This document shows positions 1-64,000 of a stretch of DNA of 64,000 nt, piece after piece. The position numbers were made by a program, and so were the translations under genes. Source of the stretch: a bacterium (GTDB lineage: Bacteria > Patescibacteriota > Minisyncoccia > UBA6257 > JAUSGH01); contig JAUSGH010000019.1 in the NCBI GenBank assembly GCA_030649055.1, positions 1,454 to 65,453 on the forward strand. The letters run 5' to 3'. The notes beneath the pieces are model-generated. The model saw only the letters and a list, made by a program, of their open reading frames with translations. It made no database searches and was not told where the DNA came from. Numbering within the stretch: position 1 is the stretch's first letter; each line of letters starts with the position of its first letter.

Positions 1-235
1 ATCAGCTTCATCGTGCTTCCATGGCTCGGTGTGAGTACTTTCAACGTGCTCCGGTACGGACTTCCCTGGTATTGGCTTACTGGCGGAATAAACTTCACGC
101 TCATTGCATGCCCGCCAGGGGGCGGATGTGGGCGAACTTGGACATTTGATGCTATTGCTCTCTTTGCCGACTTTGCAGTCTCGTACCTTATTGTGTGTGC
201 TATCGTCACTTTACGCACGAGGGCAAAAAAGACTC

Positions 236-1111
236 ATGCAACCCCTCCGCGAACGAATTAGGGATGCCGAGGCGAAGAAAGTCGCCATCGGGCACTTCAA
301 CATCTCGAACCTCGAGCAGTTGAAAGCCGTGGCGCACGCCGCGATGCGGCTCGACGTGCCGGTCATTATCGGCGTCTCGGAGGGGGAGCGTGCCTACCTC
401 GGCCTTCACCACGTGAAGGACTTTGTCGCGAGCTACAACGCCGAACACGCGAAGGAGCACGGCTTCCGCCTGTACCTGAACGCCGACCACACGCACGACC
501 CGGGGAAGGTGCGCGAGGCGGCGCGGGTGGGGTTCGACGCGGTGCTTTTTGATGGCGGGAAGCTGCCGTTTGCGGAGAACGTGGCGCTCACGCGGACTGC
601 GGCGACGCTCGCGCGGGAGGTGCAACCGAATGTGCTCGTTGAGGGGGAGCTCGGGTACATCGGAAGTGGATCCCAGGTTCTCGAGAAAATTCCCGAGGGT
701 GCGGCGGTCACGCCAGTGCAGATGACGACACCCGAGGAGGCGGCGCGGTTTGTGAAAGAAACGGGCGTGGACCTCTTGGCACCCGCCGTGGGAAATGTGC
801 ATGGCCTCGTTGAGGGGGGGAACCCGAAGCTTAATATTGACAGAATCCGTGAAATCAAAAAGGCAGTAAACATCCCTCTCGTCCTCCATGGCGGGTCTGG
901 TGTCTCCGACGAGGATTTCCGTGCGGCCATCGAGGCCGGCATTTCAATCATTCATATTTCGACCGAACTCCGCCTCGCTTGGCGGGAGGGGATAGCGGAA
1001 TCGCTCCGGGCGAACCCGAACGAGGTGGCGCCCTACAAGCTCACCGAGCTCGCCCTCGCGAAGATGGAACGGGTAGCAGAGTCCCGGCTTCGGCTCTTCA
1101 ACCGAATCTAG
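236..1111 (+). CDS. fba: class II fructose-bisphosphate aldolase family protein
   Basis: ORF 104..1111 trimmed to ATG at 236 (MQPLRERIRDAEAKKVAIGHFN). Class II aldolase hallmarks NADHTHD, EGELGYIGSGS, LVLHGGSG. TAG stop. Confidence 0.8.
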   Translation: MQPLRERIRDAEAKKVAIGHFNISNLEQLKAVAHAAMRLDVPVIIGVSEGERAYLGLHHVKDFVASYNAEHAKEHGFRLYLNADHTHDPGKVREAARVGFDAVLFDGGKLPFAENVALTRTAATLAREVQPNVLVEGELGYIGSGSQVLEKIPEGAAVTPVQMTTPEEAARFVKETGVDLLAPAVGNVHGLVEGGNPKLNIDRIREIKKAVNIPLVLHGGSGVSDEDFRAAIEAGISIIHISTELRLAWREGIAESLRANPNEVAPYKLTELALAKMERVAESRLRLFNRI

Positions 1112-1229
1112 GCCAATCTATTGCATTTGAAGTTAGAATTTAGGATAATTCTCGCAGATCTTCGTGCGATGAGCGTCCTGATTCAAAAGGGAATTCGCGC
1201 GTTTTTGTATCATATAGTGTGGAGGGCGC

Positions 1230-1532
1230 ATGCTTTTCAAAGTTGTGTTTGGGTATTGGGTTGATTGGAGCGAACCGATATTTGACAGCGCTTCAAAGGA
1301 GGAAAAGGAAGAGGTTCGGAGTCGGCGCGAGGTATTTTGGGTGGAAGCAGAGGATGAGGACAAGGCACGCAGGTACGCACAACGATTTGAGGGGCTTGAA
1401 ACGAATTCATATGAAGGCCTCGGAGATTTACTGGAGATTTCGGTCGTTACTCCGGAAGAGGTTAAGAGCTTGCCGAGTCTTGTGGTGTATGAGAGGTATC
1501 TGCCAAAGAAAGAAAGGTTGTATTTGAACTGA
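1230..1532 (+). CDS. hypothetical 100-aa acidic protein inside low-GC insert
   Basis: Intact ORF in a region of lower GC than its flanks, followed by a hairpin terminator. No recognisable motif. Confidence 0.3.
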   Translation: MLFKVVFGYWVDWSEPIFDSASKEEKEEVRSRREVFWVEAEDEDKARRYAQRFEGLETNSYEGLGDLLEISVVTPEEVKSLPSLVVYERYLPKKERLYLN

Positions 1533-1553
1533 ACCGACGCTGCTCCAATAAAA

Positions 1554-1580
1554 AACTTCCTCTTTCTGAGGAAGTTTGCT
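1554..1580 (+). terminator. intrinsic terminator hairpin AACTTCCTC-tttct-GAGGAAGTT then TGCTTT
   Basis: Perfect 9-bp stem read directly from the sequence. Confidence 0.5.
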
Positions 1581-1593
1581 TTAATGAGGTCAT

Positions 1594-2343
1594 ATGGATA
1601 CGACATTGATTGCAAAGATCATTATGGAAATCCGCGCGGGTGCGGGGGGTGATGAGGCCTCGCTCTTCGCGGGCGACCTCATGCGCATGTACCAGCGGTA
1701 CGCGCAGAAGCGCGGGTGGGGATTTGCGATTCTCGACGCGTCCGAGTCCGGTGCGCGTGGCTATAAAACGGTGAGCGCGGAGGTAAAGGGAACTGGCGCC
1801 TATGAAGCTCTCCGGCACGAGTCCGGTGTGCATCGAGTCCAGCGCGTCCCTTCAACGGAGCGACAGGGAAGGATACATACTTCGACGGCGTCGGTCGCCG
1901 TCCTGCCTGTCGTGGAAGCGAAGCAGGTTGACCTGAAGGAGAGCGATATTGAGGTTTCATTCTCGCGTGCCGGCGGCCCCGGGGGGCAGAATGTGAACAA
2001 GGTGGAGACGGCGGTGCGTGTCACACACAAGCCGACCGGCATCGTGGTTTCCTGCCGCGTGGAACGCTCCCAGCACGCGAACCGTGAGAAGGCGATGGAG
2101 ATGCTGCGCGCGATGCTCTATGACGCCGAGCAGCGCCAGTCTGTGGGGTCTGTTGCAGACCTCCGGAAGTCGCAGATCGGCACCGCCGACCGGTCGGAAA
2201 AGATTCGCACGTACAACTTTCCCGAGGACCGCATCACCGACCACCGCATTGGGAAGAAGTTCCACAACATCGAGAAGATACTGGAAGGTGCATTCGACCC
2301 CATCGTGGAGGCGTGGGCGAAGCAGGGGAGCGTAAATAGTTAA
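1594..2343 (+). CDS. prfA: peptide chain release factor 1-like protein lacking N-terminal domain 1
   Basis: [18 protein letters not shown] box, [14 protein letters not shown] (RF1 PxT-type tripeptide, not SPF), GGQ motif ([10 protein letters not shown]), [15 protein letters not shown]-terminus. Only 249 aa. An in-frame TGA at 1585-1587 lies two codons upstream of the ATG. GAGG lies 5 nt upstream of the ATG. Confidence 0.7.
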
Positions 2344-2382
2344 CAAATTTTGATCTTCTGGAGTTTGTGGTATAGTAGAGAT

Positions 2383-2985
2383 ATGGAAACGTATCAACCT
2401 GAAAAGGAGAAAAAGTCTCCGAAAGTAATATTGCCAGAAATCTTGGGGAGTTCACTCAAATCCGCGATGGGCGGAAATAACCCAAGGTGTGGAATCACTG
2501 CCCTTTTTGAAGATGTTTTGGATAAATTCGAGCATGATCTTAGTTTAAGGAAGGGTGATCTTCACTATACTGACGGGACACTAGTGCAAAGACCAGCGGA
2601 CGCAATGCGTGAGGTTGAAGCAACTTTTAGTTGGGAAACGGATAAGAACCATACGGAAAGTTCTAGTGTCAGATTCTCGTCAGAAAATCCCGAAGAAGAA
2701 GAGGTGGTGAAGCAGCAATATAAAAATCCGCCACTATCCAGAGAGGCGGTTGTCGAACTAACAAAAATATTAGAAAATCTTCGATCGCAGGTTGAGCCAG
2801 TGACTATTTTCGACAGTCGCGGTTCTTATGACGCTTATATACTTGAAGATGAAAGCGGAAATAAATATACGCTTTCTAACCGTGGTAGTTCTGTTCGCCT
2901 TGAGAAGTTTGAGGATAAAATTAAGGAAATTCAAAAAATCATTGATGAGTCAACTGATTCAATAGAGAGACTCGAGGCAATCTAA
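2383..2985 (+). CDS. hypothetical protein (AT-rich gene)
   Basis: ORF 2350..2985, likely start METYQPEK. GC is clearly lower than in neighbours. No recognisable domain. Confidence 0.45.
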   Translation: METYQPEKEKKSPKVILPEILGSSLKSAMGGNNPRCGITALFEDVLDKFEHDLSLRKGDLHYTDGTLVQRPADAMREVEATFSWETDKNHTESSSVRFSSENPEEEEVVKQQYKNPPLSREAVVELTKILENLRSQVEPVTIFDSRGSYDAYILEDESGNKYTLSNRGSSVRLEKFEDKIKEIQKIIDESTDSIERLEAI

Positions 2986-2990
2986 AGTGC

Positions 2991-3019
2991 AAAAACCCCG
3001 ACCTTGGCCGGGGTTTTTC
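2991..3019. terminator. bidirectional terminator hairpin between convergent genes (AAAACCCCGACC-tt-GGCCGGGG-TTTTT)
   Basis: A-run, GC stem, T-run. Confidence 0.5.
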
Positions 3020-3033
3020 GTTCGAATAGGTCG

Positions 3034-4548
3034 CTAGCCGTTCGACTGGCTCGGGGAGGTCGATCCGCCTCCGGCGGGTTGCTTCGCCTGCTCGAGCACC
3101 TCGATGTCGTCCTGGAATCCGGCGGCCGCCTCGAGCACCTTCGATGCATAGAACTGGCAGGCGGAGCGTTGCCACCGGGAACCGCAGTAGTAGGTAGCGG
3201 ACGCCTTTTTTTCTGCCGCCGCGGTTTGTGCCGCCGCGCCGTTGTCCTCCAGGTAGAGTGCGGTCCCGGTGAATGCGTCCGAGTTGTTCCACGGGTTCGC
3301 GGGCTCGCTCCCGGTGATACGCGTGATCTCGGGGGAGTAGATTTTCCAGGTTGAGGGAATGAATTGCGCTGGCCCCATGGCGCCGCCGTAGGTGCCGTCC
3401 TGGTTCGGGCAGGAGATGCGCGCGAAAGCGGAGTGCGGATCGATGCCGAGCCCTCCGGTGAGCTCGAGGAAGTAGGCATGGTCCTTTGGGTTCATGGCGG
3501 TGGTACCGCCCTTCATCACCTGGTCATACGCGCACCGTCCGGTGTTTTTGCCGAGGAGCGATTCACGGTTCAGGATGCCGAGAATGAGCGCCGGACGGAT
3601 GCCGGCCGCGCCGCCCGCGAGCTTCGCGTACTCGTACGCCTTTTCGAAGGTGAGCTCACCGCCGCCCAGGAGCTCGAAGATGCGGTTTCGAATTTGCGCC
3701 GCCTCCTCTTTCGTCTTAGTAAGAATTTTCTGATATTCAGCCTCTTTCCCCTTCGTTGTTTTCAAGAGGGTCGCCTTTTGCGTCTGGGTCGACTGAACGC
3801 CACGCTTCTGCGCCTCTTGGATTACCTTCAAGTTTTCAGTATCCTCCCGTTCGAGCGCGAGCTCCTGCTTCTGGTCCAGGAGCTGTTCCCGAAGCTTTGT
3901 GATTTCCGCGAGTGAGTTCCGGAGACTCGACTGAACGAGCATCACATTTTCAATATTACCAAAAAAGTCAGAGAGACGGGCGTTGCCCACCAAAACCGCT
4001 AAGAGTGGCTCGCGGTCTGATTCGTAAAGGTTTCGGACCGCTCGCGAGATGGCATCCTTATGTACCACGATGCGGTTCTCGGTGCTCACGATGGTCCGTT
4101 GCGTGGCGGCAGTATCCTTCTCAAGCTGGCTGATGTTCAAGTTCACCGCCTTGATTTGGAGGTTCAGCTTATTGATTTTTGCGTTCAACGAACTGATTTC
4201 CCCGGAGAGCGACTTACCCTGCTTTTGGTACGACGCGATGGTCTTTTGGTGCTCCGCGATTTGCGTCTCAAGCTCTGTGAGCTGCGCTTCGAGCTCACTC
4301 CGCTGTTCTTTGGTTGTCGGCGTCGTCTCGGCGGTCTGCTCCGCGACTCCCTGGTCTTCCTGTGCGGCAACCTGGCCCGGCGCTTGTACGGAACCAAGCA
4401 TGAAACTCACCACCCCGAGGATGGCCACACATTTTATCGCGAGCCGCAGCTGCGATGCCGAATGGACCGGCGTCCACCCAAGTGAAATACGCCGCGGGAG
4501 GGTTCGGGCGACATCTCGGACAATCGGAGGAATCGAGGATTCAGGCAT
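3034..4548 (-). CDS. secreted coiled-coil protein with C-terminal MltB-like lytic transglycosylase (SLT_2) domain
   Basis: N-terminal signal-like segment, long heptad-like region (ELEAQLTELETQIAEHQKT, LNAKINKLNLQIKAV). C-terminus has ILGILNRESLLG and GAMGPAQFIPSTW, resembling MltB GAMGQxQFMPSTW. Confidence 0.6.
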   Translation of the reverse strand: MPESSIPPIVRDVARTLPRRISLGWTPVHSASQLRLAIKCVAILGVVSFMLGSVQAPGQVAAQEDQGVAEQTAETTPTTKEQRSELEAQLTELETQIAEHQKTIASYQKQGKSLSGEISSLNAKINKLNLQIKAVNLNISQLEKDTAATQRTIVSTENRIVVHKDAISRAVRNLYESDREPLLAVLVGNARLSDFFGNIENVMLVQSSLRNSLAEITKLREQLLDQKQELALEREDTENLKVIQEAQKRGVQSTQTQKATLLKTTKGKEAEYQKILTKTKEEAAQIRNRIFELLGGGELTFEKAYEYAKLAGGAAGIRPALILGILNRESLLGKNTGRCAYDQVMKGGTTAMNPKDHAYFLELTGGLGIDPHSAFARISCPNQDGTYGGAMGPAQFIPSTWKIYSPEITRITGSEPANPWNNSDAFTGTALYLEDNGAAAQTAAAEKKASATYYCGSRWQRSACQFYASKVLEAAAGFQDDIEVLEQAKQPAGGGSTSPSQSNG

Positions 4549-4635
4549 CTATCAGATAGAACGATACAGGAAGCGTATCGTCACGTGCAATCCAGCACCG
4601 CGCGGTTTTATAATGTGGTGCGAGAAACGGCTCGG

Positions 4636-5283
4636 CTATGCCTGCGTTGCCGGTTCTGTGGCTGTATTCGCCGCAACCGCTCCGGCCGCGGGCGCCGCCA
4701 CCGGTCCGCCAGCTGGCGGAGGGGCGGTAACCTCCTCCTTCGCCTTCTCGCCAACCGTCACGATTGCGGTATCCTCGTTTGCGCGGACCTTGACCTCGGC
4801 AGACACGATGAGATCGCGGACGTAAATTGTCTGGCCGGGCTGTGCAAGCGTCTCAACGGAAACAATCAGTTCGTGCGGCATGCGGTCGGGAAGCGCCTCA
4901 AGCTCGATTTCAGAGAGCACCAGGAGGATGGGGAACCCCTCTTTCTTTGCGGGCGCCTCGCCCACCAAACGGATGGGCACGTTCGCCTGTATCTTTTCGT
5001 CCATGCGGACGTAGTGGAAATCAATGGCACGCACCGTGCCCGCACGGTAGTCCTGCTGGATGTCTGCGAAGACGGCGGGGATGCGTTCGGCACCGTCCAC
5101 GACGAGCGTGACCACCGTGTGCTCGCCGGCGGTCTTATACGCCGCGGCAGCGTCGCGCGCCGCGACCGCGAGGTGCCGGTTCTCGATACCGCGGCCGAAG
5201 AGCTCCGCGGGCACGAGTCCCTTTGTGCGGAGTGCGGCGACCTTCTTGCCGAGGATGGTGCGGGTGGTGACGTTGAGGTCCAT
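4636..5283 (-). CDS. rplY: 50S ribosomal protein L25 / general stress protein Ctc
   Basis: ORF 4636..5319 trimmed to MDLNVTTRTILGKK. L25 N-terminal beta-barrel pattern plus A/P-rich C-terminal tail. TAG stop. Confidence 0.75.
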   Translation of the reverse strand: MDLNVTTRTILGKKVAALRTKGLVPAELFGRGIENRHLAVAARDAAAAYKTAGEHTVVTLVVDGAERIPAVFADIQQDYRAGTVRAIDFHYVRMDEKIQANVPIRLVGEAPAKKEGFPILLVLSEIELEALPDRMPHELIVSVETLAQPGQTIYVRDLIVSAEVKVRANEDTAIVTVGEKAKEEVTAPPPAGGPVAAPAAGAVAANTATEPATQA

Positions 5284-5364
5284 AAGAGTAACGTACAACC
5301 TACAACCAACAACGGACAACAGTCATAAGGTTCACGTTGTTTGTTGTCGGTTGTTTGTTGTTGG

Positions 5365-5616
5365 TTATTTCTGCTTCTTCACCCTCTGCTTCTTTGCCGT
5401 CTTTGGCGCGGCCGCGGCTTTCGTGCGGCGCGCCGTGAAGCGCTCGACGCGGCCCGCAGTGTCAATTAAGGATTGCTTCCCGGTGTAGTAGGGGTGGCAC
5501 TTCGCGCAGATTTCGACGCGGATGGATTCCCGGGTGGAGCCGGTCGTGAACGTGTTGCCGCAACCGCAGATCACTTTGGCGTTCGGGTAGTACCGGGGGT
5601 GAACACCTTGTTTCAT
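5365..5616 (-). CDS. rpmE: 50S ribosomal protein L31
   Basis: [28 protein letters not shown]...[10 protein letters not shown], the L31 CxxC zinc motif. Confidence 0.85.
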
Positions 5617-5660
5617 GGTGTTTTTATTGTACCCAGGAAGTCGAAAATAGCAAGGATTGT

Positions 5661-5692
5661 AAAAAAAATAAGCCGCGGGGCTTATTTTTTTG
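5661..5692. terminator. bidirectional terminator AAAAAAAATAAGCC-gcgg-GGCTTATTTTTTT overlapping the stop of the downstream minus-strand gene
   Basis: Symmetric A-run, stem, T-run. Confidence 0.55.
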
Positions 5693-5882
5693 TGCGGCGC
5701 GTTGCGATTCTTTTCTCGTCTCTCTCGGGTAGAAGTTTATATTTTTTCAGGATTCCCACAATTGATTTTCCGCAGGCAGCACAGAGCGAGCGGTGAGCAA
5801 GCATGGTGCCGTACCCGACGGTCACGTACGGACTCTTTTCGGCTATTATTCTCTTACAGCGATCGCACTTAAGTATGAACAT
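5682..5882 (-). CDS. small zinc-ribbon protein (CxxC...CxxC)
   Basis: [13 protein letters not shown]...[11 protein letters not shown], 66 aa. Confidence 0.45.
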
Positions 5883-6192
5883 ATAAGCGATTGAAGTTTA
5901 ACAGCCGTGCATGACTCGTCAATTGTGGATAAAAGTGGGGGAATTATGGCGCCCCCGGATGGGGGCGGAAAAGGCAAGAAACATCCGGTCTTATTCGTAC
6001 GAATGTGCGAATAAGTCCGGCGGGGGCGGAGCGTGAAAATGTCCGGCGGCGGAAAGAATGCAACCGTAGCCCCGCCCTTGGGCAAGAGTGAACAGCAAGC
6101 CCCGCGTAGGGTTTGTTTTTGTTCGCGGGAGTGGCAAGTCGGCGTTGCAACGCAAGGTTGTTACCCTTGTTGGAATCATATACAATAGGGCC

Positions 6193-6396
6193 ATGAAGTA
6201 TCTGACCGTCATTCATAAGAGCAGATATGGGTATGACGTGCACGTTCCGGTGCTCCCGGGCTGTCACAGCCAGGGGAAACTAAAAAAAGAGGCGCTCGAA
6301 AACATCAGAGACGCCATTTTCACGTATCTGGCGATGTCTCACAGAGAACTCAAGGGGGCGGAGGTGCGGGAGGTGGAGGTTGCAATTCCTGCATAG
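6193..6396 (+). CDS. hicB: HicB-family antitoxin (UPF0150/RNase H-like fold)
   Basis: ORF 6088..6396 trimmed to MKYLTVIHKSRYGYDVHVPVLPGCHSQGKLKKEALENIRDAIFTYL, a typical HicB N-domain. Confidence 0.6.
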   Translation: MKYLTVIHKSRYGYDVHVPVLPGCHSQGKLKKEALENIRDAIFTYLAMSHRELKGAEVREVEVAIPA

Positions 6397-6401
6397 CTGT
6401 C

Positions 6402-6575
6402 ATGCTCTTTACCGATGTTTCCGCGAAACGCGCGGTAACAGCTTTTCTCAAGGCTGGTTTTTGGGTTGCGAAGACGTTCGGTCGGAAACATATTGGGATG
6501 ACGGATGGTACCAGGAAGATTGTGATACCTCGAGCTACGAGAATTAACCCGTACACACTCAAGGGCATTATTTGA
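6402..6575 (+). CDS. hicA: HicA-family mRNA interferase toxin, ending at in-frame TGA; conserved C-terminal motif continues in frame to 6617
   Basis: 57-aa ORF MLFTDVSAKRAVTAFLKAGFWVAKTFGRKHIGMTDGTRKIVIPRATRINPYTLKGII then TGA, followed in frame by DAGLTDEEFKKLL and TAG. HicA proteins end ...ILKQAGLTxEEFxxLL. Confidence 0.55.
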   Translation: MLFTDVSAKRAVTAFLKAGFWVAKTFGRKHIGMTDGTRKIVIPRATRINPYTLKGII

Positions 6576-6626
6576 GACGCTGGATTAACTGATGAGGAGT
6601 TCAAGAAGCTCCTGTAGCGGTCATTG

Positions 6627-6657
6627 AAGTCAGACTTCCCGGGAAAGTCTGACTTCC
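6627..6657 (+). terminator. hairpin GAAGTCAGACTTCCC/GGGAAAGTCTGACTTC after hicA
   Basis: 14-bp inverted repeat. Confidence 0.4.
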
Positions 6658-6812
6658 AAAGATTATGACCGCACCTATAGAGGTGCGACGTTTGTATCTT
6701 AGCACCTACACACCAACCACTTGCGCCCAGCCCCCCCATGACATCTCGGGCTCTTGCGCCCAGGTCGAGAGGGGGGGGTAGGATTATGGGAAAGGAAAGG
6801 TCGGGGTGACCT

Positions 6813-7346
6813 TTGAGGAAACTAAAATTTATGTTTGAAAGAGAAAAAAACATAGAGACTTGCCCACACGGAAATGTTCCTGAAGGGTGCGGCGCGTGTA
6901 AGCTAACTCTCGAGGAGGCTGGTTCTCGGGCGAATGCCATGCGGGTGATGACGGGTCAAGGTGCTGAGGGGGCAAAAAGAAGAGCCCGCACCGATTTTGT
7001 TGATGTAATAACGCATGAGGCAACCAACGAAGAGTACGAGTCTGCCGACAAAGAGCTTGAGCTATTTGAGCAGACAGGAGAACACTATAACAGCAACGTG
7101 ATTTATAAAGCGATTGACTTCATTGAGCGCGCGATAGAGGGAGACTCTTTTCTTCCATCTTATAATGAAATTTCAAAACGACATAAGGAAGCCTATGAAG
7201 CGAGTATGGAACGAGGAGAGGCGTTTGCTGAAGAGAGGGTAAATCATGAAGAGGGCGAAAGGAGCCTGAAAGTGCGAGAAAAGAAGTTACACGAGCTCTA
7301 CGAAAAATTAAAAACACGATTTGAGGGAAAGGAAAATAGTCGGTAG
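6813..7346 (+). CDS. hypothetical protein with CPHG...CGAC cysteine cluster
   Basis: 177-aa ORF, lower GC, followed by terminator. Confidence 0.4.
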   Translation: MRKLKFMFEREKNIETCPHGNVPEGCGACKLTLEEAGSRANAMRVMTGQGAEGAKRRARTDFVDVITHEATNEEYESADKELELFEQTGEHYNSNVIYKAIDFIERAIEGDSFLPSYNEISKRHKEAYEASMERGEAFAEERVNHEEGERSLKVREKKLHELYEKLKTRFEGKENSR

Positions 7347-7362
7347 CAATCGGTTTTCTACA

Positions 7363-7396
7363 GCAAGCACCCCAACACAAGGGGGTGCTTGTTTTC
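7363..7396 (+). terminator. intrinsic terminator CAAGCACCCC-aacacaag-GGGGTGCTTG-TTTT
   Basis: 10-bp perfect stem plus T-run. Confidence 0.6.
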
Positions 7397-7409
7397 TCGC
7401 TCCGGCTTG

Positions 7410-7438
7410 TTGACATAACCCAACTCACCCCCTATACT
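7410..7438 (+). promoter_or_regulatory. sigma70-type promoter TTGACA-17 bp-TATACT upstream of 16S rRNA
   Basis: TTGACA at 7410-7415, 17-nt spacer, TATACT at 7433-7438, about 300 nt upstream of the 16S 5' end. Confidence 0.5.
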
Positions 7439-7445
7439 TCCCCCT

Positions 7446-7501
7446 GCTTGCCCGACGTGAATGTGGCAGGCGGGCTTGCCCGACGTGAATGTGGCAGGCG
7501 G
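7446..7501 (+). repeat. perfect 28-bp tandem duplication GCTTGCCCGACGTGAATGTGGCAGGCGG in rRNA leader
   Basis: Two identical adjacent copies. Confidence 0.7.
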
Positions 7502-8618
7502 GTCTGTACGACCGGCGGGGCTTCTGCCGGTCAGAACATCGATTGAACCGACCGAACGTTCCGAACTGAATATTAGAAGCACTAAAAGTAAAAAAATGAA
7601 TGTAACATAGAATGTTTCTATTACGGTGAGCTTGTCGAACCGCTGGAAATTTTCTATGTTACCCCAAATCTGTTCCGAAGGTGGGCGTTTCGCCGACTGT
7701 GTGCACTCGTGCACATTCGAGGCGAGCCGCGAACCTTCTTTCGAGGATTTGATCCTGGTCCAGGATGAACGCTGGCGGCGTGGATAAGGCATGCAAGTCG
7801 AACGGTCGAGCGCACGTTGCGCTCGGTAGTGGCAAACGAGTTAGTAACGCCCTGGTACGTACCCCCGAGTCGGGCATAATTCCGCGAAAGCGGGACTAAT
7901 TCCCGATGGTGTCGCCTTAGGCGACTAAAGGAGCGATTCGCTCGGGGAGCGGCCTAGGTCCTATCAGCTAGTTGGTGAGGTAAAAGCTCACCAAGGCTAC
8001 GACGGGTAGGGGGGGTGAGAGCCCGATCCCCAACGAGGAGACTGAGACACGGCTCCTACACCTACGGGTGGCAGCAGTCGAGAATATTCGACAATGGGCG
8101 AAAGCCTGATCGAGCGACGCCGCGTGCAGGATGAAGGTCTTAGGATTGTAAACTGCTTTTCTACGGGAAGAAGTGTGCGTAGCACACAGTTTGTTAGTTC
8201 GTCAGTTACGCTTCGCTCTAGTTTATTAGTTGGTGAAACTAATTAACTAGCAAACGAACAGCGAGCGGAGCGAGCGGAACTAGTCAACTATGTGCTGCGC
8301 ACATTGACGGTACCGTGGGAATAAGGGGCGGCAAACTTCGTGCCAGCAGCCGCGGTAATACGAAGGCCCCGAGCGTTATCCGGATTCATTGGGCGTAAAG
8401 GGCGCGTAGGAGGTTCGGTCCGTCTCTCGTGAAATCTCGGAGCTCAACTCCGAACCCGCGGGGGAAACCGCCGAACTAGAGGGTGTTAGAGGCAGATGGA
8501 ACACACGGTGTAGGGGTGAAATCCGTTGATATCGTGTGGAACACCAAAGGCGAAGGCATTCTGCTGGGACACTCCTGACTCTGAGGCGCGAAAGCGTGGG
8601 GAGCAAAAAGGATTAGAT

Positions 8619-9690
8619 AAATCCCGTTCCGGCTCCAAAGAAACGGAACAAAGGGTGTCCCCTCCGACGGCGACGTCGGGGTGCGCATTCAGCTATATCG
8701 GGGAAGGCCGTCTTGTCAGGCGGTTAATCCCGAGGGAAGTTATTCAAGCCTCACTTTCGACTCTTTAATTATAGAGAAAAGTGGAGCTTGTGTAACCCCG
8801 TAGAGACTATGTAAGTAAGAAAATAGAAAATGACCAAGTCATTTTTGTTGGATCGATGTAAGGAAATTATTCTGGGTTCTTTGTTGGGTGATGGGTCCTT
8901 AAAGATCTATAAGCCCTACAAAAATGCCCGATTTTCCTTTCGACATTCGGTACATCAAAAAGATTATTTTTTCTGGAAAGTTGAAGAATTAAAAGAAATT
9001 TCCGGAGAGAAATCTTTTTGGGAACAAAAACCGAATAGTTTGGGAGGAGATATGTTGCGATACCAAAGTTTAGCATTAGAATTGCTTACGGAACTGCATC
9101 GGCTGACTTACGAGCATAATTGTCTCGTAATACGTCGAAAATGGCTGAACATGATGACGCCATTATCGCTTGCGATTTGGTGGCTTGATGATGGTTCGCT
9201 TATTGGCAATGGAAAGCGAGGTGTGTTTTGTACCGACCCGTTTTCGTTTCATGAACAAGAGATTTTATCGCAGTATTTACTCAAGGTTTGGAAAGTAAAA
9301 ACTGCGATTGGAAAAATTGTCCGCGAGCGGGAAGGAAAAAAAGTTGAGTACTATCGGCTATGGATTCGTTCAAGCGAAGAATTAAAAAAATTTCTTCGGA
9401 TAATCCTCCCCGAAATACCATCCGCATCTACATTGCCTAAAGTTCTTATTCTTTACAAAGATTCCCAATTACAGCAACGCTGGGTTTCTGAAGTTGTTGA
9501 AGCAACGCATTTTTCTCGAGAGATTATTGAAAGGTATCTTGCTGAGAAAAAAGCGAAATATAAGCGATTTCAGAAAATGATATAGTCCGATCCTCCGAGT
9601 AATCGGAGCATCTAATAGGTCTAAATCCCTAACGCTTAGGAATTAGGATTTAGAAATTAGAAATTGCAATTTTGCCAAGCAAAATTGTTG
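8619..9690 (+). mobile_element. group I intron in 16S rRNA (inserted after GGAUUAGAU, ends with G before ACCCUUGUAGUCC) carrying a homing endonuclease ORF
   Basis: Exon sequence diverges from the universal 16S at 8619 and resumes at 9691. The intron ends in G. Boundaries are accurate to about 1 nt. Confidence 0.75.
8830..9585 (+). CDS. LAGLIDADG homing endonuclease (two-motif, single-chain) encoded within the 16S intron
   Basis: ILGSLLGDGSL and AIWWLDDGSLIG motifs. Low-GC ORF inside the rRNA gene. Confidence 0.8.
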   Translation: MTKSFLLDRCKEIILGSLLGDGSLKIYKPYKNARFSFRHSVHQKDYFFWKVEELKEISGEKSFWEQKPNSLGGDMLRYQSLALELLTELHRLTYEHNCLVIRRKWLNMMTPLSLAIWWLDDGSLIGNGKRGVFCTDPFSFHEQEILSQYLLKVWKVKTAIGKIVREREGKKVEYYRLWIRSSEELKKFLRIILPEIPSASTLPKVLILYKDSQLQQRWVSEVVEATHFSREIIERYLAEKKAKYKRFQKMI

Positions 9691-9786
9691 ACCCTTGTAG
9701 TCCACGCCCTAAACGATGCTGATTAGCTGTCTCGAGTATCGACCCTCGGGGTGGCGTAGCTAACGCGTTAAATCAGCCGCCTGGGA

Positions 9787-9818
<32 letters not shown>

Positions 9819-9829
9819 AGACGGGGACT

Positions 9830-9864
<35 letters not shown>

Positions 9865-9942
9865 GTAAGCGAAGAACCTTACCAGGGCTTGAAATGCACT
9901 TGAAGACCGGCAGAAACGTCGGTCGTCTCTCAAGGACAAGTG

Positions 9943-9973
<31 letters not shown>

Positions 9974-10828
9974 ATCGTGAGACGTTCCCTTAAGTGGGGT
10001 AACGAGCGCAACCCCTCTCTGGTGTTATAAGTGTCACCGGAAACCGCCCCCGTTTTTGCCCGCAAGCAATGAAATGCTTGTGTTCAAAAACGGGGGAGGA
10101 AGGCGGGGATGACGTCAAATCCGCATGGCCCTCTGATGCCCTGGGCCACACACGTGCTACAATGGCCGTTACAAAGGGTTGCCAAGCCGCAAGGCGGAGC
10201 TAATCCCAAAAACACGGCCCCAGTTCAGATTGGAGGCTGCAACTCGCCTCCATGAAGTTGGAATCGCTAGTAATCGTAGGTCAGCTACACTACGGTGAAT
10301 ACGTTCTCGAGTCCTGTACTCACCGCCCGTCAAGCCAGCGGAGTCGGTAATACCTGAAGCCCAGCACTTTGTTCGCAACGCAGTTGTTAACAAAGTGCTG
10401 GGTAAGGGTAGGATCGATGATGAGGGCTAAGTCGTAACAAGGCACGCGTAGCGGAAGCTGTGCGTGGATCATCTACATAAACTTCTATAATTTTTGTTAT
10501 AGAACATAATAGATCGGAGCGCGTCGAAAGGCGCGCGTATGGCGTTCGTCGATGAGCCAAAAGTCTCGACGCGGACTTGCTTTCTGATGAAGCAAGGTTG
10601 GGATAACGCAAAAGTTTTTGATCCTTAGTTTTTACAAAAAATGCGAATGAGGCATTGCGCTCTCTTTCGCGTTTTTTGGTTGTCGTGTAACATAGAATAC
10701 ATGCCCCGTGCTACAACTTCGATGGCGCATAAGCGCGTAGAGATAGGCGAAGTCGGCGCGGAACAAGAGATGCTCTTAACATCAACGACAACCCATTATC
10801 AACATCAATCGAAGTTGTAGCACAGGGT

Positions 10829-11209
10829 ATGGCAGACGAACATAAAAAAATTCTTTTAGTTGAGGACGACCATTTTTTATCGTCGCTGTTAAAAAGCCGT
10901 CTTGAGAAAGACGGCGGTTTTGAGGTGGCGCTGGCGACAAACGGAGATGAGGCGTTGGGAGCGTTGGACGAAATGACGCCCGATCTTATTGTTCTGGACA
11001 TCATCCTTCCCGGCCGCTCCGGTTTTGAGGTGTTGGAGGAAATGCGCGCGAAACCCGGCATGAAGGCGCCGGTGATCGTTATGTCTAATCTTGGTCAGGA
11101 AACGGATGTCACGCGCGGGAAGTCGCTTGGCGCCGTTGAATATTTCGTGAAGGCGAATACGTCCATTGACGACTTGATTGTGAAGATTCGGGCGATGATA
11201 GGAGAGTAA
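10829..11209 (+). CDS. single-domain response regulator (CheY-like receiver)
   Basis: KKILLVEDD...LDIILPGRSGFEVLEEMRA...VIVMSNLG...K fits the receiver D-D-K pattern. First gene of the pilus cluster. Confidence 0.75.
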   Translation: MADEHKKILLVEDDHFLSSLLKSRLEKDGGFEVALATNGDEALGALDEMTPDLIVLDIILPGRSGFEVLEEMRAKPGMKAPVIVMSNLGQETDVTRGKSLGAVEYFVKANTSIDDLIVKIRAMIGE

Positions 11210-11377
11210 TCGCGCTGTTTGGTTATCCACAGTTGCGTTTTTGCGCGCGCGAAGTAATCGCGGTATAGTAAGCAGGTAATAGTGCTTCGGAAAAAGCACT
11301 ATTGTTGAAGTATAAAAGGTCGATGCGACAGAGTAGCAGATACAAAGAAAAATATTCGTTATTAAAAAAATAAAAAA

Positions 11378-11959
11378 ATGAAAAAAGGATTTACCCTCAT
11401 TGAACTTTTGATCGTTATCGGCATTCTTGCCATTCTTGCGACAGCGACAATTCTCGTGTTGAACCCGGCGCAGTTGTTCGCGCAAGCGCGCGATTCACAG
11501 CGCATCTCGGACCTCTCGGCATTAAAGAGCGCGCTTGGTTTTTATCTCGCAACTGCGGCAACGCCGGACTTGGATGCGGCGGGTGGAACTTGCGCGGCAA
11601 ATTATTGGGCAAGCGTAACCCCCGCGGCGCGTCGTTTGACTGGCGCGCTTAACGTTGATCAGTCGGCAAACGTTGCGTTAACGGTGGGAGGCGCGGGCTG
11701 GGTGCCGGTGGACTTCTCCGGCGCATCAGGCGGAGCTCCACTTTCGTCTTTGCCGAAAGACCCGACCAATGCAACTGTGGGCGGAGTTGAGTACAACTAC
11801 CAGTATGGCTGTGACAGCACGAATCGCTGGTTTGAAATAGACGCGAAGATGGAGAGCACGCGCTATTCCAATGGTGGAACGAACGATGTTGAGTCAACCG
11901 ATGGTGGTCTGACGGCCGCGGTTTACGAAGTCGGAAACGACCCGGGTCTTGACCTCTAG
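11378..11959 (+). CDS. type IV pilin (prepilin N-terminal methylation motif)
   Basis: MKKGFTLIELLIVIGILAILA class III signal with G|F cleavage and E5. Confidence 0.8.
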   Translation: MKKGFTLIELLIVIGILAILATATILVLNPAQLFAQARDSQRISDLSALKSALGFYLATAATPDLDAAGGTCAANYWASVTPAARRLTGALNVDQSANVALTVGGAGWVPVDFSGASGGAPLSSLPKDPTNATVGGVEYNYQYGCDSTNRWFEIDAKMESTRYSNGGTNDVESTDGGLTAAVYEVGNDPGLDL

Positions 11960-11969
11960 TTGACGCCTT

Positions 11970-12560
11970 ATGACGCTCGCTGCAGCATATAGCATTGCAG
12001 TGCTTGTCATACTCATTGGGACGGTAGCCTTGGGCTACCGTCCTTTTGTGGTCGGACGCCCACGCTTTTTTGCCTCGGCAATTATTGCCGGACTTTTTAT
12101 TTTGCTCGGCGTTGAGGCGGCGACTCAATATCACGCGTGGACGCTTTCCGCTCCGCAGAAGTTTTTGCTACCACCGCATCAACCTATTGGATACTTCTTC
12201 ACATATGTCGGATGGCGACTGTTCGCGCCTTACATTCTCTCGCTTCTTGTCGCGCTTGTGATGGTGGCGCTGGCGCGGATATATAATAGGCGGCACGACG
12301 GCGCGTTTTTCTATGACGATGAATTTTTTATGATCGGACTTGGCCTTTTTCTTTCGGGAACTCCGGGTTGGATATTGTACGCGGTTTCAATGATTGCTGT
12401 CGCGGCGGCCATTATCGCGTTTCGGACGGTTTTTTTGCATCATTCTGATAAGTTTTCGCTGCGTGAGTTATGGCTGCCCGTCGCGCTCTTTGATATACTG
12501 ATATATACATGGGGTGCACAGTTGCCGGTGCTTCGATTAATGCAATTTGCAGCGCCATAG
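11970..12560 (+). CDS. polytopic membrane protein, possible prepilin peptidase (A24-like) by position
   Basis: About 6 hydrophobic segments. DDEFFMIGLGLFLSGTPGW loosely resembles the GGGDVKLLAAxGAWLGW box. Sits between the pilin and pilB. Confidence 0.3.
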   Translation: MTLAAAYSIAVLVILIGTVALGYRPFVVGRPRFFASAIIAGLFILLGVEAATQYHAWTLSAPQKFLLPPHQPIGYFFTYVGWRLFAPYILSLLVALVMVALARIYNRRHDGAFFYDDEFFMIGLGLFLSGTPGWILYAVSMIAVAAAIIAFRTVFLHHSDKFSLRELWLPVALFDILIYTWGAQLPVLRLMQFAAP

Positions 12561-12597
12561 GGTCCTGGGGCTTGGGATACCAAGTTCTTTGAAGCGC

Positions 12598-14304
12598 ATG
12601 CGCCAAATTCCTCCGGAACAACTTGAAAAGATTTTACAGCGGGATGGCGTTGTCTCGCCGGCGGACTTTGCCGCGGCGGTCAAGGATGCCGCTCGTTTGG
12701 GCCAGGACGTGGTGCACGTGCTCATCGCGCACGGCATCATTACGTGGGAATATTTTTATGACCTGCTCGCGAAGTTTTTGGGCGTTCCGCGCGCCAACCT
12801 CGGGGGCATCACCATCAACGAGGAATTGTTGCGCAAGCTTCCGGAGGATGTTTCCCGGGAAAAACACGCGATTGTGTTCGGCGAATCCGCAGGGGCTCTT
12901 TTGGTCGCCATGGCGGACCCCAGTGATTTACAAACCATAGATTTTTTACAGCAGTATCTCCAACAGCCGGTTAAGCCATATCTTGCGTCGCAGGATGATT
13001 TGAACCGCGGTTTTTCATTTTACAGCAAGCGTCGTTATGAAGATTTTCAGCGCGCTATAGATGAAAACATTCAGGCGACGCTGCGTCTTAAGGCCGGCGG
13101 AAGCGAAGAGTCCGCCGAAGAGCTCCCTATTGTCGCTATTGTGGATACGATACTTTCGTATGCCGTGGCAATGCGCGCGTCCGATATGCACCTGGAGATT
13201 CTGGAGAGCGAACTGCTGGTGCGCTACCGCATTGACGGCGTGCTGCACGAAGTGATCCGTATGCCGAAGGAAGTGCACAGCGCCGTTATCGCGCGCATCA
13301 AGATTCTTTCCAACTTGAAACTTGATGAACACGCCAAGCCCCAAGACGGACGGTTTCGCTACAAAATCGGCGATGACAATGTGGACGTCCGTATTTCGGT
13401 GATGCCGACGCTGTATGGTGAAAAAATCGTGGGGAGAATTTTGACCGCCACGCAGCGGCCGCTGTCGTTTGAAGAAATCGGCATGTTGCCGGACACTGTC
13501 GCGATTATCAGGGAAAATATTTCCAAGGCGTACGGGATGGTCTTGGCGTGCGGACCGACCGGCTCCGGAAAAACCACGACGCTATACGCTGTTCTTACCA
13601 CATTGAATCGTCCGGAGGTGAACATCGTGACCATTGAAGATCCAATTGAGTTCGGTATTCCCAATGTGAACCAGACGCAAATTAATCCCGATGCGGGCAT
13701 CACGTTCGCGGCGGGGCTCCGGTCGATTGTGCGCCAGGACCCGAACGTTATTATGGTCGGCGAAATCCGCGATAAGGAAACCGCGGAAATTTCCGTGCAT
13801 TCGGCGCTTACGGGCTCCTTAGTGCTTTCAACGCTGCACACCAACGATGCCGCGACCGCGGTGCCGCGGCTCTTGGATATCGGCATCGCGCCGTTTTTGG
13901 TCGCGGCGGTGCTGAACCTTGTTGTCGGTCAGCGTCTGGTGCGGCGTATTTGCCTTGACTGCATTGAGTCTTATGAGCCGGATGCGGCGACAGCGAGCGC
14001 GATCGTGGCGCAGTTTCAAACTATGGGCATTGTTACCGCGTACAAGCCGCCGAAACTGATGTATCGCGGCGCGGGATGTGAGCGTTGTGGGCACATCGGT
14101 TATCGCGGACGGTTCGGTATTTATGAGTTGCTGCAGATCTCCGAATCCACCCGCCGGATGCTTGTTTCTTCGGATTTTTCTCTTGATGGGTTGCGGAAAA
14201 CGGCGCGTGAAGAGGGGATGATTACCATGTTTGAAGATGGCCTGCGCAAAGTCGAGCGTGGGATGACCACCATCGAAGAAGTGTTCAGAGTGATAAGAGA
14301 ATAA
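12598..14304 (+). CDS. pilB: type IV pilus assembly ATPase PilB (GspE family)
   Basis: Walker A GPTGSGKTTT, Asp box, His box, tetracysteine CLDC...CERCGH. Confidence 0.9.
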   Translation: MRQIPPEQLEKILQRDGVVSPADFAAAVKDAARLGQDVVHVLIAHGIITWEYFYDLLAKFLGVPRANLGGITINEELLRKLPEDVSREKHAIVFGESAGALLVAMADPSDLQTIDFLQQYLQQPVKPYLASQDDLNRGFSFYSKRRYEDFQRAIDENIQATLRLKAGGSEESAEELPIVAIVDTILSYAVAMRASDMHLEILESELLVRYRIDGVLHEVIRMPKEVHSAVIARIKILSNLKLDEHAKPQDGRFRYKIGDDNVDVRISVMPTLYGEKIVGRILTATQRPLSFEEIGMLPDTVAIIRENISKAYGMVLACGPTGSGKTTTLYAVLTTLNRPEVNIVTIEDPIEFGIPNVNQTQINPDAGITFAAGLRSIVRQDPNVIMVGEIRDKETAEISVHSALTGSLVLSTLHTNDAATAVPRLLDIGIAPFLVAAVLNLVVGQRLVRRICLDCIESYEPDAATASAIVAQFQTMGIVTAYKPPKLMYRGAGCERCGHIGYRGRFGIYELLQISESTRRMLVSSDFSLDGLRKTAREEGMITMFEDGLRKVERGMTTIEEVFRVIRE

Positions 14305-14306
14305 AT

Positions 14307-15521
14307 ATGAAATTCCATTATATTGCGACTACGTCGTCCGGAAAGACTGTTGAAGGGGATTATGACGCGACTGCCACCGCTGACGTGCTGGTGTACCTCG
14401 GTTCAAAAGGGTTGAAGCCTATTACCGTTAGGCGCGCTGATGCTTCGGCGTCTAGTGAGCGCGCGAAGCGGTTTTTCGGCCAGCCGATTACTGTCGCCGA
14501 CCAGATTTTTCTCACGCGTTATTTGGGGTTAATGCTCAAAGTCGGCGTGGATCTCTTCCGTGTTATTGATATTCTGACTGCGGACGTTGAAAAGCCGGCG
14601 ATGAAGGCGTTTTTGATGGAGTTGAAAGGTGGACTTGAAAAAGGGCAGCCGTTTTATCTTGCGTTCGCCCGTTATCCGAATTATTTTTCTCCGGTATTCG
14701 TGAATCTTATTAAAGCCGGCGAGCTTTCCGGAAATCTTGATTTTGCATTTGAGAGTTTGAGTGTTTCGCTGGAGCGGGAGCAGTCGCTTCGGAATAAGGT
14801 GAAAGCGGCGGTTATTTACCCTGTGATTCTGCTCGTGCTCGCGACGACCATTCTTTTTTTCCTCGTCACCTTCGATCTGCCGAAAATCGCGAACGTGTTT
14901 TTGAGCACTGGCGCCGAGCCGCCGGCGTTCTCCCGCATCGTGTTTACTGTGGGGCTTTTTCTGGCGGATTACGTTTGGTTCTTTGTCGCGGGTATCGTGC
15001 TCCTTGCCGGCGGCGCGTGGTTTTTCTTCGCGCAAACACTTGCCGGGCGGCGGATGCTGTATCTTGGGCTCGCGTATGCCCCCGTTTTTCGGACGGTATT
15101 CCAGCGTATTTCATTGCAGCAGTTCGCTTCAACGCTTTCGGCACTCATGCGGTCAGGTATGCCGATTCTGGAAGCGCTCCGGATTACCGGGGACGTGGTG
15201 AGTTTCCCTTCAATGCATGATGGTCTGCATCGTATCGCGGATGAAGGCGTCGCGAAGGGCACTGGCCTGGGCGAAGCATTCCGCCGCGAACCGGCGTTTC
15301 CACTTGTCGTCTCAAACCTTATCGCGGTTTCGGAAAAAGCCGGACATACCGCTGAAATTTTGGACACGCTCGCGAAGTTCTACGATTCCGAAATTGACTC
15401 GTCGCTCAAGACTTTGGTGTCGCTCGTGGAGCCGCTGATGTTGTTCTTTATCGGCGGCATCGTGGGACTTATCGCGCTTGCCATCATTATTCCGATTTAT
15501 CAATTAGTGGGACAGTTTTAA
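14307..15521 (+). CDS. pilC: type IV pilus inner-membrane platform protein PilC (GspF family)
   Basis: Two GspF repeats and 3 TM segments, immediately downstream of pilB. Confidence 0.85.
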   Translation: MKFHYIATTSSGKTVEGDYDATATADVLVYLGSKGLKPITVRRADASASSERAKRFFGQPITVADQIFLTRYLGLMLKVGVDLFRVIDILTADVEKPAMKAFLMELKGGLEKGQPFYLAFARYPNYFSPVFVNLIKAGELSGNLDFAFESLSVSLEREQSLRNKVKAAVIYPVILLVLATTILFFLVTFDLPKIANVFLSTGAEPPAFSRIVFTVGLFLADYVWFFVAGIVLLAGGAWFFFAQTLAGRRMLYLGLAYAPVFRTVFQRISLQQFASTLSALMRSGMPILEALRITGDVVSFPSMHDGLHRIADEGVAKGTGLGEAFRREPAFPLVVSNLIAVSEKAGHTAEILDTLAKFYDSEIDSSLKTLVSLVEPLMLFFIGGIVGLIALAIIIPIYQLVGQF

Positions 15522-15636
15522 TTTGAACATTGGACAAGTGACAATTGACAGGTGACCAACGGACGCGGGTGTTACTTCTCGTCCGTCGTCAAGTCAATGG
15601 TTAAATGTCAGTGGTCAAATGTTTCATAAACGCATT

Positions 15637-16092
15637 ATGCGCGGCTACACTCTCATTGAATTACTTATCGTCAGCGGGATTTCGATTGTGATTCTTTCCG
15701 TGGGCGCATTAGGGCTTTTGAATTATCGCGCGAGCCAGGATTTGCGGCTGGCCGCGCAGTCGGTTGCGTCAACGCTTCGCGACGCGCGCTCCAACGCGAC
15801 AACAGGGGAAGACGGATTGCGGTGGGGTGTGCGTTTTGTGGGAGGCGTGAGGGGATCCGCCACGCTATTCTCTACCGACGGAACAAGTTATCTGGCATCC
15901 GCGACAATGACGTTAAAAAGCGATTTGGAGTTCCGTGATCCGGCAACCGGCAGCACCAAAGACGTTATCTTTGACCGGTTAACCGGATATCCAATTGGGG
16001 GCACCGCTGTTATAATAGAAATAGGCGTCATAGGAAATGATGCCGTCAGTACAACGCTCAATATTTATGCGAACGGACGGATTGAATTTTAA
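15637..16092 (+). CDS. minor pilin / pseudopilin
   Basis: MRGYTLIELLIVSGISIVIL prepilin signal. Confidence 0.65.
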   Translation: MRGYTLIELLIVSGISIVILSVGALGLLNYRASQDLRLAAQSVASTLRDARSNATTGEDGLRWGVRFVGGVRGSATLFSTDGTSYLASATMTLKSDLEFRDPATGSTKDVIFDRLTGYPIGGTAVIIEIGVIGNDAVSTTLNIYANGRIEF

Positions 16093-16738
16093 TGAAAGAC
16101 GCCTGCGCCAAAAGGCTTCGGCGAGCCAAGGCGGGCAATCGCTGCTTGAGCTGATGGTGGCAATCGGCATCAGCGCGTTACTTATCGGCGGCGCCGCGAC
16201 GGTCATTGCGCTCGCGTTGCGCGTTGACGCGGTAAATAAGCCGTTGCAAGGCGCGCTCTTTGCCGCGCAGGGTTTGATTGATAATATCGCGGTGCTTGGG
16301 GAGGCGGATTGGCGGGGGAATATTGGCGCGCTTTCGCCCGCGCCGGCTACGTATTACGTGGACTCTTTGGGGGGCGATCTCGCTATTCTTTCCGGCGCTG
16401 AAACGCTCGTTATCGATGCCGTGCAATATACCCGTTATTTTACGATTGAAGACGTTACGCGTGACACGACAGGCGCCATAGCGACTCCCGGAACGCTTGA
16501 CCCGTCAACAAAAAAGATTACCGCGACGGCGGAGTGGCAGGAGGGGGTGTCAACGCCGAAATTTTCTCTGGTGAAGTATGTCGCGCGTTCGGCGCGGAAT
16601 ACGTCAAGCGCGCAAGTCGACTGGTCCGGCGGTTCGGGGCAGGTGGGTACCTTCGCGGCGAGCGATAAATATGATGTTGCCGGCGCCGGAATTGATACCG
16701 TTTCGCAGCCGGGTACGATTAAATTGCAGCTACCGTAA
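16067..16738 (+). CDS. minor pilin / pseudopilin (overlaps upstream gene in another frame)
   Basis: QGGQSLLELMVAIGISALLIGG prepilin-like N-terminus. ORF 16037..16738. Confidence 0.55.
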   Translation: MRTDGLNFNERRLRQKASASQGGQSLLELMVAIGISALLIGGAATVIALALRVDAVNKPLQGALFAAQGLIDNIAVLGEADWRGNIGALSPAPATYYVDSLGGDLAILSGAETLVIDAVQYTRYFTIEDVTRDTTGAIATPGTLDPSTKKITATAEWQEGVSTPKFSLVKYVARSARNTSSAQVDWSGGSGQVGTFAASDKYDVAGAGIDTVSQPGTIKLQLP

Positions 16739-16741
16739 ATC

Positions 16742-17701
16742 ATGGAAGCAACAAAGCAACAAAGCAATAAAGCAATAAAGCAAGGGAGCATTGCGGTAAA
16801 ACATAAAAGGGCAGTCTTGCTTCTTTGCTTCTTTGCTTCTTTGCTTTTTGTTATCCCTGCGCTCGCCGGAAACATCTCATCACAGCCGTCGGAGCGTTGG
16901 GCGTGGAGCGACGCGGTGGGCTGGATTGATTTCTTCGGCGTGACGGCAACTCCACCGGTGCTTCAGGGGTATGGGACGGGAAGCGCCATCGGAGAAGTGG
17001 CAATGGATTGCGCCACTACATCCATCGGCAATATTTGCGCAGTGAGTAATTTTAAGGTTGTGAATGACGGCTACGGTAATCTTTCGGGCTGGGCGTGGAG
17101 CGACGCCATCGGCTGGATCAGTTTTTGGTGCGGTAATGTTTCGCCGGGCGATTGCCAATCTTCAAATTATCAGGTGACGATTGATGGCGCCGGAGATTTC
17201 CACGGCTGGGCGTGGAATGACGCCATCGGCTGGATCAGTTTTAATTGTGATCATTCGGGCGATGGGGGGGCTAATCAGTGCACGACCTCAAGTTATAAAT
17301 TGAAGACGACGTATATTCCGGGGGTTCCGATGTATAGCGGTTCCTTGACCTCCAGCGTGTTTGACGCCGAGGTACCTGTTGCCTTGAATGCCATTCTTTG
17401 GAAGGGCACGCTGAACAGTCTTGTATCTTCGTCGGTGCGGTTCCGCGTCGCGTCTTCCAATTGCAGTAATGGGAAAACCAATCCGCCGGTTTGCGACGAC
17501 TCGGGAACGTGGGAGTTTTTGGGACCTAACAGCTCTACAACTGATTATTATATTCCCACCGGTCCGGACGCTCCCGCGGCGATTGATACGCGCGACCACA
17601 ACAACGTCCGCTACTTCCGTTACGAGGTTTTTATTGACTCCGATGTGTTCGGCGCGGTGACGCCCGAAATCAACGACATAATCATCAATTGGAGCCCATG
17701 A
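16742..17701 (+). CDS. secreted protein with three GWAW(S/N)DAIGWISF repeats, candidate pilus-associated adhesin
   Basis: Signal peptide KHKRAVLLLCFFASLLFVIPALA|GN. Repeats WAWSDAVGWIDFF, GWAWSDAIGWISFW, GWAWNDAIGWISFN. Octamer DNA repeats lie in codons 3-14. Confidence 0.6.
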   Translation: MEATKQQSNKAIKQGSIAVKHKRAVLLLCFFASLLFVIPALAGNISSQPSERWAWSDAVGWIDFFGVTATPPVLQGYGTGSAIGEVAMDCATTSIGNICAVSNFKVVNDGYGNLSGWAWSDAIGWISFWCGNVSPGDCQSSNYQVTIDGAGDFHGWAWNDAIGWISFNCDHSGDGGANQCTTSSYKLKTTYIPGVPMYSGSLTSSVFDAEVPVALNAILWKGTLNSLVSSSVRFRVASSNCSNGKTNPPVCDDSGTWEFLGPNSSTTDYYIPTGPDAPAAIDTRDHNNVRYFRYEVFIDSDVFGAVTPEINDIIINWSP

Positions 17702-18162
17702 TAATAAAACAAGAAAACAACCCTTCGACGCGGCTCAGGGCAGGGAAATCAAGAAAGCAACGGGGGGTAGTGGCGTTTTCAACTATACTGGTCCTTAGCG
17801 CCATCGTTGTTGAGGTGGGCATCGCGGCGAGTCTTCTGGTGTATTTTTTGAATCGTTCCAACTATGGTATCCGGCTCACCAATGAGGCGTTCGCGGCGGC
17901 GCGTGCCGGTGTTGACGATGCCATGATTCGCATCGTGCGCGCGAGGTTTTACCCATCGTGCGAAACAACATACAACCTTGTCGTCAGCGGCGCTGTAAGC
18001 GCGGATGTGACGATTCAAAATGTCGCGTGCAGTAGCGTTGCTGAAACGCAGTACATCATTTCCTCTACCGGAAAAGCGTTAGGGAAGCGCCGGACGCTTA
18101 CGGCAACGCTCGACATCAATCCCTCAACGCGGGAAGTCCGGGTGCTGAATATCGCTGAGTAG
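17689..18162 (+). CDS. pilus-associated membrane-anchored protein (PilX/pseudopilin-like N-terminal helix)
   Basis: KQRGVVAFSTILVLSAIVVEVGIAASLL single N-terminal TM. Confidence 0.4.
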   Translation: MEPMIIKQENNPSTRLRAGKSRKQRGVVAFSTILVLSAIVVEVGIAASLLVYFLNRSNYGIRLTNEAFAAARAGVDDAMIRIVRARFYPSCETTYNLVVSGAVSADVTIQNVACSSVAETQYIISSTGKALGKRRTLTATLDINPSTREVRVLNIAE

Positions 18163-18170
18163 AACTTGTT

Positions 18171-19682
18171 ATGATAAATATCAAAACCGCTTTCACTAAG
18201 TTTCTTCGTCTTGTGAGTCCCGCTACTCCCGTGGGCGGGCTTGAAATTTCCGATAATTTTCTGCGGTTTTTTGGCGTAGTGGCGGGCGTTCCTAAAACCG
18301 CGGCAATCCATCTTCCGCCCGGAGTTGTCACTGGAGGACGCGTTGCCGAGCCGGTGAATTTCCGCAAAGCGCTCCACGAACTCCGCGCGAATGTCGCAGG
18401 TGGCGAGGCGCGATGCCACGTGGTCGTCACCCTTGAGACGCCGGCCGTGTATAGCCAGATATTTTCCGTGCCCGTTGTCGCCCCTGATCGTCTCGGTGAG
18501 GCAGTGGAGCTGAATCTGCGGATGATTTCTCCTATGAGTGTTGATCGTGTGTACGCGGATGCCGAACGCGTGGGATCCGGCGCCTCCGGAGAAACGGAAT
18601 ACCTCGGAGCGTTTTTGGAGCGCGCGATTGCCGACGAGTTTAGCGCGGCATTGGCGAGCTCCGGTTTTGTGCTATTGGCTTTGGAATTTACCGGGCTTTC
18701 CGTTGCCCGCCTTATCGGCACGCTCGGCGTTGGGTATGTCAAAGGTGAATCCTATCTTGTATTGCGTGTTTCCGCCGGAGGTCTTGAGTTGCTCATACTC
18801 CGGAACGGTAATTTGCACTTTGACCATTTTTCTCCGTGGGGTGAGGTCGGCGCGGATGGCGCGCGTGCGATTGATGATGCCCGTTTTGAAGACGTGCTCC
18901 GTCGCGAAGTGCAGCGCGTCCTGAATTTTTACTCCGGCAAGTGGCCGGGGAGTTTCAAGGGCGTTATTCTTCTTGCGCGGGATGTCGCGCCGCGCGTGGA
19001 GCGTGTGCTTACGCAATATTTTGACCTTGCGGTCATGCCGCTTGCCGTGACGCAGTTCGGAGATGTTATTCCGTCGTTTGCCGGCGCCTTGGGCGCGTAT
19101 CTTCGTGGCAGTATTTCCCGTGAAAGCGACACATTCATCAGCGTTGCTCCGGTGGGTACGGAAGAGGCGTTCGCGTGGAGTCGTTTACTGCGTTTTCTCG
19201 CGTTTTGGCGCAATGTGGCGCTGACTGCCTGTAGCTTTCTGTTTCTTGTCACACTTGTCGCGGCAAGTATCTCCGCGCGTATTGAGACGTCGCTGCGCAC
19301 CACTTCCACGCTTGTTCCGCCGGGCGTGGACGCGAATGAAGTGGCAATGTTAGAGAGCCAGGCAAAAGCGTTTAATTCCGATCTCGGCGCGGCGCTCCGC
19401 GCGCGCGGATCGGCAAAAGTTTTATCGCCGCTGTTTACGGAACTCCGTAAAATTTCGGGTGAAACCGTGACGCTTGAACGTGTTTCGTTTTCGCCGTCCG
19501 GTGGTGAGATGAATATTTCGGGGCGCGCCATTTCCGAACTTGCGGCGATTAACTTCAAAAACGCCTTGGCGCGTCGGGAGGGATTTACCGCGGTGAATTT
19601 ACCGCTCGCGAATATCGTTCCTGATTCTGACGGCAAGGTGACGTTCCAGCTTACGCTGCGCGTGGAAAAAGAGGCGCCGTAG
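18171..19682 (+). CDS. PilM-PilN fusion (actin-like ATPase-fold domain, TM helix, periplasmic PilN-like domain)
   Basis: N-terminal ~330 aa is PilM-like. TM LRFLAFWRNVALTACSFLFLVTLVAASI near residue 340, then a ~150-aa C-terminal domain. Confidence 0.5.
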   Translation: MINIKTAFTKFLRLVSPATPVGGLEISDNFLRFFGVVAGVPKTAAIHLPPGVVTGGRVAEPVNFRKALHELRANVAGGEARCHVVVTLETPAVYSQIFSVPVVAPDRLGEAVELNLRMISPMSVDRVYADAERVGSGASGETEYLGAFLERAIADEFSAALASSGFVLLALEFTGLSVARLIGTLGVGYVKGESYLVLRVSAGGLELLILRNGNLHFDHFSPWGEVGADGARAIDDARFEDVLRREVQRVLNFYSGKWPGSFKGVILLARDVAPRVERVLTQYFDLAVMPLAVTQFGDVIPSFAGALGAYLRGSISRESDTFISVAPVGTEEAFAWSRLLRFLAFWRNVALTACSFLFLVTLVAASISARIETSLRTTSTLVPPGVDANEVAMLESQAKAFNSDLGAALRARGSAKVLSPLFTELRKISGETVTLERVSFSPSGGEMNISGRAISELAAINFKNALARREGFTAVNLPLANIVPDSDGKVTFQLTLRVEKEAP

Positions 19683-19703
19683 CCGCTTCATTCCGCTACG
19701 ACG

Positions 19704-20195
19704 TTATTGCGGTATTTCGGGCGCGCCGAAAAGCTCGTTCGCCGCTTTTTGGAATACATCCATGAACTGTTTTTTTCCGGTCGCGGAGATTTTTTTGAGC
19801 ACGAACGTTTCCGCCTTTGGGTGGCGCGCGCCTTCTGTCTTCGGTCGGATGCCGACACGTAGACGCGTGAAGTCTGTTGACCCCGTGGCGTCAAAAACGC
19901 TTTGTACGCCTTTGTGTCCGGCGGCGCCACGAGCGGTAGAAATTTTATATTCGCCGATATATATGTCGGATTCGTCGTGAACGATGAGTGTGTGTTCGGG
20001 CGAGGCAAAAGTTTTTTTCATCATAGCGCCGACGGATGCGCCGGATTCGTTCATATAGCCCGCGGTCTTTTTCGCTGCCAGCGCGGGATAATGCTTCTCA
20101 AGGTAGTCAACAAAAAGATGTCCGACGTTGTGGTAGGTGTTGGCATACTGGGGATCGTTGTTTCCGAGGCCGATAATCAGTTTGAATGGCTTCAT
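19704..20195 (-). CDS. pth: peptidyl-tRNA hydrolase
   Basis: ORF 19704..20246 trimmed to MKPFKLIIGLGNNDPQYANTYHNVGH, the Pth signature. Confidence 0.85.
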   Translation of the reverse strand: MKPFKLIIGLGNNDPQYANTYHNVGHLFVDYLEKHYPALAAKKTAGYMNESGASVGAMMKKTFASPEHTLIVHDESDIYIGEYKISTARGAAGHKGVQSVFDATGSTDFTRLRVGIRPKTEGARHPKAETFVLKKISATGKKQFMDVFQKAANELFGAPEIPQ

Positions 20196-20298
20196 GTCCG
20201 ATGTCGGATGTCCGATGTCCGAGGTTGACCGTCCGTCACCCGTCACCCGACACTCGTCATATTTGCTTTAATGCTTTTATTCTAGTAGAATATGATGT

Positions 20299-20859
20299 AT
20301 GAAGCAATTCTTCCTGGCATCGCGCGAGATTTTGGAGGTTGTGCTCATTTCGCTCTTTACGGTATACATCATCCGCTCTTTTCTTGTGCAGCCGTTTTTG
20401 GTCTCCGGGGCTTCCATGGAGCCGAATTTTTCCGACGGTAATTATCTCCTGATCGATGAACTGACGTACCGTTTTCGTCAGCCGGCGCGCGGCGAGGTGA
20501 CGGTGTTCCGCTACCCCGGGGACGTCAAAACATTTTACATTAAGCGCATCGTCGGGTTGCCCGGTGAGCGCGTGGTGATTCAGGATGGCGTGGTGCGTGT
20601 ATACAACAGCGAGTATCCCGGAGGATTGTTGCTTTCCGAGGAGTACATCGCGCCGAGCGTCACTACCATCGGTGATGTGGACCGGACGCTTGATACCGAT
20701 GAGTACTTTGTGCTGGGTGATAACCGTTACTTCAGCTTTGACTCGCGCAACTGGGGCGTCCTTCCGAAGAGCGATATCATCGGCGTTGTGCGGTTGCGGT
20801 TGCTTCCGATTCGCGCCGCGCAGACGTTTACGGTGCCGAGTTATGAGGGGGGACAATAA
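20299..20859 (+). CDS. lepB: signal peptidase I
   Basis: SGASMEP catalytic Ser box, RIVGLPGE, GDNRYFSFDSR. Confidence 0.85.
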   Translation: MKQFFLASREILEVVLISLFTVYIIRSFLVQPFLVSGASMEPNFSDGNYLLIDELTYRFRQPARGEVTVFRYPGDVKTFYIKRIVGLPGERVVIQDGVVRVYNSEYPGGLLLSEEYIAPSVTTIGDVDRTLDTDEYFVLGDNRYFSFDSRNWGVLPKSDIIGVVRLRLLPIRAAQTFTVPSYEGGQ

Positions 20860-20860
20860 G

Positions 20861-20924
20861 GCAACGAAGCAAAAGAGCAACGAAGCAAAAAAGTAAGAAA
20901 ACAATAAAGCAACGAAGCAAAAAA
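20861..20924 (+). repeat. eight tandem 8-bp units GCAAMRAA (gcaacgaa gcaaaaga gcaacgaa gcaaaaaa gtaagaaa acaataaa gcaacgaa gcaaaaaa) filling the lepB-hisS spacer
   Basis: Read directly. Begins 2 nt after the lepB stop and ends 1 nt before the hisS ATG. Confidence 0.85.
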
Positions 20925-20925
20925 T

Positions 20926-22299
20926 ATGCCGCAAAAAGATAAAAAAGTATCAGAAAAAGGAAAGGTGAAAGCGCCGTTTCAGTCGCCGAAGGGTATGCAC
21001 GATATCTTGCCGTTGGAGGAGCCGTATTGGGAGAAGCTCCGCCGTGATTTGCGCGCGGTCGCGGAGGTGTACAATTTTCGCCGTATTGACACGACATTGT
21101 TGGAAACAACGGACCTTTTTGAGCGGTCGCTTGGCGCCACGAGCGACATTGTTGAAAAACAAATGTTTTCGTTCCGCACGAAAGGCGGAGATATGTTAGT
21201 CTTGCGCCCGGAAGGGACTGCTTCCGTAATGCGCGCGTACATCCAGCACGGGATGAGCCACATGGGGACTCCGCTGAAGCTTTATTACATCGGCCCGATG
21301 TTCCGCTATGAACAGCCGCAGGCCGGACGGTTGCGCCAGTTGCATCAGGCGGGGTTTGAAATTCTTGGCGGCGATGAAGACGCGGTCTACGACGCGCAGA
21401 TCATGCTTGCGTGTTACCGTTTTATTGAGTCGACGAAGGTGAAGCAGCTCATGGTGCACATCAATTCCATCGGCTGCAAAAATTGCCGCCCGAATTACCG
21501 TAAAAAACTCACCGACTACTATACCGGACGCGGTGGAAATACTAATAAGGAAAAATTGATTTGTAAGGACTGTCGCCGTCGGCTGGAAACAAACCCGTTG
21601 CGTTTGTTGGATTGCAAAGTGTCCGGGTGCATTGAGCTCAAAAAGGACGCCCCCGTTATGCTGGATCAGCTCTGCAGTTTTTGCAAAAACCATTTCAAGA
21701 ACGTTTTGGAATATGTGGAAGAGCTGAAGATTCCGTATACGCTGGATCACGCTCTTGTCCGCGGTTTGGATTACTATAACCGCACCGTGTTTGAAATCTT
21801 TACAGAAGGTGAGGCGCCGGCTGATCCGAAAGCCGAAGGGGCTCTGAAGGGCGTGCCGCGAAAATTTGACTTTGCCTTGGCGGGCGGCGGACGGTTTGAT
21901 TATCTTGCCGAAATGATCGGCGGCAGGCCTACGTCCGCGGTTGGTGGCGCGGTGGGACTTGACCGCCTCATTGAAGTCATGAAGGCATTTGGCACGGCTC
22001 CGCTCCGTACGATAGAAAAAGTATTTTTGATTCACATCGGCGACCTCGCGAAGAAAAAAAGTTTGGCGATTATTGAACTGCTTCACCATGAGGGCATCAC
22101 CACCGCCGAAACATTGGGCAAGGAATCGTTGAAGGCCCAGCTCCGTTCCGCGGACAAAGGCGGCGCTCCGATGGCACTTATCTTCGGACAGAAAGAAGCG
22201 TTGGAGGGATCCATTATCATCAGAGATCTCCGCACCGGCGCGCAAGAAACCGTGCCGCTTCATAAAATGGCGGGGGAAGTGAAGCGCCGGTTGAAATAG
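20926..22299 (+). CDS. hisS: histidyl-tRNA synthetase with cysteine-rich insertion
   Basis: HDILP, motif 2 FRYEQPQAGRLRQ, HisRS anticodon-binding C-domain. About 60-aa insert with CKNC...CKDC...C..C...CSFC. Confidence 0.85.
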   Translation: MPQKDKKVSEKGKVKAPFQSPKGMHDILPLEEPYWEKLRRDLRAVAEVYNFRRIDTTLLETTDLFERSLGATSDIVEKQMFSFRTKGGDMLVLRPEGTASVMRAYIQHGMSHMGTPLKLYYIGPMFRYEQPQAGRLRQLHQAGFEILGGDEDAVYDAQIMLACYRFIESTKVKQLMVHINSIGCKNCRPNYRKKLTDYYTGRGGNTNKEKLICKDCRRRLETNPLRLLDCKVSGCIELKKDAPVMLDQLCSFCKNHFKNVLEYVEELKIPYTLDHALVRGLDYYNRTVFEIFTEGEAPADPKAEGALKGVPRKFDFALAGGGRFDYLAEMIGGRPTSAVGGAVGLDRLIEVMKAFGTAPLRTIEKVFLIHIGDLAKKKSLAIIELLHHEGITTAETLGKESLKAQLRSADKGGAPMALIFGQKEALEGSIIIRDLRTGAQETVPLHKMAGEVKRRLK

Positions 22300-22333
22300 G
22301 ACGTATACGTCCTGTAGGACCTATTGGTCGTAT

Positions 22334-22741
22334 ATGAACTGTCTCTTCTGCAACATCGCAACCAAAGAAATTTCCGCGCGCATTGTTTATGAAGACGATG
22401 CAACGCTCGCGTTTCTGGACATTCATCCGCGGACGATGGGGCACACGGTCATCATTCCCAAAACGCATACCGAAAATATCGTGATGGCACCGGAGGCGCT
22501 CATCACCCCGACCTTTTTGACAGTGAAGAAGATAACTGTTATGCTTCAACACACGTTGAGCCCCAAAGGATTCACTATCGGCATCAATCACGGGCGGATC
22601 AGCGGGCAGGCGGTGGATCACTTGCACGTGCATGTTATCCCGCGCTACGAGGGGGACGGCGGCGGTTCAATCCATAGCGTCGTCAACTACTCTTCACTAT
22701 TATCATTAGACGAGGTCGCAGCAAAAATTAAGCAGAATTAA
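22334..22741 (+). CDS. HIT-family (histidine triad) hydrolase
   Basis: CLFCNI zinc motif and HLHVHVIPR histidine triad. Confidence 0.8.
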   Translation: MNCLFCNIATKEISARIVYEDDATLAFLDIHPRTMGHTVIIPKTHTENIVMAPEALITPTFLTVKKITVMLQHTLSPKGFTIGINHGRISGQAVDHLHVHVIPRYEGDGGGSIHSVVNYSSLLSLDEVAAKIKQN

Positions 22742-22748
22742 TAATACT

Positions 22749-22973
22749 ATGTCTGTCGAAGTACGTAAAAAAGAAGGGGAGTCCGCGAGCAGCTTGCTCT
22801 ACCGCTTTACAAAAAAAGTGCAGCAGAGTGGCGTATTAAAAGAAGCAAAGAAGCGTCGATTCCATAAGCGCGCTCAGAGCGGTTTGAAGCGCAAGCTTTC
22901 CGCCCTGCACCGCGTAGGAAAGAAAGTGGAGATGGATCGGATGCGGAAATTGGGATTGACCCCCGAGAGATAG
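22749..22973 (+). CDS. rpsU: 30S ribosomal protein S21
   Basis: MSVEVRKKEGE...LLYRFTKKVQQSGVLKEAKKRRFHKRAQSG resembles S21 [26 protein letters not shown]. Confidence 0.75.
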   Translation: MSVEVRKKEGESASSLLYRFTKKVQQSGVLKEAKKRRFHKRAQSGLKRKLSALHRVGKKVEMDRMRKLGLTPER

Positions 22974-22980
22974 AGAGGTA

Positions 22981-23069
22981 GCTTCCTTAGCTTTTAGCTT
23001 CATTAGAAGGGAGGTTGTACGGTCTAATGAAGCTAACGAAGCTAACCCAGCTAACCATCTAACGAAGCC
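22981..23069. repeat. inverted arms built from 9-bp units: GCTTYMTTA x3 (22981-23006) and TAAYSNAGC x5 (23025-23069)
   Basis: TAGCTTCATTAG/CTAATGAAGCTA perfect 12-bp stem. Units share AACGAAGC with the hisS-upstream octamers. Confidence 0.7.
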
Positions 23070-23074
23070 ATCGT

Positions 23075-23527
23075 ATGTTAAAAGAAAAAATCACCGCGGA
23101 TATTAAAGAGGCGATGAAATCCGGAGCCGCAGAGCGGCTTGGAGTTTTGCGCATGCTTTCATCCGCTATTGGCAATCGGAAGATTGAAAAGCGCGCGAAG
23201 ACCGGCAAAGACGAAGATTTGACCGATGATGAGGTTATGGAAGTCATCGGCAAAGAAGCAAAAAAACGCAAAGAATCCATCGCGGTGTTTGTTTCCGGCG
23301 GACGGAGCGACCTCGCGGCGCAGGAGGAAAAAGAGCTCGTTATTCTTGGCGCATATCTTCCCGCGCAGATGAGCGAAGCGGATACCGTGGCGGCGGTTAC
23401 CCGCATTGTTGATGCCGCGCCGGTTAAGGAATTAGGTCCGGTCATGAAGGCGGTGATGGCGGAGCTCAAGGGAAAAGCGGACTCCTCGCTTGTTTCACGT
23501 CTTGTAAAAGAGCGGCTTGGAGCGTAA
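23075..23527 (+). CDS. GatB/YqeY-domain protein
   Basis: MLKEKITADIKEAMKSGAAERLGVLRMLSSAI YqeY N-terminal signature. Confidence 0.75.
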   Translation: MLKEKITADIKEAMKSGAAERLGVLRMLSSAIGNRKIEKRAKTGKDEDLTDDEVMEVIGKEAKKRKESIAVFVSGGRSDLAAQEEKELVILGAYLPAQMSEADTVAAVTRIVDAAPVKELGPVMKAVMAELKGKADSSLVSRLVKERLGA

Positions 23528-23532
23528 TACGT

Positions 23533-23919
23533 ATGCTGCAGATCATACTCACTGCAGAAAAAAAATTTGGACGCTATGCATCGCGCGCTCGCGCGATGTT
23601 GCGTTTCTTGGGGCGGCTCGTAAAGGAAAAAGCCGCGGTAGAGGTGCATCTTGTGGGGAACGCGGTGATGAACAAAAATGTGTTGTCTTATGTTTCACCG
23701 CGGAAATTTTTTCGTCCGGATATTTCCGGCAAGGCGCTTGGAGAGATTTATTTGAACCCGACCTACATTGCCGCGCACGGCGAAGATGTTGATCTTATGC
23801 TTGTGCACGGCTTTTTGCATTTGCTGGGGTATGACCACAAACGGAAAAGTGATAGAATAAAGATGGAAAAGAAAGAAGACGCGTTGTTGAAGCAATTTTA
23901 CCGGAGCAAAAGTTCGTAG
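23533..23919 (+). CDS. ybeY: rRNA maturation endoribonuclease YbeY
   Basis: HGFLHLLGYDH, the H3xH5xH metal site. Confidence 0.8.
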   Translation: MLQIILTAEKKFGRYASRARAMLRFLGRLVKEKAAVEVHLVGNAVMNKNVLSYVSPRKFFRPDISGKALGEIYLNPTYIAAHGEDVDLMLVHGFLHLLGYDHKRKSDRIKMEKKEDALLKQFYRSKSS

Positions 23920-23927
23920 AAATTTTT

Positions 23928-25160
23928 ATGAAATCGCGATTCATCGTCGGGTTGGACATCGGATCGCTCGCCATCAAAGCTGCCGTGCTCGAACAAAAGA
24001 GCGACGGTAGCTTAGTGTTGCAATACGCGACTAAAGCTCCGGTGGAAGGTATGCGCAAAGGAATGGTGGATGACTTGGGCGCGGTGACGCGGTCGGTCAA
24101 CGTCGTCTTGGCGGATATTCGGCAAATCCACAAAAACGCGGCAAAACATATTTACCTCAGCATCGGCACGCCGAACGTCCGCGTGCAGATATCTAAGGGA
24201 ATCGTCGCTGTTTCCCGCGCGGATTTTGAAATTTTTAATGATGACATCGGGCACGCGATTGAAGCGGCGGAGTCCGTGAAGCTTCCGGCGAACCGGATGG
24301 TGATTCACACTATCACCGATGAGTTTGTGGTGGATGATGTCGCGGATATCAAGGACCCGTTGGGCATGATCGGGCATCGGCTGGAAGCAAAAAGTATGAT
24401 TATCGACGCGTTCGCTCCGGCGGTGAAAAATATCACGCGCGCGGTGGAGGTCGCGGGTGGTGGCATCGCGGGTCTTATTTTTGGACCTATCGCCGGCGCG
24501 CGGTCGGTGTTCAGTAAAAATCAGCGGGAGCTCGGCACGGTACTTCTTGACATCGGATTCAGCACCACGGGCATCGCGCTGTATCAGGAGCACAAACTGC
24601 TACATACGAATATTTTTCCGTATGGCTCTGGCCATATTACCAATGACCTGACGCACGGACTTAAAATTTCCGTGGAAGCCGCGGAGGGAGTGAAGCTTGC
24701 CTATGGCGCCGCGTTTGCGAAAGATGTGTCCGTTCGCGAGACTGTGGATATCTCTAAATTTGAGCCGCACGCGCGGGGGAGCATCACTCGGCGATTCATC
24801 GCGGACATCGTGGAAGCCCGGCTTGCAGAAATTTTGGAGTTCGTCAATAATGACCTTAAGGCGGTGAATAAGTCCGGTCAGCTTCCCGGGGGCGTGGTGC
24901 TTGTGGGTGGCGGGGCAAAAACTCCGGGACTTGTTGACCTTGTCCGACAAGAGTTGCGTTTGCCCACTCGGGTTGGCATTCCGGATCTTTCTATGTTCCA
25001 GATTCCCTCTGCGGAGCTTGCCGCCACGGTGGAAGACCCTGAATACGCGTGTGCCCTGGGATTAGTGCTCTGGGGTGTGGATAAGTCCGGCGAAGGAGTG
25101 CGCGTAAAGGGAGATGCTTTCGGCTGGTTGAAAAAACTGGTGAGTTACATCGTGCCTTGA
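23928..25160 (+). CDS. ftsA: cell division protein FtsA
   Basis: GLDIGSLAIKAAV N-terminus, actin-fold motifs, DIGFSTTGIALY. TGA stop. Confidence 0.85.
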   Translation: MKSRFIVGLDIGSLAIKAAVLEQKSDGSLVLQYATKAPVEGMRKGMVDDLGAVTRSVNVVLADIRQIHKNAAKHIYLSIGTPNVRVQISKGIVAVSRADFEIFNDDIGHAIEAAESVKLPANRMVIHTITDEFVVDDVADIKDPLGMIGHRLEAKSMIIDAFAPAVKNITRAVEVAGGGIAGLIFGPIAGARSVFSKNQRELGTVLLDIGFSTTGIALYQEHKLLHTNIFPYGSGHITNDLTHGLKISVEAAEGVKLAYGAAFAKDVSVRETVDISKFEPHARGSITRRFIADIVEARLAEILEFVNNDLKAVNKSGQLPGGVVLVGGGAKTPGLVDLVRQELRLPTRVGIPDLSMFQIPSAELAATVEDPEYACALGLVLWGVDKSGEGVRVKGDAFGWLKKLVSYIVP

Positions 25161-25466
25161 ACCCATCTCAAAAATCCCTCACAGTCGCGTTCGTAGCGAT
25201 TTCCTCGCATCCGCTAGGCGCGAGGAGGAGGTTGTAACCTCTGGGTTACGTCGACGACGAGCAACGCCGCGGGGTGAGGAAATCGCACGAACCCGAAGGG
25301 ATACGGCCAATTCCGGCGATTCCGGCGTCGCTCCTCCTCGGAGTATCAAGAGGATACACCTTCGGTCGTCGCTCCTAGGACTCGCCGGAATTGGCCAGTA
25401 TCGCGGCGGGAGAGATTTTCGAGATGGGTTCTAAAGTAATCGCAAATAATGCGAATCAGGCTCTTT

Positions 25467-25510
25467 AATAATGCGAATGGGCGCATCGAAGCCATTTGCA
25501 TTATTTTTTG
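25467..25510 (+). terminator. intrinsic terminator AATAATGCGAATGGGC-gcgcatcgaa-GCCATTTGCATTATT-TTTTT inside the ftsA-ftsZ spacer
   Basis: About 14-bp stem with one G-U pair, then T6. Lies ~300 nt after ftsA and ~75 nt before ftsZ. Confidence 0.5.
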
Positions 25511-25584
25511 CAGGCGTTCATGATGAAAATAATAGGATGCATGAGATAAATAGCCCCTGAGCTTGTCGAAGGGCTACGATATAT

Positions 25585-26817
25585 ATGAAGCAAAACGGAA
25601 GCAACAAAAAGTCAGCGGCAAAGAACAAGGTCATCCGGCCGAGTTATGCCGCGAATATTAAGGTGGTTGGCGTCGGTGGCGGCGGCTGCAGCGCGGTTTC
25701 GCGTATGCGCGACTCAATGGACTTTAAGGGCATTGATTTCATTGCCATCAACACCGATGTGCAGGATTTGGATTATTGCAATGCGAAAAAGCGCATCTAT
25801 ATCGGAAAAAATTTGACGAAAGGTTTGGGCACGGGTATGAATCCGGAGCTTGGTCGTCAGGCGGCGGAAGAAAACCGGTCGGAAATCGTGGAGTCGTTGA
25901 AAGGCGCGGATCTTGTGTTCATCACTACCGGCTTAGGCGGAGGCACTGGGTCAGGGGCCTCGCCAGTCATTGCCGAGGCGGCGCGCGAAGCCGGGGCGTT
26001 AACCGTTGCGGTGGTCACAAAACCGTTTTCTTTTGAAGGTGTACAGCGGGGACGTATTGCCGGTGAGGCACTCACGAAATTGAAAGAGAAGGTGGACACC
26101 TACATCGTTGTTCCAAACGATCGGATTTTCAGCATCATCAGCAAGGACACGCCGATAATGAAGGCGTTTGAAGTGATTGATAATGTGTTGAAGTCCGCTA
26201 TCTCCGGTATCGCGGAACTCATTGCGATGCACGGGCTCGTGAACGTGGACTTCGCGGACGTGAAAGCGACCATGCAGAATACCGGCGGGGCGGTGGTGAC
26301 CGTGGGCTATGCCGGCGGGGCGGAGCGCGCCACCAACGCGGTGAACGCGGCTATCAATTCGCCATTGCTTGAAACGTCTATCGAAGGCGCGCGGAGCGTG
26401 TTGTTCAGCGTTTCCGGCGGACGGGATTTGCGGATGAATGAAATCAACGACATCGCGAAGGTCATTGTCGGCGCGATTGATCAGAACGCCCGCATTATTT
26501 TTGGCGCGTATCACGACAAAAAGCTGAAAGTTGGTCAGCTGAAGGTGACACTCATCGCTACAAACTTCAACGGAGGCGGAGTGCAAAAAGGAGCGGAAAC
26601 TCCGGCAACCAGCTTGTTCGCGTCAACCGCGGCGGAAATAAAAACCGAGCGGGCCGGACTTGCCGGCGCGACGCTCGCGGCGACGAAAGACATGAAGGAC
26701 GCGGCGAACGATATGAAAAAAGAGGCGGATAAAAACGCCGCGGTAACGAAAAAGAAATCAAATGAGATTTGGGATATCCCGACGTTTTTGAGGAGGAATA
26801 AGAGAGGGGATGTGTAG
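25585..26817 (+). CDS. ftsZ: cell division protein FtsZ
   Basis: GVGGGGCSAVSRM, tubulin signature GLGGGTGSGASPVIAE, basic C-terminal tail with DIPTFLRR. Confidence 0.9.
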   Translation: MKQNGSNKKSAAKNKVIRPSYAANIKVVGVGGGGCSAVSRMRDSMDFKGIDFIAINTDVQDLDYCNAKKRIYIGKNLTKGLGTGMNPELGRQAAEENRSEIVESLKGADLVFITTGLGGGTGSGASPVIAEAAREAGALTVAVVTKPFSFEGVQRGRIAGEALTKLKEKVDTYIVVPNDRIFSIISKDTPIMKAFEVIDNVLKSAISGIAELIAMHGLVNVDFADVKATMQNTGGAVVTVGYAGGAERATNAVNAAINSPLLETSIEGARSVLFSVSGGRDLRMNEINDIAKVIVGAIDQNARIIFGAYHDKKLKVGQLKVTLIATNFNGGGVQKGAETPATSLFASTAAEIKTERAGLAGATLAATKDMKDAANDMKKEADKNAAVTKKKSNEIWDIPTFLRRNKRGDV

Positions 26818-27234
26818 GGTTTAATTTTGTCATTCCCGCCCTGATCGGGAATCCAGCAATTCTCCCTTTCATACTGTGTGCCGCCGTAGTTTTAACGAAG
26901 GAGCAAAGGGAGTGGCTGATAAGCCGGTGAATTTTAAATAGTAAATCCAAAAAGGTGCCCGCGGGCCCGAGGGGATTTAATATTTGTTTTCACCGTGCCC
27001 CCCGTCTCCGGACACCCGTCACCCGACCCGCCCTTTTTGACTCCGCGCGGTTTTCGGCGGTAGAATGGAGAAATTAAGATGAAGCAAAAAGAAAACAATT
27101 GCGATCGAAAGCGATCCCAAGAGAAAAGAACAAATGGTGGCGCCGGCAACGCGGTTGCTGAAATAAAACCAAGACCATTGATTCTTCTCGCAATTTAATC
27201 AAAGGCAGAATCGCGGGGGCGTAGCCCGTCTTAA

Positions 27235-27984
27235 ATGATCAGGATGACCTATCCAAGGAAATTGTATTTAATAGCCCAAATTAAACTTTGGGGTATTCTT
27301 TTCGCAATGGTGGTTTTTTTGTATCTTGATCTCCGCTATTTTTTTAGCAACACAAGTTTTACCCTCAAAACCGTTGAACTACTTCTGGCTACGTTCATCG
27401 GTTATATTTTTTACCCAATACACTCGGCTTTTCAAAAAAGAGTTGACGAAATTCAAGAAAAAATCTTAATCGAAGCAGGTTCCGCAAAGTTGGGATTCAA
27501 GGGGGAAGACAAGGTTGCTGAATGGCTTGAAGAGTCGTTACCGACAGACAAGTATTCAATTTTACGAAACGTTACTTTACCCGAACATAAGTTTGACATT
27601 GATTTTGTTATCATCGGACCTCAAGGAGTCATTGTGTTGGAGGTCAAAAACTTTAGCGATCAGAGAACTTTTATTGAGGATGAATACTATCAGGTTAAAG
27701 ATGGACAGAGATACGTCTTGTCCGTCGATTTCGATCCTAGATTTCAGGTACAATTGCATGTTTATTATCTCAGAAAGTATTTGGAGGATAACGGGCTTCG
27801 CGACGTCAGAATTTTAAAAGCTATTGTTTTTCCTAAAAGCGACGCGGCAAATGTTATTGGAAGCGTTGGCGTCTATATCGCAAGCGGACTTGATGCGTTA
27901 AAGAGGTTTTTTGATGGTGCAACTTTTGACCCTAGATATACGTCGGAACTTCGATCAAGAATCAAAGCAGTTTTATCGAAATAA
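27235..27984 (+). CDS. membrane-anchored NERD (nuclease-related) domain protein, low-GC gene
   Basis: Two N-terminal TM segments, then GFKGEDKVAEWLEE...YSILRNVTLPEHKFDIDFVIIGPQGVIVLEVKN, the NERD pattern. GC is clearly lower than in neighbours. Confidence 0.6.
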   Translation: MIRMTYPRKLYLIAQIKLWGILFAMVVFLYLDLRYFFSNTSFTLKTVELLLATFIGYIFYPIHSAFQKRVDEIQEKILIEAGSAKLGFKGEDKVAEWLEESLPTDKYSILRNVTLPEHKFDIDFVIIGPQGVIVLEVKNFSDQRTFIEDEYYQVKDGQRYVLSVDFDPRFQVQLHVYYLRKYLEDNGLRDVRILKAIVFPKSDAANVIGSVGVYIASGLDALKRFFDGATFDPRYTSELRSRIKAVLSK

Positions 27985-28213
27985 GTTATACCCCTTATTC
28001 ACGCGCCTGCCCGCCGAAAGAGGGAATGGGTGAACGATATTTTTCCGCTTGCGTTTTTTTGAGAAAGTTTCGCGGAAATTTTATGCACACTCGCCGTGAA
28101 GAGCCGAGTGCTATACTAAAAGTAAGGAGAAATAAATTATTAATTAATTTAATCGAGACGAACTTCGAGGCTTCAGCGATGAAGTCTTGAATCATCTCTA
28201 GGGGCCAAAATAT

Positions 28214-30508
28214 ATGGCAAAAAAGTCGCTCACGAAAGCAAAGGTTTCAAAAAAGGTTGCGGTGTCGAAGGTGTTTCAGTTCACGCGAAAACGCGATGGC
28301 CGGATTGTTCCATTTGATCAAACGCGCATCACCGAAGCGTTATTGAAAGCGCTCCATGCCTCGGGCGAGGGTAATGGACGGGATGCAAAAAAGATTTCCG
28401 ACCGCGTGGTGAAAGTTCTGTTGAAAAAGTTTTCTCCAACCTATGTGTTGAGCATTGAAGAGATTCAGGATTCCGCGGAAAATGCCCTTATCCTCCTTGA
28501 TTACGCAAAAACCGCGAAGGCATATATTTTGTATCGTAAAGAACGCGAGCGGTTGCGCGAAGCGCGCAAAGAAGTGCCGGCGGCGGTGAAACAGCTGGTC
28601 GCCGCGAGTAAAAAGTATTTCAAAAATCCGCTGGCGGAGTTTGTATATTACCGCACCTATTCGCGCTGGATTGACGAAGATGGTCGCCGCGAGACTTGGA
28701 TTGAGACCGCGGGACGCTATATGGCTTTTATGAAGGAGAATTTGGGCGACAAGCTTTCCGAAAAAGAATATGGCGAAGTCCACGAGGCGATTTTGAACCA
28801 GCAGGCGATGCCGTCCATGCGTTTGTTGCAGTTCGCGGGCAAAGCCGCGCGGAAAACAAATGTCTGCGCCTATAATTGCTCGTTTATCGCGCCGACGCGT
28901 TTTGAAGATTTCGCCGAAATTGTCTATATCTCTATGTGCGGCACGGGTGTAGGGTTTTCCGTGGAGCATCAGAATGTGGAAAAACTTCCGCAAATTGAAC
29001 GGCAAACGGGCGAAAAACTTCCGGACTATGTGATTGAAGACAGCAAGGAAGGATGGGCGGATTCGCTACTTTTCGGCATGAAAACGTGGTTTGCCGGCAA
29101 GGACGTGGTGTTTGACTATTCTGGATTGCGTGCCGCGGGCGTACGGTTGAAAACCATGGGCGGACGATCATCCGGCCCCGCGCCGTTGCACGAACTACTG
29201 GACTTTACACGGCGGAAAATTTTGGCAAAACAGGGGCGACGGCTCGGGACGATTGATGTGCACGACATCATCTGCAAAATCGGCGAGATTGTGGTGTCGG
29301 GCGGCGTGCGCCGCAGTGCCTTGATTTCGCTTTCGGATTTGGACGATCCGGAAATGCGCGACGCGAAGAACGGCCAGTTTTATTTGACCGAACCCCAACG
29401 GAGCTTGGCGAATAACTCGGCGGTCTATAATGAAAAGCCGACCGCGAGCCAGTTTCTGGATGAATGGGTGTCGCTCGCGAAGAGCGGAACAGGGGAGCGC
29501 GGCATCTTTAACCGCGGAGGATTGCACACCATGCTTCCGAAGCGCCGCATTAAGGCGTTGAAGGGATATTTGGGTAACTTGGGTACTAATCCGTGCGGAG
29601 AAATTATTTTGCAGTCGCGGCAATTCTGCAACTTATCTGAAGTGGTGGCGCGCCCCGAAGACACCGAAGCGACGCTTTTGGAAAAAGTGCGCGTCGCGAC
29701 GATTGTGGGCACCTATCAGTCAACGCTCACGAATTTTGGCTATCTTTCCAAAGAGTGGAGGGAAAATTGCGAGGCGGAGCGTTTACTCGGCGTTTCGGTC
29801 ACCGGCCAGTGGGATTGCGAAGCGGCGCGTAACCCCGAAGTGCTTCGCAAGATGCGCGATACGGCAATCCGCGTCAATGAAGAATACGCGAAACGGTTTG
29901 GTGTCGGTGCGTCCACCTGTATCACGTGCGTGAAGCCGTCGGGCAATCTTTCACAAACTGTGGATGCCTCCTCCGGCATGCACACGCGCTATGCGGAGTA
30001 TTATATCCGCCGTGTGCGCATTTCGGCAACGGACAGTTTGTTCAAAATGCTCAAGGATCAGAAACTTCCGTATCATCCGGAAGTGGGGCAGTCGGCGGAC
30101 ACCGCCAATACATATGTCTTGGAGTTTCCGGTTAAGGCTCCCGAGGGAGCGGTGACGCGCAAAGATATCACCGCGCTTGTTCAGCTGGAACACTGGAAGC
30201 TCGTGAAGACTAACTACACCGAGCATAACCCTTCGGTCACGGTGTATGTTGCCGAAAACGAGTGGATCATGGTGGCGAACTGGTTGTATAACAATTGGGA
30301 ATACATCGGCGGCCTCTCGTTCTTGCCGAAGGACAACCACGTGTATGCCTTGGCGCCATACGAAGAAATTACCAAGGAGCGGTACGAGGAGCTTCTCGCG
30401 AAGTTCCCGGACGTTGATTTCTCGCAAATCTTTGTCTACGAGCATCAGGACGAAACGGAAAACGCGAAGGAGCTGGCGTGCGTGGCCGGTGTGTGCGAAA
30501 TTAGCTAG
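28214..30508 (+). CDS. nrdJ: class II (adenosylcobalamin-dependent) ribonucleotide reductase with N-terminal ATP-cone
   Basis: ATP-cone VFQFTRKRDGRIVPFDQTRITEALLKA. Monomeric RNR core with NPCGEI and a C-terminal CxxC. Confidence 0.8.
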   Translation: MAKKSLTKAKVSKKVAVSKVFQFTRKRDGRIVPFDQTRITEALLKALHASGEGNGRDAKKISDRVVKVLLKKFSPTYVLSIEEIQDSAENALILLDYAKTAKAYILYRKERERLREARKEVPAAVKQLVAASKKYFKNPLAEFVYYRTYSRWIDEDGRRETWIETAGRYMAFMKENLGDKLSEKEYGEVHEAILNQQAMPSMRLLQFAGKAARKTNVCAYNCSFIAPTRFEDFAEIVYISMCGTGVGFSVEHQNVEKLPQIERQTGEKLPDYVIEDSKEGWADSLLFGMKTWFAGKDVVFDYSGLRAAGVRLKTMGGRSSGPAPLHELLDFTRRKILAKQGRRLGTIDVHDIICKIGEIVVSGGVRRSALISLSDLDDPEMRDAKNGQFYLTEPQRSLANNSAVYNEKPTASQFLDEWVSLAKSGTGERGIFNRGGLHTMLPKRRIKALKGYLGNLGTNPCGEIILQSRQFCNLSEVVARPEDTEATLLEKVRVATIVGTYQSTLTNFGYLSKEWRENCEAERLLGVSVTGQWDCEAARNPEVLRKMRDTAIRVNEEYAKRFGVGASTCITCVKPSGNLSQTVDASSGMHTRYAEYYIRRVRISATDSLFKMLKDQKLPYHPEVGQSADTANTYVLEFPVKAPEGAVTRKDITALVQLEHWKLVKTNYTEHNPSVTVYVAENEWIMVANWLYNNWEYIGGLSFLPKDNHVYALAPYEEITKERYEELLAKFPDVDFSQIFVYEHQDETENAKELACVAGVCEIS

Positions 30509-30632
30509 GCGCAGAAACAAAAAATGCGCGATTGCTGCGTTGCTCTTCGTCGGAGTACCTCAGTGGGTACACCTTCTCGGAGCGCTCAAGCACCTCGCGC
30601 ATTTTTTGTTTTTGCGTTATCTGTCACTGTTA

Positions 30633-31070
30633 TTACTGTCCTATCGTTTCGTCTTCTGCTTGTTCCTCCGGTTTGATTGTTTTGATGAGCTCCTCCATGA
30701 GTTCGTTGTGCCGTTCCGTCAGCCACGCAAAAAATTCTCCCGCGGTTGTGTTCGGCAGTTTTCCTTTGTATTCGTTCAGCGCTCCGCGTAAATCCCTTGC
30801 CGCCGCTTTTCGCGGCGGTTCTGGAGATTGATACGTCGCGAGTCCGTTCAAGAGTTCGTCGAATGTTGCAGAGGTTTCGGATTTGCCGGACTTGAACAGG
30901 TCATTTAACACGTCTTGCATTCCGCGGATTTTGGAAATTTCAAGCTTGAGCTCCTGAATTTTATGAATGCGGTCGCGTTCCAGCATCTCGTAAAATTCTT
31001 TTTCCATTTCGCCCGGCGTTCCGCCCTTGTCGGGATCCGGCGCGCCTTCGAATGTCGGGTTACCTTCCAT
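30633..31070 (-). CDS. hypothetical acidic helical protein (third of a three-gene array)
   Basis: 145-aa ORF. Its start lies 3 nt from the stop of the upstream gene. Confidence 0.45.
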   Translation of the reverse strand: MEGNPTFEGAPDPDKGGTPGEMEKEFYEMLERDRIHKIQELKLEISKIRGMQDVLNDLFKSGKSETSATFDELLNGLATYQSPEPPRKAAARDLRGALNEYKGKLPNTTAGEFFAWLTERHNELMEELIKTIKPEEQAEDETIGQ

Positions 31071-31072
31071 GG

Positions 31073-31579
31073 TTATTCTTGGTGTTCCTGTTCCCGCATC
31101 TTTTTTATTTTCTTTTCGTTTTCATCAAGCTGAGCTTGAAGTAAGTCGTATAATTCGCCGATGTGTTTTGCTTCGGACGGCATAAATTTTTCATCTTTCA
31201 GCTTACTTATCATTGCCGAGATGTTGTTCCCTCCCTCATAATTGTGGCGACCATCTATTTCTTCCGCCGCGTCGCGTCCGGCGAATTCAATAAGGTCATA
31301 AATGGTTGAGAATTGATCAAGATGACGGCCGGGTTCTTTACCAACGGCGTGGCGCGAGAGCATTCCACCGATCCAATCCAGGAACCGCTTAGTTTCTTTA
31401 ATGTACGCCGTGTATTCCGTGCCTCTTTGCTCAAATTCGTCTATTTCGGCGTGAAGTCGCGCGTCTTCTTTGCGCGCCTGCCATTCGTCACCCGGTCCCG
31501 TAAATTGTGGTCTTTCCGTCGGCATAAATATTTCCTGAGCTTGTCGAAGGATTACATTACCCCCTTGCCTCACGCGCAA
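31073..31579 (-). CDS. hypothetical acidic protein (alternative start MPTERPQF at 31525)
   Basis: 168-aa ORF tightly packed with its neighbours. Confidence 0.45.
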   Translation of the reverse strand: MRVRQGGNVILRQAQEIFMPTERPQFTGPGDEWQARKEDARLHAEIDEFEQRGTEYTAYIKETKRFLDWIGGMLSRHAVGKEPGRHLDQFSTIYDLIEFAGRDAAEEIDGRHNYEGGNNISAMISKLKDEKFMPSEAKHIGELYDLLQAQLDENEKKIKKMREQEHQE

Positions 31580-31937
31580 GTTTAGCCATGCGCTCGTATC
31601 CGTCGCTTAATGCGTCAATAATTTCTTGCACTGTTTGCGCTTCGGGCGGAACAATATCCTTGTTTGCAAAGCGTTCGCGCATTTCTTCAAGTTTTGCGGC
31701 GCCTTCAATGTCGCCCTGCTCCTCGGCTGCTTGCTGATCGTGTGTTATCGCGGCGGCAAAATTCTCACGCCGTGACTCATCATCAAGCGGCTGTTCGGCG
31801 TCTTCTCCCGCATGGCGCGCCATAAACGGTTCCAGCCAATTTTTCATGGAGCGAAGCAAAATTGCCCGTTCCAATAACTTGTCCACGGATAACGGCTCGT
31901 TTTCGCGTTGTTCTTCGCCTTGATGTTCAAAATTCAT
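31557..31937 (-). CDS. hypothetical acidic protein (first of the array)
   Basis: Upstream part of the 340-aa track ORF is antisense to 32037..32555, so the plausible start is MNFEHQGEE at 31937. Confidence 0.4.
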   Translation of the reverse strand: MNFEHQGEEQRENEPLSVDKLLERAILLRSMKNWLEPFMARHAGEDAEQPLDDESRRENFAAAITHDQQAAEEQGDIEGAAKLEEMRERFANKDIVPPEAQTVQEIIDALSDGYERMAKLAREARG

Positions 31938-32096
31938 ATGTTGAGAATAAAATAATTTCGCGGGGAATTTCCCCGCGTTAGATCGACGATGAAGCGAACC
32001 TATGTTTAGTATATCACGTCGCAAATTTTTTCGCTGTTGAAAACTCGGCGCAGTTGGTCTATAGTATCCGCAGAGGTTCGTTTCGGAGGAAGGATA

Positions 32097-32555
32097 ATGA
32101 AGATTCCGTATGTGAATCGAAAGAAACAGACGCCGCAGGCATTGGAGGCGCAGCTTGTCGAAATGAGCGACGCGCGAGATGAGCCCATGCTTGCAAAGTC
32201 CGGTCTTCTCCAATGGAGTCCGGATCATGAACGGCTCGCGCGGCTTATCCTGGACTACTGCGTCGGGGCGCGCGGCTGGAAAACCTTCACGATGCGGCAG
32301 GCGAAGAAGTTCGCGGGAATGCACAGCGACAATCTTCCGCACTTTGTACGCGCGGGACTGCTGGTTGAGGCCGACGGGCGATACCTCATAACCGACGTGC
32401 TCATCCTTTGGTTTGCCGAGCATCTTCGGAAGCCCGAGGAGCGCGCGCAGTCGGTATGGAGACGCATCGCTGGCGTGCTCAACAATCATGAGCACATTCT
32501 CTACTTCTACGACCACAAACTGTGGTTTGTGAAAGAGGGATTGGACGAGCAATAG
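32097..32555 (+). CDS. hypothetical protein, divergent from the acidic-protein array
   Basis: ORF 32037..32555, likely start MKIPYVNRKKQ. Followed by a strong terminator. Confidence 0.45.
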   Translation: MKIPYVNRKKQTPQALEAQLVEMSDARDEPMLAKSGLLQWSPDHERLARLILDYCVGARGWKTFTMRQAKKFAGMHSDNLPHFVRAGLLVEADGRYLITDVLILWFAEHLRKPEERAQSVWRRIAGVLNNHEHILYFYDHKLWFVKEGLDEQ

Positions 32556-32592
32556 ACGGTGGTCGCCAAAGGCGACCACCGTCTACCATTTT
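32554..32592. terminator. bidirectional terminator AGACGGTGGTCGCC-aaa-GGCGACCACCGTCT
   Basis: Perfect 14-bp palindrome between convergent genes. Confidence 0.65.
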
Positions 32593-32875
32593 ATTTCCTC
32601 CGTCGTTTCCCGACCATCGTCCCGATAACTCCTCCGATAACCGCCGCGCCGACATTGAACATTCCCAGCAGGATGACGAGTGCCGGAAGCAGAGCAATGA
32701 TGCCAAGCCCAACATCCTTCGGATTACTGGAAAGGTAAAGCCCAAGTGAGAGCGCGGCAATGCCCGCGCCAGCGAGTAGCGACACAAACAAAAAGATAAA
32801 GCGTTTCGTAAAAAACCCGATCGCAAACCCGATCGCGAACGATACGCCGATGAGCAGTTTAAAGAGTTGGTTCAT
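32591..32875 (-). CDS. small membrane protein (3 TM)
   Basis: 94 aa, hydrophobic, basic C-terminus KRRRK. Confidence 0.5.
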   Translation of the reverse strand: MNQLFKLLIGVSFAIGFAIGFFTKRFIFLFVSLLAGAGIAALSLGLYLSSNPKDVGLGIIALLPALVILLGMFNVGAAVIGGVIGTMVGKRRRK

Positions 32876-32961
32876 ATAGTACTACTATTGTACCATTGCG
32901 CGGGCATTTGAAAATTGCCGCGTATTTTGTTATAGTCGTTCTAGCGTCATAAACAACGCAT

Positions 32962-33240
32962 TCCCCGGTAGCTCAGCGGTAGAGCGGCGCCCTGTAAGCA
33001 ATTTGCAGCTTTCCGTCGAAAGGCGGATTGAAAAATTTCGGGATAACGGTGAAACCCTCGCAGTGCGGGGGCAATACCGTGGGAACTCCGACGCGAGGTC
33101 GGAGGCACCGTAGAGACTAGATACCGAAATCCCTAACATCCGACATTTGTTGGATCACGGGAGTGATATAGTCCACCCCTATTAGTAATAGTAGGACAAG
33201 TGTAAGGCGAAGGTCCCAGGTTCGATCCCTGGCCGGGGAG
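32962..33240 (+). tRNA. tRNA interrupted by ~207-nt group I intron in the anticodon loop. Anticodon most consistently UGU (Thr), with GUA the alternative.
   Basis: 5' half TCCCCGG-TA-GCTC-AGCGGTA-GAGC-G-GCGCC-CT at 32962-32993. 3' half TGTAA-GGCGA-AGGTC-CCAGG-TTCGATC-CCTGG-CCGGGGA-G at 33201-33240. 7-bp acceptor, U8, A14, G18G19, TTCGATC T-loop. Confidence 0.8.
32994..33200 (+). mobile_element. compact group I intron in tRNA anticodon loop
   Basis: R-like CCGTAGAGACTAGATA and S-like GTGATATAGTCCAC core elements. The 5' exon ends in U and the intron ends in G at 33200. TGTAAG is duplicated at both junctions, so boundaries are uncertain by a few nt. Confidence 0.65.
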
Positions 33241-33280
33241 CAAAAACAAAAATACCCATATACGGGTATTTTTGTTTTTG
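33241..33280 (+). terminator. long AT-rich palindrome AAAAACAAAAATACCC-atatac-GGGTATTTTTGTTTTT after the tRNA
   Basis: Perfect ~16-bp stem. Confidence 0.6.
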
Positions 33281-33355
33281 CGACCGGCAGGGATTGAACG
33301 GGAAGGGGTCGGGAAAACGCGGTCGCGGAATGTGATACAATAAAATAATAATCAT

Positions 33356-34978
33356 ATGAAAAAAGTTTTTATCGGTTTGGGTGTGCTCATTGTTGGCGCG
33401 GTTGCGCTGGTGTCAACAAATCCTAGCGGTATATTTACGCCATGGTTGGCAAAAATTTCGCGCGGTCCGGAGATGAGCGGGTTGGCGACGCAAAAAGGAG
33501 ACAAAAACATTCCGTATAGCGCGATCTTTACTGTGGTTCCGCCGAAGCCGGTTATCGCGCGCCAGGTATCAAAGCTGATAATTGCCCGATTAGGAGGCGC
33601 GCTCACCGTCACCGATGCAAAAGGCGTAGTGGCAACGCTTGTCGTTCCCGCGGGCGCCGTGAAGCGTGACACCACCATCACCATGGCGCCGCTCCAGGAA
33701 GTGCCGATAGCGAATTTTACCGATGCGTTTAGTAACGGAGTAGTTATTGAACCCGCGGGTTTGCAATTTGAAAAAAATGTGCAACTGACGTTTGACTATA
33801 AGCCGACAGCATCGGCAAGTCGCGCAAGCGTTAATCCGTATCTAGCACAAGTGTTGGCGCTCACGAGCGAGGAGGAAGACCGGGCGCTGTATGAAAAATT
33901 CAAAAATCAGACACCGGAAGAAAACGAAAAATACATGAATGACTTGTTCGGCGACGCGATCCAGAAATTAGAAAAAGCCGGATTTCCCGTGAATGCAGTC
34001 CCTGCGAAGGCGCCGGCGGTAAGCGCTCCTCAACCGAGCAGCTTCAGCAACGGTACAAAAGGATCAAAAAACACATTACCTAAAAAACTTGCCGTTATTC
34101 ACGTTGACCATAATACCGGGCGTGTGAATGTCGCGGAAACTACTCATTCGGTATATGGCTCCAAAATCACCGCGACTGTCCGCAGTTTAAGTTCTTTTCC
34201 TACGGTTGATATGGGCGGACCGGCGGGACCCGGACTTGGGCAAAATGATTTGCAAAATGGCGCGGCTGATGCGGGGGGAGCGTGCACTCCATCATTTATC
34301 AACGCCATGCTTAGGGTGGCTTCTTGGCAGATGGCAACCGGTGCCGGCGGCGAAGCTACGGCTATGCAAGCCGTAGAAGATTGCGGCAGGAGCGCGTTTG
34401 AAGAGATGAAACAACGCTGTGAAGCTGATCCCCAGCATGTCACTCGTCGCGAAATGCTCGGGCTTATTCAGCTACTTCAACAACTCGGCGTTGAGCCGGA
34501 AGCGGAGCAGTCAATGGAATTGATGCAAACCTGTAAACGCATTTATTCTGTCTATGCGAACGTGGATGTGCCGGTCCCCGAAGGCAAATCAACGTATGGA
34601 ATAAACGCTCAGCTCTGCGGGTACTTGGATGAACAGTGGGTTGGAACGGAAATCGCGGATTATACGATTTATTTGACTGAAGGTTGGACCGAGCAAGTGT
34701 ATACGGGGGATATCCGATTTACGCTTCCACATGGTGGCGGACAATTCCAAACAGTAACGCGCGGTAATGTCTTGGTCACGGGTCGTGTTCCAAGAATCAA
34801 TGTGCCGGAGACGGTTATGTCGGTTGAGGGCGATGGACAAATTGGTAACTACGACGGCAATAAGCAGGTAACAATTTTTTATAGTATGTTCGGACATGTA
34901 GATGTGCCGATGACGATTGAGATAACAAAGCAACAATGCGAAAGCACAAACGAAGTACTGGAACAATCCGGAATGTAG
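33356..34978 (+). CDS. hypothetical secreted protein (540 aa)
   Basis: N-terminal signal/anchor MKKVFIGLGVLIVGAVALV. No recognisable catalytic motif. Confidence 0.5.
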   Translation: MKKVFIGLGVLIVGAVALVSTNPSGIFTPWLAKISRGPEMSGLATQKGDKNIPYSAIFTVVPPKPVIARQVSKLIIARLGGALTVTDAKGVVATLVVPAGAVKRDTTITMAPLQEVPIANFTDAFSNGVVIEPAGLQFEKNVQLTFDYKPTASASRASVNPYLAQVLALTSEEEDRALYEKFKNQTPEENEKYMNDLFGDAIQKLEKAGFPVNAVPAKAPAVSAPQPSSFSNGTKGSKNTLPKKLAVIHVDHNTGRVNVAETTHSVYGSKITATVRSLSSFPTVDMGGPAGPGLGQNDLQNGAADAGGACTPSFINAMLRVASWQMATGAGGEATAMQAVEDCGRSAFEEMKQRCEADPQHVTRREMLGLIQLLQQLGVEPEAEQSMELMQTCKRIYSVYANVDVPVPEGKSTYGINAQLCGYLDEQWVGTEIADYTIYLTEGWTEQVYTGDIRFTLPHGGGQFQTVTRGNVLVTGRVPRINVPETVMSVEGDGQIGNYDGNKQVTIFYSMFGHVDVPMTIEITKQQCESTNEVLEQSGM

Positions 34979-34979
34979 T

Positions 34980-35519
34980 ATGAGCGGTATAAAAAACAAC
35001 ATTATTGCCGTGGCGCTCGCGATAACCGTCGCAATTCCGGTTATTTCTTTTGGCGCAACAGAGCCGGAAGTAACACCAAGAAGCATCTTTGCTTTTTTTG
35101 ACGCTGCCGTAAAAAAGATATCACGTTTTTTTTCGGCGTTGTCGCGAAGCGAAAAGGTTGCGCCAAAAACCGAACAAGCAAAGCCGGAGACGACGGAGAA
35201 AAAAATTCCGGAATCGGCGTTGGAGAAAAGACTGAAAAATGATCCGGAGTATGGCCGGGTATTTCAAAAGTTAAATCCCGAAGACAAGTTGCGGGCGCAA
35301 AACGTTCGCACTATTGAAGATCGGCCCGTTTCGCCGCTTGAACAATTACCCAGTAACCGCTTCCCGATTTTTGAAGCGCCGGCATCAGGCGTTGTGTTGC
35401 CGAACTGTCTTTCGTCCGGAACCGTGTGCGCCGCAAACGGTAAAACCTATGTGAACGCTTGTTTGCCCGAACAGGCGAAGGTGGCAATTGCTCATGCGGG
35501 CCCGTGCGGAGCGCGATAG
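34980..35519 (+). CDS. secreted protein with C-terminal Kazal-type protease-inhibitor domain
   Basis: Signal peptide, then LPNCLSSGTVCAANGKTYVNACLPEQAKVAIAHAGPCG with Kazal-like Cys spacing and the Y-x-N-x-C core. Confidence 0.55.
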   Translation: MSGIKNNIIAVALAITVAIPVISFGATEPEVTPRSIFAFFDAAVKKISRFFSALSRSEKVAPKTEQAKPETTEKKIPESALEKRLKNDPEYGRVFQKLNPEDKLRAQNVRTIEDRPVSPLEQLPSNRFPIFEAPASGVVLPNCLSSGTVCAANGKTYVNACLPEQAKVAIAHAGPCGAR

Positions 35520-35536
35520 CAACGAATTAATGCGAC

Positions 35537-36292
35537 GTGTTTATGAAAAAGATTTTGAAAATCATCGGTGCGCTCATATTGTTTTTGCTATTGGGCATGC
35601 TCCTTCTTTTTATTGCAGCCCGGAAAGCGTCACCTCCGCAGATTGTTGCTAATTTCACCGAACTCGACAAAATAGAAAAAATCTCAAAATATCGAAGTTG
35701 CGCCGGACATACTACTGTTCCGCAAGACGAACGCGAGATGCGGCGGAGCATGAAGCACTATTTTTCGGTGAAGCCGGAATATCTTGGCGGCAACACGGTC
35801 AATATTTATGCTCCGTATGACGGTTTTGTCGCCGTTACTCGCGAAGACCGCGCGGATGGCTTGGAGGGGGAGATCTGGATTGTGCCAAATGATATATATG
35901 TAATGCTTCCTCCAATATGGAGATGGAGTTTTAGCGTTCAGCACATCAATATACGCGAAGGATTAAAACGAGGGAGCGAGGTGAGGGCGGGTGAGCTTAT
36001 CGGTTACGCGGCAGTTGCCGGCGGAAACAGGAATACGTTTGATGTCGTTTACGCCAAAGGAAGCCCGATCCCCAAACGCATAGATAATTGGATGGGGCCG
36101 TTTAGTGATTTGGACTCTGTGTTTAATCACATGTCGGAAGATGTTTTCGCGCAATATCAAGCAAGGGGGATTGAGTCAAAAGAAGATTTTCTGATTACTA
36201 AAGAGGAAAGGGATCTGAATCCGTGTACATACAAGGATGACGGCCCGTATTTCCTTAATCAGGATGATTCCAAAAATTGGGTTGTGTTTTGA
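35537..36292 (+). CDS. membrane-anchored hypothetical protein (possible degenerate LytM/M23-like fold, weak)
   Basis: N-terminal TM. VRAGELIGYAAVAGGNRNTFDVVYAKG resembles the M23 G-x-IG-x-G-xTG-STGPHLHFE region but lacks the His residues. Confidence 0.35.
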   Translation: MFMKKILKIIGALILFLLLGMLLLFIAARKASPPQIVANFTELDKIEKISKYRSCAGHTTVPQDEREMRRSMKHYFSVKPEYLGGNTVNIYAPYDGFVAVTREDRADGLEGEIWIVPNDIYVMLPPIWRWSFSVQHINIREGLKRGSEVRAGELIGYAAVAGGNRNTFDVVYAKGSPIPKRIDNWMGPFSDLDSVFNHMSEDVFAQYQARGIESKEDFLITKEERDLNPCTYKDDGPYFLNQDDSKNWVVF

Positions 36293-36492
36293 TTCCGGAA
36301 CATAGTTCTATGTTATAATTGAGCCATGGCTTTGAATTACAAAACTCCAATTTCAATGCTTTTGTGCAAATTTCGACTACAGCGTGCGATAAAAAACTTA
36401 CGAGATACTAGTGTATATCGTTCATTTTTTCTCGCCCGCTTCGCTCGAAATTATCTACAAAATCATTTGAAAGGAGTTTCGTAACTCAAAGC

Positions 36493-36975
36493 ATGGATAT
36501 TGTCGCCATACTGCAAAGCAAGCCCGTGCTTATTGGCCTCCATCTCGGTTTTGCCATTATCGGCATTGACGCGTTTTTGTGGCTGTTGGGGAAATTGAAG
36601 GGGGATGGAGGGTCGTCGAAAGCCACGATCGTCACCGCTGCGATCGGCGTTGTTGCTTTCGTCGCGAGCTGGATTGCCGGCGGCTACTACTACGTCGTAT
36701 ATTATGGAACGTTGGTAAAGCCAATCATCAAAGCCGGTGTTGCGCCGTGGGTGCACAATATTGTCATGGAAACCAAGGAGCATATTTTCCTGTTCGTTAT
36801 TCCGCTTGCGATGACCGTATTGTTTATTACCCTGCTTCCGAAAGAGGACATGGATCGGCTTATGCTTCGCCGCATCGCTCTGTGGCTCGCCGGGGTTGTC
36901 GCCGCGCTCGGGCTTTTAATTGGCGCGATGGGGTTTGTTATTTCCGCCGCGGCCCGTTGGGGAGCAGTCAGCTAA
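36493..36975 (+). CDS. hypothetical membrane protein (4 TM)
   Basis: Hydrophobic 160-aa ORF. Confidence 0.4.
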   Translation: MDIVAILQSKPVLIGLHLGFAIIGIDAFLWLLGKLKGDGGSSKATIVTAAIGVVAFVASWIAGGYYYVVYYGTLVKPIIKAGVAPWVHNIVMETKEHIFLFVIPLAMTVLFITLLPKEDMDRLMLRRIALWLAGVVAALGLLIGAMGFVISAAARWGAVS

Positions 36976-36984
36976 CATACTTTC

Positions 36985-37305
36985 ATGGACAAACCAAAAT
37001 TAATTAGTTCATCGGCGTACGCGGCAATTTTGACCATTATTTTTGTCGTGGTCATTACCGTTTGGGCGGAATTGTCGGTTCCGCTGAAGGATTGGCTGAA
37101 GAATTTTTCCGGTCATCACTGGACATCAAAGAGTATCTTTTCCGCGTTGCTGTACGCGGGCGCCACTGCGGCGTTGTATTTGTCGCCCTATCAACACAAC
37201 GACAGTCGTCTTAAAAAAATGCTCGGACTTCTTTTGGCGTCTACGGCGCTTGGCACCGTCGTTCTCACGCTATTCTTTACGGGGCATCATTTCCAGCTCT
37301 TTTAA
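36985..37305 (+). CDS. hypothetical membrane protein (3 TM)
   Basis: Hydrophobic 106-aa ORF. Confidence 0.4.
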   Translation: MDKPKLISSSAYAAILTIIFVVVITVWAELSVPLKDWLKNFSGHHWTSKSIFSALLYAGATAALYLSPYQHNDSRLKKMLGLLLASTALGTVVLTLFFTGHHFQLF

Positions 37306-37308
37306 CGT

Positions 37309-37632
37309 ATGAAGCTCGGTATCATACTACAATCCAACAACCCGGAGCACATTTGGAACACATTCCGTTTGGGCATTACTTCCCTTAAGGCCGGTCACGC
37401 GGTGACCATCTTTTTGATGAGTGAGGGAGCCGAACTTGACACCATTGCTGACACGGAACACTTTGATATTTCCAGGAAGGTTGCCGAATACAAGGAATTG
37501 AAAGGAGGCCTCTATGCCTGCGGCACTTGTTTGAAGATCCGGGGTAAAAAAGAAAGCGGGGTTTGCCCGGTCTCTACCATGACGGATTTGCTCAAGATGG
37601 TTGAAGAATCGGATAAAGTGCTCGTCTTCTGA
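37309..37632 (+). CDS. DsrE/DsrF/TusD-like sulfur-relay family protein
   Basis: MKLGIILQSNNPEHIWNTFRLGITSLKAGHAVTIFLMSEGA...LYACGTCLK matches the DsrE-like fold and Cys. Confidence 0.55.
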   Translation: MKLGIILQSNNPEHIWNTFRLGITSLKAGHAVTIFLMSEGAELDTIADTEHFDISRKVAEYKELKGGLYACGTCLKIRGKKESGVCPVSTMTDLLKMVEESDKVLVF

Positions 37633-37738
37633 CCTAGCTATTGACAAAAATTTAGTTATCTGCTATACTTTTAGCACGTCATTAGATTCCTCGTCGAACT
37701 TCTATCGCACGTACATTATTAAGCAAATCAATCATCCT

Positions 37739-37939
37739 ATGAACGGAACAATCAAAACGCTCGTAAAGGAAAAACGGTTCGGATTTATCGCCCGCGAGGG
37801 TCAGGTAAAAGACCTTTTCTTCCATGCCAACGAATTGAAAGGTATCGAATTTGACCAACTGAATGTTGGCGATGCGGTCACCTTTGAAGTCGGGGACAGC
37901 GAAAAGGGCCCGAACGCAACGGGTGTGTCGCGCGCTTAA
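37739..37939 (+). CDS. cspA: cold-shock protein (CspA family)
   Basis: MNGTIKTLVKEKRFGFIAREGQVKDLFFHANEL with RNP1/RNP2 motifs. Strong terminator follows. Confidence 0.85.
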   Translation: MNGTIKTLVKEKRFGFIAREGQVKDLFFHANELKGIEFDQLNVGDAVTFEVGDSEKGPNATGVSRA

Positions 37940-37950
37940 GCGCCGATAAC

Positions 37951-37986
37951 AAAAACCCGGTCGCCTGAGGCGACCGGGTTTTTTGT
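37951..37986 (+). terminator. intrinsic terminator CCCGGTCGCC-tgag-GGCGACCGGG-TTTTTT
   Basis: Perfect 10-bp GC stem plus T-run. Confidence 0.8.
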
Positions 37987-38011
37987 TGCGCGAGTTTGTT
38001 ATAATAGAAGT

Positions 38012-38293
38012 ATGAATAAAAAAACTATATTGGTCGCGTTTGCGGTCGCGGTTTTTGTGTTACTCGGCGCGGGATATTATTATTGGAAAACAAGCACGCG
38101 GGAAGCTCCGAAGTCCGCGGCTGAGCAGGCGCTGGATGATCTTCAGCAAACGGCTGCCGGTGTTTCGGCCGATGTCGGAAGTAGTGTTGCGCCGGATGTT
38201 ACAACGCCGAATGTTAATCCGATTACAACCGATACGAACCCGTACAACAAAACCAACCCGTTCTCGGGTTTAAAAACTAATCCGTTTCAATAA
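38012..38293 (+). CDS. small secreted protein
   Basis: Signal peptide MNKKTILVAFAVAVFVLLGA and a T/P/N-rich tail. Confidence 0.45.
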   Translation: MNKKTILVAFAVAVFVLLGAGYYYWKTSTREAPKSAAEQALDDLQQTAAGVSADVGSSVAPDVTTPNVNPITTDTNPYNKTNPFSGLKTNPFQ

Positions 38294-38299
38294 AAAGTT

Positions 38300-40972
38300 A
38301 TGAATAAAAACATATTAAGCGTTTGTATTCTTATCTCCGGCATGCTGATTTCCGGCGCGATCGTCGGCGTTACGGGAATCGTGAACGCGCAAGAAACGGA
38401 TTCGGCGCCTGCCGGTATTCAATTTCCGATAGCGGAATTGGGTAACTGCGGAAGCAAGGAGGAGTGTAAAGTGTTTTGCAATGACTCGCAAAACAGCGAC
38501 GTGTGCTTCGCGTTCGCTGAACGGAATAATCTGATGAGCGCCGAGGAATTGGATCACGCGAAAAAGTTTAAGGATGGCGGAATGATCGGTCCCGGCAGCT
38601 GCAAGGGGCAGGCGGAGTGCGACCAATACTGTGGCAACGGGGACCACATGGAGGAATGCATCGCGTTCGCGCAAAAGAACGGAATGATGTCGTCTCGGCA
38701 ATTGGAAGAATCGCAAAAAGTGTTGGCGGCTGTCAAAAAAGGGGTGAAGCCTCCTGCGTGCGGCGGACCTAAACAATGCGATGCGTATTGCGGTAGTCCT
38801 GAACATATGGAGGAATGCATGAATTTTTCTATTGAGGCCGGACTCATGCCCGACAACCAGAAAGAGCAGATGCAGAAGACGCTTGCCGCCATAAAGCGGG
38901 GAGTGAAACCACCTGCGTGCCGTGGTCCGCAGGAATGTGATGCGTATTGCAGTAACCCCGACCACATGGAAGAGTGCGTGAATTTTGCCGTAGAGAGCGG
39001 GATGATGCCGGACAATCAAAAGGAGCAAATGCAGAAAACTTTGGGCGCGCTCAAACAGGGCATTAAACCGCCGGCGTGCCAGCCGAATCGGCCACCAAAT
39101 CAGCAAGGGCAACCTGGTGGACCCGGTCAGCAAGGTGGTCCGAATGAAGGCCAAGGTTTTAACCCGGGCTCCGGAGCGAACGGCAACGGTCCGGGTCGCG
39201 GTCAGGGCGGTCCGAGTGAGCAATTTAATCGACCGGACAATGGCTTGCCGTCGTGTGACCAGTATTGCGGCGAAGATAGCCACGTTGATGAATGTGTGAA
39301 ATTTTCCGTGGCGGTCGGCAATATGACGGAAGAGCAGGCGCAGGTTTCTATAAAAACCCGCGGCAAAGGTCCGGGCGGATGCGTGGGGAGGGAAGCGTGC
39401 GATGCGTTTTGCGGCAATCCTGACAACCAAGAAACCTGTTTTAATTTCGGAAGAGACAACGGAATGATTCCGCCTGAGGATTTGCAGCGCATGGAGGAAG
39501 GCCAGCAGCGTATGAAGGAATCGTTTTCGCAGATGCCGCAGGAAGTTGCGGATTGTCTCGCGACTTCTCTCGGCGCTGATGTTGTTGAAAAGATAAAGAG
39601 CGGATCCGGGGTCAATCCGTCGGTTGGCCGCGCGATGGGAGAATGTTTCCAAAAAAATTCTCCGCGGCAGCCGGATGGGCAGCAGCCCGGAGGGCCCGGT
39701 CAATTCGGCCAGTCGGGACAAAGCGGTCCGGGCGATCCTATGTCCGCGGATCTGAAAGAATGTGTTCGATCTCAAGTTGGAGAAGATGGTCTTACAAGAA
39801 TGCAGTCCGGAAATGTTGACGACTCCGCGTTTATGGAGAAAGTGCAAACGTGTTTTGAGAAATTCGGTCAGCCGGGTCAGTTTGGTCAACCTGGGCAATT
39901 TGGTCAGCAAGGACAAAATCAGACCGGACAGCAAAATGAGCAGATTCTGCCATGGGCGGATATGTGCGAACCTGATGGAAACGGGAATCCGACGGCGTTG
40001 GCGTGCGTTGACGGGACCGGAAAATTTGTAGTATCGGCAAAGGTAGGCTCAGATGGAAATCCGGTTTGTCCTGAAGGTTCGACGGCGAAGTGCGGTGATT
40101 ATCATCAGGATAATCAACGGAGTCAGTTTAATCAGGGCCAACCCGGTCAGAATCAAGATGATCGGGGTCAGTTCGGTCAACCGGGTGAGCCCGGACAGCC
40201 GGGCCAGCAAGGGCGGGGTTTTGGTCAGTTCATCAAAGGGTTCTTCGGGGGTCAACAGGATCAATCAAATCAGCAGGGTCCGCAGGGACAAAATCAGCCA
40301 GGTCTGGGCGGTATAAATCCGGGTAATCAGCAGATGCCGCAACAGGCCGGTCCCGGTGGCTGCAAAGGGCCGGAGGAGTGCCAAAAATACTGTACTGCTA
40401 ATCCGGAAGTATGTAAAAATTTCCAGCCGCCACAAAATCAACAAGGTCAGCCGGGACGCAATCAGCAGGGGCAACAACAAAAGCAAACCGGTCAGCGAGG
40501 ACAAATACAGCCTAACCAGCCTAAACAGCAAGGTGCCGGCTTGGGTCCCTGTGGTACGGGTCCGGGTACTTGTTCGGGTATAGGGCCTGATGATGTGAAA
40601 GGTAATAGGGGAAACGGCCCCGGCGGTCCTAACGAGGGACAAGGCTTTGATCCCGGCACAAGACAGCGTGGAGATGGCTCTGGTCAAGGTGGTCAACCCG
40701 GACAATCGGGACAGTTTCCTCCGGGAGGGGCATCGTCCGGACAATTCCCCTCCATTCCGCAATTTATACAAGGGCAACCCGGATCGACCGGTCAATTCCC
40801 GTCCCCCGGACAGTTTCCGTCCCCTCCGCAGTTTATGCAGGGACAACCCGGTCCGACCGACGGAACGCAACCCGGTCAGTTTGTGCCGCCGCCGCCGAGC
40901 CAATCCGGACAACCGGGACAATTCAATCCGCCCGTAGAGATGCAACCCCAACAACCGCCGCCGCAGCCGTAA
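38300..40972 (+). CDS. giant secreted Cys-rich repeat protein (about 7 copies of a ~57-aa C-x-G-x-x-E-C-D-x-Y-C-G-x-P-D-H-M-E-E-C-x-x-F module, Q/G/P-rich low-complexity tail)
   Basis: Signal peptide. Repeats include KPPACGGPKQCDAYCGSPEHMEECMNFSIEAGLMPDNQKEQMQKTLAAIKRGV. Tail has QPGQFGQPGQFGQQGQ runs. Confidence 0.6.
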   Translation: MNKNILSVCILISGMLISGAIVGVTGIVNAQETDSAPAGIQFPIAELGNCGSKEECKVFCNDSQNSDVCFAFAERNNLMSAEELDHAKKFKDGGMIGPGSCKGQAECDQYCGNGDHMEECIAFAQKNGMMSSRQLEESQKVLAAVKKGVKPPACGGPKQCDAYCGSPEHMEECMNFSIEAGLMPDNQKEQMQKTLAAIKRGVKPPACRGPQECDAYCSNPDHMEECVNFAVESGMMPDNQKEQMQKTLGALKQGIKPPACQPNRPPNQQGQPGGPGQQGGPNEGQGFNPGSGANGNGPGRGQGGPSEQFNRPDNGLPSCDQYCGEDSHVDECVKFSVAVGNMTEEQAQVSIKTRGKGPGGCVGREACDAFCGNPDNQETCFNFGRDNGMIPPEDLQRMEEGQQRMKESFSQMPQEVADCLATSLGADVVEKIKSGSGVNPSVGRAMGECFQKNSPRQPDGQQPGGPGQFGQSGQSGPGDPMSADLKECVRSQVGEDGLTRMQSGNVDDSAFMEKVQTCFEKFGQPGQFGQPGQFGQQGQNQTGQQNEQILPWADMCEPDGNGNPTALACVDGTGKFVVSAKVGSDGNPVCPEGSTAKCGDYHQDNQRSQFNQGQPGQNQDDRGQFGQPGEPGQPGQQGRGFGQFIKGFFGGQQDQSNQQGPQGQNQPGLGGINPGNQQMPQQAGPGGCKGPEECQKYCTANPEVCKNFQPPQNQQGQPGRNQQGQQQKQTGQRGQIQPNQPKQQGAGLGPCGTGPGTCSGIGPDDVKGNRGNGPGGPNEGQGFDPGTRQRGDGSGQGGQPGQSGQFPPGGASSGQFPSIPQFIQGQPGSTGQFPSPGQFPSPPQFMQGQPGPTDGTQPGQFVPPPPSQSGQPGQFNPPVEMQPQQPPPQP

Positions 40973-41018
40973 CTCCTGACGCGGTAGCAACCCCGCGGGC
41001 GTTTTCTCCGCTTTATTT

Positions 41019-43781
41019 TTGTTTGTTCGCGGAAGCGGCACGCATGCAATGTGCTACAATGAAGGCATGAATGGCTGTAATAATTATGCGTATTGTACAT
41101 CAGCGCGACGGTTTGTCGCGGGTTTTATTATGTTCGCGAGTTTATTTCCGGCCGGTTTTTCGCTCGCAGTGTATAGTCCGATTAATTATTTTCAAATTAC
41201 TTATTCGCCTACGGTGTTCAGTAAAACTCTGATAACGAACGGGGGGACTTTTACCGCCACAATTAAAAGCAAGGGCGTTGCAACGCAAAACCCTCCATCT
41301 TCAGCGGATGCGGTCAGATTTTCATATCGTTACACTGCCAATAATAAAGCAACCGGTAAGGAGATCGTGTTGAATCCGTTACAAACTCTTACCGTAGAAC
41401 CCTTCCCGCAAAAACAGGGAGAAAGTTATTCAGCGACGAATGTAGCGTCGCTGCGGTTTCCCGCAGGGAGCGCCTCGGGCGATTATACGGTGGTTGAGAC
41501 AATTACCAATATTGAAATGAAAGACTCCGGACTTGATTGGCGACCCGCTCCTAAACCCTCTAAACCCGCTCCGCCCACGAAACCCTCCGCGCCGTCACAA
41601 CCAACCCAGCCGTCCGGTCCGGGGAGCGGGGGAACAGAGTCGTCACAACCTACGCAACAATCTAAACCCACCAAACCATCAAAGCCACCCGAGCCAACAC
41701 GGCCATCTGAACCCACAAGACCGGCAGAACCGACTGCGCCTCCGGGACCTCGCCGTGAAATAGGGACGGTAACATATGCGCCGGCAGTTGCGCCGGAACC
41801 AATGATCCCTGCGCCGGAGCCGGAGTTAGCAACAGAACCGGAATTAATACCGGTTTCTGATCTCAAGGCAGCGCCGGCAGCAAGATCTACTGTAGCCGCA
41901 TTGGCTCTTTCGCCGGCTTCTGTTATTGGTGGCGCGACTTCAGTCGGTAAAATTACATTAGTCAAGCCCGCGCCCGTAGGCGGTCAGGAGGTGATGTTGC
42001 TGTTGATGGCCCCCAATAACACCTTGTCGTTTCCCGCGAAAGTGACAGTGAGTGCTGGCGCAACAACCGGTATTTTTAATATCACGACCAAGGCAGTAAA
42101 TTCGCCGTTGAATGTGACTATTACGGCTACGTTGGGCATGGGTAGTCCAAAGCAAGCCGCTGTATTAACCATTAACCCGACACCGATTCTAACCGTGTCC
42201 GCGTTGTCTATATCTCCGGCAACGGTTACGGGCGGTGACTCCGCAATTGGCACGGTGACGTTGAGTGGTCCCGCGCCTACCAGCAATAAAGTTGTGCGGC
42301 TATCTGCTTCGCCAAGCGATTCGCTAATAATTCCAGGGAATGTGGTTGTGAAAGCTAGTGAGACGTCGGCTACGTTTGATATTAAAACCAAAAAGGTTAC
42401 ATCTGCTGCGAGTGCGATTATTACAGCCACACTTGATAGCTCCCAAAAAACCGCTTCGCTTACGATCAATTCGGCGCCTGCGGTTTGCGCCGGCACATGT
42501 GTCCGCTCCGATCAGCCGGGTCCTTCGGGTATGATGGGTCAAGGAACCGATAGTTGTCCGTCTGCGAAGACCGGTTCTTATAGATGCCGGTTGTTTAGTA
42601 CGTGCTATTATTACACCCCACAGGTTTGCTATGTTCCCATCCCAATTCCTCTTATATTAAATGTTTCTCCGGCATCAGTGATCAATAACACTTCCGCGGT
42701 CGGCACCGTTATTTTGGGTTATCCCGCGCCTGCCGGCGGGCAAGTTGTGCAATTGTCGGCCAACACCTCTGCTGTAACGGTTCCCACGAACGCGACAGTC
42801 CCGGCTGGAGCGACAATGGGTACTTTCGAGATTAAAACCAATACGGTGAGTTCAATCGCGCGCGCGACCATTGAGGCAACGCTGGGTAATTATCGGGGAA
42901 GTGCGACGCTTACCGTTGAACCGACTCCGCCGCCGCCAATATTCGCGTTTACTGTGTCTCCGAATAGTCTCGTGAACGGCGGATCTGCGGTCGGCACAGT
43001 GACGTTGAGTAATCCTGCGCCTGCCGGTGGTCAAGTCGCGCAGTTGTTAGCGAATCCAACAGGTACCATTACGTATCCTTCAATTGTAAGGTTTCTCGCC
43101 GGCGCGACAACGGGCACGTTTAACATTCAGGCTACTAAAAAGGTGACCGCGCCTCTTACGGTGACCATTACGGCTACGCTGAATAACTTTCAGAAAATTA
43201 CTACGTTCATAGTGAATCCGACGCCTCCGCCACCCACCATGTCTGCGGTGACTGTATCCCCGGCGCAACTGGTTGGTGGCGCCGCCGCGGTCGGCACGGT
43301 CACTTTGGATAGCGTCGCGCCCGCTAACGGTCAGGTGGTGATGTTGTCGTCTAATACCTTTGGCGTCTCATTGTATGGCGACACATTCACTACTTCGTGG
43401 TATTCGTGGTCGCCGCCTCCTCCGCAAGTAACAGTGAAGGCCGGAGCTACAACGGGCACGTTTAAAATCCAAACCAATAAAGTCAGTTCACTCGTAACCG
43501 CGGTCATTACGGCCACGGCAAATAAGTCGCAAAAAACCGCTCAATTCACGATCAATCCGGCACCCGTAGCTTGCACTGACAGTGATAACGGAAGGAATTA
43601 TACCGTGAAGGGATCCGTTAAAACCGCGACGTTCTCCGGAAATGATAGTTGCGACGATTCTAAGCTGGCTGAATATTATTGTCTGAATTCGCCAAGTGCA
43701 TATGGCGATATGTTTGGCGTAGTCGAATATAACTGTCCGAATGGTTGCAAGGACGGGGCGTGCTTGCCGGCTCCACGCTGA
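41019..43781 (+). CDS. large cell-surface protein with proline-rich linker and about 7 tandem ~95-aa Ig-like repeats, Cys-rich C-terminus
   Basis: Repeat pattern SP-x-SV-x-GG-x-SAVGTVTL-x-PAP-x-GGQVV-x-LSAN...AGATTGTF-x-I-x-T...ATL...KTA-x-LTINP. Linker PAPKPSKPAPPTKPSAPSQPTQP. Confidence 0.6.
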   Translation: MFVRGSGTHAMCYNEGMNGCNNYAYCTSARRFVAGFIMFASLFPAGFSLAVYSPINYFQITYSPTVFSKTLITNGGTFTATIKSKGVATQNPPSSADAVRFSYRYTANNKATGKEIVLNPLQTLTVEPFPQKQGESYSATNVASLRFPAGSASGDYTVVETITNIEMKDSGLDWRPAPKPSKPAPPTKPSAPSQPTQPSGPGSGGTESSQPTQQSKPTKPSKPPEPTRPSEPTRPAEPTAPPGPRREIGTVTYAPAVAPEPMIPAPEPELATEPELIPVSDLKAAPAARSTVAALALSPASVIGGATSVGKITLVKPAPVGGQEVMLLLMAPNNTLSFPAKVTVSAGATTGIFNITTKAVNSPLNVTITATLGMGSPKQAAVLTINPTPILTVSALSISPATVTGGDSAIGTVTLSGPAPTSNKVVRLSASPSDSLIIPGNVVVKASETSATFDIKTKKVTSAASAIITATLDSSQKTASLTINSAPAVCAGTCVRSDQPGPSGMMGQGTDSCPSAKTGSYRCRLFSTCYYYTPQVCYVPIPIPLILNVSPASVINNTSAVGTVILGYPAPAGGQVVQLSANTSAVTVPTNATVPAGATMGTFEIKTNTVSSIARATIEATLGNYRGSATLTVEPTPPPPIFAFTVSPNSLVNGGSAVGTVTLSNPAPAGGQVAQLLANPTGTITYPSIVRFLAGATTGTFNIQATKKVTAPLTVTITATLNNFQKITTFIVNPTPPPPTMSAVTVSPAQLVGGAAAVGTVTLDSVAPANGQVVMLSSNTFGVSLYGDTFTTSWYSWSPPPPQVTVKAGATTGTFKIQTNKVSSLVTAVITATANKSQKTAQFTINPAPVACTDSDNGRNYTVKGSVKTATFSGNDSCDDSKLAEYYCLNSPSAYGDMFGVVEYNCPNGCKDGACLPAPR

Positions 43782-43803
43782 TGGTGTCTTGCCGGCTTTT
43801 TGT

Positions 43804-44319
43804 TTACGGCTTTTCCCGCACCACGATAAATCTCCGCTTCCAGCCTTTTAAGAAATCCGATTCGGAAATACTCCGGTCCTTTTTAATTCCGTACGCGGGG
43901 TCGTGATATATCACTGTGCCGTCGTCGTGAATGCCCACAACGACAATGAGGTGACCCAGCGTTGTTTTGGGATTGAACTTGTTGTGGATGGACACCATGA
44001 CCGGTCCTCCGGTCAAAAATTCTTTGAGCTTCGCGAATGCGGCATCGTTTGTCGCGTTCCAGAAGTCGTAATTTTTTCCGGAAAGGCCGTACAAATCTGC
44101 CAGCGCGGCTAACCGTTTATGATTCCAGCCCACATCCTTTGTATACGCGCCAAATTCCAGCGCTTCTAACAGCAGCTTTGTTACCGACACGCGTTTTGCG
44201 GTATAGAACTCCAGCTGCATGGCTAAGCTTGCCACGCCGCAGCCCTCGCGCTGCCACTCCACCTGAGGAATGTCCTGGAATTGCGAGTAAAAGGGGACGT
44301 TGTCCGCGTGAATAATCAT
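43804..44319 (-). CDS. C39-like (papain-fold) cysteine peptidase domain protein
   Basis: GCGVASLAMQLEFY candidate catalytic Cys and GHLIVVVGIHDDGTVIYHDP candidate His/Asp. 171 aa. Confidence 0.5.
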   Translation of the reverse strand: MIIHADNVPFYSQFQDIPQVEWQREGCGVASLAMQLEFYTAKRVSVTKLLLEALEFGAYTKDVGWNHKRLAALADLYGLSGKNYDFWNATNDAAFAKLKEFLTGGPVMVSIHNKFNPKTTLGHLIVVVGIHDDGTVIYHDPAYGIKKDRSISESDFLKGWKRRFIVVREKP

Positions 44320-44394
44320 AGGTTATATTATAGCACTCCACGTTATTCTTGTCAATGGTAGCTAATGATGCGCTAAAAACGCTACAATAGAGTC

Positions 44395-46248
44395 ATGTGG
44401 CAACGTATCGTACGGCGGCATCGTTTGGTTATTCTCATCATTCTCATGCTCGCCAGCATCGGCGTATTGGGCTTGTCGTATGAACAGCAATACCGCGGGA
44501 GATTTTATCCGGGCGTAATTCTTGGGGGCATTGATGTTGGCGGGAAGTCTTATGGGGACGCGCGGGCGTTGTTTGAGCGGCGCGCCGGCGAGTTCGCTGA
44601 GCACGGGCTTGATTTTATTTTTGAGCGTGGCGACAAACAAAAAGAAGTGCGGGTGCCCGCGTTTATCGCCGGTCTCACTCCCGACAACCTTGTGGTATAT
44701 TTTTCGCTTGGTAATTGGGCGGCAACCATTCGTGATGCATACGCCTTCGGCCGGACGGGTTCGTTGTGGCGCCGTGGCACGGAGCAATTCGGCGCGCTTG
44801 TCTCCCGCAAAAATATTGACATGCCCGGCACCGCAAACAGAAACGCCGTGCAGTCGCTGTTGAATCGCGAACTTGTAAAGTTCTTTTCAACCGCCGCGCC
44901 GGCGCAGTTTGTTAAAAGGGGTTCGCTCATGGTCATTGCATCGGAAAAAATCGGCGAGCGGGTGGATGACGCGGAGATATTTGATGCCATAAGTCGGAAC
45001 CTCGCCGTGTTCGACGCAAGCGTCATTCGCTTGCGCGCCAAAACTGAAACGCCAGAAGTGACGGCGGAAAAACTTGAGCCGTTTTTGAAGCTCGCGAATG
45101 ACATCGCCAATTCGGCCCGTCTGACCTTTTATTATCGGGACGCGCGCTGGCGGGTGAATGGCGCGACGCTCGCAAGCTGGCTCACGCTCAAGAGTTCCCG
45201 CGAAATCGGTATTGATACCACGAAGCTCAAAAATTTCCTCGACAAAACCGTGGTGCCGGTTATCAACGACCCTCCGCGCAACAGCCGTTTTGAAATGCGT
45301 TCCGGCACGCTCGTCGAAACTATTCCCGGAAAATCCGGCAATGTGGTGGATATTGAGGCGACGGTGCGGCATGTGGAAAAGGTGGTGTACACGGTACAGC
45401 GTTCGTATGCCCAGAACGGTAATTTGTATCTCGCGCTCGTTTCGGCAAACGCGCAGGTGAACGTCACCGCGGATAGCGGCGCAATGGAAATCCCCATTGA
45501 AACCATTGAAGCCAATCCGGAGATCACTAAAGCGACTATTGAGGAATATGGCATTCGGGATCTTGTCGGCTCCGCGAAAACAAGTTTCAAGGGAAGCAGT
45601 TCCGACCGGCGGCATAACATTGAAATCGGCGCCGCGAAGTTGAATGGCATACTCATCGCGCCCGGGAAAGAGTTTTCCGCGGTCACCTCCATCGGCACCA
45701 CTAGCGAGGCGGAAGGGTTTCTTCCCGAATTCGTCATCAAAGAAAATAAAAGCGTCAAAGAATTGGGCGGCGGACTTTGCCAGGTGGCGACAACGCTTTT
45801 TCGGCTCGCGTTAAATGCCGGACTTCCGGTCACGGAGCGGACTAACCACCGCTACGTTGTGTCATATTACGGGCCGGGGCTGGACGCAACCATCTACGAC
45901 CCGAAGCCGGATTTGAAGTTTGTGAACGATACGGATACGTATTTATTGTTGCAGGGAAGAGTGGAGGGCGATGAGGTAGTGTTTGAGCTGTATGGCCGGC
46001 GGGATGGGCGGTTGGCGTTGATTTCTGATCCGATATTGACGGATGAACTACCGGCGCCGGACGTAAATTATGTTGCCGCTCTCGATTTACCCGTCGGAGA
46101 GATTCAGTGCAGCGAGACGCCGCGCAAGGGGATTACCGCCGATGTCACCTATACGGTGCGCTATGTATACGGAGAAATAAGGGAACAGAAATTTCACAGC
46201 GTGTATCAGCCGTGGCAACGCATTTGTCTTGTGGGATTACTGCAGTAA
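44395..46248 (+). CDS. VanW-family protein
   Basis: N-terminal TM. C-terminal VanW box LGGGLCQVATTLFRLALNAGLPVTERTNH. Confidence 0.7.
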   Translation: MWQRIVRRHRLVILIILMLASIGVLGLSYEQQYRGRFYPGVILGGIDVGGKSYGDARALFERRAGEFAEHGLDFIFERGDKQKEVRVPAFIAGLTPDNLVVYFSLGNWAATIRDAYAFGRTGSLWRRGTEQFGALVSRKNIDMPGTANRNAVQSLLNRELVKFFSTAAPAQFVKRGSLMVIASEKIGERVDDAEIFDAISRNLAVFDASVIRLRAKTETPEVTAEKLEPFLKLANDIANSARLTFYYRDARWRVNGATLASWLTLKSSREIGIDTTKLKNFLDKTVVPVINDPPRNSRFEMRSGTLVETIPGKSGNVVDIEATVRHVEKVVYTVQRSYAQNGNLYLALVSANAQVNVTADSGAMEIPIETIEANPEITKATIEEYGIRDLVGSAKTSFKGSSSDRRHNIEIGAAKLNGILIAPGKEFSAVTSIGTTSEAEGFLPEFVIKENKSVKELGGGLCQVATTLFRLALNAGLPVTERTNHRYVVSYYGPGLDATIYDPKPDLKFVNDTDTYLLLQGRVEGDEVVFELYGRRDGRLALISDPILTDELPAPDVNYVAALDLPVGEIQCSETPRKGITADVTYTVRYVYGEIREQKFHSVYQPWQRICLVGLLQ

Positions 46249-46298
46249 ATGCAAGCGCCGGCCCCGCATTTGCGAGACCGGCGTCTTGTGCGACGAAC

Positions 46299-46559
46299 CT
46301 ATCGGCAACCGCGGTCGCGGCGCCAGCGATGATCGTTTCTGGGCGGCGGATCGCAGCGCGGCGGAGTATACCTCGGCGGGTTGTGCCGCGGACGGTTCCA
46401 GTTGTCACTGGGGCAGGCTCCCTGCTCGTGGCGGTAACCGCACCGTCCGCAGCGGTCGTATTCCACGCCGACGTTGACGCGCCAATCGATGCCATTGCAA
46501 CCGACGGCGCCGAGGCCGAGGGCGATGGCAAAACCGAGACAGAGCACGACGCGCTTCAT
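46299..46559 (-). CDS. small Cys/Pro/Arg-rich putative lipoprotein
   Basis: MKRVVLCLGFAIALGLGAVGC signal with possible lipobox. High-GC region with many overlapping ORFs, so uncertain. Confidence 0.3.
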   Translation of the reverse strand: MKRVVLCLGFAIALGLGAVGCNGIDWRVNVGVEYDRCGRCGYRHEQGACPSDNWNRPRHNPPRYTPPRCDPPPRNDHRWRRDRGCR

Positions 46560-46660
46560 GGGGTTCTCCTTTCAAAAAAACCAATCGAAGCACCGATCTA
46601 CTATAGCACAAGCATGCGGAAAATGAAAAGCGCTTGGTTTATTCAGTTCGTCAGTCGGCA

Positions 46661-46704
46661 TTAATAACATTCCGACATTCTCAAGAATGTCGGAATGTTA
46701 TTAA
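46661..46704. repeat. palindromic element copy A (TTAATAACATTCCGACATTCTCAAGAATGTCGGAATGTTATTAA)
   Basis: Perfect palindrome. Embeds the TAA stop of the helicase gene. Confidence 0.85.
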
Positions 46705-48431
46705 TCGTCTTTGAAAAGTATGCGGGCGAAGCGGAGGTCGTCGAAGGAATATTTTTCCCGGAAATGTTGAAACACCGGCGTCAATTTTTCGTGTCCGATG
46801 GTGTGAAACGCGGCGTGGATTTCCGGCAGGGCGTTTTTTAATTCCGTGGATATAAATGTGGCGAGTTCTGCTTGCGTCACGGCGCCTTTTTTATAGAGAT
46901 CGGTAATGTGCGCGCAGACCGTTCCCGGCGTGAGGTTCCGGATTGCGGCAACTTCGGCGATTGTTTTTCCGCTTTGAAGCAGCGCATGCGTCATGGCAAT
47001 CGTCGGTTGTTTTGCCCCGCCCCGAGCCCCGTTTGTTTCCATGTTTTTTTGTTTCATTGTTTCATTGCTCGCTGTATTGCCTCCGCACGCGAGAATAAAA
47101 TCCCTATGCGCCGCCGCGGCGGTTTCCGCGGACGTGGCGCTCTGTGCGTGTGCCGCCACAACCGATGCGCCGCGGAATGCTTCGTCTTTCACGAGTATCT
47201 CCGGATGCACCTGAAACGCGCGTTCATTCCAGCCCAAAAGATGCAGTCCCGAAAGTTGCCGCACGCGGGAGAGTGCCACATACCCCTGGCCGAATTCAAA
47301 CACATTCCGTAAATCCATCACCGCTTCGTCCAAACTCATTCCTTGGCTTTTATGCACGGTGATTGCCCAGGCGAGGCGCAACGGAATTTGTTTGATGCGC
47401 GCGAGCGGCCGGTCGTTTTCCTCTATCATCCACTCCACCGGCTCAACTTCAATGCGTTCCCTTCGGCGTGTTTCCACTATCGGGTAACCGTCATGCGCGC
47501 TAAAACCCACCACTACTCCCAGCGTGCCGTTCACATAACCCTCCTTCTGATTATTCTTTGTGAACATCACCGCCGCGTTGATTTTCAAGAATAGCGTTTC
47601 CGGCGAAAGGCAGTTTTTGATGAGTGTAGCCGCGAGCTTCGGCGCTCCCTGTGAGGTCATCAAAAATGAATTTTCGTGACCCGGGAGGCGCTTGAGCATC
47701 TCCGCATTGATGCGGTCTACGTCGGCATTATGCGTGAAAAGTTTCGGCGCGTTTTTCGGCGCGGTCGCCAGTGAAGTCATTCTTTTTGCGATGTGCGCGA
47801 GGTGCGTTTCGTTAAATATGTTTTGCCTGATGGCGGAAAGCACGCCGAGGAATTCCGGGTCATCCTGCCGGTGCTGTTCCTCGAGGTAGCACACCGTGAG
47901 GTTGGCGTCTCCCCAAGCGGTTGAGTCATACGCGAACACCGGCGGGTTGTCGTCGGCAAATGATGCTTGCCCGGCTTCTGCTTCCCGCCGCTTCACAATC
48001 GGAGGAAGCTGGAAAAAGTCGCCCACCAGCACCACTGGCAACCCGCCGAACGGTTCTGTTTTTGATAAAACTTCCCTACATGCGGCGTCTACCATCGTCA
48101 ACGTGTTTGCGGAAAGCATGGACACCTCGTCAATAATCAGCACCTTCGCGCGGCGCATGCGTTTCACCACGCGCTCATTTGCGGCTATCATGCGCAGGTC
48201 ATATTTTGTGAGCGCTTCTTTGATGCCAATGCCGCTCCACGCGTGGATGGTCATGCCGCCGATGTGCGTCGCGGCTATACCCGTTGAAGCGGTGATTGCC
48301 GGCTCAATATCGTGCTCGTGCAGCCAGCGTACATAGTGATTCACCGTGTGCGTTTTCCCGCTGCCCGGCTCGCCGGTCAAAAATACATTCGCTCCGGTCT
48401 TCAATATTGTGAGCGCCTCCTCTTGTGTCAT
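46701..48431 (-). CDS. PIF1/RecD-family ATP-dependent DNA helicase with C-terminal HTH domain
   Basis: Walker A GEPGSGKT, AAA_30-type core, LVGDFFQLPP, C-terminal helix-hairpin region. Confidence 0.7.
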   Translation of the reverse strand: MTQEEALTILKTGANVFLTGEPGSGKTHTVNHYVRWLHEHDIEPAITASTGIAATHIGGMTIHAWSGIGIKEALTKYDLRMIAANERVVKRMRRAKVLIIDEVSMLSANTLTMVDAACREVLSKTEPFGGLPVVLVGDFFQLPPIVKRREAEAGQASFADDNPPVFAYDSTAWGDANLTVCYLEEQHRQDDPEFLGVLSAIRQNIFNETHLAHIAKRMTSLATAPKNAPKLFTHNADVDRINAEMLKRLPGHENSFLMTSQGAPKLAATLIKNCLSPETLFLKINAAVMFTKNNQKEGYVNGTLGVVVGFSAHDGYPIVETRRRERIEVEPVEWMIEENDRPLARIKQIPLRLAWAITVHKSQGMSLDEAVMDLRNVFEFGQGYVALSRVRQLSGLHLLGWNERAFQVHPEILVKDEAFRGASVVAAHAQSATSAETAAAAHRDFILACGGNTASNETMKQKNMETNGARGGAKQPTIAMTHALLQSGKTIAEVAAIRNLTPGTVCAHITDLYKKGAVTQAELATFISTELKNALPEIHAAFHTIGHEKLTPVFQHFREKYSFDDLRFARILFKDD

Positions 48432-48515
48432 GCACCAAGTGTAGCAGAATTTTCTTCGTCATTGCGAGGCGGTGCACAAATTGGAGATTAGCGAACGGTG
48501 TAGTAAAATTAAAAT

Positions 48516-48725
48516 ATGGCTCAGCAAGGAATGTTTAATGCCGCACTCGCCCTTCTTCTTTTCTTGATTTATTTTTTGCCGACCATTATTGCCGGCTTCA
48601 GTGGGAAGCGGAATGGCTGGGCGATTTTTGCATTAAACTTTTTTCTCGGGTTTACATTTATCGGCTGGATTATTGCGCTGGTGTGGGCATTAACAAAAGA
48701 TAGCGTCCAAGTGGAGATAAAATAG
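48516..48725 (+). CDS. superinfection-immunity-like small membrane protein (Imm_superinfect family pattern)
   Basis: YFLPTIIAGFSGKRNGWAIFALNFFLGFTFIGWIIALVWAL. Confidence 0.55.
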   Translation: MAQQGMFNAALALLLFLIYFLPTIIAGFSGKRNGWAIFALNFFLGFTFIGWIIALVWALTKDSVQVEIK

Positions 48726-48734
48726 AGTTAGTGT

Positions 48735-49241
48735 ATGACCCTCGGCAACATATTCAAGCTCATCATTTCCATTGTCGTCTCCGAACTCGCCGGCGTGATC
48801 GGCGCGTTATATACGACTCCGGCGATACAATCCGGTTGGTATGCCGGCCTTATCAAACCCGCCATCAACCCTCCGGCGTGGGTGTTCGGTCCCGCGTGGA
48901 CAACCCTCTACGCGCTGATGGGTATTTCGCTTTTCCTCATCTGGAAAGAACATTCTAGCATTCTGCAGAATGTTAGAATGTTCCGAATATGGAAAATCGG
49001 CGTCGCGGTATTTTTTATTCAACTTGCGCTTAACACTCTCTGGTCAGTTATCTTTTTCCGTCTTCATTTACTTGGTGGAGCGTTTATTGAAATCATCTTC
49101 CTCTGGCTCGCTATTCTTGTCACTATCATCGCGTTCGCCAAAATTTCCCGCCCCGCGGCATACTTGCTTTTACCCTATATCCTTTGGGTAGCTTTCGCGG
49201 CGTACTTGAACTACAGTATTTGGGCGTTGAATGTGCTTTAA
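48735..49241 (+). CDS. tspO: TspO/MBR (tryptophan-rich sensory protein) family
   Basis: WYAGLIKPAINPPAWVFGPAWTTLYALMG signature, 5 TM. Confidence 0.8.
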   Translation: MTLGNIFKLIISIVVSELAGVIGALYTTPAIQSGWYAGLIKPAINPPAWVFGPAWTTLYALMGISLFLIWKEHSSILQNVRMFRIWKIGVAVFFIQLALNTLWSVIFFRLHLLGGAFIEIIFLWLAILVTIIAFAKISRPAAYLLLPYILWVAFAAYLNYSIWALNVL

Positions 49242-49246
49242 CGACT

Positions 49247-49288
49247 AAATAACATTCCGACATTCTCAAGAATGTCGGAATGTTATTT
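49247..49288. repeat. palindromic element copy B (AAATAACATTCCGACATTCTCAAGAATGTCGGAATGTTATTT)
   Basis: Perfect palindrome immediately after the tspO stop. Confidence 0.85.
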
Positions 49289-49308
49289 TATAGATTTACG
49301 GGTGTATA

Positions 49309-49968
49309 ATGAAATTAATGAATATATTATTTCAAGATTTTTTCGCTAATCTTTCCGGCGTGTTTCGCGGGCGGAACTTGTATTGGCACTTGCTCGCCGT
49401 TCTGTTGACGCTCGGGCTGGTTCTTTCCGGATTTGATTGGTATTACGCGACTATAACCCGTGGCGGCGTTGTCGCAAAAATTTTATTCCCCGCAGTTTTT
49501 TTCGGCGGTCTTTTGCCGATTATTTTGCCGCTCGTTATCGTGACGCTCGGGGCGGTGAAGCGGAGCGCTTATACCATCCGTGCCGGCTGGGCGACGGGGC
49601 AAGCGGCCATCGTCGGATTACTTGCTTCATTTTTCTATAAAGCACTCACGGGCAGGGCGCATCCGGAATTGATATCGGCGGCGCTTGGCGACATTTCGCG
49701 CGTGTTCCATTTCGGATTTTTACGTGGCGGAGTATTTTGGGGCTGGCCATCTTCGCACACTACCGTTGCCTTTGCCGTCGCGGCGGCGCTTGCGACGCTG
49801 TATCCGAAAAATACATACGTCGTATATCTCGGATTTTTGTATGCGCTGTACGTCGGATTTGGCGTTTCTATGAGCATCCACTGGTTTTCGGATGCCGTCG
49901 CCGGCGCTATTATCGGCATCGTTGCCGGGGTAACCATCGGCAAAAGTTTTCTTAATCCGAAAATATAA
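49309..49968 (+). CDS. PAP2-family phosphatase (undecaprenyl-diphosphatase/phosphatidate phosphatase-like)
   Basis: KALTGRAHP, PSSHT, SIHWFSDAVAG motifs (KxxxxxxRP, PSGH, SRxxxxxHxxxD). Confidence 0.75.
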   Translation: MKLMNILFQDFFANLSGVFRGRNLYWHLLAVLLTLGLVLSGFDWYYATITRGGVVAKILFPAVFFGGLLPIILPLVIVTLGAVKRSAYTIRAGWATGQAAIVGLLASFFYKALTGRAHPELISAALGDISRVFHFGFLRGGVFWGWPSSHTTVAFAVAAALATLYPKNTYVVYLGFLYALYVGFGVSMSIHWFSDAVAGAIIGIVAGVTIGKSFLNPKI

Positions 49969-50002
49969 CATTCCGATATTCTTGAGAATGTCGGAATGTT
50001 AT
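49965..50002. repeat. palindromic element copy C (ATAACATTCCGATATTCTTGAGAATGTCGGAATGTTAT, inverted loop orientation)
   Basis: Embeds the TAA stop of the PAP2 gene. One arm mismatch (GATATT vs GACATT). Confidence 0.8.
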
Positions 50003-50016
50003 GGTACGCTGGAACG

Positions 50017-50286
50017 ATGAAAAATTCAAAACAGCTTGAGCGGCACTTCAAGGGTGCGGCGAATCATTCGCGTATCGATATTTTGTTTTTGATTTCCGGA
50101 AACCCCGATATTACCGTGGAGGGAATTGCTGAAGGGACGCACAAAAATTTTAAAACGGTTTCCGAGCACACTAAGCGGCTGGTTCACGCCGGCCTTGTGA
50201 ATAAAAGCTATCGCGGCCGGAACGTGCTTCATGCCCTTTCGCCGTACGGAATAAAGTTTGTTCACTTCATAAAAACGTTCATTTAA
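50017..50286 (+). CDS. ArsR/SmtB-family HTH transcriptional regulator
   Basis: ORF 49996..50286, likely start MKNSKQL. Includes HSRIDILFLI...DITVEGIAEGTHKNFKTVSEHTKRLVHAGLVNKSYRGRNVLHAL. Confidence 0.7.
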   Translation: MKNSKQLERHFKGAANHSRIDILFLISGNPDITVEGIAEGTHKNFKTVSEHTKRLVHAGLVNKSYRGRNVLHALSPYGIKFVHFIKTFI

Positions 50287-50321
50287 CATTCCAACATTCT
50301 TGAGAATGTTGGAATGTTAAA
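50282..50321. repeat. palindromic element copy D (TTTAACATTCCAACATTCTTGAGAATGTTGGAATGTTAAA)
   Basis: Perfect palindrome with a compensated arm variant (CCAACA/TGTTGG). Embeds the TAA stop of the ArsR gene. Confidence 0.85.
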
Positions 50322-50337
50322 TACGGATTTTAAAATT

Positions 50338-50841
50338 ATGCAAATACCCAGACGAAAATCTGATTTATTACGGAAGCGGGACAGCGGACCGGTGTATTTG
50401 ACTGCGGAGGGACTGGCCGCGATGCGGGAGGAGTTGGCGCACTTGAAACAAGTGTTACCGGCACGCATCGCCGAGACGGCGCGGACTGCGGCGTATGGCG
50501 ACCGGTCGGACAATGCCGAATACAAAGAAGCGAAAGGGACGCTGCGCCGCACGCACTGGCAGATCTTAAACATTGAGGAGCAGCTAAAACGCGTTGAAGT
50601 TATTTCTTCGGGTGTGAATGCCTCCGGCACTGTGCAGCTTGGTTCTACGGCGGTGCTTGAGCACAACGGAACGCAAACAACATTTCATATCGTCGGACCG
50701 CTCGAAACCGATCCTGACGCGGGACGCATTTCTCATTTGTCGCCGCTTGGGAGCGCGCTCATTAATCATGCCAAGGGCGAAATCGTTACCATCCAAACGC
50801 GCGGCGGAGCGCAGACATATCGCATCGCAGAAATCCGATGA
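50338..50841 (+). CDS. greA: transcription elongation factor GreA
   Basis: ORF from 50314, likely start MQIPRRK. Includes LTAEGLAAMREELAHLK, DRSDNAEYKEAK and a C-terminal FKBP-like domain. Confidence 0.8.
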   Translation: MQIPRRKSDLLRKRDSGPVYLTAEGLAAMREELAHLKQVLPARIAETARTAAYGDRSDNAEYKEAKGTLRRTHWQILNIEEQLKRVEVISSGVNASGTVQLGSTAVLEHNGTQTTFHIVGPLETDPDAGRISHLSPLGSALINHAKGEIVTIQTRGGAQTYRIAEIR

Positions 50842-52100
50842 TATACGATGTTGTGATTATAGGAGGAGGGCCCGCGGGGATGATGGCGGCGGGAAGGGCG
50901 GCGGAGCGCGGCCGTTCGGTGTTGTTGTTGGAAAAAAATTCGGGATTGGGCAAAAAGCTGCTTATCACCGGCGGCGGCAGGTGCAACGTGACGAATAATA
51001 AACAGCAGGTTCGCGAGATGCTCCTTCAGTACAACGGAAGCGACCAATTTCTTTTTTCCGCGTTCGCGCAGTTTAGCGTCAAGGACGCGCTGGAGTTTTT
51101 TAATGCACGAGGCGTTGCAACAAAAGAGGAGAATGAAGGAAGAATGTTTCCGGTATCGGATAGCGCAAAGTCGGTTTGGGACGCGCTGGTGCAATACATG
51201 AAGGAAGTCGGCGTGAATATTCAGGTGGGCGTCGCGGTTACCGGTCTAACGGTTGATAAGGCAACCGGACACGTGATTGTTAAAACTAAAACCGGAGCGC
51301 CTATTGCCGCAAAATCGTGCGTGGTAGCGACTGGTGGCGTTTCGCGACCCGAGACCGGGTCAACCGGTGAGGGATTCCGGTGGCTGCAAAAATTGGGGCA
51401 CAAGATTCTTCCGAATGATCAGGCACTTGTTCCGGTGGCGCTTACTGACCTGTGGGCAAAAAAACTCGGCGGCGTGACGCTGAAGGACATCAAGCTTACG
51501 GCGTTTCAGGGCGGATCGCCCCAGGCAAAAGCAAACGGCAAACTGCTGTTCACGCACTTTGGCGTTAGCGGTCCGACGGTGTTAAATATGAGCAAAGAAA
51601 TAGGCGAGCTTCTGAAATACGCCGAAGGTCCCGAGGTATCCCGAGGGAGCGCGGTGACGATTGAGATTGATTTGTTTCCGAAGACGAATCTTGGCGCGCT
51701 CCGTAAGCAGCTGCAGGCGCTGTTGGTCGGCGAGAGTAACAAAAAACTTAAAAACATATTGAGCAAGCTGATTCCTTCGGCGCTTGTTGCGGCGCTTTTG
51801 GAGATCGCGAAGATCAACGGCGAAACAGCAAGTCACAGCGTGAGTACAGAGGAACGAAAAAACTTGGTTGCGCTAATGAAAGCGACTCCGCTCCATGTTT
51901 CGGGCTTGCTCGGCGCGGACAAGGCGATTGTTTCTTCCGGCGGCGTGGCACTGCAAGAGGTGAACTTCAAGACCATGCAATCGCGCCTTATCCCTAATCT
52001 GTATCTTGTTGGTGACGTGCTGAACGTTGACCGGCCGTCGGGAGGATATAGTCTGCAGCTTTGTTGGACAACGGGGTATGTCGCGGGGAACAGTTGTTAG
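50838..52100 (+). CDS. FAD-dependent oxidoreductase, BaiN/HI0933 family
   Basis: MIYDVVIIGGGPAGMMAAGRAA dinucleotide fold and GGGRCNVTN box. Confidence 0.75.
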   Translation: MIYDVVIIGGGPAGMMAAGRAAERGRSVLLLEKNSGLGKKLLITGGGRCNVTNNKQQVREMLLQYNGSDQFLFSAFAQFSVKDALEFFNARGVATKEENEGRMFPVSDSAKSVWDALVQYMKEVGVNIQVGVAVTGLTVDKATGHVIVKTKTGAPIAAKSCVVATGGVSRPETGSTGEGFRWLQKLGHKILPNDQALVPVALTDLWAKKLGGVTLKDIKLTAFQGGSPQAKANGKLLFTHFGVSGPTVLNMSKEIGELLKYAEGPEVSRGSAVTIEIDLFPKTNLGALRKQLQALLVGESNKKLKNILSKLIPSALVAALLEIAKINGETASHSVSTEERKNLVALMKATPLHVSGLLGADKAIVSSGGVALQEVNFKTMQSRLIPNLYLVGDVLNVDRPSGGYSLQLCWTTGYVAGNSC

Positions 52101-52132
52101 CGGGATTTTTCCCGCGGCGCGTGATATATTAG

Positions 52133-52474
52133 ATGTACGGAGTTCATTTTATGTTTATCAAAAAATATATCGCGTACGCGAAGGACAATCCCTATGGTTA
52201 TTGGTTCAAAGCAAAGCCATACGGCTGGGGCTGGACTCCGGTGCGGTGGCAGGGGTGGCTGACACTGCTGGTGTTTATCGGGCTTATGGTGTTGAACTTT
52301 TTTCGCATTGACGCGCAGTCGTACTCCGTAAGCGACACCGTGCGACCGTTTGTTATCCAGAACGTTATTTTGGTTATCATTTTGCTCGCGGTTTGCTGGA
52401 AGACCGGTGAACGGCCGCGTTGGATGTGGGGTCTGCCGGATCCGAATGAAAGTAAAAAAATGGACGGCGCATAA
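52133..52474 (+). CDS. hypothetical membrane protein
   Basis: 113 aa, 2 TM. Confidence 0.35.
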   Translation: MYGVHFMFIKKYIAYAKDNPYGYWFKAKPYGWGWTPVRWQGWLTLLVFIGLMVLNFFRIDAQSYSVSDTVRPFVIQNVILVIILLAVCWKTGERPRWMWGLPDPNESKKMDGA

Positions 52475-52492
52475 GAGTATAATGAAATTATT

Positions 52493-52888
52493 ATGAAAGG
52501 ATTTGTCGCAAACATCGAAAAACTTTCGCTCGAGAACGACTATTTTCGGAAGGTGCTGTATACCGCGGAACACAGCCAGCTTGTGGTGATGAGTTTGAAT
52601 CCGGGAGAGGAAATCGGCGCGGAGGTGCACCATCTTGATCAGTTTATTCGCGTGGAAGCGGGGACCGGCAAGGCAATTTTAGATGGCGCGGAGCATGCGT
52701 TGAGCGATGGGGTTGTCGTGATTGTCCCTTCCGGGGCAAGACACAATATTGTGAATACGTCCGTCGACAAGCCGATGAAATTATATACGCTGTACGCTCC
52801 GCCGAACCATCGCGACGGAGTGATTCACCGCACGAAAGCAGACGCGGAGAAAGACGAGGAAGCGTTTGACGGAAAAACAAGCGAATAA
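52493..52888 (+). CDS. cupin-domain protein
   Basis: SLNPGEEIGAEVHHLDQFIRVEAGTGKAILDG...VIVPSGARHN cupin motifs. Confidence 0.65.
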   Translation: MKGFVANIEKLSLENDYFRKVLYTAEHSQLVVMSLNPGEEIGAEVHHLDQFIRVEAGTGKAILDGAEHALSDGVVVIVPSGARHNIVNTSVDKPMKLYTLYAPPNHRDGVIHRTKADAEKDEEAFDGKTSE

Positions 52889-52898
52889 CCACCACCAC

Positions 52899-53333
52899 AT
52901 GGAACCAATAACAAAAACGGAAGTGCTGAAATTCCTGCGCGCGCATCCCGAGTGCGTACTGGCGACGGTTTCGCCCGAGGGAAAACCGGAAGCGGCCACC
53001 GTGCTTTTCGCGGTTGATGACGACTTTGTGTTTTATTTTGGCACGTTCGAGAAATATCGGAAGTATCAGAACTTGGCAAAAAATAAACAGGCGGCGATTG
53101 TGGTCGGTGCAACGGTTAAAGAGCCGAAGAGCGCGCAAATTGAAGGCGTGATGGAGCCGATTGAACATGAAGCGGATATCACGAAGACGAAGATATTTTT
53201 CGCGGAACAGAATCCCGCGATGAAACCGTTTTTTGCATCACCTCTTAAGTTTTTTAAGTTACACCCCGCATGGTTGCGGTTTCTTGACGAAACAAAAAGC
53301 GAGGCGGAAAATTTTCAGCAGATTATTCCGTAA
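52899..53333 (+). CDS. pyridoxamine 5'-phosphate oxidase-like FMN-binding protein
   Basis: ORF 52866..53333 trimmed to MEPITKTEV. Includes VLATVSPEGKPEAATVLFAVDDDFVFYFGTFEKYRKYQNL. Confidence 0.6.
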   Translation: MEPITKTEVLKFLRAHPECVLATVSPEGKPEAATVLFAVDDDFVFYFGTFEKYRKYQNLAKNKQAAIVVGATVKEPKSAQIEGVMEPIEHEADITKTKIFFAEQNPAMKPFFASPLKFFKLHPAWLRFLDETKSEAENFQQIIP

Positions 53334-53409
53334 TACGATATTGTTAAAGACTTAATTATAGAAAGTTGAGCTGTTTCCGTTCGCGTTGCCGGTGACGAAT
53401 CAAGCGTAC

Positions 53410-55335
53410 TTACATCGCTTCGCCGCCCATATCTTTAATTCGCTGTATGAGACGGTTGAATAGCGCATTGAGCGCGTCAAAAATGCGTTGTTGCGCGACG
53501 TTGATTTGTCCGGCGTGGATTGACGGGTTTTTTGTAGTTAACAGATACACATCGAGCGGTATCGTTACCGTCGCTCCTTCTTCCCCGGCGGCGTTCACGG
53601 GAGTCATGCGTATGGTATAGCGTCGTGGGTCAAGCAATAGCTTGATCGTCTGGGATCGGTTCACGCTTTGCTTGAACATGAGGTTGCCGTCCGCGTCATA
53701 CACCTTCACTAACACCAGGCTTTTCCCGGAGGTGATGTATGAAAAATTATTGAATGACGGGATACGCAGGGTAACAACAAATTGATCTTTTATGCGCCCC
53801 AACTGCTCAATGTTAACCTCGCTTGCCGCAAACGCGGCGGGAGTCCAGATGCGCGATTCCACGCAAAACTCCGCGTTGTTTTGGTGCGTATAGCAAAGCT
53901 GTACGGGAAGTTCCGCGTTTGAAGGCCAGGGAAAACGAAAAGTGGTCAGCTCTTTATTGCGCTCGACGGCGAAGGGAATGTGGCGATGATTTTCGCTTTG
54001 ATGAAGGGTAAACCGTTCAAGCTCGGCATCTTCTGGCGATTTGAATTGAAGAATCGCATCGCAAGAAGTGGACGTGCAATGTTCGGCGCGCAGCGCAAGA
54101 TCGCGTGGGATATATGCGCGGGAGGCATACCGCGCCGCGAAACCTCCTTGCAGGCGTCGCACAAATCCTGAAAGACCAGCGCCACCGGAATTAGTAGAAG
54201 CGGCGGCGACTGTGGTGTTCAGAAAAATTGAGACGGTATTGTCGGAATAATTCGCAACCGCAAGATCTAACTTGTTGTCGCCGCTAAAATCGGCGGCGCG
54301 GACGAATGTCGCCGTTGTTCCCGCGGCAATGCTTGTTGCCGCGCCAAAGGTGCCGTTTCCCGCGCCAATAAGCACGGAAACGTTGTTGGAGGTGTTATTC
54401 GCAGTTGCGAGATCCGCATTTCCATCACCGTCAAGATCTGCGGAAGTTATTGACCACGGATTTGTCCCGACGGTGTAATTTGTCGCCGAACCAAATGAAC
54501 CGTCACCAACGCCGAGAAGCACGGAAACATTGTTGTCAAAATAATTCGCGGCGGCAAGGTCTTGGTCGCCGTCTCCGTCAAAATCTCCTGACGTAATAGA
54601 AACCGGATCGTCGCCGACCGCTTTAGAGCTTACCGTAAAGCTTCCACTACCGTTGTTGAGACCGATAGAAATTGAATCACCGTCTCCGTTGACGTTGGCG
54701 AAGTCAATGTCGGTATCGCCGTCAAGATCAAGGGCGACGATAAAGGTAGGTGCGGCACCAACCGTAGCCGCTAAGCTAACCACGCCGAAAACACCGCTAC
54801 CGTTGTTTAAAAGAACGGTGACGGCATTATTGGCGTTCGTTACCAAGATATCTTTGCCGTTGGCGCCGTTGATATCTCCAAGCGCGAGCCCTGAAGGAAA
54901 GTCCGCTAACACGGCTCCATAATTAACCGCGTCGGCGAATAAACCCGCGCCATCACCGATGAGCACGGAGACAGTGATGACGCCACCGTTTGCCACCACA
55001 AGGTCTTGTTTGTTATCCCCGTTTAAATCTGCGGCGGCGATTGCGACCGGAGTGGAGCCGACCGTAAAGTTAGTTCTTGCGCCGAATGTTCCGTCGCCAA
55101 CACCTAAGAATACCGATATATTACTACTCCCGGCATTTACGATCGCGAGATCGTTTATTGCATCACCGTTAAAATCGGCGATAACCGTGTCTCGAGGATT
55201 GGTTCCGGGCGTGATGTTTGTCGCCGATCCGAATGTCGCGGCCGCCTCGGCACTCGCGACGGGCAGGAGTGCCGCAAGCGCGAGTAAAAATACAAAAAGA
55301 CTAAGGAGTTCAACGCGTTTAGTAAACCAATTCAT
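53410..55335 (-). CDS. secreted FG-GAP/VCBS-repeat (beta-propeller) protein
   Basis: Start MNWFTKRV with signal peptide. Multiple GDGTFGxxTNxxVGxxPxxIxxADLNGDxxxDL repeats. Confidence 0.65.
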   Translation of the reverse strand: MNWFTKRVELLSLFVFLLALAALLPVASAEAAATFGSATNITPGTNPRDTVIADFNGDAINDLAIVNAGSSNISVFLGVGDGTFGARTNFTVGSTPVAIAAADLNGDNKQDLVVANGGVITVSVLIGDGAGLFADAVNYGAVLADFPSGLALGDINGANGKDILVTNANNAVTVLLNNGSGVFGVVSLAATVGAAPTFIVALDLDGDTDIDFANVNGDGDSISIGLNNGSGSFTVSSKAVGDDPVSITSGDFDGDGDQDLAAANYFDNNVSVLLGVGDGSFGSATNYTVGTNPWSITSADLDGDGNADLATANNTSNNVSVLIGAGNGTFGAATSIAAGTTATFVRAADFSGDNKLDLAVANYSDNTVSIFLNTTVAAASTNSGGAGLSGFVRRLQGGFAARYASRAYIPRDLALRAEHCTSTSCDAILQFKSPEDAELERFTLHQSENHRHIPFAVERNKELTTFRFPWPSNAELPVQLCYTHQNNAEFCVESRIWTPAAFAASEVNIEQLGRIKDQFVVTLRIPSFNNFSYITSGKSLVLVKVYDADGNLMFKQSVNRSQTIKLLLDPRRYTIRMTPVNAAGEEGATVTIPLDVYLLTTKNPSIHAGQINVAQQRIFDALNALFNRLIQRIKDMGGEAM

Positions 55336-55418
55336 TTGTCGTGGGCATCGGATTTCTTTTAAGGAGGCAAATGCACTCATTATTTATAGTATAGCATGCG
55401 TGAAACGGTTTTTGTGAT

Positions 55419-56087
55419 ATGATGAATGGTATGAATTTCTTTGCCGAACATTATTACTTTTGGACGCCGCGCAATAAAAAATCGTTGTACGTGGGCGTGC
55501 TGCTTTTGGCGATGGCGATGCTTATCCAGGCGTACGCAGGGCAGTATTCGTATCACAAAGCGATTTCTGCCGCTGCCGCGGAGGATACGCTGCTGGATAT
55601 CTTGCCTGCCGTCAATTTGGGCTGGCTTATCGTGCAGGGGTCGCTCATTTCCATTCTTATCGCTATGTTTTTGCTTGTCCGCTACCCGTATCATTTTCTG
55701 TTCGGGCTCAAAGTGACCGCGCTTTTTATTGTTGTCCGCGCGGTGTTTATGACGCTGACGCAGATCGGTATTTATCCGGAGGGGGTTGATTTCAAGTTGA
55801 GCGTCGGTTCCGGTATTTACAACTTTTTTAATTTTCCCGGTAATTTCTTTTTTTCCGGGCATACCGGACTACCGTTTTTGATGGCGCTGGTGTTTTGGCA
55901 CGAACGGCCGCTCCGGGCATTTTTTCTTTGTTTGTCGCTGGTGTTCGGTGTCAGCGTGCTGCTCGCGCGAGTGCATTATTCCATTGATGTGTTTGCCGCG
56001 CCATTTATTGCGTACGGGATTTTTAAAATCGCGCAATGGCTGTTTAATGGAGACTATCTTATTTTGCTCAAGGATTACGAAGGGTAG
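55419..56087 (+). CDS. PAP2-superfamily membrane protein
   Basis: FFSGHTGLPFL and LARVHYSIDVFAA motifs. Confidence 0.5.
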   Translation: MMNGMNFFAEHYYFWTPRNKKSLYVGVLLLAMAMLIQAYAGQYSYHKAISAAAAEDTLLDILPAVNLGWLIVQGSLISILIAMFLLVRYPYHFLFGLKVTALFIVVRAVFMTLTQIGIYPEGVDFKLSVGSGIYNFFNFPGNFFFSGHTGLPFLMALVFWHERPLRAFFLCLSLVFGVSVLLARVHYSIDVFAAPFIAYGIFKIAQWLFNGDYLILLKDYEG

Positions 56088-56141
56088 TAGTGTTTTGCGC
56101 GCGTGCTATAATGGAAGCAGGCTTCTTTTTTAGCGAGGTGC

Positions 56142-56549
56142 ATGATGCTCAGGCAGTCGTTGGCGCTGTTTGCCGTCGGAGTAGCGGCGTTTGTCGGGAT
56201 TTTGGCCGCGTTGAACGCGGCCGACGAGAAGACGAACGGCAAGGACGTCTTCTTGAAATACAAGTGCGACAACTGCCACTCGGTTTCCTCGGCCGGCATC
56301 GAGGGGAAGAACAAGAAGATGGTCGCCCCCGACCTTCTTGACGTGACCGCGCGGCACGAGGCGGAATGGATTCCGCGTTTCATCCGCAAAGAAGAGGGCG
56401 CCGGTCATGTCCGTTGTGACAAGGTCCCGAAGGAGCGCGACGGCAAGCCGCACATGCTGAAGTTCGCGGGAACGAAGGAAGAAGAGGACGCGCTTCTCGC
56501 ATGGTTTGCGGAGCAGCGGACAAAGGAGGAGGAGGAGGAGAAGAAGTGA
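56142..56549 (+). CDS. monohaem c-type cytochrome (CxxCH), secreted, with E/K-rich tail
   Basis: Signal peptide, KCDNCH haem-binding site, downstream Met candidates. GAGGTG SD-like motif upstream. Confidence 0.5.
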   Translation: MMLRQSLALFAVGVAAFVGILAALNAADEKTNGKDVFLKYKCDNCHSVSSAGIEGKNKKMVAPDLLDVTARHEAEWIPRFIRKEEGAGHVRCDKVPKERDGKPHMLKFAGTKEEEDALLAWFAEQRTKEEEEEKK

Positions 56550-56684
56550 GTTGCTGACCTTCGGTGTGTGCGATGGGCTTGCCTGGCGGCAGGCCCATTT
56601 CTTTTCGCGATATCTTCCCACGCTATTGTGCGCGGCACTCGTGGTATACTTGTACACATGTGACCGCGACTTGTTTCTGGCGGG

Positions 56685-57416
56685 ATGAATATGGAAAAAA
56701 ACGAACTTATTTTTCTTGATACCGAAACAACCGGCAACGACGTTGCGAATGACCGGCTGGTTGAAGTTTGTTATAAAGTCCCAGATGGAATACATAAGGG
56801 ATATTTCAAGCCGCCTCTACCGATGTCGGTTAAAGCCATGAGTATCACAAACATTTCAAACCGGATGTTGATGGATAAAGAGCCGTTTCGCGACAGCCAT
56901 TTGCGCGCCGACCTTGAAGCGCGTCTCGCAGAGGGGATTTTGGTCGCGCATAATGCCAAGTTTGACTGCGCGATGCTTGAAGCTGAAGGGCTCTCTGTTC
57001 CGCGGCGTATTTGCACCTTCCGCGTCGCAAGACACCTGGATTCGGAAAATCTCATCCCGGAATACAACCTGCAGTATTTGCGGTACCAGCTTGATCTTGA
57101 TGTTCGCGGCGCGGGTGCCCATGACGCCAAAAGCGACGTGAAGGTGCTTTACGCGCTCTTTAATTGGCAGCTCAAAGAAATGAAAAAGGGTGGGCTCACG
57201 AAAGCAAAAGCGATTGAGGCGATGCTGGATGTTTCTTCGCGGCCAACGCTTTTCAAGCTTTTCCCGTTTGGAAAATATAAGGACAAGAAAATTGAGGAGG
57301 TGGTAAAAACCGACCGCGCGTATTTGGAATGGCTACTGAATAAAAAGTATGAAGAGGGCGGGACGGACGAAGACTGGATTCACACGTTGAAATATTATTT
57401 AGCTCGCGTACTATAA
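56685..57416 (+). CDS. DEDDh 3'-5' exonuclease (DnaQ-like) with C-terminal extension
   Basis: Exo I IFLDTETTG, Exo II LVAHNAKFD, Exo III HDAKSD. Confidence 0.7.
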   Translation: MNMEKNELIFLDTETTGNDVANDRLVEVCYKVPDGIHKGYFKPPLPMSVKAMSITNISNRMLMDKEPFRDSHLRADLEARLAEGILVAHNAKFDCAMLEAEGLSVPRRICTFRVARHLDSENLIPEYNLQYLRYQLDLDVRGAGAHDAKSDVKVLYALFNWQLKEMKKGGLTKAKAIEAMLDVSSRPTLFKLFPFGKYKDKKIEEVVKTDRAYLEWLLNKKYEEGGTDEDWIHTLKYYLARVL

Positions 57417-57432
57417 TATATTTTGGATATTT

Positions 57433-58461
57433 ATGAGTGATACGACGCACACGCAGGCAAATGCGCGACGGGGATTAGTTATTCCTGCCGTGTTATTTTT
57501 TGCCGGAGCCGCGGTCGGGATTGCCGGCGGATACACGTTTGCGTTATCCGGCAACACCGGCGTGACATTTGGCGAAGATTTATATCAGCAACATCAGTAT
57601 AAATTTATCAATCCGCTGCTTGCATGTAATGCGACCGATGCGGTGACTTCGGCAGAATTTCGCCCGCTTGAGTCAGAGTTAAAAAGCGCGATACAGCGGT
57701 TAGCCGAAGGATCGGGCGCTACCGTTTCGTTGTATTTTAAGGAATTAAATAGCGGCCATCAGACCGCGATAAACGAAAATACGCGGTACGCGCCGGCGAG
57801 CTTGCTGAAGGTTCCTATTATGATGGCATTCTATAAAATCGCGGAATTCAAACCCGAAATTCTCGCTCGGACGTTGACGTATGCCGGGAGCGTCGATTTA
57901 AATCTGGAGGAAAATTTTATGCCTGACAGGTTTATTCAGCCCGGGAAAACATATACGGTCGCCGAGTTGATTGAATATATGGTTATTGATTCCGACAACA
58001 ACGCAATGATGCTGCTCCGAGAGGTGATTGATGAATTGGCGCTCAATGAGGTGTTTATTGATTTGGGGTTGACGGTGCCGACCGTGGGAGATGATCCGGA
58101 TTTCATCAATGTAAAAAATTACTCGCGTTTTTTCAGAGTATTATATCACGCGACGTATTTGAGCCGTGAGAGTTCGGAAAAAGCGCTGGAGCTTTTGACG
58201 CGGGATAAACCGTTTAAAGGCATTGTCGGCGGCGTGCCCTCGGACGTAACGGTCGCGCAAAAATTTGGTGAGCGGGGTTTTGTGACGAGCTCGGGTGATG
58301 TTACCGATCGTGAACTTCATGATTGCGGCATTGTCTACGACCCGGATGGTCCTTATCTGCTCTGTGTCATGACGAAGGGAAGAGCGAGTTTTGAAAAGCT
58401 CACGGATATTATCCGGAAAATCTCAACCGTTGTGTATGAATATCGTCGGCGCGGCGCATGA
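57433..58461 (+). CDS. class A beta-lactamase-like serine hydrolase
   Basis: Signal/TM, then PASLLKV (SxxK), DSDNNA (SDN), KFGERG (KTG-like). Confidence 0.6.
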   Translation: MSDTTHTQANARRGLVIPAVLFFAGAAVGIAGGYTFALSGNTGVTFGEDLYQQHQYKFINPLLACNATDAVTSAEFRPLESELKSAIQRLAEGSGATVSLYFKELNSGHQTAINENTRYAPASLLKVPIMMAFYKIAEFKPEILARTLTYAGSVDLNLEENFMPDRFIQPGKTYTVAELIEYMVIDSDNNAMMLLREVIDELALNEVFIDLGLTVPTVGDDPDFINVKNYSRFFRVLYHATYLSRESSEKALELLTRDKPFKGIVGGVPSDVTVAQKFGERGFVTSSGDVTDRELHDCGIVYDPDGPYLLCVMTKGRASFEKLTDIIRKISTVVYEYRRRGA

Positions 58462-58488
58462 CGCTTCGCGCTGTGTTATGCTGAACAT

Positions 58489-58758
58489 ATGATGGAACTA
58501 CAACATAAAAAAGTAGCGCTGACGTTCGGTGTGTTTGTCGGAGGGTTGCACGTGGTCTGGAGCGCGCTTGTGGCGTTGGGTTGGGCACAGGGGCTTTTAG
58601 ACTTCATCACCACGCTGCATTTCATTAATAACCCCGTTGCAGTCGGACCGTTTTCGTTCGGCATCGCGGCATTGCTCGTCGCGGTTACGTTTGCCGTGGG
58701 TTACGCGGTCGGTTGGGTGTTCGCTTCGGTTTGGAATAAGATGCATGCGCAATCGTAA
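58489..58758 (+). CDS. small membrane protein
   Basis: 89 aa, 2 TM. Confidence 0.35.
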   Translation: MMELQHKKVALTFGVFVGGLHVVWSALVALGWAQGLLDFITTLHFINNPVAVGPFSFGIAALLVAVTFAVGYAVGWVFASVWNKMHAQS

Positions 58759-58768
58759 GGGATTGGCG

Positions 58769-60445
58769 TCAGTTAACGGTGAAGCGGTATGCCTTAAAGG
58801 CGGCGCGTCCCGCGTCGTCAGCCGCGGTGAACTGCGGGTTATTTTTGTTGGCGATAAATATTTTTTCAATATTTTCCGCGGCCCCGACATGCGCGCGTTT
58901 TAATGGCGCGCCATTCTCGGCTTTGACGAAATACAACGCGACATTTTTAAACATCGCGGTGTTACCGGTTTTTTGCGCCTCAAGAAACACGCTTGCGGGC
59001 ATGATGGGAATGCCGTGGTAATATTGTCGGCGGCTGAAGAGCCAGAGCATCGGGCCGACGGCAAGGTTGTCGTCGTAAATGATGCCCGAGGGAGGAATCG
59101 TTGCCGGAATGTTACGCGCGTATGTTTGTATGACGCTGTCCAGTGTCGGGCTCGGGTGGCGGGGAACATTTACCGGTCGGGCGCTGCCGAAGACGCCGTC
59201 CAGGTACCGGTCAAGCTGTACCACACCGTAGTTCGGCGTATCGGTGAATTGCGCCTTAACAGTGAACACGGTTTCGCTCGCGATGATGATTCCCAGCGCT
59301 ACCGTGAGTACCTCTCGTTTTGGAAATCGCTCGGTGCATCGGAGTATGGCGAATGACGCGAGTGGAATGATTGAAATAATGTATAGCGCGGTGAATCGCG
59401 GAGCGGAGCCGACGGCGATAAGTAAGAACGTGATGCTTGCGCCGGTGAAAAGTACGAGTGACAGCGCGTTTCGCGCCTGCCTACCGGTAGGAATGGCGCG
59501 GCGCGCGCCTGTCGCAAGAATGACGCCCGCCGTTCCGAGTATCAGCAGTAACGGCGAGTATAGCGCGCGGAGATTCATGAAAATACGCGAGAAGGACTCT
59601 TGTGTTTTGCCGGAATCACCCTGCCAATACGGCGGCATTTTTCCGAAGAGATATGAGAATTGAAGGTCGAAATGGCCGAAGGTTTTGTAAAGCATGATGT
59701 TGTAGATGACGACGGGCGCGAACAGTATGGCGGCGAGCAGCGCCGCCGCGTACATGCGCCAATTTTTAAACAGTGCCGGCTGTTGCAGCGCGATGACTGC
59801 GAGATACGCGGGCATGAGAAAAATTCCGACATATTTGGTGAGGAGTACCAAGCCGAACGTCGCGCCGAACGCAATCCAGCGGCGCGGGTTTTCCATAAAT
59901 CGCAGGAAGGTTAGTATGTTCAGGAGTGAGAGCGCGATAAGCACAGACTCCATCATTGCAAGTCGTGAAATAAAAACATGCGCAAAATTTACGCTGATGA
60001 GCGCGGCGGCGATAAGGCCCCCGATGGACATCGGGGAGAGGCCGTTTAACGTCAGTTCGGGGAAAATATTTTTGAATAATCTCCGGACGACAAAAAAGAT
60101 GAGCAGTATTGACGCGATACCGGCAAGCGCCGAGGGGATGCGCGCGACGAGCAGTGAGTCGCCGAGCATCGCGAAGCAGATGTGCTGAATCAGGAAAAAA
60201 AGCGGCGGATGGTCGTGGAACGAAAGTTTTGTCCACCACGGTAGCGGGTTATTCTCGAACCAGTGGACCGGTGTCGGCTGGGCGGCGCTTTCAAGGTAGT
60301 CCAAATATCCGATGGAGCGGAATGCGTAGAGCCCTTCGTCGAAGGTTAGTTCGGCGGAGCCTAAATTCCAGAGCCGGAATCCCGCGCCGATGATGACGAT
60401 GCCGATGAGCGCGATGGCGACGCGATGTTTTGCGAAGAAGTTCAT
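58769..60445 (-). CDS. GT39/ArnT-PMT-family glycosyltransferase (dolichyl/undecaprenyl-phosphate sugar to protein or lipid)
   Basis: N-terminal FRLWNLG, DEGLYA, HPPL motifs. About 11 TM. Confidence 0.65.
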   Translation of the reverse strand: MNFFAKHRVAIALIGIVIIGAGFRLWNLGSAELTFDEGLYAFRSIGYLDYLESAAQPTPVHWFENNPLPWWTKLSFHDHPPLFFLIQHICFAMLGDSLLVARIPSALAGIASILLIFFVVRRLFKNIFPELTLNGLSPMSIGGLIAAALISVNFAHVFISRLAMMESVLIALSLLNILTFLRFMENPRRWIAFGATFGLVLLTKYVGIFLMPAYLAVIALQQPALFKNWRMYAAALLAAILFAPVVIYNIMLYKTFGHFDLQFSYLFGKMPPYWQGDSGKTQESFSRIFMNLRALYSPLLLILGTAGVILATGARRAIPTGRQARNALSLVLFTGASITFLLIAVGSAPRFTALYIISIIPLASFAILRCTERFPKREVLTVALGIIIASETVFTVKAQFTDTPNYGVVQLDRYLDGVFGSARPVNVPRHPSPTLDSVIQTYARNIPATIPPSGIIYDDNLAVGPMLWLFSRRQYYHGIPIMPASVFLEAQKTGNTAMFKNVALYFVKAENGAPLKRAHVGAAENIEKIFIANKNNPQFTAADDAGRAAFKAYRFTVN

Positions 60446-60446
60446 A

Positions 60447-62150
60447 TCAGATGTTCAGACGGAAGACGTTGAACACCGTAACGCCCTCTGCGTTTTTTAT
60501 TTCATCTACCGGAGCGGCTACGCGCGCAATTTCTTCCGCGGCACGCGTGCGCGCGTCGCTCGCCGGTATTGCCGTCATGACGCTTTCGTTTGCTGCCGTG
60601 ATGATGGTCACATCCGTAAACCCGAGCGTGCGGTAGAAGCCCGCTCCTTGCCCGCGCATTTTTTCCGAAAACTGCGTCAGTGAATGGATCGGCGCGAAGT
60701 TGTACAAACGGCGGCGTTCAAAAATCCATACCCACGGGAACCATTGCATGCGGTCATCAAAAATCAAGAGGTGTGTTTGGATTGGTTGCGTGGGATTCTT
60801 CGCGAGCGCCGCGCGGATGCGTGATTCTTGGTACGCGGCAAGCTGCGGCTCTTCGGAAAAAATGACGATGGTGGAGAGTTCGGGGTGTTCGGCGTAGAAG
60901 TTTTTGACATATGACTCCAGCGCCGCAAATCCCGTGAACGCGGGGCGGTTTTTCGCGAGAAGGAGGGGATTCGCGATGAGCGGCGTCGGCAGAAGCTGGC
61001 TTTGCGCGGCAAAAATAATCTCCCATAATCCCGCGAGTGTTACGACGGTGATGAATAGCACCCTTGTTTTATTGTTCGCGGCGGCGGATTGCCATAGCCG
61101 GGTTGTGCCGATGCCGACAACGAGCGTCACAAACGGCAAAAGTACCGTTCCGAAATGGTCGTCGCCGGAAGTGATGCCAAGCATGACCAGCGCCCAGAGC
61201 CCGCCGAGTCCGAAAAGCGCATATGTCGCGCGCGTTTCGGGGCGTTGCCATGCACGCATCGCGGCCGCGGCAAGCGCTGCGAGTAAGAGCGCGATGAATC
61301 CCGCGCTTGCATTGCGGATGCCGAGTGATGCCGCCACCGCGGCGATATTGAAATTTTTTGTTGCTACGCGCGTCAGAACCTTAAAATCTTCCGGGTGTTG
61401 CCCCGTGAGCGTTGAAAGCGCCGCGTCAACATGTCCGCGCGTGCGGAACATCATCATGTTGTAGATGATGATGGGGGAGATGAGGATGAGTATTGTGGCG
61501 CACCCGGCGTAGAACCATTTTTCTTTCCACGCTCGTCGCTGCCACGCGAGTAACGCGACGAGGAACACCGGTCCCATAAAGAGGAATGTGTATTTGGTGA
61601 GCAGTCCCGCGCCTACGCACGTCCCCCACCACAAATAATTTTTCGGGGCATTTTTTGCTTTGATGAAAAAGTATAGGGCAAAAAGAATTTCCGGAACGAG
61701 AAATCCTTCCAAATATCCGATGCGGGAAATCCAGATCGCGTAATTTGAAACCGCGAGTGTCGCCGCGGCGACAAGCCCCGCTGTTGTGCCGGCCGTGAGC
61801 GTTCCTAAAAGGTATGCGCCGTATATGGCAAGTACGCCTGCGGCGACAAACGGTAATCGCGCGGCAACGGCGTTATCGCCGAAGAGCTGAAACGAAATCC
61901 ATTGCGTAATAAAAACGAGCGGCGGCGCGTCGTGGAAGGAAAGTGATTGCCACCACTGCGAGGTTGGAAACCAGGAGACGGGCGTGGATTGCTTGTTGGT
62001 TGAGGCGACGTAGTCAACGTAGTCGACAGAACGTAGCGAATAGAGCGCGTCGTCTGATGCAATGTCGGGAAGCGAAAGATTCCAGAGGCGGAGTCCTAAT
62101 CCCAGCGCGAGAATGCCAAGGAGTATATATATGGTAGCGTGGCGGTTCAT
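60447..62150 (-). CDS. GT39/ArnT-PMT-family glycosyltransferase, tandem paralog
   Basis: LRLWNLS...DDALYS...FHDAPPL and the same architecture as the downstream gene. 1-nt gap between them. Confidence 0.65.
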   Translation of the reverse strand: MNRHATIYILLGILALGLGLRLWNLSLPDIASDDALYSLRSVDYVDYVASTNKQSTPVSWFPTSQWWQSLSFHDAPPLVFITQWISFQLFGDNAVAARLPFVAAGVLAIYGAYLLGTLTAGTTAGLVAAATLAVSNYAIWISRIGYLEGFLVPEILFALYFFIKAKNAPKNYLWWGTCVGAGLLTKYTFLFMGPVFLVALLAWQRRAWKEKWFYAGCATILILISPIIIYNMMMFRTRGHVDAALSTLTGQHPEDFKVLTRVATKNFNIAAVAASLGIRNASAGFIALLLAALAAAAMRAWQRPETRATYALFGLGGLWALVMLGITSGDDHFGTVLLPFVTLVVGIGTTRLWQSAAANNKTRVLFITVVTLAGLWEIIFAAQSQLLPTPLIANPLLLAKNRPAFTGFAALESYVKNFYAEHPELSTIVIFSEEPQLAAYQESRIRAALAKNPTQPIQTHLLIFDDRMQWFPWVWIFERRRLYNFAPIHSLTQFSEKMRGQGAGFYRTLGFTDVTIITAANESVMTAIPASDARTRAAEEIARVAAPVDEIKNAEGVTVFNVFRLNI

Positions 62151-62356
62151 GTATCTTATGATACGGGTGTTTCATGCCTGTTGCCAATATATATAGATAG
62201 AAGGGACCCTGCCGGCGATGTGGCGCGTTGACGGCGACGTTTTATATATCTTATATTGAGGACAGCACTCGGTAACTGATTTCACTGTGGAGGTGAGCGA
62301 TGTATCGTCGCAGTGCGGAACACGAAGATAGGGCAGAGCGTAGTGCCGCGACTGTC

Positions 62357-63151
62357 ATGGATCATTGGAAGATTTCCAAGGATCCTGTGGTGCCGCGCAT
62401 TTGCGTTGTGCTCGGAGGAGCCGGCTGGGGAGATGTGTCCGTCATGCAACCGGAACGCTCCTTTTTCCTCGTGCCCACCGAGGACTACAATCGTAGGCCG
62501 ATTCTCATGGCCTTCTCGGGGCTGAAGGAGTTGTCGGATCACAAGCGCGTGGTGGAGTACGGTCACGTGTCCGGCAAGGAGGTGCTGATATTGAAAGGCC
62601 GCGTGCATATCAATGAGGCGCTGGCGCATCCGGAGTATGCGTTTTACGCGCGGCTGCAGATTGAGATGCTCATCAAGATGGGGTGCCGTACGTTTATCCT
62701 CACGAGCGCCGCCGCGAGCTTCCGCGAAAACGTGAAGCTTGGCGACATCATTGTTGCAAGCGGATTTTCGGGACATTCTGCTCCGAACATGCCGCTCGAG
62801 GCGGACGAGAAGCCCGAACCGGAGCGGGTGTTGGACCCCGAACTGCAACATCTGGCGTGCGAAGTGGGGAAGAGCGCCGGACTTCGGATTTACGGAGGCG
62901 GCGTGGTCATGGTGCGTGGCCCTTTGGTTCCGACACTCTCGCATGACGTGAATCATTTGTGCGATTCGGGCGCCGATGTCACTGTGACAAGTATCCTTCC
63001 CGAGGCGACGTTCGTGGCGCTTTATCCGAATACGCGGGCGGTGGGGCTCTCGTCTGTTTCCATCGCTGCCGACGGGACGAAGTACGTGGCAACTCCCGAA
63101 TACACGGCGAAGCGCGGCGAGCTGCTCCAAAACATGATTGCGGGGCTGTAA
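62357..63151 (+). CDS. purine nucleoside phosphorylase/MTA phosphorylase-family (PNP_UDP_1) protein
   Basis: ORF 62300..63151 trimmed to MDHWK. LILKGRVHINEAL resembles GRxHxYEG. Also GCRTFILTSAAASF and VALYPNTRAVGLSSVS. Confidence 0.55.
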   Translation: MDHWKISKDPVVPRICVVLGGAGWGDVSVMQPERSFFLVPTEDYNRRPILMAFSGLKELSDHKRVVEYGHVSGKEVLILKGRVHINEALAHPEYAFYARLQIEMLIKMGCRTFILTSAAASFRENVKLGDIIVASGFSGHSAPNMPLEADEKPEPERVLDPELQHLACEVGKSAGLRIYGGGVVMVRGPLVPTLSHDVNHLCDSGADVTVTSILPEATFVALYPNTRAVGLSSVSIAADGTKYVATPEYTAKRGELLQNMIAGL

Positions 63152-63305
63152 CGACAACGTAGGCGACAACAAGGGGGCGGAATCCGGATTCGGACCGCCC
63201 TCTTTCTTTTTCTGGTTTTGTCATTCGTTCATTCCCTCCAAAGGCGGGCAGGCGCGCGAATGAACGAATGACGGAGTCGGCAGATAGGTCAAATTTACGT
63301 TTTTC

Positions 63306-63917
63306 ATGAATTTGCATCATAATAAAACTATGTCCGGTCTCTCCGACATGATGAAGTTTATTGAGTTGACACACCGCTTGCAGCAGGTGCGGCGGACGAT
63401 TTTTGTTAATCACGAAGAGAGAAATGAAAACGACGTGGAGCATATGTACCAATTGGCAATGGTTAGCTGGTATATTATTGAACGCGAAAAGTTACCGCTT
63501 GATATTCCGAAAGTCCTTCGTTACGCGTTGGTTCATGATGTTGTAGAGGCCTACGCGGGAGATACGTATTTTTATAGCGACGATAAGGATGATAAAGCAA
63601 GGCGCGAGCATGCCGCGGCAGAGCGGCTCAAAAAAGAATTTCCCGAGTTTCCGGATTTGCATGAATGCATCGAAGCGTTTGAGCGCCGTGAGGACGCGGA
63701 GAGCAAATTTGTCTACGCGTTGGATAAGGTGATTCCCGTCGTGAATATTTATATGGACGGCGGTCGCTCGTGGAAGCGTGACGGCGTGACATTCGTGGAT
63801 GTGCTGAAATATAAAACCGATAAAGTGGCGGTGTCTCAGGAAGTGAAGGTATATTTTGATGAACTTGTAGAGCGTCTCCGCGCGGAGGAGACGTCGTTGT
63901 TTCCGAGGAAAGCATGA
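63306..63917 (+). CDS. HD-domain phosphohydrolase (YfbR-like 5'-deoxynucleotidase)
   Basis: ENDVEHMYQLAMVSW...LVHDVVEAYAGD, the H...HD...D metal ligands. Confidence 0.7.
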   Translation: MNLHHNKTMSGLSDMMKFIELTHRLQQVRRTIFVNHEERNENDVEHMYQLAMVSWYIIEREKLPLDIPKVLRYALVHDVVEAYAGDTYFYSDDKDDKARREHAAAERLKKEFPEFPDLHECIEAFERREDAESKFVYALDKVIPVVNIYMDGGRSWKRDGVTFVDVLKYKTDKVAVSQEVKVYFDELVERLRAEETSLFPRKA

Positions 63918-64000
63918 GGAGCTGTTAGTGTTCAGTTGTTCCACTTTGCCGCATGCAAAAGATGAGATACATCGCATTGACGGCGCAATTTTTTTATGCG

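What the first reader, a model, noticed from the sequence alone, without database searches (positions are those of the whole stretch)
1112..2343. RF1 homolog missing its entire N-terminal domain, next to a low-GC insert with an orphan ORF
The ORF 1594..2343 carries every RF1 core element: a PST tripeptide in the RVPxTE context, GGQ, and the RTYNFP C-terminus. It starts about 10 residues before the [11 protein letters not shown] box. This means the ~100-aa domain 1, which contacts the L7/L12 stalk and RF3, is absent. An in-frame TGA (1585-1587) two codons upstream of the ATG blocks any extension. The ATG has a GAGG 5 nt upstream, which is rare in this window. The 480 bp between fba and this gene (1112-1593) is visibly lower in GC and encodes only an unrelated 100-aa acidic ORF with its own terminator. 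Either prfA was decapitated by an insertion yet is still expressed, or this is a naturally minimal RF1, which would say something about termination in this lineage.
Basis: partly seen in the sequence, partly recalled or inferred. Interest (0 to 1): 0.6.

Follow-up and report, generated by a model that had tools for sequence, protein, structure and literature searches.

The report
Naturally short release factor 1
This gene encodes a release factor 1 that naturally lacks its whole N-terminal domain; the short form is conserved across large groups of ultra-small Parcubacteria, so it was not broken by the neighbouring low-GC DNA.

Summary
ORF 1594-2343 encodes a 249-aa RF1 with intact codon-recognition and catalytic parts (PST, GGQ, RTYNFP) and no domain 1. 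It matches only positions 101-194 of the Pfam PCRF profile.

The "decapitated by an insertion" reading is wrong. The 120 closest database homologues are nearly all 231-258 aa and start at the same point. All have GGQ. Named ones are Parcubacteria-group Patescibacteria. A relative with only 40 bp between fba and prfA is equally short.

No trace of domain 1 exists in any frame of the window or of 14 related loci.

A second short clade (Portnoybacteria group) has L31 abutting the start codon. Across Parcubacteria there is a graded series of about 355, 315-341, 299-309, 267-270 and 240-250 aa. A bootstrapped tree suggests at least three independent losses.

The flanking low-GC ORFs (100 aa and 200 aa) have no homologues and sit in variable spacers unrelated to the truncation.

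Most likely this is the cell's ordinary UAA/UAG release factor, working without L11 or RF3 contacts.

UGA is still a stop codon here. The genome's RF2 and RF3 status could not be determined. I found no paper describing this form.

The parts
1594..2343 (+). prfA: 249-aa RF1 made of domains 2/4 (codon recognition) and domain 3 (GGQ). Domain 1 is absent.
   Evidence: Pfam PCRF 101-194/194 and RF-1 4-116/116. NCBIfam prfA 371 and 358 bits, against prfB 243, prfH 85 and ArfB 58. PDB RF1 alignments start at residue 87-112. The AF2 model matches ribosome-bound RF1 with TM 0.78-0.81.
1849..1857 (+). PST, the RF1 'PxT' tripeptide anticodon (residues 86-88), inside [18 protein letters not shown].
   Evidence: Sequence. 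Among 120 homologues the motif reads RVPxTE with x = V, S, E, T or A, and R[IV]HTS is present in all 120.
1981..1989 (+). GGQ catalytic motif (residues 130-132).
   Evidence: Sequence. GPGGQ is present in 120 of 120 homologues.
1585..1587 (+). In-frame TGA two codons upstream of the ATG; it blocks any N-terminal extension.
   Evidence: Sequence. All short-RF1 loci also have an in-frame stop shortly upstream; in L008 and L010 a longer upstream non-ATG start is possible (316 and 259 aa).
1580..1589 (+). Possible expression signals: TTTAAT (-10-like, 1580-1585, ending 8 nt before the ATG), overlapping GAGG (1586-1589, Shine-Dalgarno-like).
   Evidence: Sequence. Shine-Dalgarno motifs occur at only 2 of 26 starts. 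TANNNT hexamers end 4-10 nt before the start at 10 of 26 genes, against 6.8% background. Which signal is used is not shown.
1553..1577 (.). 10-bp stem-loop between the 100-aa ORF and prfA.
   Evidence: -18.3 kcal/mol for 1530-1600, z = -3.0. The T-tail is weak on the + strand.
1230..1532 (+). 100-aa acidic ORF with no homologues in the low-GC fba-prfA spacer. It is not part of the RF1 story.
   Evidence: No Pfam, NCBIfam, PHROG or PADLOC hit. No hit among 5.8 billion proteins, not even itself, so it was probably not called as a gene by the depositors. Absent from 83 related loci. AF2 pLDDT 57.
236..1111 (+). fba, class II fructose-bisphosphate aldolase; a conserved neighbour of the short prfA.
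   Evidence: Pfam E = 1e-72. Synteny in L001, L004, L005 and L007.
2383..2985 (+). 200-aa ORF with no homologues in the low-GC prfA-SLT spacer, preceded by TATAGT 6 nt before its ATG.
   Evidence: The only database hit is itself (NCBI hypothetical protein Q7R85_03950). It is also present in an independent Logan assembly of SRR13727527. The spacer is 88-239 bp in relatives and 690 bp here.
3034..4548 (-). SLT_2 lytic transglycosylase-like gene, convergent with prfA; a conserved neighbour.
   Evidence: Pfam. Synteny.
5365..5616 (-). rpmE (L31); part of the conserved prfA neighbourhood. In the second short clade it directly abuts prfA.

Best explanation
ORF 1594-2343 is the organism's ordinary RF1 in a naturally reduced two-module form. 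It has the codon-recognition superdomain 2/4 and the catalytic domain 3, and no N-terminal three-helix domain 1. The organism is a Parcubacteria-group member of the Patescibacteria (CPR).

Inferred mechanism:
- It binds the A site at UAA and UAG. It reads the codon with the helix-alpha5 tip (GGDEA), Q83, PST and the IHT(S) element.
- It swings the GGQ loop into the peptidyl-transferase centre and hydrolyses peptidyl-tRNA.
- It then leaves spontaneously when the subunits rotate. It cannot make the domain-1 contacts with the L11 N-terminal domain or with RF3.

The loss is evolutionary, not local. Domain 1 has been eroded stepwise and repeatedly within Parcubacteria. The low-GC ORFs with no homologues on either side of the gene are unrelated fillers of variable spacers.

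Shown here: architecture, conservation, orthology, synteny and the absence of any domain-1 remnant. Inferred: activity, codon specificity and independence from RF3 and L11.
For: Architecture: Pfam, NCBIfam and PDB alignments. The AF2 model superposes on ribosome-bound RF1 over 241-250 columns with TM 0.78-0.81.

Purifying selection:
- The 120 nearest 90%-identity clusters are 73-100% identical to the query. 113 of them are 231-258 aa.
- All 120 have GPGGQ and R[IV]HTS. The PxT motif varies only at x. The start position is conserved.

Orthology:
- The protein scores 371 bits on the prfA model, against 243 for prfB, 85 for prfH and 58 for ArfB.
- All sampled Patescibacteria RF1s, whether short, intermediate or full-length, form one clade with 94.5% bootstrap support.
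- The gene keeps the conserved fba / prfA / SLT_2 / L25 / L31 neighbourhood.

Not a local event:
- L005 has a 40-bp fba-prfA spacer and a 250-aa RF1.
- In the second short clade rpmE overlaps the prfA start.

No remnant or split gene nearby: the domain-1 HMM detects all 70 or so full-length and intermediate RF1s. It finds nothing at E <= 10 in six frames of the window or of 14 short-RF1 loci.

Graded series and repeated loss:
- Lengths run about 355, 315-341, 299-309, 267-270 and 240-250 aa.
- Bootstrap supports are 70% for clade 1, 99.5% for clade 2 (which mixes 239-242 and 302-309 aa forms) and 84.5% for the intermediate clade that contains the 270-aa L037.

Precedent:
- E. coli RF1 without domain 1 still recognises stop codons and releases peptide in vitro, and works in vivo, but no longer engages RF3 (Mora 2003, as summarised in PMC1586002).
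- Domain 1 contacts the L11 N-terminal domain and RF3 domain 3 (PMC3677378).
- RF1 and RF2 can complete termination without RF3 (PMC6742477).
Against: - No expression or activity data exist for any of these proteins.
- Only 64 kb of the genome is available, so a second, full-length RF1 elsewhere cannot be excluded directly.
- Absence of RF3 was not tested. It would not by itself explain the loss, because Thermus and Thermotoga lack RF3 yet keep domain 1.
- On L11-less E. coli ribosomes RF1 is reported to be inactive (a reviewer's remark in PMC1586002). Losing the L11-contacting domain may therefore need compensation that I did not identify.
- The tree is neighbour-joining on 232 columns. Support for clade 1 is only 70%.
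- The protein scores below NCBI's prfA equivalog cut-offs (371 < 400 and 358 < 423). This is why it is deposited as 'PCRF domain-containing protein'.
Confidence: 0.85

Rival explanations
1. Local decapitation: a low-GC insertion between fba and prfA removed the 5' third of a once full-length prfA in this genome. The remainder is a truncated, possibly still expressed, remnant.
For: The spacer 1112-1593 is lower in GC (0.45 against 0.61) and carries an ORF with no homologues.
Against: Hundreds of relatives have the same length and start position. Relatives with 40-bp and 189-bp spacers are equally short. No domain-1 remnant is found. Conservation indicates purifying selection.
Confidence: 0.02
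2. Sequencing or assembly error: a frameshift or misassembly near 1500-1600 hides an N-terminal extension.
For: None beyond the general error rate of MAGs. The independent Logan contig starts inside prfA and does not cover the start codon.
Against: No frame upstream encodes anything resembling domain 1. The same architecture appears in independent assemblies from JGI, ENA, NCBI and Logan.
Confidence: 0.01
3. Specialised paralogue: the short protein is an accessory release or rescue factor, functionally like PrfH or ArfB. A canonical full-length RF1 is encoded elsewhere in the genome.
For: PrfH also lacks domain 1. The rest of the genome was not available.
Against: All RF1 decoding residues are canonical. 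It scores as prfA (371 bits) far above prfH (85) or ArfB (58). There is no RtcB neighbour. It nests within Patescibacteria RF1 orthologues and holds their syntenic position next to rpmE, L25 and fba. In the 1.8-billion-representative search the next-best hits are full-length RF1s at only 50-59% identity, and none is a close full-length partner.
Confidence: 0.07
4. Split or replaced domain: the function of domain 1 is supplied in trans. The supplier would be either a separately encoded domain-1 protein elsewhere in the genome or a non-homologous small protein.
For: Small unannotated ORFs are frequent next to prfA. The rest of the genome was not searched.
Against: No domain-1-like ORF is found in 64 kb or in 14 related loci. 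The neighbouring small ORFs are not conserved between relatives. In clade 2 the neighbour is rpmE.
Confidence: 0.05

Closest known systems
Canonical bacterial RF1 (prfA; e.g. E. coli 360 aa, T. thermophilus 354 aa, T. maritima 342 aa)
   Same: Domains 2, 3 and 4 are 45-50% identical to these proteins. The PxT, GGQ, helix-alpha5 tip, R-I-H-T-S and RTYNFP elements are all present. The predicted fold matches ribosome-bound RF1.
   Different: The entire N-terminal domain 1 (about 100 residues, a three-helix bundle) is missing. This is the domain that contacts the L11 N-terminal domain and RF3. The protein falls below the NCBIfam equivalog cut-offs for that reason.
Engineered E. coli RF1 and RF2 lacking domain 1 (Mora et al. 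2003, as cited in PMC1586002 and PMC6514570)
   Same: The architecture is the same as the laboratory truncation. That truncation keeps codon specificity and peptide release and functions in vivo, but cannot engage RF3.
   Different: This one is natural, is fixed in large lineages, and has presumably been optimised over long evolution. I could not read the Mora paper itself.
PrfH (RF-H), the RtcB-associated release-factor homologue
   Same: It lacks domain 1, retains a codon-recognition-like domain and has GGQ.
   Different: PrfH has divergent decoding residues, is about 200 aa long and is always paired with RtcB. The window protein scores 85 bits against a cut-off of 166.65 on the prfH model, has canonical RF1 motifs and has no RtcB neighbour.
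ArfB (YaeJ) and ICT1
   Same: They have the GGQ domain and no domain 1.
   Different: ArfB also lacks domains 2/4 and has a basic C-terminal tail. The window protein scores 58 bits against a cut-off of 100 and keeps the full decoding superdomain.

Membership tests
Bacterial class-I release factor RF1 (prfA) | RF-1 catalytic domain with a GGQ motif | tested here: met
   PF00472 4-116/116, E = 1e-39. GGQ at residues 130-132, and GPGGQ in 120 of 120 homologues.
Bacterial class-I release factor RF1 (prfA) | RF1-type decoding elements: PxT tripeptide, helix-alpha5 tip G-x-x-E, Q before PxT, and I-H-T | tested here: met
   [17 protein letters not shown] and GRIHTS are all present and conserved. The prfA models outscore prfB, 371 against 243 bits.
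Bacterial class-I release factor RF1 (prfA) | N-terminal domain 1 (the first half of the PCRF profile; contacts L11 and RF3) | tested here: not met
   PCRF matched only at 101-194/194. The prfA profiles matched only from position 105 or 113. The domain-1 HMM finds nothing in the window.
Bacterial class-I release factor RF1 (prfA) | Score above the curated equivalog cut-off (NF001859: 400 bits; TIGR00019: 423.25 bits) | tested here: not met
   371 and 358 bits. The shortfall corresponds to the missing N-terminal positions.
Bacterial class-I release factor RF1 (prfA) | Orthology: groups with RF1 of related organisms and keeps their genomic position | tested here: met
   Patescibacteria RF1 clade with 94.5% bootstrap support. 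The fba / prfA / SLT_2 / L25 / L31 neighbourhood is conserved.
Bacterial class-I release factor RF1 (prfA) | UAA/UAG-dependent peptidyl-tRNA hydrolysis on the ribosome | not testable with these tools
   Needs biochemistry. It is inferred from motif conservation and from the activity of truncated E. coli RF1.
PrfH (RF-H) | Score above the prfH model cut-off, and an adjacent upstream RtcB gene | tested here: not met
   85.4 bits against a cut-off of 166.65. The neighbours are fba, ORFs with no homologues, and SLT_2.
ArfB | GGQ domain alone plus a basic C-terminal tail, about 140 aa | tested here: not met
   57.9 bits against a cut-off of 100. Domains 2/4 are present and the protein is 249 aa.

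The most novel reading that the evidence does not exclude
Translation termination in large parts of the Parcubacteria has been rewired so that class-I release factors no longer use the L11 / GTPase-associated-centre / RF3 axis at all.

On this reading, domain 1 became dispensable for the whole radiation. It was then lost independently at least three times, with intermediate two-helix stubs still visible. This loss might be coupled to the known reductions of the CPR ribosome, and RF2 might have undergone a parallel truncation.

That would make these the first bacteria whose essential stop-codon readers are tRNA-sized two-module proteins. It would also be a natural test of what domain 1 is for.
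Probability: 0.2. Interest if true: 0.7.

Novelty: new variant of a known kind. Interest (0 to 1): 0.5.

Why it matters
Domain 1 of RF1 and RF2 is present in essentially all characterised bacteria, including those that lack RF3. Its RF3-independent role (L11 contact, binding kinetics) is still debated.

A natural RF1 without domain 1, under strong purifying selection and fixed in large uncultivated lineages, would show that the domain is dispensable in vivo over evolutionary time. The intermediate grades and several independent losses add to that case.

It also gives ready-made sequences for biochemical and cryo-EM comparison. It adds the release factor to the list of reduced translation components in CPR bacteria.

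On the practical side, it explains why annotation pipelines label these genes only 'PCRF domain-containing protein'. It also warns against scoring them as truncated or pseudogenes in MAG quality checks.

Tried and rejected
- A second RF in the window or in 83 related loci: tblastn found none.
- RF2 and RF3 of this lineage: I found no way to reach them with the capped tools. The protein searches rank hits by similarity to the query, and I had no CPR RF2 to seed one. This remains open.
- The look-up of encoding contigs on the window's own RF1 (P0001): not on record. The 200-aa ORF was found only on a 4.5-kb Logan contig that begins inside prfA.
- Apparent short or oddly extended RF1 hits in the representative search (P0121, P0122, P0137, P0151 and others): these turned out to be misassembled duplications, contig-end fragments or frameshifted junk, not true short forms.
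- The 100-aa and 200-aa ORFs: Pfam, NCBIfam, PHROGs and PADLOC gave nothing. The one exception is a weak coiled-coil-type JetC match for the 200-aa ORF (E = 1.7e-5), which I regard as compositional.
- The single-sequence AF2 model of the 100-aa ORF was too poor (pLDDT 57) for a fold search.
- Flanking direct repeats as an insertion signature: nothing convincing.
- Sigma-70 promoter scan of 900-3200: no hits.
- Literature searches for a described CPR short RF1: six searches found no such paper.
- The first bootstrap attempt timed out. I redid it with a faster script.

Full report
**1. What is in the sequence**

ORF 1594-2343 (+) encodes 249 aa.
- Pfam places the C-terminal half of the PCRF profile (positions 101-194 of 194) on residues 8-101. 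It places a complete RF-1 domain on residues 111-218.
- NCBIfam ranks the two RF1 equivalog models first (371 and 358 bits). RF2 follows with 243 bits, PrfH with 85 and ArfB with 58.
- The RF1 alignments start at profile positions 105 and 113. The scores fall just under the curated cut-offs of 400 and 423 bits for that reason.
- Against solved structures, query residues 8-10 align to residue 87 of T. maritima RF1, 107 of T. thermophilus RF1 and 112 of E. coli RF1.
- The decoding and catalytic elements are all present: [28 protein letters not shown] and RTYNFP.
- The in-frame TGA at 1585-1587 and the GAGG at 1586-1589 are as described.
- Shine-Dalgarno-like motifs are indeed rare in this window, at 2 of 26 starts.
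- The fba-prfA spacer has GC 0.45, against 0.61 for prfA.

One addition: low-GC DNA lies on both sides of prfA. The downstream stretch (2344-3033) has GC 0.42 and holds a 200-aa ORF.

**2. The truncation is lineage-wide, not local**

A search of 5.8 billion proteins returned the window protein itself. It is deposited by NCBI as 'PCRF domain-containing protein' on a 68.8-kb MAG contig. The search also returned 119 other 90%-identity clusters at 73-90% identity.
- 113 of the 120 are 231-258 aa; the rest are 267-291 aa.
- Where named, they come from Jorgensenbacteria, Brennerbacteria, Zambryskibacteria, Minisyncoccia or 'Patescibacteria group'. These belong to the Parcubacteria group.
- All 120 have GPGGQ and R[IV]HTS. 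The PxT motif varies only at x. The N-termini line up as M-[D/E]-x3-I-x-K-I-I-L-E-I-R-A-G.
- 91 positions are invariant across 80 aligned members.

In the exhaustive search of 1.8 billion representatives, everything beyond this family is full-length RF1. Those proteins are about 355-365 aa and 50-57% identical, with the query aligned from their residue 105-115. Other apparently short hits in that list are fragments or frameshifted junk.

**3. Synteny separates the truncation from the insert**

Relatives keep the order fba, short prfA, then SLT_2, L25 and L31 on the opposite strand.
- The fba-prfA spacer is 40 bp in L005 (Jorgensenbacteria), 189 bp in L004, 482 bp in the window, 699 bp in L001 and 1169 bp in L007. 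The small ORFs inside it differ and are unrelated to each other.
- prfA is 241-250 aa in every one of these.
- The prfA-SLT spacer is 88-239 bp in relatives and 690 bp here.

The two window ORFs have no homologue anywhere.
- The 100-aa ORF (1230-1532) is not even present in the database as a called protein.
- The 200-aa ORF (2383-2985) hits only itself.
- Neither matches any family library, apart from a weak compositional JetC match for the 200-aa ORF.

They are accessory fillers of variable spacers. They are not the cause of the short RF1.

**4. No hidden domain 1**

I built an HMM from the N-terminal regions of 25 full-length and intermediate RF1s. It recovers every such RF1 in the fetched loci. 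It finds nothing, even at E <= 10 with filters off, in six-frame translations of the 64-kb window or of 14 short-RF1 loci.

This leaves no room for an upstream remnant, a frameshifted extension or a nearby split gene. No second RF homologue exists in the window or the loci.

**5. A broader pattern: graded and repeated loss**

A scan of GTDB species genomes, followed by ORF-length measurement, shows several grades among Patescibacteria:
- full-length, 341-360 aa (L016, L017, L021, L070);
- a large group of 315-341 aa with a deletion of about 30 residues in the first helices. This group includes RAAC4_OD1_1, Kaiserbacteria and Taylorbacteria;
- near-complete loss, 267-270 aa (L013; L037, a Nomurabacteria genome);
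- complete loss, 239-250 aa.

A second short family was seeded by P0125. It is 231-246 aa and includes Portnoybacteria. Close relatives of 299-309 aa retain only a two-helix stub of about 60 residues. In this family rpmE overlaps the prfA start by 1-4 nt. SLT_2, L25 and fba are still nearby.

A neighbour-joining tree on the 232 shared columns, with 200 bootstraps, gives these supports:
- all Patescibacteria RF1s together: 94.5%;
- the window's short clade: 70%;
- the Portnoybacteria-group clade, mixing 239-242 and 302-309 aa forms: 99.5%;
- the intermediate clade containing the 270-aa L037: 84.5%;
- the two short clades as sisters: only 14.5%.

This points to at least three independent complete or near-complete losses. 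The tree is crude and should be redone with maximum likelihood.

**6. Structure**

An AF2 model built from the 80-sequence alignment has pLDDT 73 and pTM 0.59. Its weak region is 182-202, the switch-loop area.
- It superposes best on ribosome-bound (open) RF1 from T. thermophilus and E. coli, with TM 0.78-0.81 over 241-250 columns.
- It fits the compact free crystal forms less well (TM about 0.6, rmsd 13-15 A).
- In many deposited ribosome complexes only about 242-260 RF1 residues are modelled.

**7. Mechanism (inferred)**

The protein should act as the UAA/UAG release factor. Domains 2/4 decode, the switch loop directs domain 3, and GGQ catalyses hydrolysis. Without domain 1 it cannot touch the L11 N-terminal domain or RF3 domain 3 (PMC3677378).

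Published work supports the feasibility of this.
- E. coli RF1 without domain 1 keeps codon specificity and release activity and functions in vivo, but cannot stimulate RF3 (Mora 2003, as summarised in PMC1586002).
- RF1 and RF2 can complete termination without RF3 through spontaneous subunit rotation (PMC6742477).

There is a caveat. Thermus and Thermotoga lack RF3 yet keep domain 1. Loss of RF3 alone is therefore not a sufficient explanation. Something else about these organisms or their ribosomes relaxes the constraint.

TGA closes 15 of 62 ORFs of at least 90 aa. These include the Pfam-verified FtsA, two PMT_2 genes, a beta-lactamase-family gene and an HD_3 gene. UGA is therefore a stop codon here, and an RF2 must exist elsewhere. 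I could not reach it.

**8. Expression signals**

The hairpin at 1553-1577 sits 16 nt before the ATG.

Many genes in the window have a TANNNT hexamer ending 4-10 nt before the start codon: 10 of 26, against 6.8% background. This suggests transcripts with no or very short leaders. prfA has TTTAAT ending 8 nt before its ATG, overlapping the GAGG. Which signal is used is unknown.

**9. Novelty and verdict**

Six literature searches found no description of a natural RF1 lacking domain 1 or of CPR release factors. The only related case is PrfH. The library is incomplete, so prior mention cannot be excluded. The sequences themselves have been public for years under generic names.

I rate this a new variant of a known kind. 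The protein is an orthologous RF1 that fails one defining structural feature of the family, domain 1. It is a real, conserved feature of moderate specialist interest. The 'insertion' alternative and the link to the orphan ORF are not.

Noticed in passing
window 7737-10479 (ORF 8830-9585): The 16S rRNA gene spans 2743 nt for a 1533-position model. It therefore carries about 1.2 kb of insertion. Inside it is a low-GC (0.38) 251-aa ORF that matches the LAGLIDADG_2 homing endonuclease family (E = 2e-34). rRNA insertions of this kind are, as far as I recall, already known in CPR bacteria.
   Followed up: partly
window, 26 gene starts (e.g. 2383, 25585, 44395, 46701-48431 on the - strand, 53410-55380 on the - strand): Shine-Dalgarno motifs are almost absent, at 2 of 26 starts. 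In contrast, 10 of 26 starts have a -10-like TANNNT hexamer ending 4-10 nt upstream of the start codon, against 6.8% at random positions. This suggests widespread leaderless or very short-leader mRNAs.
   Followed up: partly
window 2344-3033 (ORF 2383-2985): This is a second low-GC (0.42) stretch, immediately downstream of prfA. It holds a 200-aa ORF with no homologues (NCBI hypothetical protein Q7R85_03950) and its own TATAGT. A bidirectional terminator hairpin follows at 2991-3018. In relatives this spacer is only 88-239 bp.
   Followed up: yes
L014, L018, L029, L030, L041, L050, L051, L062, L064, L071, L075; P0309, P0316, P0320, P0372, P0375; L013, L037: Parcubacteria RF1s form intermediate grades: 315-341 aa with about 30 residues of the first helices deleted, 299-309 aa with only a two-helix stub, and 267-270 aa with an N-terminal tail of about 25 residues. 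Together they make a stepwise erosion series for domain 1.
   Followed up: partly
L085-L089 (e.g. L088 8632-9081, L089 8542-8994): EF-Ts genes in the Portnoybacteria-group loci encode only 131-150 aa. I recall bacterial EF-Ts as much longer than this (not checked here). This may be another shortened translation factor.
   Followed up: no
window 27235-27984: A low-GC (0.38) 249-aa ORF with a NERD nuclease-related domain (E = 3e-19) sits between ftsZ and a ribonucleotide reductase gene. It looks like another accessory island.
   Followed up: no
window 38300-40972 and 41019-43781: Two adjacent large ORFs (890 and 920 aa) have no Pfam match at E <= 1e-5.
   Followed up: no
L007, L008 (CAYIEJ010000023.1, CAYUKW010000022.1): These records are labelled 'uncultured Candidatus Saccharibacteria'. 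They nevertheless carry the Jorgensenbacteria-type short RF1 and its fba / prfA / SLT_2 synteny, and they cluster inside the window's clade. The taxonomic labels of these TPA assemblies are probably unreliable.
   Followed up: no
window about 6193-6396 (mapped from L084 4131-4334): A 67-aa HicB-like antitoxin gene was called in the independent Logan assembly of the same region.
   Followed up: no

Follow-up and report, generated by a model that had tools for sequence, protein, structure and literature searches.

Is the long insert in the 16S rRNA gene of the window (the whole stretch of 64,000 nt that was analysed) a group I intron, and may it still be mobile? The initial annotation had proposed so, placing the points at which the 16S sequence breaks off and resumes 1072 nt apart. 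The SSU rRNA gene is complete, and its Rfam alignment is continuous except for one insertion of ~1073 nt, at GGAUUAGAUA / CC. The insert is flanked by GGAUUAGAU on the 5' side and ACCCUUGUAGUCC on the 3' side, and its junctions read ...AAAAAGGATTAGAT|AAATCCCG...AAAATTGTTG|ACCCTTGTAGTCC. Syntenic relatives were found through the neighbouring PilB gene (95% amino acid identity), and their 16S genes contain an uninterrupted GGATTAGATACCC. In a global alignment to the 16S of these relatives (L084-L086), positions 8619 to 9690 appeared as an exact gap, 1072 nt versus 0, so that both proposed junctions were correct to the base. Since A is both the first intron base and the first base of the 3' exon, the boundary is ambiguous by one nucleotide; of the two options, only the one retained here gives a U at position -1 and a G at the 3' end.

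Homologous loci were collected via the protein encoded in the insert, and yielded 57 distinct full introns on independent contigs. The arrangement was the same in all 57: a U at -1, and a terminal G just before ACCC, as the initial annotation had read for the window. All were bounded by GGATTAGAT and ACCC. Such a recurrence shows that the insert is neither a chance feature nor an assembly artefact. The insertion site, which we take to be after U793 (E. coli numbering, via the 785F/806R primer site), would be in the 790 loop of helix 24.

The PilB protein of the window has its nearest relatives among proteins labelled Harrisonbacteria, Paceibacterota and Wolfebacteria, and the host is therefore a CPR/Patescibacteria bacterium. 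By these sequence matches, it is in the Parcubacteria group, with Harrisonbacteria as its closest named relative.

The insert contains a single long ORF, whose 251 codons and two motifs, LLGDGSL (aa 18-24) and WLDDGSL (aa 118-124), were confirmed; the reading frame is intact, as had been supposed. The profile search suggested in the initial annotation gave a match to Pfam LAGLIDADG_2 far above the cut-off (119.3 bits versus 25, residues 11-181). The acidic residues at the ends of the two LAGLIDADG helices (D21 in the first, D120 and D121 in the second) and the glycines that follow them were invariant among 22 homologues. By sequence alone, the match to I-SceI-type enzymes in the PDB was weak. 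An AlphaFold model built from the 22 homologues (pLDDT 91.3, pTM 0.88) was compared with known structures by Foldseek, and the best matches were I-WcaI and I-SceI in their DNA-bound forms (TM 0.64-0.75), in line with the pseudo-dimeric alpha-beta fold of such enzymes; the bI3 maturase was also among the fold matches. Like I-SceI and I-WcaI, the protein carries two LAGLIDADG motifs in one chain of ~230-250 aa. It differs from these enzymes, which are encoded by yeast mitochondrial LSU introns and target the LSU rRNA gene, by its low identity (21-22%) and by the domain of its host. Relative to the closest relatives, dN/dS was 0.06-0.1 over codons 1-205, a sign of strong purifying selection on the protein. 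More than 1000 homologues were found in a large protein collection, and the few named ones belong to Parcubacteria-group CPR (Nealsonbacteria, Wolfebacteria, Paceibacterota). An exact-sequence look-up of the ORF in this collection returned no record, the best homologue being 84% identical.

To analyse the RNA, all core strands of the 54 non-identical introns were aligned in anchored fixed-length segments, which gave 219 gap-free columns, with P7 as a pseudoknot. The proposed structure comprises 66 pairs in 10 helices, and 94.2% of the 3564 cells were standard pairs. When the 3' partners were slid by 1-3 columns, this proportion fell to 34.5-44.7%. Changes on both sides were seen in 29 of the 66 pairs, a count that was reached in none of 500 shuffles. 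Compensatory changes were found in P2, P3, P4, P6a, the helix that occupies the position of P7.1 (hereafter P7.1-like helix), P8 and P9. P1 to P10 are all present. Folding P1 to P9 had been proposed as a check, and a lack of group I core pairings had been named as evidence against an intron; such a lack was looked for, and the full core was found instead, with support from covariation. The identification of the insert as a group I intron is thus supported. The positions of all elements are given in Table 1.

Table 1. Features of the interrupted 16S rRNA gene and its insert, with positions in the window.
Feature	Positions	Strand	Basis
Bacterial 16S rRNA host gene, interrupted	7737-10479	+	Rfam RF00177, 1308 bits, model 1-1533
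Group I intron, 1072 nt; terminal (omega) G is G9690	8619-9690	+	exact gap versus intron-less relatives
Gene of the two-motif LAGLIDADG homing endonuclease (251 aa)	8830-9585	+	Pfam PF03161, E 2.1e-34
P1 5' strand: GAU, the last three bases of the 5' exon, with U8618 at the 5' splice site	8616-8618	+	pairs with G8657-U8658-C8659
P1 extension: A8619-U8656, C8623-25/G8653-55, hairpin GUUCCG 8626-8631/CGGAAC 8644-8649	8619-8656	+	covariation, MFE
Internal guide sequence GGGUGUC: GUC with exon GAU (P1), GGGU with 3' exon ACCC 9691-9694 (P10)	8653-8659	+	invariant GUGUCC
P2 hairpin, 8 bp, GCGA tetraloop	8662-8681	+	100% paired; compensatory changes at all 8 pairs
P3 5' strand AUUCAGC	8687-8693	+	partner strand 9479-9485; 100% paired (54 sequences)
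P4 (8698-8703/8728-8733), J4/5 AA, P5 (8706-8710/8721-8725), J5/4 AA	8698-8733	+	covariation, MFE
P6 (GGG 8734-36/CCC 8797-99), P6a (8739-42/8793-96), distal P6b/c arm	8734-8799	+	covariation
P7 5' strand G(A)GACUAU, bulged A8804	8803-8810	+	pairs with 9582-9588; 98.9% paired, invariant
P7.1-like helix closing the ORF insertion between P7 and P3', 5' strand	8811-8816	+	pairs with 9467-9472
Putative start-codon-sequestering hairpin, AAAAUGAC / GUCAUUUU	8827-8845	+	read from sequence; conserved in relatives
P7.1-like helix, 3' strand, within ORF	9467-9472	+	covariation among relatives
P3 3' strand GCUGGGU, over ORF codons Arg-Trp-Val	9479-9485	+	covariation
P8: UCUGAAGU 9487-9494 / AUUUCAGA 9567-9574; 72-nt loop, all coding	9487-9574	+	93.8% paired
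J8/7 AAAUGAU and P7 3' strand AUAGUCC; stop UAG 9583-9585 inside P7'	9575-9588	+	Rfam consensus
P9 hairpin, 6 bp, GUAA tetraloop	9593-9608	+	99.7% paired; all 6 pairs compensatory
Peripheral hairpins P9.1 (9620-9654) and P9.2 (9667-9687)	9620-9687	+	MFE fold, 3' alignment

P1, P7 and P10 were invariant, so that covariation cannot probe them; for P1 and P10, this is because the exons themselves are invariant. P1 has only three exon pairs, and these (G-C, A-U and U.G) were present in all 54 introns. In its extension, the CC/GG pairs were nearly invariant and the arms of the hairpin covaried among relatives; the hairpin also formed in the MFE fold of a mini-intron. The GUGUCC part of the guide was the same in all relatives. 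For P10, the U-A, G-C and G-C pairs were found in 53-54 of the 54 introns, and a fourth pair in 11, including that of the window, where P10 is therefore 4 bp long. P4 was 99.4% paired with one compensatory position, and the MFE fold formed P4-P5. P6 and P6a were 98.7% paired, with three covarying pairs. In P7, G8803-C9588, the bulged A8804, G8805-C9587 and A8806-U9586 were all invariant. This succession (G-C, bulged A, G-C, A-U) matches the guanosine-site pattern of the Tetrahymena P7, and G8805-C9587 is the presumed guanosine-binding site. The 5' non-coding part also contains textbook examples of the P, Q and R elements (CUAUAUCGGGGAA; AAUCCCGAGGGAAG; CCCCGUAGAGACUAU).

Part of the core is located inside the ORF. 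P3' is not adjacent to P7, it lies ~670 nt downstream of it, within the coding sequence. Pairing of its two strands is maintained by substitutions: AUUCAGC/GCUGGGU in the window is replaced in relatives by AUCUAGC/GCUGGAU, by AUCCAAC/GUUGGAU (L001, L034), or by ACCCAAC/GUUGGGU (L003, a homologue described below). A G-C pair was changed to A-U in three sequences, and a U-A pair to C-G in L003; these compensatory changes fall at synonymous or conservative codon positions. The P7.1-like helix starts directly after P7, and its 3' partner segment is just upstream of P3'. It is 4-5 bp long in the window and reaches up to 12 bp in relatives, with many compensatory changes (strands UGUAAAUCAAUA/UAUUGAUUUACA in L056, UGCAAUUC/GAAUUGCA in L049 and GAGCGCGUG/CACGCGCUC in L003). 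P9.1 and P9.2 were present only in a subset of relatives.

These data show that the first ~640 nt of the ORF are contained in the loop of the helix between P7 and P3', and that its last ~117 nt double as P7.1', P3', P8, L8, P8', J8/7 and P7'. Two facts are in keeping with this dual use. First, the 3' end UUCAGARAAUGAUAUAG is kept even though relatives translate it in two different frames (...FQKMI* versus ...FRE*/FRK*). Second, dS is depressed in codons 206-251, which overlap the ribozyme core. At the other end of the ORF, a conserved hairpin may sequester the start codon.

A mutual-information scan of the anchored segments recovered only P9 and the P7.1-like helix; P3 was missed because it is too conserved. 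The standard Rfam group I model (RF00028), used with a permissive threshold, gave 24.6 bits (E 8e-4) on 9336-9609, below its gathering score of 50. The 3' part of this alignment is convincing: it has AACGCUGGG as P3', the same P8 strands as those found here, GAUAUAGUCC and a GNRA-capped P9. The J8/7-P7' segment agrees with the Rfam consensus AAGAUAUAGUC. The 5' part of the alignment was forced into the ORF. At the gathering threshold, no match to RF00028 was obtained in nine relatives, and an Rfam search with the 5' half of the intron alone returned nothing. The weak score is due to the large loop of ~650 nt that separates P7 from P3' and holds most of the ORF; because of it, the model misplaced its own 5' half.

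Several other placements were tried and rejected. Directly downstream of P7 (GUAAGUAAGAAGAUAG...), candidates of 4-8 bp for P3' and P8 (AUCU/AGAU, CAUC/GAUG, CUAU/AUAG, and GUGCGC/GCGCGU, specific to L003) did not hold up in relatives or repeatedly showed A.A mismatches. GGUGUCC was tried as the 5' strand of P3, by analogy with the Azoarcus intron; it has no complement after P7, and L003 folds GAU|ACU-ACAA-AGUGUC as a neat P1. Insertion of the ORF in J8/7, or a P8 formed by the start-codon hairpin (from the AGAAAAUGA repeat, present at both ends of the ORF), was superseded by the P3 and P8 found inside the ORF. A complementarity between the 5' strand of P3 and mid-ORF KWLN codons was treated as chance. 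Finally, J3/4 (CUAUAUC) is complementary over 7 bp to J8/7 (GAUAUAG), a possible alternative pairing that was not adopted.

By its anatomy, the intron is a candidate member of subgroup IA (IA3-like). P5 is short and one covarying helix occupies the P7.1/P7.2 position, between P7 and P3'. Subgroup IA members such as the phage Twort intron and the L2593 rRNA introns likewise have an extra helix at this place, together with a short P5 and only one P2, which is also short; in one L2593 intron, the P7 region is described as extended by "P7.1 and P7.2" (PMC1995217). In contrast to these, the present intron has one helix instead of two, and its loop holds most of the 753-nt ORF. ORFs that reach into the ribozyme core are uncommon but have been described (PMC1995217). 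In the Synechococcus 23S introns of that report, as here, coding sequence doubles as P7, P3 and P8, so that these nucleotides are constrained twice over; those introns differ in residing in the 23S gene, at other sites, and in their IC1-like subgroup.

Taken together, these results make it very probable that the insert is a mobile group I intron, located in the 790 loop of the 16S and encoding an I-SceI-type LAGLIDADG enzyme that is monomeric and has two motifs, from which we infer canonical splicing and homing. After the intron had folded into its group I core, attack by an external guanosine would take place after U8618, in the U.G wobble of P1. The terminal G9690 would then dock into the P7 pocket, and the exons, aligned on the guide GGGUGUC by P1 and P10, would be ligated, which would restore GGAUUAGAUACCC with a spliced junction reading GGAUUAGAU-ACCCUUG. 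The enzyme presumably cuts intron-less 16S alleles at the same universal sequence (presumed target AAAGGATTAGATACCCTTGTAGTCC / GGATTAGATACCCTTGTAGTCC / AAAGGATTAGATACCCTTGTAGTCCA), and repair of the cut would copy the intron in. It may double as a maturase. Because the ORF includes P3', P8 and P7', its translation might hamper folding of the RNA. The proposed splicing, cleavage and maturase activities are deduced here from the sequence.

Its distribution was consistent with mobility. The uninterrupted site in the syntenic relatives L084-L086 shows that the intron is polymorphic, and hosts that share only 75-87% identity in the flanking 16S carry an intron at this same site. The similarity of the hosts, measured on the exons, was weakly correlated with that of the endonucleases (r = 0.25). 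The empty sites in close relatives, the divergent occupied hosts and this weak correlation suit a homing element. With an intact ORF under purifying selection, the earlier suggestion that the element may still be mobile is reasonable.

One homologue is L003, whose endonuclease shares 51% amino acid identity with that of the window. It occupies the same 16S site and has a complete core with compensatory changes. Its host gene scores as an archaeal SSU rRNA (1398 bits), with a tRNA gene and an archaeal LSU gene downstream; the contig is labelled Hadarchaeales. A tentative idea, conceivable at present rather than probable, is that the introns found at this site (16S-793 family) form a structurally distinct lineage, marked by an ORF within the helix between P7 and P3' and by coding 3' sequence that also serves as P3', P8, J8/7 and P7'. 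Such a lineage would be largely missed by current models and would move between CPR and Archaea (Hadarchaeales) via one universal 16S target. If true, some of the inserts in CPR rRNA genes that now carry the label "LAGLIDADG, no intron detected" would turn out to be group I introns, and homing across domains at the 16S-793 site would be new.

A different view of the element is that it does not self-splice and depends on its LAGLIDADG protein as maturase, or on a host factor, the endonuclease activity being perhaps lost and the intron immobile and inherited vertically. LAGLIDADG maturases are known, and bI3 is one of the fold matches reported above. The short P1 (3 bp), the weak P7.1-like helix that has to close a ~650-nt loop in the window, and the overlap of the core by the ORF would all suit such a dependence, and purifying selection fits a maturase as well as an endonuclease. 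However, the guanosine-site pair, J4/5, J8/7 and the terminal G are canonical. Moreover, the invariant Asp residues of both catalytic motifs, the occupation of one site in very divergent hosts including an archaeon, the empty site in syntenic relatives and the weak correlation between host and endonuclease similarity point to continuing homing. We therefore consider an immobile, maturase-dependent intron unlikely.

It is very improbable that the insert is kept in the mature 16S as an expansion segment, or that it is excised without ligation, like an intervening sequence processed by RNase III, so as to leave a fragmented 16S, as it interrupts the universally conserved 790 loop. A ribosome could hardly function with an additional 1 kb of RNA, or with a break, at this place. 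Nor would there be any role for a complete group I core backed by covariation, for the U at -1 or for the terminal G. CPR rRNA genes do contain many non-intron inserts (PMC11270868), and several are present in this 16S, but in metatranscriptomes such CPR inserts were absent from the rRNA (Brown 2015, as related in PMC9698310).

Another LAGLIDADG-bearing intron type is scarcely credible: LAGLIDADG genes do occur in archaeal rRNA bulge-helix-bulge introns and in the CPR group II introns at 16S position 1400 (PMC11270868), and one homologue, L003, is in an archaeal 16S, but the host is a bacterium, a group II match was sought in the intron with Rfam and not found, conservation is seen in the group I motifs P, Q, R and S, with a supported P3/P7 pseudoknot, and L003 itself retains this same core.

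A mobile group I intron is thus the preferred reading, and it is ordinary for the clade, since CPR 16S group I introns with LAGLIDADG ORFs have already been described (Brown 2015; Tsurumaki 2024). According to PMC9698310, Brown and co-workers found inserts in 31% of CPR 16S genes, with metatranscriptomic evidence of their removal. Tsurumaki et al. 2024 (PMC11270868) report 134 group I introns in 378 16S inserts, together with 53 LAGLIDADG_2 ORFs; 43 of these ORFs belong to recognised group I introns, and the other 10 to inserts without an intron match. One such enzyme was shown to cut its own insertion site. The present intron resembles the described ones in host clade, gene, ribozyme class and Pfam endonuclease family (Brown 2015; PMC11270868), as well as in its highly conserved rRNA stretch and in the scattering of occupied and empty sites over the host phylogeny (PMC11270868); the named homologues, too, stem from genomes of the kinds in which those introns occur. 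A difference is that the introns of PMC11270868 were detected with the Rfam model, which the 16S-793 family fails at gathering. For this reason, members of the family may be present among the LAGLIDADG_2 inserts for which that paper lists neither a group I nor a group II intron match.

Outside this clade, self-splicing group I introns of subgroups IA3, IC1 and ID are known in the 16S of Thiomargarita (Salman et al. 2012, as cited in PMC4853749). These are likewise bacterial 16S introns, some with homing endonuclease genes, which disturb PCR surveys; their hosts belong to a different phylum. In the present case, the intron splits the 785F/806R universal primer site, so that carriers would drop from 16S amplicon surveys or give over-long products, an effect that is already appreciated.

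What is added here is a covariation-backed secondary structure for an intron family, which explains why Rfam under-scores it as group I; a dedicated covariance model would improve the annotation of CPR rRNA genes. The family also provides a clear case of coding sequence and ribozyme core on the same nucleotides, and extends to an archaeal 16S gene, where it occupies this same site. As for the host gene of the window, no 23S, 5S or tRNA gene is linked to it within the 64 kb, and its alignment to relatives revealed several insertions other than the intron.

A homologue of the window's intron is inserted at the identical 16S position of an archaeal rRNA operon (L003:2355–3273, contig JAVZGN010000026.1, from a Hadarchaeales MAG), whose order is archaeal SSU (1398 bits), tRNA, archaeal LSU. 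The group I core of this intron is complete, and its endonuclease is 51% identical to that of the window. Because Nawrocki et al. (2018) give archaeal SSU group I introns at SSU/1498 only, the insertion point in L003 may be unreported in archaea, and the element may be cross-domain.

Several complementarities between intron and exons were found outside the canonical core. In the window, the 3' peripheral hairpin P9.1 (9620–9654) has one arm, UCUAAAUCC, complementary to GGAUU(U)AGA of the 5' exon, and a second arm that resembles the exon itself. P9.1 and the neighbouring hairpin P9.2 are absent from most relatives, where the intron terminates in UCUACAAGAUG, which complements CUUGUAG in the 3' exon. 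The same kind of complementarity links AAUCC(UU), at the 5' end of the intron, to (AA)GGAUU of the 5' exon. The 5' non-coding part is much longer in the homologous introns L043, L048, L044, L045 and L030 (280–480 nt, versus about 175–210 nt), and a different 5' segment replaces the AAAUCC start in L035 and L048. Judging by this variation in length and starting segment, extra peripheral domains are gained and lost across the family of introns inserted at this position (793 site).

The sequence AGAAAAUGA is present twice, at the start and at the end of the endonuclease ORF. An arm UCAUUUU (window 8839–8845) is able to pair with either copy, and is therefore compatible with local sequestering of the start codon or with a long-range pairing adjoining the core junction J8/7. 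Such an arrangement might act as a splicing/translation switch, or be the scar left by insertion of the ORF.

Three syntenic relatives of the window (L084–L086) are intron-less at the 793 site. Their PilB proteins are identical to one another, unlike their 16S genes, which differ among themselves and share just 84–91% identity with the window 16S. Such differing 16S genes, despite identical PilB, suggest that the stretch upstream of the pilus genes is variable or recombined in these relatives. Near its 16S 5' end, L086 carries about 330 nt of inserts, including a 92-aa GIY-YIG ORF; the insert bearing it is an rRNA insert other than the 793-site intron, in an otherwise syntenic locus. In L084, L085, L086 and a further relative, L087, Rfam gives a marginal match to group-II-D1D4-1 (35.1 bits in L084, versus a gathering threshold of 35) some 230 nt past the 3' end of the 16S. 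Downstream of the window 16S, where the spacer is shorter, Rfam gave no such match.

No tRNA, 23S or 5S gene was found in the 64 kb of the window (1–64000), and its 16S is therefore solitary; type IV pilus genes and a ribonucleotide reductase gene are among its neighbours. Compared with relatives, this 16S contains three additional inserts, without ORF or intron signature. Its V3/helix 17 region has about 124 nt extra (120 nt by Rfam, versus 7 in the model), and two extended hairpins have arms of 25 nt and 20 nt.

The 13-nt direct repeat TGTAACATAGAAT lies on either side of the 16S gene, its upstream copy being also within a 17-nt inverted repeat; these repeats may serve in processing or as promoter elements. 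A 28-nt unit, GCTTGCCCGACGTGAATGTGGCAGGCGG, is perfectly duplicated in tandem some 240 nt upstream of the gene.

Coordinates of features in the window and its syntenic relatives
Feature	Position	Remark
Intron-less 793 site	L084:4698–4710; L085:4691–4703; L086:4698–4710	PilB 95% identical to the window's
Inserts with GIY-YIG ORF	L086:3821–4150	
group-II-D1D4-1 match	L084:5614–5694	
Tandem 28-nt unit	window 7446–7501	
13-nt direct repeat	window 7601–7613, 10686–10698	
17-nt inverted repeat	window 7602–7618 / 7646–7662	
Extra 16S inserts	window 8165–8304, 10044–10099, 10360–10402	versus relatives
AGAAAAUGA copies	window 8825–8840, 9572–9587	
PilB	window 12547–14304	type IV pilus genes
Ribonucleotide reductase	window 28214–30508	B12-dependent

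Follow-up and report, generated by a model that had tools for sequence, protein, structure and literature searches.

In the textbook account, bacteria find the start codon by pairing of the Shine-Dalgarno (SD) sequence with the anti-SD of 16S rRNA. The closest described exception is a subgroup of the Parcubacteria. Tsurumaki, Saito, Tomita and Kanai (2022, RNA 28:1041; PMC9297842) found CCTCCT in only 48% of Parcubacteria 16S genes, reported that the loss of the anti-SD overlaps the group lacking uL1, considered that SD helices are probably not formed, and described the CPR pattern of ribosomal-protein loss as resembling that of mitoribosomes. The locus described here is alike in belonging to a CPR lineage and in having a 16S gene which is otherwise intact while CCUCCU is missing at its 3' end. 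Loss of the anti-SD in a Parcubacteria subgroup is thus already published and the present case adds a further example, but that paper neither lists the tails nor tests whether SD sequences are used, and it names no mechanism in their place. The rplK-rplA region, which would include uL1, lies outside the sequence analysed here.

Surveys by Lim et al. (2012) and Amin et al. (2018; PMC6107228) list other bacteria without anti-SD, which include Blattabacterium, Carsonella, some Mycoplasma and Flavobacteriia; the words "Parcubacteria" and "candidate" do not occur in the text of Amin et al. These bacteria share with our locus a 13-nt tail without CCUCC, the lack of SD enrichment and the lack of a compensating variant SD, but belong to other phyla and are mostly endosymbionts or Bacteroidetes. 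In the Bacteroidetes initiation is likewise SD-independent genome-wide; there, CCUCC is reportedly present but masked by bS21, bS18 and bS6 (Jha et al. 2021, NAR), while in our gene it is absent. A Bacteroidetes type of arrangement, with an anti-SD present and unused, is ruled out by a tail without CCUCC.

Mammalian mitochondria have a reduced ribosome and leaderless mRNAs, starting at or near the start codon. Their 12S rRNA (PMC10582724), like the 16S rRNA described here, is a small-subunit rRNA without anti-SD. They differ in being organelles whose initiation factors are specialised and whose mRNAs derive from polycistrons by processing, whereas in our case the placement of promoters would give rise to leaderless mRNAs, for roughly a fifth to a third of the genes. 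Leaderless transcriptomes have reportedly been found in Mycobacterium, Streptomyces and Deinococcus, by Cortes et al. in 2013 among others. These genera resemble our case in the TANNNT -10 box 6-7 nt upstream of the start and in the comparable fraction of genes, but have kept a canonical anti-SD and use SD sequences for leadered genes. The eukaryotic 18S rRNA ends in GGAUCAUUA, that is GGAUCA followed by a short A/U-rich tail without CCUCC; the tails are alike, but our gene is bacterial by the Rfam model and the resemblance is convergent. A literature search found no paper connecting leaderless mRNAs with CPR or Patescibacteria, and three parts of what follows seem to be unreported: putative promoters abutting start codons, a conserved family of alternative tails, and residual SD-like motifs.

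The 16S rRNA 3' end and its relatives

The window, by which we mean the whole 64-kb stretch of DNA analysed, carries a single full-length bacterial 16S gene at 7737-10479 on the + strand (Rfam SSU_rRNA_bacteria RF00177, 1308 bits, model positions 1-1533). Within this gene are CPR-style insertions, among them one at about 8700-9690 (+), evident as a gap in the Rfam alignment, with an ORF for a LAGLIDADG homing endonuclease (8830-9585; Pfam PF03161, E=2e-34). In a separate cmscan of 10100-10700 the 3' end aligned at the highest posterior probability. Helix 45 (10443-10466, +) is an intact 10-bp stem with a GGAA loop (CACGCGUAGC-GGAA-GCUGUGCGUG, from the cmscan structure line and the sequence) and is followed by the conserved and retained GAUCA (10467-10471, +; cmscan and sequence). 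At 10472-10479, where the RF00177 model has CCUCCUUu, the gene has UCUACAUA; the tail UCUACAUA(A) at 10472-10480 (+; cmscan and sequence) thus stands in place of CCUCCUUA and carries no anti-SD. The 3' tail of about 13 nt, which reads GGAUCAUCUACAUAA, contains no CCUCC or CCUCCU. A preliminary description of this DNA had claimed a tail without canonical CCUCC; its string GGAUCAUCUACAU is found exactly at 10466-10478 in the sequence and in the cmscan alignment, and absence of the canonical anti-SD from the 16S tail is confirmed. By analogy with relatives the mature 16S end would lie at +8/+9. YbeY, the RNase maturing the 16S 3' end, is annotated at 23533-23919 (+).

Directly 3' of the tail the sequence contains a trailer hairpin, TTCTATAA-TTTTTG-TTATAGAA (10483-10504, +), and in many relatives a hairpin is likewise found at this position, followed by a GTCGA motif. 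Between the trailer GTCGAAAGG and the 5' edge of the 16S a short complementarity, UCGAAAG/CUUUCGA, is visible by eye.

The preliminary description had named a mature 16S that ends elsewhere in a CCUCC-containing tail, for example through a 3' terminal intron, as the finding that would overturn its reading. In the 3 kb after the tail the + strand has a single CCTCC, at 12610 within the pilB coding region, a search of 10100-10700 for intron families gave no match at E<=0.01 (Rfam cmscan), and the response-regulator gene downstream of the 16S starts at 10829. Together with the hairpin following the tail, these data leave the intron scenario without support. It is one form of a wider explanation, in which a canonical anti-SD is hidden by a 3' terminal intron or intervening sequence, by a second rRNA operon, or by a misassembled or erroneous tail. 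Some observations fit it: relatives have insertions near the 16S 3' end, and in one of them (L044) helix 45 lies about 900 nt past the gene body with a group II intron domain match between; in relatives without anti-SD, strong SD-like motifs keep a positional enrichment; and the window, being only 64 kb of the genome, leaves room for a second operon. The exact window tail was also not recovered from another assembly. Exact-protein look-ups for a second assembly of the tail gave nothing with the adjacent response regulator and the intron endonuclease, the pilin led to a neighbouring Logan contig (L247) which ends about 320 nt short of the tail, and UCUACAUAA was not found elsewhere among the scan matches listed. 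We nevertheless consider a hidden anti-SD very unlikely. The tail is contiguous with helix 45 and GAUCA, neither a CCTCC before 12610 on the + strand nor an intron model is there to supply it, conservation in relatives stops abruptly at +8/+9, where a canonical mature 16S ends, and SD motifs are missing from the genes of the window. CPR genomes normally have one rRNA operon, which counts against a second one, and within the 64-kb window no second 16S, 23S, other rRNA gene or tRNA was found. Finally, dozens of independent assemblies have the trait in common, complete chromosomes and the cultured Minisyncoccus archaeiphilus among them.

The best named homologues of FtsZ and VanW are from Harrisonbacteria, Parcubacteria (group) and Paceibacterota MAGs, and the nearest 16S sequences among the listed GTDB matches are Patescibacteria MAGs; these homologues, together with the CPR-style intron of the 16S gene, place the source among the Parcubacteria/Paceibacteria (CPR), as a relative of Harrisonbacteria. 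Scanning the GTDB species genomes with the helix-45 signature gave at least 120 loci, nearly all from Patescibacteria. Since GGAUCACCUCCUUU is present in 93 of the 120 loci listed, with tails without CCUCC in about 22, the window tail departs from a nearly invariant motif; it is not a chance deviation. The four closest 16S sequences among these loci (L044, L047, L007 and L045) are all anti-SD-less with the tail AUUAAACU(A/U), and L007 is a complete chromosome of 829 kb. Among other loci, the anti-SD is likewise missing in a complete Nealsonbacteria genome (CUACAUUUU) and in cultured M. archaeiphilus (UUUAUUUAU).

A scan of metagenome contigs with the exact helix 45 of the window gave at least 120 contigs, and among the 120 listed only 6 have a canonical tail, the other 114 being without CCUCC. 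Tails of the AUUAAAYU type are found in about 80 of the 120, others including AUUACACAA, AUUACAUUA, CUACAUUUU and UAUCCUUUU, and in 51 of the 120 the tail AUUAAACUA is identical while the downstream sequences differ. Among the contigs listed, the one whose 16S is most similar (L202, 3' domain about 89% identical) carries the tail AUUACAUUA, which has the UACAU core in common with the window tail UCUACAUAA. This comparison of related 16S 3' ends had been proposed in the preliminary description, and its outcome is that close relatives also lack the anti-SD, with tails other than that of the window, mostly AUUAAACUA. By these comparisons the loss of the anti-SD is a trait of the lineage and not a private defect of this gene.

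Shine-Dalgarno motifs in the window and in related loci

For the analysis of start regions a set of 61 window genes was used, predicted with a simple coding-potential ORF caller and refined by the positions of Pfam domains, so that some starts are wrong. The Pfam annotation fits a CPR genome, with a type IV pilus cluster, FtsA/FtsZ, HisS, RNR, bL25, bL31, RF1, YbeY and others. Complementarity to the anti-SD upstream of start codons, a check which had been proposed genome-wide and which was run here on the 61 window genes, is not enriched. The mean duplex energy of the canonical tail with the region -22 to -2 of the 61 starts is -3.76 kcal/mol, against -4.40 for internal ATGs, -4.26 for far-upstream regions and -3.66 for shuffles, which amounts to no SD signal. 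Likewise, 5-mers of AAGGAGGTGA occur upstream of 6 of the 61 genes where 6.1 are expected. SD-like cores are present in only three of the 61 genes, all at a short spacing of 3-5 nt. The preliminary description had listed pilin, pilB, ftsA, hisS, rpsU, lepB and rpmE as lacking an SD, which was found in the sequence for each of them, and had pointed to a few genes with one; the RF1 and cytochrome c genes do carry GAGG, but only 3 nt from the ATG. Its proposal that initiation is largely SD-independent is supported by the absence of SD enrichment in the 61 genes. The bS21 gene (rpsU; 22749-22973, +; TIGR00030, 28.7 bits against a cutoff of 28.95) has no SD and starts 7 nt after the stop of the HIT gene.

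A different explanation is that the SD and anti-SD have changed as a pair, the new tail pairing with an altered mRNA motif, UUAUGUAGA-like in the window and UAGUUUAAU in relatives with AUUAAACUA. A tail conserved over 8-9 nt across diverged contigs asks for a function, and three or four window genes have GTAGA 10-16 nt before their start. These GTAGA matches overlap TAGAAT-like -10 boxes, however, and the duplex energy of the actual tail at window starts is -2.85 kcal/mol against -3.00, -2.89 and -3.12 in controls, with complement 5-mers upstream of 8 of the 61 genes against 4-7 in controls. The motif complementary to AUUAAACUA is not enriched in 371 genes from contigs with AUUAAA tails (11.3% against 12.9% and 15.1% in composition-matched controls) and shows no positional peak. 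Nor did Amin et al. (2018; PMC6107228) find a matching variant SD in any anti-SD-less organism. We regard a changed pair as extremely improbable, and an alternative SD complementary to the new tail at -5 to -15 is rejected, with no enrichment in the window or in relatives. On the + strand of the window AAGGAGGTG-like 9-mers are in apparent excess (22 against 8.9 expected); as an SD signal this excess was discarded, the 9-mers being found for the most part away from gene starts, within coding sequence rich in purines.

The larger comparison covered 240 related loci, analysed with the same crude caller after masking of rRNA and comprising 473 genes from canonical-tail, 371 from AUUAAA-tail and 254 from other anti-SD-less loci; it replaced an earlier one with Rfam masks (85 against 91 genes) which was too small to separate the groups. 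In canonical-tail CPR a strong SD core at a spacer of 4-9 nt is present in only about 7% of genes (6.6%). As the use of SD is low even where the tail is canonical, the anti-SD was probably lost in a background which already depended little on it.

In the anti-SD-less relatives strong SD cores (AGGAG, GGAGG, GAGGT) 4-9 nt upstream of the start number 34 against 6.5 expected and 16 against 3.7 expected. Genes with such cores make up 4.8% and 2.3% on the side of the contigs contiguous with the tail and 13% and 9% on the 5' side, compared to 6.6% in canonical genomes, and this difference suggests that the conserved 16S gene has served as the joint of a chimera in some of the contigs. Most genes with such a core are accessory ORFs without Pfam domain, and the simplest reading of the residual cores would be horizontal acquisition.

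Conservation of the replacement tails

Conservation of the tails was measured on 93 distinct non-canonical contigs chosen only by helix 45 and GGAUCA. After GGAUCA the information content is 1.0-1.6 bits at positions +1 to +8, 0.5 at +9 and at most 0.3 from +10 onwards. The mature 16S rRNA of E. coli ends 8 nt after GGAUCA. As the boundary of conservation coincides with the canonical mature 3' end, the tails look like part of a mature rRNA under selection, and with 8-9 nt conserved and then none the replacement tails look selected rather than decayed. What is selected is probably a role in assembling the ribosome, in maturing the 3' end or in binding a protein, and not the pairing with mRNA.

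Decay would mean that the tail drifted neutrally once the use of SD had become dispensable and has no function left. The many different tails among relatives (UCUACAUAA, AUUAAACUA, AUUACACAA, CUACAUUUU, UUUAUUUAU and UAUCCUUUU) and a drift toward A/U richness are what decay would produce. We consider it improbable, since the tails keep the canonical length and are far more conserved than the spacer that follows (1.0-1.6 against at most 0.3 bits), since AUUAAACUA is unchanged in 51 of the 120 contigs listed despite differing downstream sequences, and since the window and its nearest relative among the contigs listed (L202) have kept a common UACAU core. In the opposite direction, the tail may be not a relic but a conserved element of 8-9 nt which has gained a new role in initiation or subunit maturation in anti-SD-less Parcubacteria, while the residual, correctly spaced GGAGG motifs would be read by something other than the tail. 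The tails form a family with a consensus of roughly WYUAMAYWA, including AUUAAACUA, AUUACAUUA and the window tail UCUACAUAA, and one possible new role would be to dock a protein factor or mRNAs with a leaderless 5'-AUG. Such a gain of function is in our view unlikely; if true, it would mean a different ribosome-mRNA recognition system across a large bacterial radiation.

Putative promoter placement and gene coupling, and open start regions

The 16S gene is preceded by a promoter of the sigma-70 type (TTGACA, 17 nt, TATACT; 7410-7438, +), which by its sequence shows that the organism uses canonical -35 and -10 boxes. As this promoter is of consensus type, boxes abutting start codons can be read as promoters in the same organism. 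Upstream of the 61 window genes TANNNT is most frequent when 6-7 nt separate it from the start codon (10 genes, against about 0.4 expected from the internal-ATG control to 2.8 from other offsets). Taken from the other side, the two strands of the window together contain 40 TANNNT-N6-7-ATG sites, and 13 of these coincide with a gene start (odds ratio 9, p=9e-8). In all, the distance from a -10 box to the ATG is exactly 6-7 nt in 13-14 genes, and 6 of 14 such boxes are extended by TGn (P=1.2e-4). In established promoter geometry, the same in Mycobacterium, a spacer of 6 nt places +1 on the A of ATG.

Two of these candidate leaderless modules, all read from the sequence, are found at a divergent gene pair. 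The C39-peptidase gene has TTGACA, 17 nt, TGcTATAAT, 7 nt and ATG (44317-44355, - strand), and the VanW gene has TACAAT, 6 nt and ATG (44383-44397, +). Orthologues of this pair were available from four relatives with 60-78% protein identity. At the C39-peptidase loci TTGAC(A/T)-17-TANNNT-(7-8)-ATG is kept in four of four, with a spacer of 7 in three and of 8 in the remaining one (L245), and at the VanW loci TAYAAT-6-ATG is kept in three of four; the sequences of the spacers differ while the promoter boxes stay. Further modules with an extended box and a 6-nt spacer to the ATG are TGtTATAAT (38000-38014, +), TGcTACAAT (41055-41069, +), TGcTACACT of the PIF1 helicase gene (48429-48443, -) and TGtTATGCT (58477-58491, +); the FG-GAP protein gene has TGcTATACT at 7 nt (55378-55393, -). 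Plain boxes at 7 nt from the ATG are found for the signal peptidase gene lepB (TAGAAT; 20286-20301, +), the PAP2 gene (TATAAT; 49305-49320, +) and the PMT_2 glycosyltransferase gene (TATCAT, with TTGGCA 18 nt upstream; 62148-62163, -), and at 6 nt for the HicB-like gene (TACAAT; 6181-6195, +), the TspO gene (TAGAGT; 48723-48737, +) and, as a possible module, the bL25 gene (TACGTT; 5281-5295, -).

Leaderless transcripts are, judged from this geometry, likely to be a major initiation route. Among ATG-start genes of the related loci the leaderless signature is present in 13.9% of canonical-tail, 21.6% of AUUAAA-tail, where it is strongest, and 13.0% of other anti-SD-less genes. As canonical-tail CPR show it too, it is not a specific consequence of anti-SD loss, and a leaderless geometry particular to anti-SD-less lineages is unsupported.

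Of 43 genes with an upstream neighbour on the same strand, 16 start within 10 nt of this neighbour or overlap it, which suggests translational coupling. The start regions are weakly folded (MFE of -25 to +20, -5.8 kcal/mol against -9.2 in controls, p=2e-10) and rich in A+T (62% at -20 to -1 against 48% in the whole window). By these features the 61 genes fall into 19 leaderless-like, 16 coupled, 3 SD-like and 23 other genes.

With the tail CCUCCUUA replaced by UCUACAUA(A), pairing of SD and anti-SD is unavailable, and most or all genes would initiate without it, by three routes which we infer from the DNA. Genes at the head of transcription units would often be leaderless: where the ATG follows a sigma-70 -10 box, often extended by TGn, at a distance of 6-7 nt, transcription is expected to start with the A of the AUG, and the ribosome would bind this end directly. 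For genes inside operons, starting within 10 nt of the upstream stop or overlapping it, coupling by termination and reinitiation would be favoured. In the remaining genes accessibility of the start codon, possibly together with bS1, may take over from SD docking, as the A/U-rich and weakly folded start regions indicate. That the ribosome lacks an anti-SD and that initiation is essentially SD-independent we consider very likely, and we hold with equally high confidence the explanation as a whole, that is a CPR lineage trait with a replaced tail, SD-independent initiation by these three routes and a family of tails under selection.

Free-living or episymbiotic lineages in which the anti-SD is deleted show how far the textbook route is dispensable and what substitutes for it. 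Here the candidate substitute is readable from the DNA, as promoter boxes abutting start codons, tight operon coupling and open start regions. In such genomes a gene caller trained on SD sites places starts wrongly; the VanW gene of the window, for example, has been recorded with 600 aa where 617 aa would be right. For work in the now culturable M. archaeiphilus, concrete targets are offered by the conserved tails and by the SD-like motifs that are left.

Insertions and flanking elements of the 16S gene

The 16S gene of the window is interrupted by an insertion of about 1 kb (8700-9690) encoding a LAGLIDADG homing endonuclease (ORF at 8830-9585). It also carries several shorter expansions, which include a 120-nt insert near model position 457; the approximate coordinates of these expansions are 8181-8300, 10040-10095 and 10360-10385. 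An endonuclease insertion together with short expansions is typical of CPR rRNA genes. In locus L044, the closest GTDB relative among the matches listed, about 900 nt with a match to a group II intron domain (2060-3008 of the locus) lie between the 16S body and helix 45 with the tail. Insertions very close to the 3' end of the 16S gene thus occur in this clade.

In many contigs of relatives, among the matches listed, the first 45 nt after GGAUCA comprise the tail of 8-9 nt, a variable hairpin and then a conserved (A)GTCGA(A/C) motif. In the corresponding stretch of the window (10483-10531), GTCGAAAGG is able to pair with a CUUUCGA that lies where the 16S gene begins on its 5' side, and this pairing is possibly the processing stem. 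Downstream of the 16S promoter, ahead of the gene itself, there is a perfect 28-nt tandem duplication, CTTGCCCGACGTGAATGTGGCAGGCGGG (7447-7474 and 7475-7502). The sequence TGTAACATAGAAT is present in the 16S leader and again in the trailer, and its complement TTCTATGTTAC is also found in the leader; the sites of the two sequences are 7602-7614, 7652-7662 and 10690-10702. Their pairing could give a hairpin within the leader or, alternatively, a long-range stem that joins leader and trailer. Further downstream is a 20-nt inverted repeat, whose arms (10704-10723 and 10808-10827) are complementary at 19 of 20 positions and enclose about 85 nt. The ATG of the response-regulator gene begins 1 nt past its end, and no Rfam family matched the repeat (10704-10827).

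Translation factors and other loci of the window

Ribosomal protein bS21 normally contacts the SD helix. The window encodes bS21 (22749-22973, borderline TIGR00030 score), whereas this protein is frequently missing from Parcubacteria (Tsurumaki et al. 2022, PMC9297842).

The release factor 1 gene (1594-2343) encodes a product of 249 aa only. Its match to the prfA profile covers positions 105 to 341 of 347, and the entire N-terminal domain 1 is thus absent. This is not a simple frameshift, since the region upstream contains a hairpin resembling a terminator as well as an unrelated ORF of 100 aa.

The palindrome TTCCAACATTCTYRAGAATGTTGGAATG (50290-50313 and flanks) is common to the GreA gene and to a divergent gene of unknown function, covers the start codons of both and looks like an operator. 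The gap of 1.4 kb that precedes the RNR gene contains a 249-aa ORF (27235-27984), missed by the ORF caller, whose sole match is a weak one to an anti-phage MAD6 kinase model.

SD-like motifs and start calls in relatives

In those genomes without the 16S anti-SD that are among the matches listed (drawn from GTDB loci L001-L120 of the helix-45 signature scan and from metagenome contigs L121-L240 sharing the exact helix 45 of the window), strong and correctly spaced AGGAGG-type motifs are still present upstream of a few % of genes, mostly accessory ORFs with no Pfam match. These motifs are commoner in the sequence that lies 5' of the 16S gene, a part in which the contigs may be chimeric.

The VanW gene of the window starts at 44395. 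In public gene calls the VanW orthologue is given as 600 aa (P0121, P0123), because the start has been placed at an internal ATG; several other records of VanW homologues (e.g. P0122, P0124 and P0126) are of 617 aa and start at the ATG abutting the promoter. Public annotation of genomes of this group seems to place leaderless starts wrongly.
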